Positions 1-32,000 of a DNA stretch of 32,000 nucleotides are shown here, piece by piece. Source of the DNA: Pseudodesulfovibrio mercurii. Its GTDB lineage: Bacteria; Desulfobacterota; Desulfovibrionia; Desulfovibrionales; Desulfovibrionaceae. Made by a program: the position numbers and the translations under genes. The stretch's first letter is position 1. Each line of letters begins with the position of its first letter. The notes below the pieces were generated by a model. That model was not told where the DNA came from, searched no databases, and saw only the letters and a program-made list of their open reading frames with translations. The stretch lies in assembly GCF_000189295.2 (NCBI RefSeq), contig NC_016803.1, positions 2,070,001 to 2,102,000 on the forward strand. Direction: 5' to 3'.

Positions 1-758
1 GTGATGTCGCGGCGCATGGCCACCACGTGGTTGACCGACCCGTCCTCGTCGGCCACCGGGCTGGTGTAGACCCGGTAGTACTGGACCCGGCCGTCCGGGT
101 CCACTAGGCTGGTGGTGGCCTCGGCCGGGGCGTGGGTGCGCATGGTCGCCTCGAAGGGGTCCTCCCACTCCTCGCACTCGCCCTCGTTGGTCCGGGTGAA
201 AATCTCGCAGTAGTGCCTGCCGAGCAGGACCCGCTTGGGCAGGCCGGAGCGGTTCAGCACGGTCTGGTTCATGCCGATGACCATGCCGGTCCGGTCCAGG
301 AACAGGATCTCCTGGTCCATCTGGTCGATGATGGTCTTGAGCATGTTCTGGGTCTGCAGCAGGTCCACCTTGCAGGCCACCCACATCTGGTTGGAGGCCA
401 GCAGGTTGATGAAGAAATGGGCCGCGCCGCGCTCCACCAGGGTGATGGACGGCGGCAGGTACTTGCGCAGCTCGTAGACCAGCGCCGGACGGCCCGTGGC
501 CTCGATGACCATGTTGATCTCGGGGTGCTTCTCGAGCATGGCCTTGTAGCCCGCGTAGGTGGGGATGATCCGGCCCGCGTCGTGGGCCTCGGGCAGCACG
601 GCCTCGCCCGGCAGGGCCACGGCCACCACGCCGATCTCCTTGAGGGTCTCGTCGTTGCCCTGGTCCTTGAACATCTCCCAGAAGGCCAGGAGCGCGGGGA
701 TGTCTCCGATGACGCCGATGATGTATCGTTTGTCGTCCACGATGGAACCTTCGATCAT
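1..758 (-). CDS. PAS-domain signalling protein (probable sensor kinase), N-terminal part; 3' end lies beyond the window start
   Basis: Absent from the ORF track because it is open to the window edge. Reverse-strand ATG at 756-758 is preceded by GGAGGAGG (complement of 763-770, 4-nt spacer). Translation starts MIEGSIVDDKRYIIGVIGD. From about aa 135 there is a PAS-like segment (LKTIIDQMDQEILFLDRTGMVIGMNQTVL..GRHYCEIF..DGRVQYYRVYTSPVADEDGSVNHVVAMRRDIT). The + strand ORFs here (132-860, 235-477, 559-762) are Arg/Gly/His-rich antisense shadows. Confidence 0.65.
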   Translation of the reverse strand, partial: MIEGSIVDDKRYIIGVIGDIPALLAFWEMFKDQGNDETLKEIGVVAVALPGEAVLPEAHDAGRIIPTYAGYKAMLEKHPEINMVIEATGRPALVYELRKYLPPSITLVERGAAHFFINLLASNQMWVACKVDLLQTQNMLKTIIDQMDQEILFLDRTGMVIGMNQTVLNRSGLPKRVLLGRHYCEIFTRTNEGECEEWEDPFEATMRTHAPAEATTSLVDPDGRVQYYRVYTSPVADEDGSVNHVVAMRRDI

Positions 759-861
759 TTGACCTCCTCCCCGTCCTGTGCTCATCTGCGCGCGCGTCCG
801 GGCTGGACTTTGCACCGACTCAAGGCTACCCCATTCAGGAAACGTTATCAAAGGAAATGAC

Positions 862-2190
862 ATGCCGAAAACCCCCGCCACCGCCGTGCGAACATACACC
901 GTCAGCCTCGGCTGTCCCAAGAACCGCGTGGACACCGAACGGCTGCTCGGAGCCCTGGGTCCGCACATGGTTCCGGCGGACGACGCGGCCGGGGCCGACC
1001 TGGTCCTGATCAACACCTGCGGCTTCATCCAGCCCGCCGTGGAGGAGTCCGTGGCCACCATCCTGGACGTCATCGGCGAGGCCGCCGAGACCTTCGACAG
1101 GACCGGGCGCAGGCCGCTCATCTGCGTGGCCGGGTGCCTGGTCTCGCGCTACGGCGAGGACCTCCGGAGCGAGCTGCCCGAGGTGGACCTGTGGCTGAAC
1201 ACCGAGGAGATCGAGCAGTGGCCCGCCATGGCCGCGCGCGCCCTGGCCCTGCGCCTGACCGGCGACACCCCGCGCAGCCTGTCCACCGGCCCGTCCTACG
1301 CCTACCTCAAGGTCTCGGAGGGGTGCTCGCACAACTGCCGGTTCTGCACCATCCCGTCCATCCGGGGACCGCACCGGAGCTGGCCCGTGGACTTCCTGCT
1401 GAACGAGGCGCGGCTGCTGGCGGGCCAGGTGCCCGAGATCATCGTGGTCGGCCAGGACTCCACGGCCTACGGCTCGGACCTGGGGCCGGGCAACGACCTG
1501 CCGACCCTGCTCAGGGGGCTGGCCGCCATCCCGGACCTCCACTGGCTGCGCATCATGTACCTCTACCCCGCCGGGCTGACCGAGTCCCTGCTCGGCCTGC
1601 TGCGCGACACGGGCGCGCCGTTCCTGCCCTATTTCGACATCCCCCTGCAACACGCCCACCCGGACGTGCTCGCGTCCATGGGCCGCCCGTTCGCCCGCAA
1701 CCCGGAAAAGGTCGTGGAGCGGGTGCGCAGGTTCTTCCCGGAGGCGGCCCTGCGGACCACCTTCATCGTCGGCTATCCCGGCGAGACCGAGGCCCACTTC
1801 CGGACCCTCATGGACTTTGTGCGGGAAACCCGCTTCCACCACCTCGGCGTCTTCCCCTACTGGGCCGAGGAGGGCACCCCGGCGGCGGCCATGGACGGCC
1901 AGGTGCCGGACGAGGTCAAGCTGGACCGCCGCGACCGGCTCATGGCCCTCCAGGCCGAGATCAGCGCCGAGATTCTGGAAGGATACGTGGGCGCGACCCT
2001 GCCCGTGGTCATCGAACGGGAGTCGGACGAGTGGCCCGGCCTGTACGTGGGCCGCGCCTGGTTCCAGGCCCCGGAGGTGGACGGGGTGACCTATGTGGGC
2101 GCGCCACCCGAGACCGCGCTCAGGCCGGGGGACATCCTGGACGTGGAGATCGAGAAGGCCGACACCTACGACCTCTCGGGGCTGGTCTAG
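862..2190 (+). CDS. rimO: Ribosomal protein S12 methylthiotransferase RimO (radical SAM, MiaB/RimO family with C-terminal TRAM domain)
   Basis: The ATG at 862 is Met29 of ORF 778-2190. The N-terminus YTVSLGCPKNRVDTERLLG is typical of the UPF0004 domain. It has a radical-SAM CSHNCRFC motif and a TRAM-like C-terminus (GDILDVEIEKADTYDLSG). Length is about 442 aa. Confidence 0.9.
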   Translation: MPKTPATAVRTYTVSLGCPKNRVDTERLLGALGPHMVPADDAAGADLVLINTCGFIQPAVEESVATILDVIGEAAETFDRTGRRPLICVAGCLVSRYGEDLRSELPEVDLWLNTEEIEQWPAMAARALALRLTGDTPRSLSTGPSYAYLKVSEGCSHNCRFCTIPSIRGPHRSWPVDFLLNEARLLAGQVPEIIVVGQDSTAYGSDLGPGNDLPTLLRGLAAIPDLHWLRIMYLYPAGLTESLLGLLRDTGAPFLPYFDIPLQHAHPDVLASMGRPFARNPEKVVERVRRFFPEAALRTTFIVGYPGETEAHFRTLMDFVRETRFHHLGVFPYWAEEGTPAAAMDGQVPDEVKLDRRDRLMALQAEISAEILEGYVGATLPVVIERESDEWPGLYVGRAWFQAPEVDGVTYVGAPPETALRPGDILDVEIEKADTYDLSGLV

Positions 2191-2199
2191 GCCGCCCGC

Positions 2200-3219
2200 T
2201 CACGAGGTCAGGTCGGCCCGGGCCAGGACCTCGATCAGCCGCCGGAGCATGTCCATGTCAAAGGCGCTGCGCATGGCCTTGATCCGCGCCAGGGCCTCGA
2301 ACGGGGTCAGGCGGCGGCCGTTGCGGGGCCGCGTCAGATTGTCGTATTCATTGCACAAAATCAGCACCTTGACGTAGGACGGGAGCATCGGGCCCGTGGA
2401 CCCCGAGGGGTAGCCCAGGCCGTCCTCGCGCTCGTGGTGGAAGAGGATGCACTGCAGGGTCTCCTGGGGCAGGGGCAGGGCCGAGCACACGCCCACGCCC
2501 AGGGCCGGGTGGGACTTGACCAGGTCCTTGTCCGCGCGGCTCAGGGTGTCGAACTTCCGGGTGAAGAGGTCGGGCGGCAGCTCCAGCTTGCCGATGTCGT
2601 GGAGGATGGCCCCCATGCCCACGGCCACGAGCAGGTCCGAGTCCTCCTTCATGAACGAGCACAGGGTGGTCACGGTCAGGACCATGACCCCCACGCCGTG
2701 GTGGAAGGTCTCCTCGCCGTCGCGGATGAACCGGGCCAGCTCCTTGAGGGCGTCGTCGCGCGACAGGAACCTCAGCGAGTCGGCGATGAGCTTGCGGATG
2801 CGCTGGAAACGGCGCTTGTCCACGGGCGCGGGCAGGGAACGGTCAAAGGCCTCGCGGGCCAGGGACGTGGTCGCGTCGCTCCAGACCCTGGCGCGCTCGG
2901 TTACGGGAATGGCCTCGTCGTCCAGTATTTCCAGGATGTTGTCCTGCACGTAGCGGGTGAACTGGTCGTAGTCCGCAGCCCGCACGTAGAGGTGGTCCAC
3001 CCCGAGCAGGGTCAGCCGCTGCTTGTGCTCCTCGGTGAACAGTTCGCCCTTTTCCGCATACAGGACCAGCCGGTCCCCCTGCTTCAGGTACAGGGAAAAG
3101 CCGCCCACGCGGGAGGGGATGACCATGAAGGGCGAGACCTTGACCATGCCCCGGCCGTCGCCTTTTCCGTCGTGCTTGCCGTTATGTGCGCCGTTGCCGG
3201 CGGAAGGGATGTTGCCCAT
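2200..3219 (-). CDS. HD-GYP domain protein (putative c-di-GMP phosphodiesterase)
   Basis: Contains HDIGK and HHEREDGLGYP motifs. The ATG at 3217-3219 is preceded by AGGAGA (reverse strand reads AAGGAGAACGCATG). The N-terminal tail is Gly/His-rich. An alternative start is Met24 at 3150. Confidence 0.85.
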   Translation of the reverse strand: MGNIPSAGNGAHNGKHDGKGDGRGMVKVSPFMVIPSRVGGFSLYLKQGDRLVLYAEKGELFTEEHKQRLTLLGVDHLYVRAADYDQFTRYVQDNILEILDDEAIPVTERARVWSDATTSLAREAFDRSLPAPVDKRRFQRIRKLIADSLRFLSRDDALKELARFIRDGEETFHHGVGVMVLTVTTLCSFMKEDSDLLVAVGMGAILHDIGKLELPPDLFTRKFDTLSRADKDLVKSHPALGVGVCSALPLPQETLQCILFHHEREDGLGYPSGSTGPMLPSYVKVLILCNEYDNLTRPRNGRRLTPFEALARIKAMRSAFDMDMLRRLIEVLARADLTS

Positions 3220-3519
3220 GCGTTCTCCTTGCCGAAGGCCGGGGGTCTCGAACGGGGCGCGGGGTGTCTTCTCGGTGGGAGCGTAGGCAACCCGGCTGCC
3301 TGCGTGAGGCCCGTGGCTTTCCGTCCCCGCCTCGCGGCGGGTTTGGCAGTTTCTCTATTACCGCCTATACGCCCTGCGGGCGGAGCTGTAAAGGACCAGC
3401 CGGGAACACTTCGGCCCGTGACGGACTCTCCGGCGGGCCGCCCCGCCGGGGTGCGTCCCGACCCCGATTCGTCACCTCTCTCCGCTTGCCTTGCTCTCGG
3501 GAATGGTTACTCTCTGGCG

Positions 3520-6282
<2,763 letters not shown>

Positions 6283-6304
6283 TTGCTGAAGGCTCTTTTG
6301 AAGA

Positions 6305-6329
6305 GGGGGCGCTTTGCGCCCCTTTTTTT
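6305..6329 (+). terminator. Rho-independent terminator downstream of uvrA
   Basis: GGGGGCGC-TTT-GCGCCCC stem-loop followed by a T7 run, beginning 23 nt after the uvrA stop. Confidence 0.7.
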
Positions 6330-6443
6330 ATGACAGATCGCCCTGCGGCGGCCTGGGGAGCGAGTAGCTCCTTGGAGTGGGCCGCGCATCCGCGTCGGGG
6401 CTTTGGGTTGTCATCCCTACATTGTATTTCGCCTTTACGGCGA

Positions 6444-6475
6444 CTTCCTTTTTTGCTGGCGCAGAAAAAAGGAAG
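6444..6475. repeat. Perfect 11-bp inverted repeat built on a T-run/A-run (CTTCCTTTTTT-N10-AAAAAAGGAAG)
   Basis: Read directly: left arm 6444-6454, loop GCTGGCGCAG, right arm 6465-6475. The core resembles the reverse complement of the hairpin core at 7168-7197. Confidence 0.7.
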
Positions 6476-6850
6476 CAAAAACTGCGCTGCGGTGCTGCCG
6501 CGCGTCGACGGACCCAAGAGCCCGTAGGCGGCTTTCGCTGGTTGTGAGCGAATGTCTGCCGCGCAGACGCGCTCAAACCCGCGCTTTCGCCGCCGAACAC
6601 GGGCTCTAGGGTCCGTCGCCGATTACCGCTCTTCGGCTGCGAGGAGTGGGCCGGTGCGGATGGCCGGGTACGAAGAGGATGGAGGTCGAGAAGTTGTCCG
6701 CGCTTGCGCGGCGAGGGTGTTGTGGATCGACTGGCAGCGGCTCAAAAAAGACAAGATTTGAATTTTGGTGGATCGCGTCGTGGGAGGCCCAGAAAAGTTC
6801 CCCGTTCCCTTCCCTTTCACGGCTCTTCCGACGCAAATTTCCGCTCTCAA

Positions 6851-7296
6851 CCCCACCCCGCGCCTCCTGGAGCGACTCGGGTGCCCCCGGCACCCGACAG
6901 CGGCTCTCTGTTCCGCACTCCGGCACACCCCCCGCGGCCCGCCGCCCCTCTTCCCTGCGCCATCCGAGCCCTGGAGGGGGCGCGTAGAAGCCGACCGCGA
7001 AGGGGTGGCGGCTCCTGTTCCACCGAAGCGCGGTCTCTCCCAAAAGGGGCCATCCCGCACCGGGAATGGGTCTATACTTTTGATCAGATGGAGCCGCCCC
7101 GAGCGGATCGGATTCTTGCGACCCCTCCCTGGGCGGCCGTGCTACCCCCCCAAGGCCCTTTTTTTCGTCTATTTTTTTGGGCCAGCAAAAAAATGGACCC
7201 CGCCGGGAGGGCAGGGAAGCTGAGGCGGTGCAACCGCCTCACTGGCTCTCGGAGGGAGGAGCGCAGCTCCCCCCGGCTCTCCGCGCCGCAGGCGCG
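6851..7296. repeat. Copy A of a ~430-440 bp non-coding, hairpin-rich repeat (direct repeat of 22691-23130)
   Basis: By-eye alignment to copy B shows long exact blocks. Examples are agccctggagggggcgcgtagaagccgaccgcgaaggg, gatggagccgccccgagcggatcggattcttgcg, atttttttgggccagcaaaaaaatggaccccgccgggagggca, and the 52-nt gctgaggcggtgcaaccgcctcactggctctcggagggaggagcgcagctcc. Short indels shift the reading frame between copies, so it is not coding. Confidence 0.8.
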
Positions 7297-7403
7297 CTCT
7301 TCAACGCAGCGCCCCGGACGCGCTCTTCATCAAAAGCAAGGCACACAGGCGCGCCCCAAAAAACGAATTTGCCTTTTCATCTGGTGGAGGCTAGACAGCC
7401 TCC

Positions 7404-7688
7404 ATGGCATCCCCATCGCGTCGAAGACCCCGCAAAAGGGTCTGCCCCCCACCCCCGCAATGGTCCGCGCGGACCTACATCCGCATCGACCCGAGCGACA
7501 TCGGCCTCTTCCGCTTCCTCATGGAGGGTTACGACAACCTCGGCGTGTTCACCGTGGTCAACAAATTCAAGGGGATTCTCCTGCTCCGCTACAGCCCGCA
7601 CCTCAAACGCGAGATGCAGACCTTCCTCAAGGCCGCGTCCACCGAAATGAAGGTGGACATCCTGCCCGCCCCGCTCAAGGAATCCTGA
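7404..7688 (+). CDS. Small conserved protein, DUF4911-like
   Basis: The 94-aa core IRIDPSDIGLFRFLMEGYDNLGVFTVVNKFKGILLLRYSPHLKREMQTFL matches my recollection of the DUF4911 pattern. ATG 7404 is the only in-frame ATG/GTG/TTG upstream of that core. The family name is from memory, not from a search. Confidence 0.65.
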   Translation: MASPSRRRPRKRVCPPPPQWSARTYIRIDPSDIGLFRFLMEGYDNLGVFTVVNKFKGILLLRYSPHLKREMQTFLKAASTEMKVDILPAPLKES

Positions 7689-7754
7689 TTCCGAACGAAC
7701 GTCATTCCTTGCCTCCCCGGCCCGTAAAAGGATTGGGAGAGTGGGTCGGCCGCG

Positions 7755-8078
7755 CTACTTCAGCCCTATTATTCCGCGTTGACCTATTGTTTTGATGAAG
7801 GCGGTCACCGCCAGTTCCGCCTCGCGGGGCTGGACCTGGTAGGCCTCGGTGAAGGCGCGGGCGATGTCGCGCACGGAGCGCTCGCCGTCGATGTGACGCC
7901 AGACAAAGGCGCCCATCTCGTCCAGCTCCACGGTCTTGGTCATGGGCCTGCCGTCCCACAGACCGACCTTGTCGGCCAACCGGCCGAACCATGGCTTGAC
8001 CGCCAGGGGATAGGCCAGGCGGACCGGGCCGTCGGGCAGCTCAAGGACCTCCACGGCCTCGTTGCGCACCGGGACCAT
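7755..8078 (-). CDS. PqqD-family protein (RiPP-recognition-element-like peptide chaperone fold)
   Basis: VELDEMGAFVWRHIDGERSVRDIARAFTEAYQVQPREAELAVTAFIKTIGQRGIIGL is a typical PqqD/RRE pattern. ATG at 8076-8078 has GAGG 8 nt upstream. The track ORF extends to a TTG at 8132, which would overlap the upstream gene by 23 nt, so the start is uncertain. Confidence 0.7.
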   Translation of the reverse strand: MVPVRNEAVEVLELPDGPVRLAYPLAVKPWFGRLADKVGLWDGRPMTKTVELDEMGAFVWRHIDGERSVRDIARAFTEAYQVQPREAELAVTAFIKTIGQRGIIGLK

Positions 8079-8109
8079 GTTCAGGGCCTCGGCGCGGGAT
8101 ATGGCCGGT

Positions 8110-9039
8110 TCAGGCCGCTTCTTCCGGAACAAGAACGAAACTCCCGCAGATGTCGTTGAAGGCGGACGGGTCCATGGGCGCGGTGCCCGTGGCCGTGACC
8201 GCCAGGAGGGCGTTGCCCTGGTCCGTGGTCCAGGCCCGGCCGCAGGTGCGAACCACCCGGCGCAGGGCCCGGCGCAGCAGGGAGGTTTTGACCTCGCCGC
8301 GCCAGACCAGGGAGCCCGGCCCGTTGTCCACCGGGACCCGGGCGGGCGGCCCGTGGGCCAGCCGCTCGCGGCACCAGTCCTCCAGGGTCGCGCCCCTGAG
8401 CAGGGCCGAGGCCGGAGCGAAGCGCTCGAAATCCAGGTGCGTGCCCGGCCCCTTGCCCACGGGCGCGCGCTCGGGCCGTTTGCCCGAGGCGGGCCGCCAC
8501 CAGGCCACCCGGTAGTGGCCGGGCCGGAAGGAAAAGGTGTCCAGCAGGAAGTCGGCGGGCACGCGCCCGGCCAGGCCGAACAGGGCCCAGGGCACGGTCT
8601 TGCCCGCCGTGTGGTCGCGCAGGGTGGCCAGGACCCCGGCGGCGACGGGCTCGTCGGCCTGGCTGCGGATGAAGAACTGGACCAGACAGGCCAGCCCGGT
8701 GCCGGGATGGTGCAGGGCCGCGCCCAGCCCCCGGCGGTCGTCCGCCCGCCACAGGAAGCTGCGGGCGCGCAGGCCGGACTCGGCCAGCCGGGCCACGGCG
8801 TCGGCCCAGGCGGCCGGGGTCTCGGCGTCGTCCACGCTCCGGACCACGGCCCCCTTGTTGCCCTTGGTCAACCGCTTGATATGCTTGTCGAAAGAGAAGG
8901 CACCGCGCACGCGGTTCCACTTCAGTTCGCAGACCGGGCCGAGTGTGTCGGCCAGCAGGAGCCCGTCACGCTCGACGGCCGTGGGCTCCCAGCCGGGAGG
9001 CGCGGCCAGACCGATACCGTTCCAGGCGATGGCGGGCAT
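8110..9039 (-). CDS. Hypothetical protein (309 aa), no family recognised
   Basis: Met72 of ORF 8110-9252 (MPAIAWNGIGLAAPPGWEPTAVERDG...) begins 2 nt after the stop of the upstream gene (TAGCCATG), which suggests operon coupling. Composition is protein-like. The 71 codons further upstream overlap the 9042-9647 gene. Confidence 0.6.
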   Translation of the reverse strand: MPAIAWNGIGLAAPPGWEPTAVERDGLLLADTLGPVCELKWNRVRGAFSFDKHIKRLTKGNKGAVVRSVDDAETPAAWADAVARLAESGLRARSFLWRADDRRGLGAALHHPGTGLACLVQFFIRSQADEPVAAGVLATLRDHTAGKTVPWALFGLAGRVPADFLLDTFSFRPGHYRVAWWRPASGKRPERAPVGKGPGTHLDFERFAPASALLRGATLEDWCRERLAHGPPARVPVDNGPGSLVWRGEVKTSLLRRALRRVVRTCGRAWTTDQGNALLAVTATGTAPMDPSAFNDICGSFVLVPEEAA

Positions 9040-9041
9040 GG

Positions 9042-9647
9042 CTAGTGCGGCACGTAGGCGTCCAGGGAGCGGACCTTGCTCATGCCCATCTTTTCCATGG
9101 GCTCCTCGTGCTCCGTCTTGAAGCAGGCGTACTCCTCGTCCATGTCCGTCTCCTGGGTCATCTTGATGGACACGCCGGGCCGCATCTCCTTGTCGCGGCT
9201 CCACATGAGCACCAATGAAACGCGCTGGCCCTTGCCGTTGGTGAAGAGCCACTCCCAGGCGATGACGTTCTTGAAGGCGTCGCCCAGGTACTTGTCCGGC
9301 TTGCCGAAGACGGCCTCGTAGCGGTCGTTGAGCCGGCTGAAGAAGTCCTGGCCGCGCTCATAAAACTTGAGCTTGATGCGCACCAGCCGCCCTTCGCTCT
9401 TGCAGTTGCCGAAGGCCAGGCTGCCGCCGCGCACGCCGGGCAGGGCACCCGGCTTGAGCAGGACTTCGGACAGGAACGGCGCGTCGGACACGGGGATGGC
9501 CCGTTCCATATGACAGTAATCCTCGTAGCGCTCCACCGACTCGCCCAGGGTGAACCCGGCGAGGGTGGTGGGGAAGCCCTCGCCCGCCAGGGCGGGTGTC
9601 GCGCACAGGGCCGTCAGGGTCACGATCAGGAGCAGTATTCTTCGCAT
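9042..9647 (-). CDS. Secreted/periplasmic hypothetical protein (201 aa) with N-terminal signal peptide
   Basis: MRRILLLIVTLTALCATPALA|GEG is a Sec-type signal with an AxA cleavage site. Lipoprotein status is doubtful because the lipobox is poor. It is first in the minus-strand three-gene unit. Confidence 0.7.
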   Translation of the reverse strand: MRRILLLIVTLTALCATPALAGEGFPTTLAGFTLGESVERYEDYCHMERAIPVSDAPFLSEVLLKPGALPGVRGGSLAFGNCKSEGRLVRIKLKFYERGQDFFSRLNDRYEAVFGKPDKYLGDAFKNVIAWEWLFTNGKGQRVSLVLMWSRDKEMRPGVSIKMTQETDMDEEYACFKTEHEEPMEKMGMSKVRSLDAYVPH

Positions 9648-9758
9648 GGGTACTTCACTTTGCTTGCTTTAAGACTTGTCCGCACGGTGGACACCACCTA
9701 TGGTTAAACGACATCATGCCGCTTGGCAAAGGAATAGGCAACCACGAGGGAAGGATGG

Positions 9759-11336
9759 ATGCGAGCTGAACCGGCCATGCCCGCATGGCGACCCGCTCTC
9801 TACTACGCACTGACCGTGGCCGGCGGCGCGGTCTACGGCGGCAAGGTCTGCGCCTACATGGCCCACCTGCCGACCTGGAAGCTCGGGCTGGTCATCCTCG
9901 GTCCCTTGGCCGTGGCCTGGCTGGTGCGCGGCAGCATCGAGCGCCGGGTGGTGGAGCGGGCCCGGCCCCTGCGCCGCGCCCTGCGCCAGTTCCAGATGGA
10001 GATGTCCCTGTTCCTGGCCGCCGGACTGGCCTCGGCGGCCATCCTGACCCTGGTCTACCACTACCCCTTCGTTCAGAGCGGGCTGATGCTGATCGTGGGC
10101 ATGTTCGCCGCGGGCCTGTTCGCCGGGCTGGACCTGGCCCTGGCCCGAGAGCGCCAGCTCATCCGCCGGGCGCTCGCGGGCGACGCCCTCTACACCCCGC
10201 CCGACCGGCCCAGCACCATGACCCGCAAGTTCACGGTCTTCGCCATCCTCATCCTGGTCCTGTCCACGGCCGTCATCCTCCTGGTTCTGGTCCGCAACAT
10301 GGGCTGGCTGGCCACCCAGGCCCTGAACCTCGACACCCTGGACATGGTCGGCCGCTCGATCCTGACGGAGGTCCTCATCGTCATGGGCTTCCTCATCGTC
10401 ATGGTCGCCAACCTGGTCATCTCCTACTCCCGGAACATGCGCATGATCTTCGAGAACCAGACCAGGGTCCTGGAAAACGTCAGCCGGGGCGACCTGTCGC
10501 ACCGCGTGCCCGTGCCCACCTCCGACGAGATGGGGGTCATCGCCGCGCACACCAACACCATGATCATGCGCCTGCGCGAAGGCATGCGCATGCGCGAGGG
10601 GCTCAGGATCGCCCAGGAGGTCCAACAGCACTTCCTGCCCAGGAAGCCCCCGCACATGCCGGGCCTGGACATCGCCGGGGTCAGCCTGTTCTCGGACGAG
10701 ACCGGCGGCGACTTCTACGACTTCATCGAGTGCGACCTGAACCATTGCGACCAGCTGGCCGTGGCCGTGGGCGACGTGTCCGGGCACGGCATCGGCGCGG
10801 CCCTGCTCATGACCGCGGGCCGGGCGGTCATCCGCCAGAACGCGGCCACGCCCGGCCCGGCCGCCGAGAACATCCGCCGGGCCAACCTGCACCTGGCCAG
10901 GGACATCGGCGACACCGGCCGGTTCATGACCCTGTTCTTCATGGTCATCGACCCGCTGACGAAAAGGATCACCTGGATCAACGCGGGCCACCCGCCGCCC
11001 CAGGTCTACGACCCGGCCATGGATGCCTTCGACGAGCTCAAGGGCGCGGACATCCCCCTGGGCGTGGAACCGGACTGGACGTACCACGAACAGGTCATGG
11101 ACCTGCCCGCGCCGGGCCGGATTCTGTGCATCTGCACGGACGGGGTCTGCGAGGCGCGCAACCGCGACGGGGCCATGTTCGGGCGCGAGCGCATCCGCGA
11201 GATCCTGCGCGACAACCGGGACCGCAGCGCGCGGGAGATCGTCGCCGCCCTCAGCGAGCGCGTCCTCGCATTCGCCGGGCCGGGGCGGCGCGAGGACGAC
11301 CTGACCCTGGTGGTGATCAAGGGCGCGCCCCGTTGA
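9759..11336 (+). CDS. Membrane-bound HAMP-domain PP2C/SpoIIE-family serine phosphatase
   Basis: About 230 aa of N-terminal hydrophobic segments with short loops are followed by a HAMP-like segment (VSRGDLSHRVPVPTSDEMGVIAAHTNTMIMRL). The PPM domain follows (GGDFYDF, VGDVSGHGIGAALLM, INAGHPPP, CTDGVCEA, EDDLTLVVIK). RBS GAGGGAAGG lies upstream of the ATG at 9759. Confidence 0.85.
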   Translation: MRAEPAMPAWRPALYYALTVAGGAVYGGKVCAYMAHLPTWKLGLVILGPLAVAWLVRGSIERRVVERARPLRRALRQFQMEMSLFLAAGLASAAILTLVYHYPFVQSGLMLIVGMFAAGLFAGLDLALARERQLIRRALAGDALYTPPDRPSTMTRKFTVFAILILVLSTAVILLVLVRNMGWLATQALNLDTLDMVGRSILTEVLIVMGFLIVMVANLVISYSRNMRMIFENQTRVLENVSRGDLSHRVPVPTSDEMGVIAAHTNTMIMRLREGMRMREGLRIAQEVQQHFLPRKPPHMPGLDIAGVSLFSDETGGDFYDFIECDLNHCDQLAVAVGDVSGHGIGAALLMTAGRAVIRQNAATPGPAAENIRRANLHLARDIGDTGRFMTLFFMVIDPLTKRITWINAGHPPPQVYDPAMDAFDELKGADIPLGVEPDWTYHEQVMDLPAPGRILCICTDGVCEARNRDGAMFGRERIREILRDNRDRSAREIVAALSERVLAFAGPGRREDDLTLVVIKGAPR

Positions 11337-11470
11337 CGGACGGGCCCGACGCCGTTTACGACAGGTGCGTGATTTTTGTACACTGATTCCTATTTCAGCT
11401 TGTTTCCGGCGGCCTGAATCGGTATGCTGAGAATGAACGAATCCAGCCAGTTCGAACAGAAAGGACATCA

Positions 11471-12130
11471 ATGAGCAAACCGGGACGACTCATCTCCCTG
11501 CCCTTCTCGAAATCCGTCGAGATCAGCTACAAGAGCCTGAAGGTCCGCTTCTTCCGCTCCATGATCACGGTTTCCAGCCTGGTCCTGGCCGTATCCTTCC
11601 TGAGCTTCGTCCTGGTCAACCTGGACATCGCCACGGGCATGCTCCTGCACGGCGGCAAGGAGGCGGCCAGGGCGCTCTCCCAGGCGGGCTACGACGTGGA
11701 CCTGGCCCAGGGGGCCGTGGCCATGTCGGCCAAGGAGCGCTGGATCGTCATCCTGTCCCTGCTGGTCTGCACCGTGGGCATCGTCAACGCCCAGCTCATG
11801 TCCGTGACCGAGCGGTTCTCGGAGATCGGGGTGATGAAGTGCCTGGGGGCCCTGGACTCCATGATCCTGCGCCTGTTCCTGCTGGAGGCGGGCATGCAGG
11901 GGCTGGCCGGGGCCTTTGCGGGCGCGGTGCTCGGCTGCCTGTTTTCCCTGCTGACCGGGGCCGTGCGCTTCGGTTTCGCGTCCCTTTCAAGCCTGCCGCC
12001 CGCGTCCGTGCTCGGCTCCGTGGGGCTGGCCACCCTGGCGGGCTGCGGCCTGAGCCTGCTCGGCGTGCTCTACCCGGCCTGGCTGGCGGCGCGCATGGAC
12101 CCCATCAAGGCCATCCGTGCGGAACATTGA
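11471..12130 (+). CDS. Short FtsX-family ABC permease (219 aa) with only ~40 aa of extracytoplasmic loop
   Basis: The N-terminus (KSLKVRFFRSMITVSSLVLAVSFLSF) is the typical MacB/FtsX TM1 lead-in. The FtsX core is IVNAQLMSVTERFSEIGVMKCLGALDSMILRLFLLEAGMQGL...YPAWLAARMDPIKAIR. RBS is AAAGGA. Confidence 0.85.
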   Translation: MSKPGRLISLPFSKSVEISYKSLKVRFFRSMITVSSLVLAVSFLSFVLVNLDIATGMLLHGGKEAARALSQAGYDVDLAQGAVAMSAKERWIVILSLLVCTVGIVNAQLMSVTERFSEIGVMKCLGALDSMILRLFLLEAGMQGLAGAFAGAVLGCLFSLLTGAVRFGFASLSSLPPASVLGSVGLATLAGCGLSLLGVLYPAWLAARMDPIKAIRAEH

Positions 12131-12139
12131 GGATAGATT

Positions 12140-12904
12140 ATGAGTGAAGGCAAACGCACCATCGTCCGCGTCATCGGCGTGAAGAAGACCTTCGTCATGG
12201 GCAAGGTCGAGCTCCAGGCCCTCAAGGGCGTGGACCTTGAGATATTCGCCGGGGAATACATCTCCATCATGGGCCCGTCGGGCTCGGGCAAGTCCACCCT
12301 GTTCAACATGATCGGCGGCCTGGACAAGCCCACCGAGGGCAAGGTCTTCATCGACGAGGTGGACATCTCCCAGCTGGACGCCTTCGAGCTGGCCTGGCTC
12401 CGCAACCGCAAGATCGGCTACATCTTCCAGACCTTCAACCTCATCCCGGTGATGACCGCGCTGGAAAACGTCACCCTGCCCATGACCTTTGCGGGCATGA
12501 ACGCGGACGACGCCCAGGACAAGGGCATCGAGCTGCTCAAGCTGGTGGGGCTGGGCGAGCGCTTCCAGCACAAGCCCCTGGAGCTGTCCGGCGGCCAGCA
12601 GCAGCGCGTGGCCGTGGCCCGGTCCCTGGCCAACGACCCGGCCATCGTCCTGGCCGACGAGCCCACCGGCAACCTGGACCTGTCCACGGGCGAGGAGATC
12701 ATCGAGCTGTTGCAGATGCTCTCCCAGGAGCGCGGGGTCACGGTCATCTCGGCCACCCACGACTACAAGATGCTCAACGTGTCCGACCGCGTGGTCTGGG
12801 TGCGCGACGGCCAGGTGGACCGCATCGAGCGGCGCGAGGAGCTGGACATCTCCATCGGCGGCATCGGCGAGAAGCTGACCGGCCACAGGGAACCCGGAGT
12901 CTAG
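12140..12904 (+). CDS. ABC transporter ATP-binding protein, MacB/LolD-type
   Basis: Walker A is GPSGSGKST, the signature is [15 protein letters not shown] and Walker B is [11 protein letters not shown]. It starts 9 nt after the preceding permease, with an AGGA RBS overlapping that stop. Confidence 0.95.
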
Positions 12905-12907
12905 CCC

Positions 12908-15900
12908 ATGACCCGGCGCGGCCCGCACATATTCACCGCCCTCCTGGCCCTGTTCCTGGTCGCGGCGGCCGCCTGTCCGGCCCTGGCCGACGGGGCGGAC
13001 TTCCTACGCCGGTTGAGCGAACTCGGCGACCGGTCGCCGGGCAGCCCGGGGGTGGCCAAGGCCGCCGACATGGTCGAGGCCGAGTTCAGGCGTCTGTTCC
13101 CGGACGGGACCCTGGGCCGCCAGTCCTTCCACCTGCCCGTGCAGGTCCAGGAGGGCGCGACCCTGACCGTGGCGGCCAGCGGAATGGTCGAGCCCCTGCG
13201 CCAGCTGCGGGCCAACGCCCTGTCGCCGGGCGCCGTGGCCCCGCCCGGCATCAACGGGCCGCTGCTCTACGCGGGCCGGGGCTACCTGACCGACTTCGAC
13301 GGCATGGCCGTGGAGGGGTCCCTGGTCCTCATGGACATGGACTCGGAAAAGAACTGGAACAACGCGGCCATGCTCGGTGCGCGCGGACTGATCTTCGTGG
13401 GCGAGGGCGGCGACGGCGGCGCGGCCCCCAGGCCCCGCTTCCACGCCAAGTTCGAGCTCACCCCGGTGGACTTTCCCATCTTCTGGCTCTCCCGCGAGCG
13501 GGCCGAGGCCCTGTTCGGCGCGGACCTCCTGACCCGGGGGCCCCACGAACTCGGCCGGGGCACGCTGACCTCCAAGGGCAAGTGGCGCAACGAGCGGCTC
13601 GAGAACGTCTACTGCCGCATCCCGGGCAGCGACCCCCAGCTGGCCAAGCAGACCGTCATCCTGGAGGCCTTCTACGATTCCACCGCCCTGGTGGAGGGGA
13701 CCTCGCCCGGCGCGGACGAGGGCGCGTCCATGGCCGCCCTCATGGACCTGGCCGAAGACCTGGCCGCGCACCGGCCCAAACGCTCGGTCCTGTTCCTGGC
13801 CACGGCGGGCAAGTCCTCGGCCCAGGCGGGCATGCGCGAATTCACCTGGGCCCTGGTGACCAAGGGCAAGGTCCTCAAGGCGCGGCGCGACGAACTCAAG
13901 GCGCTGGTCAAGGACACGAAGCGAACCCTGGCCCTGCTGCGCTCACCCGGACCGCTGGCCCCGGCCAACCTGGCGGACCCGGCGGACGCGGCCCTGCTCA
14001 AGAAGGCCCTCAAGGCCGTGGTCCGCAACCGCGAGGACGACATCACCGGCGAACTCATGCGCCTGCGCCTCCTGACCGGAGGGGAGGACGGCCCGTCCAT
14101 CAAAGGGGAGGCCGCCACCCAGCAGCGCATCCAGGCCCTGGCCGACGAGCGCATCAAGCTCAAGCGGCTGACCTGGATCAGCTCCACCGTGGGCGACTAC
14201 CCCCTGCCCGACGATGAGCGGGCGGTCCTGCAACGGTTCTTCCGGCCCGCCGAACAGCTCCAGGCGGCCATCCTGGCCGACGGCTCCGGCCAGCTCGACG
14301 ACATCGGCTCGGCCCGGTCCGTGCGCGAGGCCCTGGGCGAGACCGCCGTCGCGGCCCACGTCTCCCTGTACCTCTCGTCCCACGGCGACGGCCTGGGCGG
14401 GTTCGACCAGGGGTGGCTCATCGACCTCAAGCCCGACGTCAACCGGACCGGCTTCTTCCGGCCCCTGGACACGGTCATGAAGGGCGCGGTGGAGCGGCTG
14501 AAAACGACCGACCCCGAAACCGCGCACCTGTTCCGCGACACGCTCCGGCCCGGCAAGCGCGCCTGGCAGAGCTATCTGCCCGACCGGCCCAAGCTGGGCG
14601 GTGAGCCCATGGCCCTGGCCGGACTGCCCGGCTTCACCCTGGCCACGGTCCACGACGTGCGCCCGGCCTGGGGCACGCCTTACGACCGGCCCGGCCGCGT
14701 GAATTTCGGTTTTCTGGCCCGGCAGTCCCGGCTGGTCCGCAGCCTGGTCCGGGCCCTGGCCGACGAGCCCATCGCGGACGCGGGCAAGCGGGACAAGAAC
14801 AACTTCGTCACCGTGGAGGGCCGCGCCAACCTGCTGCGCAAGGGCGAGATCTTCCCGGACCGCCCCGGCACCGGCCTGGTCGTCCTGGCCTTCCAGTGGC
14901 AGACGCGCAACTACGGCATGGTCGACACCCAGGGCAACTTCCGCATCCCCGGCCTGGCGGGCAAGAAGGTCAGCTACCACAAGGCGGTCATCGAGGCCTT
15001 CAAGTTCAACGACGAGACCGGCCTGGCCGACTGGGCCATCGACAAGCCCAAGACCGGCAAGGACGCCTACCGCCTGAAGCTGGCCCGCGCGGTCCAGGCC
15101 ACGGACCTGATCCTGTTCGCCTGCACCCAGACCACCCTGTTCGACATGTTCGAGCCCAGGACCTTCAAGTACCTGTACAGGCCGACCCTCATCGACGGCC
15201 GCACCGAGGCCCCGCCCGTGAGCTACTGGTACAGCCGCCTGGACACCCGCTCGTCCACCTTGGGCACCCTGTTCCTGGAGCCCGACACCCCGGTCAAGCT
15301 GACCCTGTCCGACACGGTCCTGGACAAGAAGGTCCTGCTCCTGAACGCGGACAAGGCCCACCCGGAGGGGCTGGGCTTCATCGCCCGCCAGTGGCCGGTC
15401 ATTCCCCTGACCGAGTTCCGCGCGGCCCGGGACATGTGGTCCCTGCTCGGCCCGCGCATCGACAACCTCGAGGAAAAGGGCATCGTCAACGACCGCATCC
15501 GGCTGCTGCGCCGGGAGGGCGACGCCCAGCTGGCCCAGGCCGTGCAATACCGGCAGGAAATGCAATGGGACAAGTTCGTCGAGGCCTCGCGCGCCTCCCT
15601 GTCCAAGGCCAGCCGGGTTTACAACGACGTGGACAAGACCCAGCGCGACGTGCTCTTCGGCGTGCTCTTCTACGTGGCCCTGTTCGTGCCCTTCGCCTAC
15701 TGCATGGAGCGGCTGTTCTTCTCCTTCGTGGACATCAAGAAACGGATCGGGGCCTTCCTCGGCTTCCTGGTCCTGATAATCGGGATCATCTACCTGGTGC
15801 ACCCGGCCTTCCAACTGACCTATTCGCCCCTGGTGGTCATCCTGGCCTTCTTCATCCTGGCCTTGTCGCTTTTGGTCTCGCTGATCATCTTCTTCCGCTT

Positions 15901-17815
15901 CGAGCGCGAGATGGTCGAGCTGCAAAAGCGCTCGTCCCACGTCAAGCTCACCGGGATCAGCCCCATGGCCGCCTTCACCGCCGCCTTCGTGCTGGGCGTG
16001 GGCAACCTCAAGCGGCGGCCCGTGCGCACCTTCCTGACCTTCGCCACCTTGGTCATCCTGACCTTCACGATCATGAACTTCACCACGGTCAAGTCCGTGC
16101 GTCAGGCCGGGTGGGCCAAGTTCAGCGACCACGCCACCTATGACGGGCTCATGGTCAAGTACCTCAACTGGCAGGACATCCCGGTGGAGGCCCTGTCGGT
16201 CATGCACAACGCCTTCGCCGGCACCGGGGTGGTCGCCCCGCGCGTCTGGTACGACACCGGGTTCACCTCGGACAAGTCGCGCGCCCCGCTCATCCCGGTG
16301 GTCCGCGACGGGCGGGAGGCCCAGGGACGCGGCCTCATCGGCCTGTCCTGGCGGGAGCCGCAGGTCAGCGGGCTGGACCGCATCCTGGTCAAGGGCCGCT
16401 GGTTCAGGCAGGACGAGCGGGAGGCCATCCTCCTGCCCCAGCGCATGGCCGAGCGCATCGGGGCCGACCCGGACGATCCCGCGCGCAACAAGGTGGTCCT
16501 CTGGGGGGTGCCCTTCACCCTGGTGGGCGTGTTCAGCGACGACGGGTTGCGCGACCACCCGGACCTGGACGGCGAGCCCATCACGCCCATCGTCTTCCCC
16601 AACCAGGCGGCCACCCAGCTGTCCGAGGTGGAGGCCGAGGCCATCGAGAACGGCGACGACGTCATGGCCGCCGAGTCCCGCTACCAGCACATCCCCGGCT
16701 TCGAGACCGTCATCGTGCCCGCCCGGACCCTGCTCTCCCTGTCCGCCGGACGGCTCAAGGGCATCGCCGTGCACCCCGACACCGGCCACCGGGTGGGCGA
16801 CGACCTGGGCGACCGCTTCGGCCTGCTCCTGTTCAAGGGCGGTCCCGAGGGCACGTCCCTGTACTACGCCTCGGACGCGGTCAACTACTCGGGCGTGGCC
16901 AACATCCTGATTCCGCTGGCCATCTCCATTCTGATCGTGCTCAACACCATGATCGGCTCGGTCTACGAACGCCGCCCGGAGATCGCGGTCTACACCTCGG
17001 TCGGGCTGGCCCCGCCCCATGTGGCCTTCCTGTTCATCGCCGAATCCCTGGCCTTTGCGATCATCTCCGTGGTGGTCGGCTACATCCTGGCCCAGACGTC
17101 CAGCGCCTTCCTGGCCGGGACGCCCCTGTGGGCGGGCATGACCGCCAACTACTCGTCCACCGCTGGCGTGGCCGCCATGGTCCTGGTCATCGGCGTGGTC
17201 CTGATCTCGGCCATCTACCCGGCCCGGGTGGCGGCCAACATCGCCATCCCGGACGTGAACAGGTCCTGGACCATGCCCAAGGCCGAGGGCGACCGCATGA
17301 CCGTGATCCTGCCCTTCCTGATCAAGATGGACGAGATGCGCTCGGCGGGCGGATTCCTGCGCCAGTACTACCTGGCCCACCACGACGTGTCCCACGGGAC
17401 CTTCTGCACCGACGACATGCGCTGCAACTTCCTGGACCTGGAGCGGGAGGAGCTGGCCACCGGCCTGCTGACCGGCGCCGGCCGCGACATCCCCCTGCCC
17501 GACGACCTGTGCTTTTCCATGGACCTGCGCGTCTGGCTGGCGCCCTTCGACTTCGGCGTGCGCCAGAAGGTCAAGCTGGTCTTCTGCCCGTCGGAGGTCT
17601 ATACGGGCTTCCGGCAGATCAAGGTGCTCATCGACCGCGAGGCGGGCGAAGTCACCGCCTGGGAGAACCTGAACCGCAATTTCATCAACGACCTGCGCAA
17701 GCAGCTGCTGGCCTGGCGCTCCCTGGACAACGAGGCCGTGGACCACTACGCCGAGGACCTCGACGCCGAGGAACTGCGGCTCAAGGACGCGCAGGCAGGG
17801 GAGGACGCGGCATGA
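12908..17815 (+). CDS. Giant (1635 aa) FtsX-family permease fused to an N-terminal periplasmic PA/M28 peptidase-like region and a C-terminal cytoplasmic domain
   Basis: Signal peptide (aa 1-28, ALA|DG). PA-like segment at aa ~105-170. M28-like core (LENVYCRIPGSDP..ILEAFYDS..SPGADEGASMAALMDLAEDL..VLFLATAGKS). Three TM segments at aa ~915-997. MacB-type TM1 (RRPVRTFLTFATLVILTFTIMNF), a ~270-aa periplasmic domain, then the FtsX core at aa ~1330-1445 (SVYERRPEIAVYTSVGLAPPHVAFLFIAESL..IYPARVAANI). The ATG lies 3 nt after the ATPase stop. Confidence 0.85.
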   Translation: MTRRGPHIFTALLALFLVAAAACPALADGADFLRRLSELGDRSPGSPGVAKAADMVEAEFRRLFPDGTLGRQSFHLPVQVQEGATLTVAASGMVEPLRQLRANALSPGAVAPPGINGPLLYAGRGYLTDFDGMAVEGSLVLMDMDSEKNWNNAAMLGARGLIFVGEGGDGGAAPRPRFHAKFELTPVDFPIFWLSRERAEALFGADLLTRGPHELGRGTLTSKGKWRNERLENVYCRIPGSDPQLAKQTVILEAFYDSTALVEGTSPGADEGASMAALMDLAEDLAAHRPKRSVLFLATAGKSSAQAGMREFTWALVTKGKVLKARRDELKALVKDTKRTLALLRSPGPLAPANLADPADAALLKKALKAVVRNREDDITGELMRLRLLTGGEDGPSIKGEAATQQRIQALADERIKLKRLTWISSTVGDYPLPDDERAVLQRFFRPAEQLQAAILADGSGQLDDIGSARSVREALGETAVAAHVSLYLSSHGDGLGGFDQGWLIDLKPDVNRTGFFRPLDTVMKGAVERLKTTDPETAHLFRDTLRPGKRAWQSYLPDRPKLGGEPMALAGLPGFTLATVHDVRPAWGTPYDRPGRVNFGFLARQSRLVRSLVRALADEPIADAGKRDKNNFVTVEGRANLLRKGEIFPDRPGTGLVVLAFQWQTRNYGMVDTQGNFRIPGLAGKKVSYHKAVIEAFKFNDETGLADWAIDKPKTGKDAYRLKLARAVQATDLILFACTQTTLFDMFEPRTFKYLYRPTLIDGRTEAPPVSYWYSRLDTRSSTLGTLFLEPDTPVKLTLSDTVLDKKVLLLNADKAHPEGLGFIARQWPVIPLTEFRAARDMWSLLGPRIDNLEEKGIVNDRIRLLRREGDAQLAQAVQYRQEMQWDKFVEASRASLSKASRVYNDVDKTQRDVLFGVLFYVALFVPFAYCMERLFFSFVDIKKRIGAFLGFLVLIIGIIYLVHPAFQLTYSPLVVILAFFILALSLLVSLIIFFRFEREMVELQKRSSHVKLTGISPMAAFTAAFVLGVGNLKRRPVRTFLTFATLVILTFTIMNFTTVKSVRQAGWAKFSDHATYDGLMVKYLNWQDIPVEALSVMHNAFAGTGVVAPRVWYDTGFTSDKSRAPLIPVVRDGREAQGRGLIGLSWREPQVSGLDRILVKGRWFRQDEREAILLPQRMAERIGADPDDPARNKVVLWGVPFTLVGVFSDDGLRDHPDLDGEPITPIVFPNQAATQLSEVEAEAIENGDDVMAAESRYQHIPGFETVIVPARTLLSLSAGRLKGIAVHPDTGHRVGDDLGDRFGLLLFKGGPEGTSLYYASDAVNYSGVANILIPLAISILIVLNTMIGSVYERRPEIAVYTSVGLAPPHVAFLFIAESLAFAIISVVVGYILAQTSSAFLAGTPLWAGMTANYSSTAGVAAMVLVIGVVLISAIYPARVAANIAIPDVNRSWTMPKAEGDRMTVILPFLIKMDEMRSAGGFLRQYYLAHHDVSHGTFCTDDMRCNFLDLEREELATGLLTGAGRDIPLPDDLCFSMDLRVWLAPFDFGVRQKVKLVFCPSEVYTGFRQIKVLIDREAGEVTAWENLNRNFINDLRKQLLAWRSLDNEAVDHYAEDLDAEELRLKDAQAGEDAA

Positions 17816-19824
17816 ACGGACGACTGAGGCTGCGCGCGCTGCTCACCGGGCTCCTCCTCGGCCTGGTTTTGTGCGTCTACACCCCGTACAACAACGCGGT
17901 CCTGGGCGGCGTGCCGCTCGGCGGCGGCCACTTCCCCCTGGCCCCGTTCTTCATCCTGGCCTGGCTCTTCATCCTGGACGCCGGGGTCTCCCGCCTGACC
18001 AAGCGGCCGCCCGTGCTCTCCGGGGTGGAACTGCTGGTCGTCTGGCTGATGATGACCCTGTTCACGGCCGTGGGCTACGCCGGGCTGACCGAGACCTTCT
18101 TCGTCAACATCACCGCGCCCCAGCGCTACGCCAAGGACGCCTACCGCTGGACCGAGGTCCTCGGCCCGCTGCTGCCCGAATCATGGTTCCCGCACTCGGC
18201 CGAGGCCGTTCGCCAGCTCTTCCAGGGGCTCAAGGGCGGCCGGGACATGTCCGCGCTCCAGGTCCTGTCGGCCATCCCCTGGGGCGTCTGGCTGCCGCCG
18301 CTGATCGTCTGGTCCCTGTTCATCCTGGGGGCCTACTTCGTCATGGTCTGCCTGACCGCCCTGTTCGGCCGCCAGTGGGTGGTCAACGAGCGGGTCAACT
18401 TCCCCCTGCTGCGCGTGCCCCTGCTCATGGGCGAGGCCCTGGACCAGCGGCGGCTCTCCTCCTGGTGGACAGACCGCTTCCTGCTCACCGGCCTGATCCT
18501 GGCCGGGGCCCTGCACCTGCTGAACGGCCTGCACTTCTACTATCCGTCCGTGCCCCAGCTGCCCACGCTGGTCCTGGCCGGATCCTATTTCCCCAAGTTC
18601 GGGCTGTTCTCCGGGTTCTACAAGCTGAAGCTCTACTTCATCCCGGCCTTTGTCGGCTTCGCCTTCCTGACCACCCGGCAGATATCCTTCTCCATGTGGT
18701 TCTTCCACCTGGCCGCCGGGCTGCTCTTCGGTCTGCTCTACGTGCTCGGCTGGCAGCTGCCCGAGGCCGCCCTGGGGACCACGCTGGGCCCGGACCTGGC
18801 CCGGCCCGAGGGCGCGCAGACCATCGGGGCCTACGCCGTGTTCTTCATCTTCCTGCTCTGGCTGGCCCGGCATCACCTGAAGGAGACCGTGGGCTGCCTG
18901 ATCCGGCCCTTCAGCAAGGGCGGAGAGCTCCTGCACAAGACCGGCTTCAGCGCGCCGCCCAAGGAGTGGACGCCGCCCGCCTGGCCCCTGATCGGGCTCG
19001 TCCTGGGCATGGCCTTCCTGATCGCCTGGTGCCGCTGGTTCGGCCTGCCCTGGGCCGGGGCCCTGCTCCTGCCGTTCGCCTTCATGCTGGTCATGCTCGT
19101 GGTCAGCCGGCTGGTCTGCCAGGGCGGCCTGCCCTACTTCACCCTGACCGCCGCGCCCTCGGACGGGCTCATGGGGCTGTTCGGCACGGGCGTGCTCGGC
19201 TCGGCGGGCGTGGCCGCCACCGCGATCATGCAGAAGGTTCTGTTCCTGGACGTGCGCGAGGCCGTGGCCCCGACCCTGTTCCACGGGGCCAAGATCCGCG
19301 AGTCCGCCGCGCCGGAGCGGCGCAGCCTGGTCCTCCTGGCCATCGGCATCTCCCTGGTCCTGGCCCTGGCCGCGGCCTTCGCGACCATGCTCTACCTGGG
19401 CCACCGCTACGGCCTGCGCGAGCTGCGCCTGGAGTGGGCCACCCAGACCGTGCTGGCCAACTTCGAGAACGCCCAGCGGCTGGTGGACCAGCCCACCGGC
19501 CCGAACGAGTGGCTGCTGACCTACGCGGGCTTCGGGGCCCTGGTCATGTTCGTGCTCATCTACTGCTACTACAAGCTGCCCTGGTGGCCCCTGCACCCGC
19601 TCGGCTACCTGGCGGCCTATTCCGCGGGCATGAAGATCCTGTGGTGCCCGTTCTTCCTGGGCTGGCTGTGCAACCACCTGGTCCTGCACTACGGGGGCAC
19701 CCGGCTCTACAACAAGGTCCGCTTCCTGTTCATCGGCCTGATCCTCGGCGATTTCCTCATGGGCGGCGTGTACGCCGTCATCGGCATGTTCTCCAACCAG
19801 GCGTACAGCGTCTTTCCCCTGTAG
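17812..19824 (+). CDS. Polytopic integral membrane protein (670 aa), uncharacterised, OPT-superfamily-like
   Basis: Its ATG overlaps the stop of the preceding gene (ATGA at 17812-17815). Many hydrophobic segments are present. Motifs are NERVNFPL (nt 18388-18408) and a C-terminal LHYGGTRLYNKVRFLFIGLILGDFLMGG. This is the in-frame internal Met of ORF 17128-19824. Confidence 0.8.
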   Translation: MNGRLRLRALLTGLLLGLVLCVYTPYNNAVLGGVPLGGGHFPLAPFFILAWLFILDAGVSRLTKRPPVLSGVELLVVWLMMTLFTAVGYAGLTETFFVNITAPQRYAKDAYRWTEVLGPLLPESWFPHSAEAVRQLFQGLKGGRDMSALQVLSAIPWGVWLPPLIVWSLFILGAYFVMVCLTALFGRQWVVNERVNFPLLRVPLLMGEALDQRRLSSWWTDRFLLTGLILAGALHLLNGLHFYYPSVPQLPTLVLAGSYFPKFGLFSGFYKLKLYFIPAFVGFAFLTTRQISFSMWFFHLAAGLLFGLLYVLGWQLPEAALGTTLGPDLARPEGAQTIGAYAVFFIFLLWLARHHLKETVGCLIRPFSKGGELLHKTGFSAPPKEWTPPAWPLIGLVLGMAFLIAWCRWFGLPWAGALLLPFAFMLVMLVVSRLVCQGGLPYFTLTAAPSDGLMGLFGTGVLGSAGVAATAIMQKVLFLDVREAVAPTLFHGAKIRESAAPERRSLVLLAIGISLVLALAAAFATMLYLGHRYGLRELRLEWATQTVLANFENAQRLVDQPTGPNEWLLTYAGFGALVMFVLIYCYYKLPWWPLHPLGYLAAYSAGMKILWCPFFLGWLCNHLVLHYGGTRLYNKVRFLFIGLILGDFLMGGVYAVIGMFSNQAYSVFPL

Positions 19825-19836
19825 ACGGAAGTGTCC

Positions 19837-20619
19837 ATGCGACTGCTCCTCAAGATACTCCCCCTCTCCCTCATCCTGCTCCTCGCCGAGGGCGCGGGGG
19901 CCATGCCGGGCCAGGCCGGGGAGGCACCCGCACCCGTCAAACTGGTCATGTTCATCGCCCACGCCGACGTGCCGCCCTATTACCTGGAAACGGCCGACGG
20001 ACAGGGGAGGGGCATCCTCATGGACGTGCTCCGGGCCGTGGCCGGACCGCTGGGCTACGAGGCCGTCCCCCGGCGGCTGCCCGACAAGCGGGGCTGGCAC
20101 ATGCTCGAATACGGCGGGGTGGACGTCTACGCCACGGCCAGGGAGTGGATTCCCGAGCCGGACCGCTTCCTGTGGACCGGGACCTTCATGCCCAACGAGG
20201 ACGTGCTCCTCTACCGCGCGGGCAGCGCCTTCGCCTACGACGGGCCCGAATCCCTCCACGGCATGCGCGTGGCGGGCATCAAGGGGTTCGTCTACCCGGC
20301 CCTGGAATCCCACTTCGGGCCGGGCGGGATCATCCGCCTGGACACGACCACCCCCGAGGCCCTGCTGGAGCTGCTGGCCCTGGGCCGGGCCGACGCCGTG
20401 CTGGTCAACCGCACGGAGATATTGTGGATGTTCAGAAACCGCGAAGGCCTTGAGCCCCATCGCTTCCGCATGGACGAGACCCCGGTGGGCCGGGCCCACT
20501 ACCGCTTCGTCTTTCCAAAGGGGCGGGGCTGGGAACCCGTCATCGACCTGTTCAACCGCCGTCTTCGGGAGATGAAGCGGGACGGCAGCCTCAAGGCCAT
20601 ACTCGACCGATACCGTTAA
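19837..20619 (+). CDS. Periplasmic substrate-binding protein, family 3 (amino-acid-type SBP fold)
   Basis: Signal peptide is MRLLLKILPLSLILLLAEGAGA. The body is SBP_bac_3-like (PPYY..G.GILMDVL, GRADAVLVNRTE, LREMKRDGSLKAILDRY). ATG 19837 has GGAAG 6 nt upstream. The track ORF starts at the GTG at 19831. Confidence 0.8.
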   Translation: MRLLLKILPLSLILLLAEGAGAMPGQAGEAPAPVKLVMFIAHADVPPYYLETADGQGRGILMDVLRAVAGPLGYEAVPRRLPDKRGWHMLEYGGVDVYATAREWIPEPDRFLWTGTFMPNEDVLLYRAGSAFAYDGPESLHGMRVAGIKGFVYPALESHFGPGGIIRLDTTTPEALLELLALGRADAVLVNRTEILWMFRNREGLEPHRFRMDETPVGRAHYRFVFPKGRGWEPVIDLFNRRLREMKRDGSLKAILDRYR

Positions 20620-20643
20620 GCCGGAGACGCCGGAGCGAGACTC

Positions 20644-22599
20644 ATGTACGACGACAAGGAACTGCAAGAATACCGGGACCTGCTGAAACCGCCCGACAAG
20701 TTCGAGGAGGGGTTCGACTGGAAGACCATCGTGGGAGCCGTGTTCATCGGCTTCCTGATGATGCCCGGCTCCATGTACCTCCAGCTGGTCATCGGCCAGG
20801 GCATCGGCCCGGCCGCCCGCTGGGTGACCATCATCCTCTTCGCCGAGATCGCCAAGCGCTCCTACACCCACTTGAAGGAACAGGAGATATTCCTGCTCTA
20901 CTACATGGCGGGCGCGGCCCTGGCCTCACCCTTCCAGGGGCTTCTCTGGAACCAGTACCTGGTCCAGTCCGACGCGGCGCGCATGCTCGGCCTGACCGAG
21001 TTCATCCCCCACTGGGTGGCCCCGGCCCTGGGCTCCGGCTCCTACCTGGAGCGGACCTTCATGCACCGCGACTGGCTCATCCCCATCCTGCTGCTCATCG
21101 GGGCGCAGCTGGTCCAGCGCATCGACCACTTCGGCCTGGGCTACTCCCTCTACCGGCTCACCTCGGACGTGGAGAAGCTGCCCTTCCCCATGGCCCCGGT
21201 TGGCGCGCTCGGCACCATGGCCCTGGCCGAGTCCACCGAGGACAAGAAGACCGGCTGGAAGTGGCGGGTCTTCTCCATCGGCGGGGTCATCGGCCTGGCC
21301 TTCGGCTTCTTCTACGTGCTCCTGCCCGCCCTGTCCGGGCTGCTCTTCACCGAGCCCATCCGTCTCATCCCCATTCCGTGGATCGAGCTGACCCAGTACA
21401 CCGAGAACGCCCTGCCCGCCGTGGCCACGGGCATCCAGTTCGACCTCGGCCTGGTCTTCCTCGGCATGGTCCTGCCGTTCTGGGCCGTCATCGGCGGCCT
21501 GGTCGGCCTGATCGTGACCATCGTGGCCAACCCGATCCTCTACGCCCACGGCATCCTGCACCGCTGGCATCCCGGCATGGCCACCGTGGAGACGGTCTTC
21601 GCCAACAATTTCGACTTCTACATGAGCTTCGGCATCGGGCTGGGCCTGGCCATCGGCGCGGTGGGCGTCTACCATGTGGTCCGGTCCTTCCGGAGCGCCA
21701 GCGGCGGGCTCGACTTCTCGGCCCTGTTCAACCCGCCCCAGGGACGCGGGGACATCAACTTCTGGGTGTCCATCGGCATCTACGTCTTCTCCACCCTGTG
21801 CTACATCGGGTTCTGCCTGTGGCTGGTGCCGAGCTTCCCGTGGATCTTCTTCGTCCTCTACGGCTTTATCTACACCCCGGTCATCTCGTACATCTCCGCG
21901 CGCATGGAGGGCGTGGCCGGGCAGTTCGTGGCCCTGCCCATGGTCCGCGAGTTCTCGTTCATCGCCGGGGCCAAGTTCTTCGGCTACCACGGGCTCGAGA
22001 TATGGTACGCGCCCATCCCGTTCCACAACTACGGCGAGGCCACGGTCCAGTTCCGCCAGATCGAGCTGACCGGCACCAGCCTGCGCGGGATCATCAAGGC
22101 CGAGATCCTGGTCTTCCCCATCGTCATGGTCTCCTCCCTGTTCTTCTCCCAGTTCCTCTGGCAACTGGCGCCCATCCCCTCGCCCGAGTACCCCTTCGCC
22201 CAGGAGCTGTGGCACCTCCAGGCCCTGAACACCCTGCTCCTCCAGACCTCCACCCTGGACGGCAACTCCCTGTTCTTCGAAGCGTTGTCCGGCCCGGTGG
22301 TCCTGTCCGGCCTGGGCCTCGGGCTGATCCTCTACTCGGTCCTCAACGTCCTGGGACTGCCCGTGCTCCTGGTCTACGGCGTGGTCCGGGGGCTCGGCCA
22401 GTCCACGCCCCACGGCATGCTCCTCGAGGTCATCGGCGGCCTGCTCGGGCGCTTCTATTTCCTGAAAAAATACGGGACCAAGTGGCGCCACTACGCCCCG
22501 GTCCTGCTGGCCGGCTTCTCCTGCGGCATGGGCCTGACCGGCATGTTCGCCATGGGCTGCACATTGATCATGAAGTCCCTCGGCCGACTGGCTTACTAG
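20644..22599 (+). CDS. Polytopic integral membrane protein (651 aa), uncharacterised, OPT-superfamily-like; distant paralogue of 17812-19824
   Basis: Many TM segments are present. The EKLPFPM motif (nt 21172-21192) parallels ERVNFPL in the 670-aa protein. The C-terminal LKKYGTKWRHYAPVLLAGFSCGMGLTG parallels its HYGGTRLY...GLILGDFLMGG. A GGAG RBS is present. Confidence 0.8.
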   Translation: MYDDKELQEYRDLLKPPDKFEEGFDWKTIVGAVFIGFLMMPGSMYLQLVIGQGIGPAARWVTIILFAEIAKRSYTHLKEQEIFLLYYMAGAALASPFQGLLWNQYLVQSDAARMLGLTEFIPHWVAPALGSGSYLERTFMHRDWLIPILLLIGAQLVQRIDHFGLGYSLYRLTSDVEKLPFPMAPVGALGTMALAESTEDKKTGWKWRVFSIGGVIGLAFGFFYVLLPALSGLLFTEPIRLIPIPWIELTQYTENALPAVATGIQFDLGLVFLGMVLPFWAVIGGLVGLIVTIVANPILYAHGILHRWHPGMATVETVFANNFDFYMSFGIGLGLAIGAVGVYHVVRSFRSASGGLDFSALFNPPQGRGDINFWVSIGIYVFSTLCYIGFCLWLVPSFPWIFFVLYGFIYTPVISYISARMEGVAGQFVALPMVREFSFIAGAKFFGYHGLEIWYAPIPFHNYGEATVQFRQIELTGTSLRGIIKAEILVFPIVMVSSLFFSQFLWQLAPIPSPEYPFAQELWHLQALNTLLLQTSTLDGNSLFFEALSGPVVLSGLGLGLILYSVLNVLGLPVLLVYGVVRGLGQSTPHGMLLEVIGGLLGRFYFLKKYGTKWRHYAPVLLAGFSCGMGLTGMFAMGCTLIMKSLGRLAY

Positions 22600-22690
22600 C
22601 AGGCCCAGCATCGTAGCGAGGAGCCGCAGGCTCCGAGGCTCTCAGCAAGGAAGAACCAGCCCGCCCTCCCGCGTCCCTGGCGGCCCCTTC

Positions 22691-23130
22691 CCCCACGCCC
22701 CTTGGAGCGATTCGGGTGCCCCCGGCACCCGACCGCGGTTCTTTGTCCCGCACCCCGGCACGCCCCCCCGCGTCCCGCCGCACCTCTTGCCCACGCCGAA
22801 CCAGCCCTGGAGGGGGCGCGTAGAAGCCGACCGCGAAGGGCGGCGGCTCTTGTCCCGCCGAGACTCGGTCTTCCCCCAAAGGGGCCATTCCGCTCCGGGA
22901 GCAGGCCGATACCTTTCCTTGGATGGAGCCGCCCCGAGCGGATCGGATTCTTGCGCCCCCTCCCCGGGCGGCCGCGCCCCCTCCAGGGCCCTTTTTTTCG
23001 TCCATTTTTTTGGGCCAGCAAAAAAATGGACCCCGCCGGGAGGGCATGGAGGCTGAGGCGGTGCAACCGCCTCACTGGCTCTCGGAGGGAGGAGCGCAGC
23101 TCCCTCCCGGCTCTCCGCGCCGATGGCGCG
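22691..23130. repeat. Copy B of the ~430-440 bp hairpin-rich non-coding repeat (direct repeat of 6851-7296)
   Basis: It shares the exact blocks listed for copy A. It contains a perfect hairpin TCCATTTTTTT-GGGCCAGC-AAAAAAATGGA (23001-23030) and GAGGCGGT-GCA-ACCGCCTC (23055-23073). It is bracketed by near-identical agcgaggagccgcaggctcc modules at 22614-22634 and 23138-23157. Confidence 0.8.
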
Positions 23131-23175
23131 TTCCCGGAGCGAGGAGCCGCAGGCTCCAACGCGGCTCTCCGCGAA

Positions 23176-23227
23176 GCAGGCGCGGTCTTCAGTGGCGCGG
23201 TGCAGGCGCGGTCTTCAGCGGCGCGGC
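23176..23227. repeat. Two tandem 26-bp units (gcaggcgcggtcttcagYggcgcggY)
   Basis: Read directly: 23176-23201 and 23202-23227 differ at 2 positions. Confidence 0.75.
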
Positions 23228-23384
23228 TGCAAGCCGCAATCCCCCCCCCACGCCCGCCAGAGGCAAAATAACGCCAACCCCCGACAACTTGACGCCATTT
23301 TGCAAAGGGGCCTTGTTCTTTCCCTTGCGAGCGGGTAATTTGTGCCCGGCATAACGGTACAAGGAACCCAATACGGAGATCAGA

Positions 23385-24761
23385 ATGCCCGAAACCAAGA
23401 CCACCGCCCTGGTGCTCGCCGCAGGCAAGGGAACGCGCATGCGCTCGGCCAGGGCCAAGGTGCTGCAGACCCTGCTCAACGAGCCCATGCTCTTCTACGT
23501 GTACGAGGCCCTTGCGCCCATCGTGCGGGACGACGTCCTGACCGTGGTCGGCCACGACGCCGACAGCGTGGCCGCGGCCTTCCCGGCCATGGCCGACCGT
23601 TTCGTCATGCAGGCGGAACAGCTCGGCACGGGCCACGCCCTCCAGGTGGCCTGGGAGGCGGTCGAGAAGACCGGGGCCACCCACTGCCTGGTCATCAACG
23701 GCGACACCCCGCTGGTCACGGTGGAGGCCCTGGAACGGCTGATGACCGCCCGCGAGGGCTGCGACCTGGCCTTCATGACCATCACCCCGCGCGACACCGG
23801 GGCCTTCGGCCGGGTGGTCCGCGACCGGGAGCGGCTGGTCCGCGCCATCGTCGAGGCCAAGGACTACGATTTCTCCCAGCACGGCCCGGTCACGGGCGAG
23901 GTCAACGCGGGCATCTACCTGCTCAAGGTCGCAACCATCGGCCCCCTGCTCGAAAAGCTCGAAAACGCCAACAAGTCCGGCGAATACTACATCACCGACC
24001 TGGTCGGTCTGGCCGTGGACCAGGGGCTGTGCGTGGAGGGCGTCCAGGCGGGCAACGACGTCTCGCTCATGGGCATCAACTCCCCGCGCGAGCTGATCGC
24101 GGCCGAGTCCACCCTGCGGGCGCGCATCGTGGACGAACTCATCGATCGGGGCGTGCTCATCCACAACCCCGGCACCGTGATCATCGGGCCCAGGGTCGAG
24201 ATCGAGCCCGGCGCCGAGATCTTCGGCCACTGCGAGATCTACGGGGCGTCCAGGGTGGCCGCCGGGGCCCGGCTCGGCTCGTACAACCACATCACCGACG
24301 CGACCTTCGCGCCCGGCTGCGTGGTCCGCGAGTTCAACCACATCGAAAAGGCCGCCGTGGGCGAGGGGGCGACCGTGGGTCCGTACTCCCGGCTGCGGCC
24401 CGGCGCGCGGCTCGAAAAGAACGCCCGCATCGGTAATTTCGTGGAGATGAAGAAGGCGGTCCTGGGCGAAGGGGCCAAGGCCAGTCACCTGACCTACCTG
24501 GGCGACGCCGAGGTCGGGGCCGGGGCCAACATCGGGGCCGGGACCATCACCTGCAACTACGACGGGAAGAACAAATTCACGACCAGGATCGGCGCGGGGG
24601 CGTTCATCGGCTCCAACACCGCCCTGGTCGCCCCGGTGAGCGTGGGCGACAACGCCCTGATCGGGGCGGGGTCCACCATTACCAAGGACGTGCCGGACAA
24701 CCAGACCGGCATCGCCAGGGGCAAGCAGGTCAACCTCAGACGGAGCCTGAAGAAAAACTAG
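23385..24761 (+). CDS. glmU: Bifunctional UDP-N-acetylglucosamine diphosphorylase / glucosamine-1-phosphate N-acetyltransferase GlmU
   Basis: The N-terminus carries LVLAAGKGTRMRS and the C-terminal half has left-handed beta-helix hexapeptide repeats. It is 458 aa. RBS GGAGA lies 7 nt upstream. Confidence 0.95.
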   Translation: MPETKTTALVLAAGKGTRMRSARAKVLQTLLNEPMLFYVYEALAPIVRDDVLTVVGHDADSVAAAFPAMADRFVMQAEQLGTGHALQVAWEAVEKTGATHCLVINGDTPLVTVEALERLMTAREGCDLAFMTITPRDTGAFGRVVRDRERLVRAIVEAKDYDFSQHGPVTGEVNAGIYLLKVATIGPLLEKLENANKSGEYYITDLVGLAVDQGLCVEGVQAGNDVSLMGINSPRELIAAESTLRARIVDELIDRGVLIHNPGTVIIGPRVEIEPGAEIFGHCEIYGASRVAAGARLGSYNHITDATFAPGCVVREFNHIEKAAVGEGATVGPYSRLRPGARLEKNARIGNFVEMKKAVLGEGAKASHLTYLGDAEVGAGANIGAGTITCNYDGKNKFTTRIGAGAFIGSNTALVAPVSVGDNALIGAGSTITKDVPDNQTGIARGKQVNLRRSLKKN

Positions 24762-24838
24762 GGATGTGGTGGAAAACCCTTTAAATAACTGTGGAAAGAA
24801 ATCTTGCCTTGGACCCGAAAAAAGCATAGATAAAAGAT

Positions 24839-25015
24839 ATGGAATTAGTTGCCAAGCTTGAAGAGCGTTTCAACGGATTATTGAATAAAATTGCGGAACT
24901 GAAAGAAGAAAATCAGCGCTTGAAGGAGGAGGCCGAGTCCGAGAGGCAGTTGCGCCAGGACATCGAAGCCCGTATCAACACGCTGCTCGAGAAGATTCAG
25001 AACGAGCTGGAATGA
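24839..25015 (+). CDS. zapB: Small coiled-coil protein, ZapB-like cell-division factor (58 aa)
   Basis: It is missing from the ORF track, which lists nothing shorter than 60 aa. My own translation is MELVAKLEERFNGLLNKIAELKEENQRLKEEAESERQLRQDIEARINTLLEKIQNELE*. It has heptad-like coiled-coil character, lies immediately upstream of zapA, and has no SD. Confidence 0.65.
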   Translation: MELVAKLEERFNGLLNKIAELKEENQRLKEEAESERQLRQDIEARINTLLEKIQNELE

Positions 25016-25027
25016 TAGTGGGTTACG

Positions 25028-25297
25028 ATGCCTCGCTACACGCTGACCCTGCTGGGACTCGAGATATCCTTCAAGACGGATGCGGACAATGTCCGCATCG
25101 AGGCCGCCCAGGCGTTTATCGAGAACAAGCACAAGGAGCTTGTTGCCGGAGCTGGTGACATCAGCAAGGAAAAGCTGCTCACCTATCTGCTCCTGAGCCT
25201 GGCGGACGATTATCTGGTCGCCGAGGCCAAGCTGAGGCGGCTGGAAGGGAAGATCGGAGAGATTTTGGAAAAGACCTCAACGGACCCGGGCCGATAA
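25028..25297 (+). CDS. zapA: Cell division protein ZapA
   Basis: The 89-aa protein LTLLGLEISFKTDADNVRIEAAQAFIENKHKEL...LLTYLLLSLADDYL matches the ZapA pattern (short N-terminal domain plus coiled coil). Confidence 0.85.
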   Translation: MPRYTLTLLGLEISFKTDADNVRIEAAQAFIENKHKELVAGAGDISKEKLLTYLLLSLADDYLVAEAKLRRLEGKIGEILEKTSTDPGR

Positions 25298-25321
25298 CTG
25301 GACGGGACCGAGGTCGGCAAG

Positions 25322-25508
25322 GAATTACCCTGGGGCGTGCGTGATTGCCCGGAGTGTTATTGAGCCAATGCTCTGAAAAAGGGCGACGACTTCAGCGTGC
25401 TGGTGAGCAGGCCCGGTCCGACCGGGAAGCCTGAAGGCGCGCGAGCCAAGCCCACCTGGACATGCCAGGTTCAAAACATACAGGCAACACGGCTTCCCGG
25501 GGATTTAA
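25322..25508 (+). ncRNA. ssrS: 6S RNA (SsrS); boundaries approximate (+/- ~15 nt)
   Basis: GGUGAGCAGGCCCGGUCCGACCGGGAAGCCUGAAGG closely parallels E. coli 6S GGUGAGCAUGCUCGGUCCGUCCGAGAAGCCUUAAAA (from memory). CCAGGUUCAAAACAUACAGGC parallels CCAAGGGUUCAAGGGUUACAGCC. The 5' CCCUGGGGCGUG can pair with the 3' CACGGCUUCCCGGGG as a closing stem, and CUUCAG/CUGAAG pair internally. It lies directly downstream of zapA, the classic 6S position. Confidence 0.8.
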
Positions 25509-25696
25509 ACCTCCGCCTGACCGGCCATGACCGGCGTTTTCAGGCGGCGATATATACCCTACAGCCATATCCGAAACCACCCTCCTCTCTTCTCTTCAGA
25601 GCAGAGTGCGTCTTGTCGCGCGCTCTTCAAGTCACGGCTCGGCGGAAACAGGCCGCCTGATTGAAAAGCCTGTTAACATAAATAAGGAGCAACCGA

Positions 25697-27253
25697 ATGT
25701 TAGCCGAAATCGCCATGGTCGGCGGTGGACTGATCCTCGGCCTCGGAGCCGGAATCATTCTCTTCAAATACATCTCCGACAAAAAGGTCTCCGACTCCAA
25801 GGGGCTGGCCGAGCGCATCGTGGAGGAGGCGCGCAAGGAAAGCGAGGCCCTGAAAAAGGAGTCGCGTCTCCAGGCGCAGGACGAGATTTTCAACCAGAAG
25901 AAGGAGCTGGAGCGGGAGTTCAAGGACCGCGAGAGCCAGCTCAAGAGCGAGGAGAAGCGCCTCCACTCCAAGGAGGAGCGCCTCGACGCCAAGCGGGAGA
26001 AGGTCGCCGACAAGGAGGCTCAGGTGGTGGAGCTGGAAAAGCAGCTCATCAAGCAGGAAAAGCACCTGAGCGAACTGGAGGAGGATCTGACCCAGAAGTC
26101 CGACGAGCACGAGCGCAAGCTCCAGGAGATTTCCGGCCTGACCGTGGAGGAGGCCAGGGAGAACCTGCTCAAGGAGATCGAGTCCCGCACCCGTCACGAA
26201 GCCGCCAAGATGATCCGGAACATCGAGATGGAGGCCAAGGAAAACGCCTCCAAGAAGGCCAAGGAGATCCTCTCCCTGGCCCTGCAGCGCTACGCGGGCG
26301 ACTACGCGGGCGAGCAGACCGTGACCGCCGTGACCCTGCCCTCCGAGGACATGAAGGGCCGCATCATCGGCCGTGAGGGCCGCAACATCCGCGCCCTGGA
26401 AGCGGCCACCGGCGTGGACCTGATCATCGACGACACCCCCGAGACCGTGGTCCTGTCCGCCTTCAGCCCGCTCAAGCGCGAGGTGGCCAAGCAGGCGCTC
26501 GAACGCCTCATCCACGACGGCCGCATCCATCCCGCCCGCATCGAGGAGATCGTGCGCAAGGTTGAGGGCGAGATGGACACCAAATTGAAGGAGATCGGCG
26601 AGCAGGCCACCTTCGACGTGGGCGTGCACGGCATCCACCCCGAACTGATCAACCTGCTGGGCCGGCTGCACTACCGCACCAGCTTCTCCCAGAACGTGCT
26701 CCAGCACTCCATGGAGGTCGCCTTCCTGTGCGGCGTCATGGCCGCCGAGCTCGGCCTGAACGAGAAGGAGGCCAAGCGCGCGGGGCTGCTGCACGACATC
26801 GGCAAGGCCGTGGACCACGAGATCGAAGGCCCCCACGCCATCATCGGCGCGGACCTGGCCAAGAAGCACGGCGAGTCCAAGGAGATCATCCACTCCATCG
26901 CCGCCCACCACGAGGACACCCCGCCCATGACCATCCTGGCCAACCTGGTCCAGGCCGCCGACTCCCTGTCCGGCGCCCGGCCCGGCGCGCGCAAGGAGCT
27001 GCTTGAGAACTACGTCAAGCGCCTTGAGGAGCTGGAGGGGCTGGCCACCGGCTTCGACGGCGTGCAGAAGGCCTATGCCATCCAGGCGGGCCGCGAAATC
27101 CGCGTCATGGTTGATTCCGAGAAGGTCGGCGACGAGAACACCTACGTGCTCTGCAAGGACATCGCCGAGAAGATCGAGAACAACATGACCTACCCCGGCC
27201 AGATCCGGGTCACGGTCATCCGCGAGAAACGGGCCGTGGGCTACGCCAAATAG
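25697..27253 (+). CDS. rny: Ribonuclease Y
   Basis: It has an N-terminal TM helix, a long Glu/Lys coiled coil, a KH domain ([28 protein letters not shown]) and an HD domain ([12 protein letters not shown]). It is 518 aa with RBS AAGGAG. Confidence 0.95.
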
Positions 27254-27264
27254 GCAATCCGAAG

Positions 27265-27299
27265 GCGCACCCGGCCCCCCGCCGGGTGCGCTTTTCTTT
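27265..27299 (+). terminator. Rho-independent terminator downstream of rny
   Basis: GCGCACCCGGC-CCCCC-GCCGGGTGCGC (11-bp perfect stem) followed by TTTTCTTT, 12 nt after the rny stop. Confidence 0.8.
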
Positions 27300-27397
27300 C
27301 CGGCGCGCTCCCGTCCGCAAAAAATCATAGCTCATGAGAACCATGATCCTCTATGGTTACCTCACTGCACCCGGCAGCCTATGGAGTCGCACGAGAC

Positions 27398-28288
27398 ATG
27401 AACCGCAATTCGGACCCCGCCCCGGAGAAACTCAAGCAGGCCATGGACCAGTCCATGAACCTGGTGCGCTCGGAAATGGGCGACGCCGAATTCAAGCGGT
27501 TCAGCGAGCACATCCAGTCCGAACTCGGCATCAAGATGCCGCCCACCAAGAAGGTCCTGCTCCAGTCCCGGTTCCAGAAGCGGCTGCGCGCCCTGGGCAT
27601 GTCCAGCTACAAGGAATACTGCGACTACGTCTTCTCCGACGCCGGACGCGAACAGGAGCGCATGCACCTGATCGACGTGGTCACCACCAACACCACGCAT
27701 TTCTTCCGCGAGCCCAAGCACTGGGACATCATGAACAACATGGTCCTGCCCGAGCTGTGGGACCGGGGCGTGGGCCGCTCCTCGGCCCTGCGCATCTGGT
27801 CGGCGGGCTGCTCCTCCGGCGAGGAGCCGTACACCCTGGGCATGGTGCTCCACGAGTGGAGCGCCCGGTGCCAGGGGTTCGACTTCACCATCCTGGCCAC
27901 GGACATCTCCCAGAAAATCCTGACCGAGGCCAAGCGGGCCGTGTACGCCATGGACAAGGTGGCGGACGTGCCCATGCAGTACAAGAAGAAGTACATGCTC
28001 AAGTCCAAGGACCAGCGGCTGGTCAAGATGGACGCCATGCTGCGCAACAAGGTCTCGTTCCAGCGCCTGAACTTCATGGAGGACTTCCGGCTCCAGAACC
28101 GGCAGGACATCATCTTCTGCCGCAACGTGGTCATCTACTTCGACCGCCCCACCCAGGAAGTGCTCTTCCGGAAGTTCTGCGAAAACCTCCAGCCCGGCGG
28201 CTACCTGTTCATCGGCCACTCGGAGAGCCTGTCCGGCATGACCCTGCCCATCCGGCAGGTGGCCCCCACCGTCTTCCAGCGGCTCTGA
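27398..28288 (+). CDS. cheR: CheR-type protein-glutamate O-methyltransferase
   Basis: FKRFSEHIQSELGIKMP is the CheR N-terminal domain. TNTTHFFREPKHWD, RIWSAGCSSGEEPYTL, ILATDIS, IFCRNVVIYFD and GGYLFIGHSESL are SAM-MTase motifs. The start is uncertain: ATG 27398 has GGAG 11 nt upstream, while the longest ORF starts at ATG 27353 with no SD. Confidence 0.85.
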   Translation: MNRNSDPAPEKLKQAMDQSMNLVRSEMGDAEFKRFSEHIQSELGIKMPPTKKVLLQSRFQKRLRALGMSSYKEYCDYVFSDAGREQERMHLIDVVTTNTTHFFREPKHWDIMNNMVLPELWDRGVGRSSALRIWSAGCSSGEEPYTLGMVLHEWSARCQGFDFTILATDISQKILTEAKRAVYAMDKVADVPMQYKKKYMLKSKDQRLVKMDAMLRNKVSFQRLNFMEDFRLQNRQDIIFCRNVVIYFDRPTQEVLFRKFCENLQPGGYLFIGHSESLSGMTLPIRQVAPTVFQRL

Positions 28289-28361
28289 CCGCCCCCTCCG
28301 CCACCCGGCCCGCCACCCGGCCCGAAGGCGGCAACCCTCACGCATCACCCCAAGGAGCGTC

Positions 28362-29141
28362 ATGCGCATTCTCTTTCTCGGCGACATCGTAGGCCTGTCC
28401 GGCCGCAAGGCCGTCATCCAGAACCTCGCCCGCATCCGCGAGGAGGAGTCCATCGACCTGATCTTCGCCAACGGCGAGAACGCCAGCGGCGGCTACGGGC
28501 TCAAGGAAAAGCACGCCCACGAGTTGCTCAAGGCGGGCCTGGACGGCATCACCGGCGGCAACCACATCTGGAAGTACAAGGACCTCTACGCCCTGCTCGA
28601 CGACGACGGCCGCATCCTCCGGCCGCACAACTACCCGGAGCAGCTGCCCGGCTCGGGCGTGCGCGTCTTCCGCAAGGCGGGGCTGCCCCCGGTGGCGGTC
28701 ATCAACCTCATCGGCCGGACCTTCATGCCGCCCATCGACTGCCCGTTCGCGGCCGTGGAGACCGTGCTCGACGCGCTGCCCGCCGACATCCCGGTGCAGA
28801 TCGTGGACTTCCACGCCGAGGCCACTGGCGAGAAGATCGCCATGGGCTACTTCCTCGAAGGCAAGGTCTCGGCCGTGGTCGGCACCCACACCCACGTCCA
28901 GACCAACGACGCCAAGGTCCTGACCGGCGGCACCGGCTACCTGACCGACCTGGGCATGTGCGGGGCCGCGGATTCCTGCCTGGGCATGAAACCGGAAATC
29001 ATCCTGGACCGCTACCTCACGGGACTGCCCCGGCAACTGGAGGCGGCCAATGGTCCTGGGATTTTACAAGGCGCGATTTTTGACATAGATGATACCACCG
29101 GCAGGGCGACATCCATGGCCACGTTTCGGCGTGACGGCTAG
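28362..29141 (+). CDS. ymdB: YmdB-family metallophosphoesterase (TIGR00282-type 2',3'-cyclic-nucleotide phosphodiesterase)
   Basis: MRILFLGDIVG, FANGENASGG, GNHIW, VDFHAEATGEK and VGTHTHVQTND are calcineurin-like phosphoesterase motifs in the YmdB arrangement. RBS is AAGGAG. Confidence 0.9.
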   Translation: MRILFLGDIVGLSGRKAVIQNLARIREEESIDLIFANGENASGGYGLKEKHAHELLKAGLDGITGGNHIWKYKDLYALLDDDGRILRPHNYPEQLPGSGVRVFRKAGLPPVAVINLIGRTFMPPIDCPFAAVETVLDALPADIPVQIVDFHAEATGEKIAMGYFLEGKVSAVVGTHTHVQTNDAKVLTGGTGYLTDLGMCGAADSCLGMKPEIILDRYLTGLPRQLEAANGPGILQGAIFDIDDTTGRATSMATFRRDG

Positions 29142-29166
29142 GTTCGCCCACTCTCCAACCACATGA

Positions 29167-30459
29167 ATGAGGAAGAAAGTGAATATCTACGACGAGTTGA
29201 AATGGCGGGGGCTGATCAATCAGGTTTCTGACGAGGACAAGGTGCGCGCCTATCTGTCCGAGCCCGGGGCCACCATGTATTGCGGCTTCGATCCCACCGC
29301 CGAGAGCCTGCACGTGGGCAACCTCGTCCCCCTGCTCTGCCTGGTGCGCATGAAACGGGCCGGGCACCATCCCCTGTACCTCATGGGCGGCGCCACCGGG
29401 CGCATCGGCGACCCCTCGGGCAAGGACAAGGAACGCGAGCTGTCCGACGCCGACAAGCTCGACGAGCGGTTGGAGATGATCAAGCACCAGGTCCGCCGCT
29501 TCGTGGAACGCAACACCGGCGAGCGCCCGAACATCGTCAACAACTACGACTGGACCAAGGACATGTCCTGCATCGAGCTTTTGCGCGACGTGGGCAAGCA
29601 CTTCACGATCAACTGGATGCTCCAGAAGGAGTCGGTCAAGGGCCGCATCGGCCGCGAGGAGACCGGCATCTCCTACACCGAGTTCTCCTACATGATCCTC
29701 CAGGCATACGACTTCTACCACCTGTACAAGAACTACGACTGCCGGTTGCAGATCGGCGGCGGCGACCAGTGGGGCAACATCACCGCGGGCTGCGAGTTCA
29801 TCCGCCGCCGCTACGCCGTGGACGGGGAATCGGCCGAGGCCTTCGCCCTGACCTTCCCGCTGATCACCACGGCCTCGGGCAAGAAGTTCGGCAAGTCCGA
29901 GGGCAACGCCGTGTACCTCAACGCGGACCTGACCACGCCCTACGCCTTCTACCAGTTCTTCATCAACACCGACGACGCGGACGTGATCAAGTTCCTCAAG
30001 CTCTTCACCTTCCTCACGCCCGAGCAGATCGCCGAGCTGGAGAAGCAGACCGAGGAGGCCCCGCACCTGCGCGCGGCCCAGAAGCGGCTGGCAGAAGAGG
30101 TCACGACCATGATCCACGGCAAGCACGAGCTGGAACGCGTCCTGGCGGCCACCGAGGCGCTCTTCGGCAAGGGCGACATCAAGGCCATCGACCCCGGCAC
30201 CCTGCGCGCCGCGTTCGAATCCGCGCCCGCCGTGCGCTACGCCCCCGGCGACGTGCCGGACCTGCCCCAGATGCTCGTGGACCTCGGCCTGGTCAAGTCC
30301 AAGGGCCAGGGCCGCAAGGACATCCTGGGCGGCGGCGTGTACATCAACGGCGAGCGCGTGGAGGACGGCGACGAGATCACCGACACCCAGTTCATCGGCG
30401 GGGAACTCCTCATCATCCGCAAAGGCAAAAAGAACTACGGGTTGGTGACTAAAGGGTAG
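29167..30459 (+). CDS. tyrS: Tyrosine--tRNA ligase
   Basis: ELKWRGLI, the HIGH-type motif SLHVGN, the KMSKS-type motif KFGKS and a C-terminal S4-like domain are present. It is 430 aa. An alternative start is the GTG at 29179. Confidence 0.95.
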   Translation: MRKKVNIYDELKWRGLINQVSDEDKVRAYLSEPGATMYCGFDPTAESLHVGNLVPLLCLVRMKRAGHHPLYLMGGATGRIGDPSGKDKERELSDADKLDERLEMIKHQVRRFVERNTGERPNIVNNYDWTKDMSCIELLRDVGKHFTINWMLQKESVKGRIGREETGISYTEFSYMILQAYDFYHLYKNYDCRLQIGGGDQWGNITAGCEFIRRRYAVDGESAEAFALTFPLITTASGKKFGKSEGNAVYLNADLTTPYAFYQFFINTDDADVIKFLKLFTFLTPEQIAELEKQTEEAPHLRAAQKRLAEEVTTMIHGKHELERVLAATEALFGKGDIKAIDPGTLRAAFESAPAVRYAPGDVPDLPQMLVDLGLVKSKGQGRKDILGGGVYINGERVEDGDEITDTQFIGGELLIIRKGKKNYGLVTKG

Positions 30460-30487
30460 CGGGAAGCGGCTTCCGATAGCGGGCCAT

Positions 30488-30568
30488 CTGCACATTTTTT
30501 CCGAGGGGCTTTCATCCTCACGTAGACGGCTACGCTGCGGTAAAAGCCCCCTGGAAGAAAATGCACAG
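30488..30568. repeat. 81-nt imperfect long inverted repeat with a nested CGTAG-ACGG-CTACG hairpin in its loop
   Basis: Left arm ctgcacattttttccgaggggcttt (30488-30512) pairs with right arm aaaagccccctggaagaaaatgcacag (30542-30568), with a few mismatches and bulges. The arms again contain a T-run/A-run. Confidence 0.6.
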
Positions 30569-30585
30569 CTGACCCACTCTCGAAA

Positions 30586-30667
30586 GCCTAGTGCGAACGC
30601 GGGGGAGAGAGCCGCTGTCGGGTGCTGCGCACCCGAATCGCTCCAGAAGAAATCGGGCGCGGGTTGC
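30586..30667. repeat. Inverted partial copy (copy C) of the 5' module of the 6851/22691 repeat
   Basis: The reverse complement of 30605-30645 is ctggagcgattcgggtgcgcagcacccgacagcggctctct. Copy A reads ctggagcgactcgggtgcccccggcacccgacagcggctctctg (6867-6910). The flanks are weakly similar and the hairpin is retained with a different loop. Confidence 0.7.
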
Positions 30668-30688
30668 GTGGCAAGCCGCGCCTTTTTT
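30656..30688 (+). terminator. Rho-independent terminator, probably for tyrS (about 200 nt downstream of its stop)
   Basis: GGCGCGG-G-TTGC-GTG-GCAA-G-CCGCGCC (11 bp with one G.G mismatch) followed by T6. Confidence 0.7.
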
Positions 30689-30816
30689 GCGTCCGCACGC
30701 CGACCGATCGTGAGCAGCCGATTCTCCTGTGAAGCGCCACGGTTCACCCCCTCAACTCACACGTCACCCCGCACCAGCACGGACCTGCCGAAGGCACACA
30801 AAAAGTTTGGGAGAGT

Positions 30817-30846
30817 CCAGAGAACCCTTTTCAAAGGGTTCTCTGG
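30817..30846. repeat. Perfect 30-bp palindrome (14-bp arms, 2-nt centre)
   Basis: CCAGAGAACCCTTT-TC-AAAGGGTTCTCTGG read directly. It lies 79 nt upstream of the yhhQ ATG and is not followed by a T-tract. Confidence 0.75.
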
Positions 30847-30924
30847 TCCCCCCGAAGGGGCCGCCGGAGGCATCTCGCGCCGCGAGGCTTGACCTCGGGC
30901 GAAAATGGAGGCAAGTGAGCCTGC

Positions 30925-31614
30925 ATGAACGAAACATTATGGATACTGTTTGCATTGGTGGACCTGTGCATGGTCCTGGTGGTCTACCGGTTGTTCGGCA
31001 AGGTGGGGTTGTTCGGGCTGATGGTCTTCAACCTGCTGTTGTGCAACATCCAGGTGCTCAAGACCGTGGAGCTGTTCGGGCTGACCACGACGCTCGGCAA
31101 CGTGCTGTACGCCAGCGTGTTCCTGGCCACGGACCTGCTCAGCGAGTTCTACGGCAAGAAGGAGGCGCGCAAGGGCGTGCTCCTCGGGTTCGTGACCCTG
31201 CTGATGATGGTCGGATACATGCAGATCGCGCTCTATTTCCAGCCCGCCGCGTCCGACTTCGCCCAGCCGCACCTGGAGGCGCTGTTCGGGTTCCTGCCGC
31301 GCGTGGCCCTGGCCTCCATGGCCGCGTACCTGGTCTCGCAGCTGCATGACGTCTGGGCCTTCCACGCCATCCGGGCGCGCACGGGCGAGCGCCTCCTGTG
31401 GCTGCGCAACAACGCCTCGACCATGGTCAGCCAGCTGCTCGACTCGGTGATCTTCTGCACCATCGCCTTCTGGGGCGTGTTCCCCATGGACGTGTTCATG
31501 GAGATCCTGCTGTCCACCTACATCATCAAGGTGGCCGTGGCCGCCCTGGACACCCCGTTCATCTACCTGGCCAAGCATTTGTTCGAGAAGCAGCGCCAGG
31601 TTCAGTCCGCCTAG
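30925..31614 (+). CDS. yhhQ: Queuosine-precursor transporter, YhhQ/VUT (DUF165) family
   Basis: The 229-aa polytopic protein carries FLATDLLSEFYGKKEARKGV, MAAYLVSQLHDVWAFHAIR, WLRNNASTMVSQLLDSVIF and STYIIKVAVAALDTP, which match the YhhQ-family pattern as I recall it. Confidence 0.85.
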   Translation: MNETLWILFALVDLCMVLVVYRLFGKVGLFGLMVFNLLLCNIQVLKTVELFGLTTTLGNVLYASVFLATDLLSEFYGKKEARKGVLLGFVTLLMMVGYMQIALYFQPAASDFAQPHLEALFGFLPRVALASMAAYLVSQLHDVWAFHAIRARTGERLLWLRNNASTMVSQLLDSVIFCTIAFWGVFPMDVFMEILLSTYIIKVAVAALDTPFIYLAKHLFEKQRQVQSA

Positions 31615-31634
31615 CGGAAACTCATTGCCGTGAC

Positions 31635-31671
31635 AAAAAGGCCGCCGGAAGGTTCCGGCGGCCTTTTTTTT
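31635..31671. terminator. Strong, potentially bidirectional intrinsic terminator between yhhQ and the convergent downstream gene
   Basis: AAAAA-GGCCGCCGGA-AGGT-TCCGGCGGCC-TTTTTTTT: a 10-bp perfect GC stem flanked by an A-run and a T8 run. Confidence 0.85.
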
Positions 31672-31874
31672 GGGGAACTATCCCCGTAACTCCCTGACGG
31701 GAAAAATCAGATGTCGAAAGCCGCTTCGCGGCGCACGTCGGATGATTTCGCCTCCGGCGGGCAAGGACTCGCGCCCTTGCATCCCCCTTCCGCGCCTGCG
31801 GCGCAATGGCTCGTCGCTACGCAGCTCTCAACCGGCAAAAGGACCTGGATACGGCCATGTTTTGCGGTCGGCGA

Positions 31875-32000
31875 TCAGCCTTCCAGGGCGGTCAGGTCCG
31901 CGCCGGAGATGGCCTCGCGCCGGGCCAGAATCCTGTCCAGGGGCCAGTCCCACCAGCGGACGGCCTGGAGCCGGTCGATGGTCGGCTGGTCGAAGCGCAT
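31875..32000 (-). CDS. C-terminal end of a hexapeptide-repeat (Vat/CatB-like) acetyltransferase; 5' part lies beyond the window end
   Basis: The reverse-strand frame open to the window edge reads ..RFDQPTIDRLQAVRWWDWPLDRILARREAISGADLTALEG* (stop at 31875-31877). The WWDW tail is typical of Vat/CatB-type acetyltransferases. Only 41 codons are visible. Confidence 0.5.
   Translation of the reverse strand: MRFDQPTIDRLQAVRWWDWPLDRILARREAISGADLTALEG

Follow-up and report, generated by a model that had tools for sequence, protein, structure and literature searches.

A conserved operon in Pseudodesulfovibrio mercurii encoding the proposed membrane core of an uncharacterised multi-protein machine

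The mercury-methylating bacterium P. mercurii carries, within the 32,000-nucleotide stretch of DNA analysed (the window), six tightly packed genes, g1 to g6, all on the forward strand between positions 11471 and 22599. The gaps between them are 9, 3, -4, 12 and 24 nt, the negative value being the overlap of the g3 stop and g4 start in the ATGA at 17812-17815 and the list assuming that g5 starts at the ATG at 19837 (a GTG at 19831 is an alternative possible start). All six were accepted as real genes because each has Pfam matches or hundreds of conserved homologues. A preliminary description of this DNA had reported the same layout and spacing; every reading frame was found where it had been placed, and the gene structure and tight spacing support its view of one compact unit.

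The promoter that it proposed, a sigma-70-like TTGTTT-N17-TATGCT (11400-11428, forward strand), is present and is kept in the sister species P. karagichevae with both hexamers and their spacing. The motif is weak, however: 7 of its 12 positions agree with the sigma-70 consensus, and its score fell below the threshold of a promoter scan, which did not report it. It is a plausible promoter that, judged on its own, is no better than chance. Terminator-like sites showed no excess in the region (6 found against 6.9 expected from shuffled sequence). The entire block is flanked by two forward copies of a direct repeat of about 420 bp, at 6856-7274 and at 22691-23107, the latter starting 92 nt past the g6 stop; an A/T-rich 12-bp hairpin inside the right-hand copy (23000-23031) could act as a terminator.

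The first gene, g1 (11471-12130, forward), encodes a 219-aa stub FtsX permease (Pfam FtsX, E = 4.2e-16). A transmembrane scan gave four helices, the first two of which (TM1 and TM2) are separated by no more than some 40 residues, bearing out the description of an FtsX protein almost devoid of an ectodomain. The 254-aa product of g2 (12140-12904, forward) is an ABC ATPase of the LolD/DevA/MacB/FtsE clade (Pfam ABC_tran, E = 4e-34) with intact Walker A, signature, Walker B and H-loop motifs. Its best NCBIfam matches were LolD (1.6e-68), DevA (6.5e-63) and MacB (2.3e-62), all scoring under the equivalog cut-offs. The only FtsX-domain proteins of the operon are g1 and g3, which are always encoded together with this one LolD/MacB-clade ATPase, g1 lying upstream of g2 in each of 45 loci. 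The domain matches and the transmembrane scan thus agree with the earlier proposal of an asymmetric permease pair sharing a single ATPase. Among type VII ABC systems there are precedents for action on periplasmic partners or cargo in place of transport across the membrane (PMC12646458), MacB and DevBCA being two of them (PMC5985334, PMC6161253).

The giant 1635-aa FtsX protein g3 (12908-17815, forward; Pfam FtsX 4.6e-9, PA 0.0039) has, with approximate boundaries, a signal/anchor helix (residues 8-26, by hydropathy), an outer domain of about 900 aa (27-914) that includes a PA domain as well as a degenerate M28 domain, three extra, highly conserved transmembrane helices (915-994), a MacB-type TM1 (1038-1056), a periplasmic core domain (1057-1332), FtsX TM2-4 (1333-1436) and a conserved C-terminal cytoplasmic tail of about 190 aa (1437-1635). 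After the signal/anchor helix, hydropathy gave no further hydrophobic segment before residue ~915. Among 21 members of the family, Pfam matched Peptidase_M28 in 15, PA in 13 and MacB_PCD in 12, and profile matches in the PDB were to M28/PA aminopeptidases (2ek8, 3e-10) and to MacB (3e-8). The Poribacteria homologue also gave a faint LysM match.

The M28 motifs were checked by aligning 22 sequences, including a distant clade, to 2ek8/6hc6. The first zinc histidine is replaced by Phe255 (Phe, Tyr or Pro across the 22) and the Glu-Glu pair by Gly301 plus Lys/His, and Gly589 takes the place of the last histidine; all three losses hold in every sequence. As three catalytic or zinc positions are replaced throughout, the domain is predicted to be a pseudo-peptidase and not a working enzyme. 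On this alignment, the g3 ectodomain is an M28/PA aminopeptidase scaffold that has lost its catalytic and zinc-binding residues; the large peptidase-like module described earlier is therefore there, but not as an active peptidase. Strong conservation, with invariant blocks, persists next to what was once the active site and in the extra transmembrane helices.

The polytopic proteins g4 (17812-19824, forward; 670 aa) and g6 (20644-22599, forward; 651 aa) were compared by sequence and by model. Pfam assigned g4 to DUF6785 (9.8e-145) and DUF6784 (5.3e-33), while g6 alone had no Pfam, NCBIfam or PDB sequence match; in its family, 19 of 42 members matched Pfam OPT (best 1.3e-17). When the AlphaFold models (pLDDT 81.7 for g4 and 90.3 for g6) were searched against the PDB with Foldseek, barley YS1 was the only significant match for both: 7wsr/7wst for g4 (E = 4e-8, TM 0.60-0.67), and E = 4e-11, TM 0.63-0.70 for g6. 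Both proteins are thus modelled with the OPT/YSL secondary-transporter fold. BLASTP detected no similarity between g4 and g6, whereas hhalign aligned them end to end, and one distant homologue matches DUF6785, DUF6784 and OPT in a single protein; the suggestion that they are OPT-like distant paralogues is borne out. Some g6 homologues have a Reg_prop propeller or PDZ insertion in one loop.

Between them lies g5 (19837-20619, forward), encoding a 260-aa secreted family-3 solute-binding protein (Pfam SBP_bac_3, E = 2.8e-8) with a signal-like helix. It occurs in only 2 of the 45 loci, those of P. mercurii and P. karagichevae, and in the latter is a tandem duplicate. By this distribution g5 is a recent, lineage-specific insertion outside the machine proper, so the link to amino-acid uptake is left without a conserved basis: the binding-protein gene noted previously does sit between the permeases, but not as part of the machine.

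The unit reaches beyond the interval 11471-22599 first described, since two conserved partners, tC and tB, lie divergently upstream at 7755-9039. The small protein tC (7755-8132, reverse) is PqqD-like, of the peptide-binding RRE type (Pfam PqqD 4e-13; weak NCBIfam matches to lasso/PQQ PqqD), which suggests that a peptide ligand is handled in the cytoplasm. Its partner tB (8110-9039, reverse; ~309 aa), of unassigned family and with neither signal peptide nor transmembrane helix, has homologues in other loci, where they are encoded next after tA or g6. Both occur in the same 28 of 45 loci. Homologues of tC adjoin the system in Planctomycetota and Poribacteria, where tB was matched by HMM (1.6e-29 and 3.2e-44, respectively). 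The third gene, tA (9042-9647, reverse), encodes a 201-aa secreted protein of unassigned family with no PDB match. It is a Desulfobacterota-limited accessory, found in 18 of 45 loci, undetected in the Planctomycetota and Poribacteria loci, and 34% identical to the product of the gene right after g6 in a Desulfobacterales MAG. Directly upstream of the operon is a MASE10-HAMP-SpoIIE membrane PP2C phosphatase (9759-11336, forward; Pfam SpoIIE 1.1e-45, MASE10 2e-31, HAMP) with a weak SiaA-like match, which is likely to be a regulator of the system. It adjoins the operon solely in Pseudodesulfovibrio loci; elsewhere its position is held by STAS (16/45), HATPase_c_2 (15/45) and cNMP-binding genes.

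The system is conserved in hundreds of species from several phyla, the conserved set being g1, g2, g3, g4, g6, tB and tC. In the 45 Desulfobacterota loci used for counting synteny, g1, g2 and g3 were always present and g4 and g6 were present in 42; the other three have g1-g2-g3 with neither g4 nor g6 across at least 8 kb of downstream sequence. A Planctomycetota locus has all seven families in permuted order and a Poribacteria locus five of the seven (g3, g6, tB, PqqD and the ATPase) in a different order. Across all the clades examined, three further deep ones among them, g3 adjoins a g6-type gene, with identities of 25-50% and the gene order permuted. No small FtsX or ATPase gene was found in the contig sequence available for an archaeal-labelled clade and the L092/L093 clade, so the ATPase link is not universal in synteny. 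No characterised system of this composition was described in the literature searched.

In many Desulfobacterota, at about 60% of loci, a glycosyltransferase, CE4 deacetylase and phosphatase block adjoins the core; it is absent from the P. mercurii window. Besides glycosyltransferases and the CE4 deacetylase, the neighbours conserved elsewhere include a histidine phosphatase as well as partner-switching regulators; no peptidase or amino-acid metabolism gene is conserved among them. In a distant clade the neighbours (sulfatase, ROK and AP_endonuc_2 genes) look catabolic rather than biosynthetic. Neither a hydrolase gene conserved with the system, nor a precursor-peptide gene or PqqD/RRE-typical modifying enzyme, was identified.

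The architecture of the operon, read as the membrane core of a conserved, so far uncharacterised multi-protein machine, is well supported; substrate and direction of transport are inferred. The best reading, tentative and at somewhat less than an even chance, sees in it a type VII ABC mechanotransducer of asymmetric build that acts on an OPT-fold pair and probably exports peptide-containing or glycosylated cargo. Set against it are the missing precursor-peptide gene, the catabolic-looking distant neighbours and the lack of the glycosyltransferase block in P. mercurii, as well as the three loci with neither g4 nor g6 and the clades in which no small FtsX or ATPase gene lies near. Moreover, the characterised OPT members are all cation-coupled importers, of peptides, glutathione and metal chelates (PMC3061005), which favours uptake over export. 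The ectodomain could then capture an external oligopeptide, glycopeptide, oligosaccharide or metal chelate, and ATP-driven movement would pass it to the OPT-fold proteins for import by cation symport, as in known OPT/YSL transporters. The match of both models to YS1 alone, the sulfatase, ROK kinase/regulator and sugar-isomerase-like neighbours, the Reg_prop and PDZ insertions, which are typical ligand-binding modules, and the insertion of g5 in P. mercurii would all suit such a machine. To our knowledge, however, no type VII ABC system feeds an importer; the tC/tB pair, devoid of signal peptides, is hard to fit, so is the glycosyltransferase/deacetylase block of Desulfobacterota, with its biosynthetic character, and g5 is too rare to help. 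Uptake is accordingly rated as possible but rather unlikely.

Less likely still is an FtsEX-like regulator, in which the ABC unit would move no cargo and would use ATP to switch either its own degenerate peptidase domain or some bound periplasmic protein (tA, for instance), thereby activating an envelope-remodelling enzyme, the OPT-fold proteins recovering the released fragments. YbbAP does partner a periplasmic hydrolase, and FtsEX governs amidases via EnvC, whose LytM domain is catalytically dead (PMC7668044). The dead yet conserved M28 domain, the secreted tA encoded beside the system in Desulfobacterota and the faint LysM match would agree with this, but no hydrolase gene is conserved, tA is of limited distribution and the tC/tB pair is left without a role. 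The model first put forward, in which an ATP-driven active peptidase frees peptides or amino acids for import by two permeases and the binding protein, drew on the M28/PA similarity, the OPT folds and SBP_bac_3. It is largely refuted by the motif analysis, the more so as g5 is a recent insertion and the neighbourhoods lack peptidase and amino-acid metabolism genes, and is now very improbable. Finally, an ABC unit and OPT-type transporters might simply share an operon as unrelated systems, as the three loci without g4 and g6, and the clades with g3 and g6 but no nearby ATPase gene, would allow. The persistent adjacency of g3 and g6-type genes in permuted order, the joint loss of g4 and g6 and the g3/g4 stop-start overlap make this the least probable reading.

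In the preferred export reading, g1 and g3 would form an asymmetric heterodimer sitting on a g2 dimer, and ATP binding and hydrolysis would be transmitted across the membrane to move the pseudo-peptidase ectodomain. This domain would act on the outer face of the g4/g6 pair, the path across the cytoplasmic membrane, with the three nearly invariant extra helices and the C-terminal tail of g3 as likely docking sites for g4/g6 and tB/tC. The most likely role, and the weakest step of the proposal, would be export or surface delivery of a cytoplasm-made cargo with a peptide component and, among many Desulfobacterota, a sugar component as well. From inside, tC, the PqqD-like protein, would present this cargo, and GT4, GT1/28-like, CE4 and phosphatase neighbours, where present, would modify it. 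Regulation would come from the SpoIIE phosphatase or, in other genomes, a STAS/anti-sigma kinase pair, and g5 would be a late, lineage-specific accessory. The g1/g3 pair on g2 may be likened to the LolC/LolE heterodimer, and the g3 ectodomain, as a module for binding or gating with no catalytic part of its own, to nicastrin and EnvC; the predicted fold of g4 and g6 is that of the plant iron-transporter family OPT/YSL, represented by barley YS1.

The six genes at 11471-22599, termed g1 to g6, encode in turn a stub FtsX permease (219 aa), an ABC ATPase (254 aa), a giant FtsX protein (1635 aa), a protein with domains DUF6785 and DUF6784 (670 aa), an SBP_bac_3 protein (260 aa) and a polytopic membrane protein (651 aa). 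All six open reading frames were found on the + strand where the preliminary description had placed them, separated by 9, 3, -4, 12 and 24 nt, the negative value being an ATGA in which the g3 stop overlaps the g4 start. The promoter proposed for them at 11400-11428 fared less well. The motif is present, and its hexamers and spacing are kept in the sister species P. karagichevae, which gives it mild support as a candidate, but only 7 of 12 consensus positions are matched and a promoter/terminator scan of the region gave no signal over shuffled expectation. Terminator-like sites in the operon region were likewise not above shuffled sequence. An Rfam search gave no match within the operon and exact-sequence look-ups of the window proteins returned no record. 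The g3 protein is 100% identical to a P. mercurii protein annotated only as 'protein of unknown function DUF214'.

Pfam FtsX was matched by g1 (4.2e-16), by g3 (4.6e-9) and by all 21 g3 family members. A transmembrane (TM) scan gave g1 four helices with about 40 residues between TM1 and TM2, so it is without a periplasmic core domain. The best NCBIfam matches of g2 were LolD (1.6e-68), DevA (6.5e-63), MacB, YbbA and FtsE, every score falling under the equivalog cut-off, and its catalytic motifs are intact (residues 45, 149, 171 and 205). The g3 protein begins with a signal/anchor helix. The next 890 or so residues hold no hydrophobic segment, and beyond them come three extra TM helices, a MacB-type unit (TM1, an outer domain of about 275 residues, TM2-4) and a C-terminal tail of about 190 residues; the extra helices and the tail are nearly invariant in the family. 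Searched alone, g3 matched only FtsX and, weakly, PA (0.0039) in Pfam. MacB_PCD was matched by 12 of 21 homologues and, though some 275 residues stand at that position in the window protein, g3 itself gave no match to it at E<=0.1; the family profile matched MacB in the PDB at 3e-8. Judged by their permease and ATPase domains, g1-g2-g3 are a type VII ABC system, and the asymmetric FtsX pair with a single MacB/LolD-type ATPase noticed in the preliminary description is borne out by the Pfam and NCBIfam matches and the TM scan.

The g3 family profile also matched M28/PA aminopeptidases in the PDB (2ek8, 3e-10; 6hc6, 1.3e-7; YwaD among the matches), and Pfam Peptidase_M28 and PA were matched by 15 and 13, respectively, of 21 family members. 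The catalytic positions were read from an alignment of the g3 family to two true M28/PA aminopeptidases, with 22 sequences in the motif table; an active M28 enzyme has the co-catalytic zinc ligands His, Asp, Glu, Asp and His and a catalytic Glu. The first zinc-binding His of active M28 enzymes is replaced by Phe255 in g3 (Phe, Tyr or Pro across the family), the catalytic/ligand Glu-Glu pair by Gly301 followed by Lys or His, and the last zinc-binding His by Gly589 (Gly in 20 of the 22, Lys and Thr in the other two); the bridging Asp, Asp270 in g3, is largely kept and is Glu in the distant clade. None of the 22 sequences lacks these replacements, not even those of a clade that shares only 25-30% identity with g3. 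Residues flanking the former site are invariant or nearly so (Tyr256, Pro267-Gly-Ala, Trp588, Thr590-Pro, Asp593). As these positions have been lost and the surrounding residues conserved, the M28-like domain of g3 is, on this alignment, a conserved pseudo-enzyme, for which a binding module is the simplest reading. Thus the M28/PA likeness of the ectodomain stands, but the active peptidase of the original model is removed, both zinc-binding His and the Glu-Glu pair being replaced across the 22 sequences. In nicastrin, nicalin and the transferrin receptor an inactive M28-like scaffold serves a membrane complex as its ectodomain for binding or gatekeeping, and weak Pfam Nicastrin matches were present in two g3 homologues. 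The g3 ectodomain is a bacterial counterpart of such a nicastrin-style dead M28 ectodomain, although these proteins are eukaryotic and have no ABC unit, so that the resemblance is one of domain use only.

The g4 protein matches Pfam DUF6785 (E 1e-144) and DUF6784 (E 5e-33), while no sequence match for g6 was obtained in Pfam, NCBIfam or the PDB, and neither sequence nor profile searches of the PDB with g4 and g6 found anything. BLASTP of g4 against g6 showed no similarity, and their paralogy therefore had to be shown through profiles and fold. The AlphaFold model of g6 (pLDDT 90.3) matched only barley Yellow Stripe 1 (YS1; 7wsr/7wst), the OPT-family member of solved structure, with E 3.8e-11 and TM 0.63-0.70, and the model of g4 (pLDDT 81.7) gave the same match (E 4.3e-8, TM 0.60-0.67), the next-best structural matches of both lying at E>0.01 and TM<0.2; sequence identity to YS1 is 13-14%. 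Alignment of the two families with hhalign ran end to end over 563 columns (E 2e-4, probability 45%). An exhaustive HMMER search with g6 gave 1004 cluster representatives, and 19 of 42 aligned relatives match Pfam OPT (best 1.3e-17), a family that g4 and g6 do not themselves match. In a distant clade one 696-aa g4-type protein matches DUF6785 (1.3e-24), OPT (5.8e-11) and DUF6784 (5.2e-9). The shared YS1 fold, the hhalign result and this triple match together place DUF6785/DUF6784 as a divergent branch of the OPT superfamily, on fold and transitive profile evidence rather than direct Pfam matches. Both Pfam families are hereby assigned to the OPT fold, and the two OPT-like distant paralogues of the preliminary description are upheld by the fold of both models, the profile alignment and the OPT-matching relatives. 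No prokaryotic OPT-like protein has been functionally characterised so far (PMC3061005), and the type VII/OPT set would suggest a first cellular context for them.

Some g6 homologues (P0122, P0126, P0147 (Planctomycetota) and P0130; loci L092-L095) are 860-1100 aa long and have an insertion of 270-450 residues after the position matching g6 residue ~542. The insertion consists of Reg_prop-type beta-propeller repeats in some and of PDZ domains in P0130, and looks like a module for binding a ligand or partner that was added to one loop of the OPT fold.

When one genome per species was scanned, g3 relatives were present in at least 585 genomes, and the best 80 of these were nearly all labelled Desulfobacterota-type (Desulfovibrionales, Desulfobacterales, Desulfarculales, Syntrophobacterales). 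Synteny was counted over the 45 loci with enough flanking DNA. All 45 have g1, g2 and g3; g4 and g6 are present in 42 and missing together from the other three. The order g1-g2-g3-g4-g6 is collinear across loci, and these five genes show a conserved co-occurrence in related genomes. The three Desulfobacterota loci L026, L029 and L037 have g1-g2-g3 with neither g4 nor g6 in the 8 kb or more available downstream, which points to split loci or to a paralogous system that has a different partner.

The binding protein does not share in this conservation. The secreted SBP_bac_3 protein g5 (Pfam) is present in just two of the 45 loci, those of the window and of P. karagichevae, and for this reason its gene is best regarded as a recent insertion and not a core part; its absence from 43 loci goes against its original place in the machine. 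In P. karagichevae a g5-type gene lies between g4 and g6 in two tandem copies (L005 16992-17723 and 17885-18559), whose products are 70% and 54% identical to g5.

Upstream of g1 in the window lies a minus-strand trio of genes, tA (9042-9647), tB (8110-9039) and tC (7755-8132). The tA product is secreted, tB has neither signal peptide nor TM helix, and tC is PqqD-like (Pfam PqqD, 4e-13), with NCBIfam lasso/PQQ models scoring far under their cut-offs. The same 28 of 45 loci contain tB and tC, and 18 contain tA. A common order in many loci is GT1/28-like, GT4, GT4, histidine phosphatase, GT1/28-like, a 279-aa protein, g1-g2-g3-g4-g6, tA, tB, tC, followed on the opposite strand by STAS, HATPase_c_2 and cNMP-binding genes (STAS in 16/45). 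The 279-aa neighbour is a DUF2334/CE4 polysaccharide deacetylase (Pfam, 19 of 21 members); this u279-type deacetylase is found at 25 of 45 loci, and those without it often have a Polysacc_deac_1 gene in its stead. Profile searches of the PDB with tA, tB and the 279-aa protein gave no match. The glycosyltransferases are generic, the GT4s resembling EpsE, BshA and MshA and the others MurG or macrolide glycosyltransferases, and their block is absent from the window. No precursor peptide or RiPP modifying enzyme (radical SAM, lasso B2/C, YcaO or similar) was found in the window or the listed neighbourhoods, where small ORFs were not systematically covered.

Between the trio and g1, at 9759-11336 on the + strand, is a gene for a MASE10-HAMP-SpoIIE membrane phosphatase. 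It was present at two of 45 loci and adjoins the g1-g6 system only in Pseudodesulfovibrio. This phosphatase and the STAS/anti-sigma-kinase pair belong to the same kind of partner-switching signalling, and different lineages appear to recruit different parts of such a pathway.

Homologous loci were also found beyond Desulfobacterota. Locus L095, in a Planctomycetota MAG, holds genes for DUF6785, a g3-like protein (1846 aa), a g6-like protein with the propeller insertion, tB, PqqD, a small FtsX and the ATPase. Locus L096, where the cluster of the g6-type protein holds Candidatus Poribacteria proteins, has a g3-like protein (2333 aa), a g6-like protein, tB, PqqD and the ATPase. Both sets of homologies were confirmed by HMM and phmmer searches. 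At L092/L093 (GC 0.60) a g3-like gene is directly followed by a g6-like gene with a Reg_prop insertion, and at L085, L087 and L089-L091 (GC 0.45-0.48) g3-like, OPT-like and DUF6785/OPT-like genes lie amid sulfatase, ROK and sugar-isomerase-type genes. The genes for g3 and a g6-type protein thus lie side by side with identities of 25-50% and a permuted gene order, and this adjacency across clades is the strongest evidence that the two proteins would function jointly. In two of these clades the available contig sequence shows neither a small FtsX gene nor an ATPase gene, so linkage to the ATPase in synteny is not universal.

In the most distant clade (GC 0.45-0.48; L085, P0393) a 90%-identity cluster member carries the NCBI label Candidatus Brockarchaeota; if this binning is right, the module is also present in archaea, which have no outer membrane. 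The Poribacteria-type locus has a 58-aa ORF (L096 9809-9985) between the g3-like and g6-like genes, and such short ORFs are possible sources of cargo or of a precursor peptide for the PqqD-like protein. A homologue search with a distant g3-like fragment had as its sole match an ordinary member of the family, interrupted by a gap in the scaffold.

The operon lies within a repeat-bounded block. Two non-coding copies of a direct repeat of about 420 bp, 87% identical and in the same orientation, occur at 6856-7274, after uvrA, and at 22691-23107, 92 nt past g6. They bracket 15.4 kb comprising a DUF4911 gene, tC, tB, tA, the SpoIIE phosphatase gene and g1-g6, and each holds an A/T-rich 12-bp hairpin (7167-7198 and 23000-23031). 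Partial copies are found in P. karagichevae (L005 ~3630-3908, opposite orientation) and L008, with a 46-nt match at 30599-30649 of the window. The repeat may be a means by which the block is deleted or duplicated, or a sign that it was relocated in this lineage. The small DUF4911 gene (7404-7688, + strand; Pfam E 6e-19; 84% identity in P. karagichevae) is convergent with tC. ORFs at 6704-7795, which overlaps it, and 22702-23271 were judged probably spurious as they run through the repeated non-coding element. Elsewhere in the window, a c-di-GMP-I riboswitch (3282-3356, minus strand; Rfam RF03167, 68.9 bits against a gathering score of 59) sits 63 nt upstream of a minus-strand HD_5/HD-domain gene (2200-3219), which suggests that this gene, possibly for an HD-GYP-type phosphodiesterase, is under c-di-GMP control. 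A 6S RNA (25324-25507, + strand; RF00013, 95.8 bits) lies just upstream of the RNase Y gene (25697-27253).

From what is known of type VII ABC systems, g1 and g3 would pair asymmetrically on a g2 dimer in the manner of LolC/LolE, and ATP-driven movement would be passed to the g3 ectodomain, cargo not being carried through the g1 and g3 TM helices (PMC5985334, PMC7668044, PMC12646458). The synteny suggests that the g4/g6 pair would be the target or the partner of this ectodomain, with candidate docking surfaces in the tail and the extra TM helices of g3. The analysis demonstrates the domain composition, the loss of the M28 active site, the OPT fold, the close packing of the genes and the joint occurrence of seven families in more than one phylum. 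We are highly confident of the architecture, and consider it likely that the ABC unit and the OPT-fold proteins are functionally coupled. Export of a peptide-containing or glycosylated cargo is a tentative and rather doubtful reading, direction and cargo being the weakest step, and architecture, coupling and export taken as one statement fall somewhat short of an even chance.

Several familiar systems were considered in place of this proposal. Orthology to LolCDE was rejected on NCBIfam scores (g1 54 bits against a cut-off of 362, g2 231 against 308, g3 no Lol match), as was orthology to FtsEX (g1 30 against 255, g2 202 against 265). A tripartite pump of the MacAB-TolC/DevBCA type, which would need a membrane-fusion adaptor and an outer-membrane factor encoded with the ABC unit, was set aside because no HlyD-type or OEP Pfam family was found in the five neighbourhoods with precomputed Pfam matches or among the window ORFs scanned. 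A classical binding-protein importer served by g5 was discarded, there being no type I/II importer permease among the window ORFs scanned and the binding-protein gene being a recent insertion.

The direction of transport is where a rival has most to offer. For export, tC has a peptide-binding PqqD fold and both tB and tC are without signal peptides, nucleotide-sugar glycosyltransferases, a deacetylase and a phosphatase are encoded nearby, and MacB-type systems provide a precedent for the handling of secreted peptides and glycolipids (PMC5985334, PMC6161253). By analogy, the OPT-fold proteins may instead import their substrate, as does every characterised OPT transporter (PMC3061005); the neighbours in the distant clade look catabolic, and the propeller and PDZ insertions in the g6-type loop resemble modules that bind ligands. 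On the export reading, a ribosomal or glycosylated peptide would be brought from the cytoplasm by a PqqD-like protein, the dead aminopeptidase domain would be the cargo receptor and a type VII ABC mechanotransducer would be permanently coupled to OPT/YSL-fold proteins. We consider this full picture of a new class of envelope machine speculative. If true, one complex would hydrolyse ATP so as to gate or power passage through a different fold, and an undescribed route of peptide or glycoconjugate secretion would be common to Desulfobacterota, Planctomycetota, Poribacteria and possibly some archaea. The proposal can be put to a direct test in P. mercurii ND132, a model organism of mercury methylation that is amenable to genetics.

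A literature search (DUF6785/DUF6784; FtsX+M28+OPT; PqqD+FtsX+OPT+M28; MASE10) found nothing relevant on the gene set, the ftsX of the G20 methylome paper being the division gene only; the earlier remark that no characterised system of such composition could be named thus agrees with the full-text search.

Type VII ABC systems are understood from a few cases, MacB, LolCDE, FtsEX, BceAB and YbbAP, in which ATP hydrolysis moves a periplasmic module. The present system resembles LolCDE in having two unlike FtsX-type permeases and one LolD-clade ATPase, with LolC/E and LolD as the best NCBIfam matches of g1 and g2. It differs in that one permease has no ectodomain whereas the other is enlarged by some 900 outer residues, three TM helices and a cytoplasmic tail, and in the absence of a LolA/LolB-like partner; we know of no OPT-fold or PqqD-like partners for Lol. 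BceAB-BceS is a case of an FtsX-type permease in stable complex with a different integral membrane protein, but that partner is a histidine kinase and not a transporter fold, and BceB has its ten TM helices in one chain. With MacAB-TolC and DevBCA-HgdD there is in common the MacB-type 4-TM unit with a periplasmic core domain and the DevA match of g2, and the requirement for DevBCA in the heterocyst glycolipid layer (PMC6161253) parallels the glycosyltransferase neighbourhood of g3-type loci. Here, however, the ATPase is a separate protein and a giant pseudo-peptidase ectodomain fills the periplasmic side instead. FtsEX-EnvC and YbbAP-TesA are type VII units that act via a periplasmic protein module rather than by transmembrane transport, and EnvC resembles the g3 ectodomain in that its scaffold is a metallopeptidase domain that has lost catalysis (PMC7668044; PMC12646458). 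In g3 the dead domain is M28, not M23, and is fused to the permease, and the set has two transporter-fold proteins but no conserved hydrolase partner. Finally, g4 and g6 share the fold of OPT/YSL proteins (barley YS1, fungal and plant OPTs), but known OPTs are lone cation symporters whereas g4 and g6 are an unlike pair tied to an ABC unit. The parts are therefore familiar, but their conserved combination, an asymmetric FtsX pair, a pseudo-M28 domain, two OPT-fold proteins and a PqqD-like pair, is not described, and a type VII variant tied to two OPT-fold proteins and a PqqD-like protein in at least 585 species genomes would add an undescribed type of partner to those of the known type VII systems.
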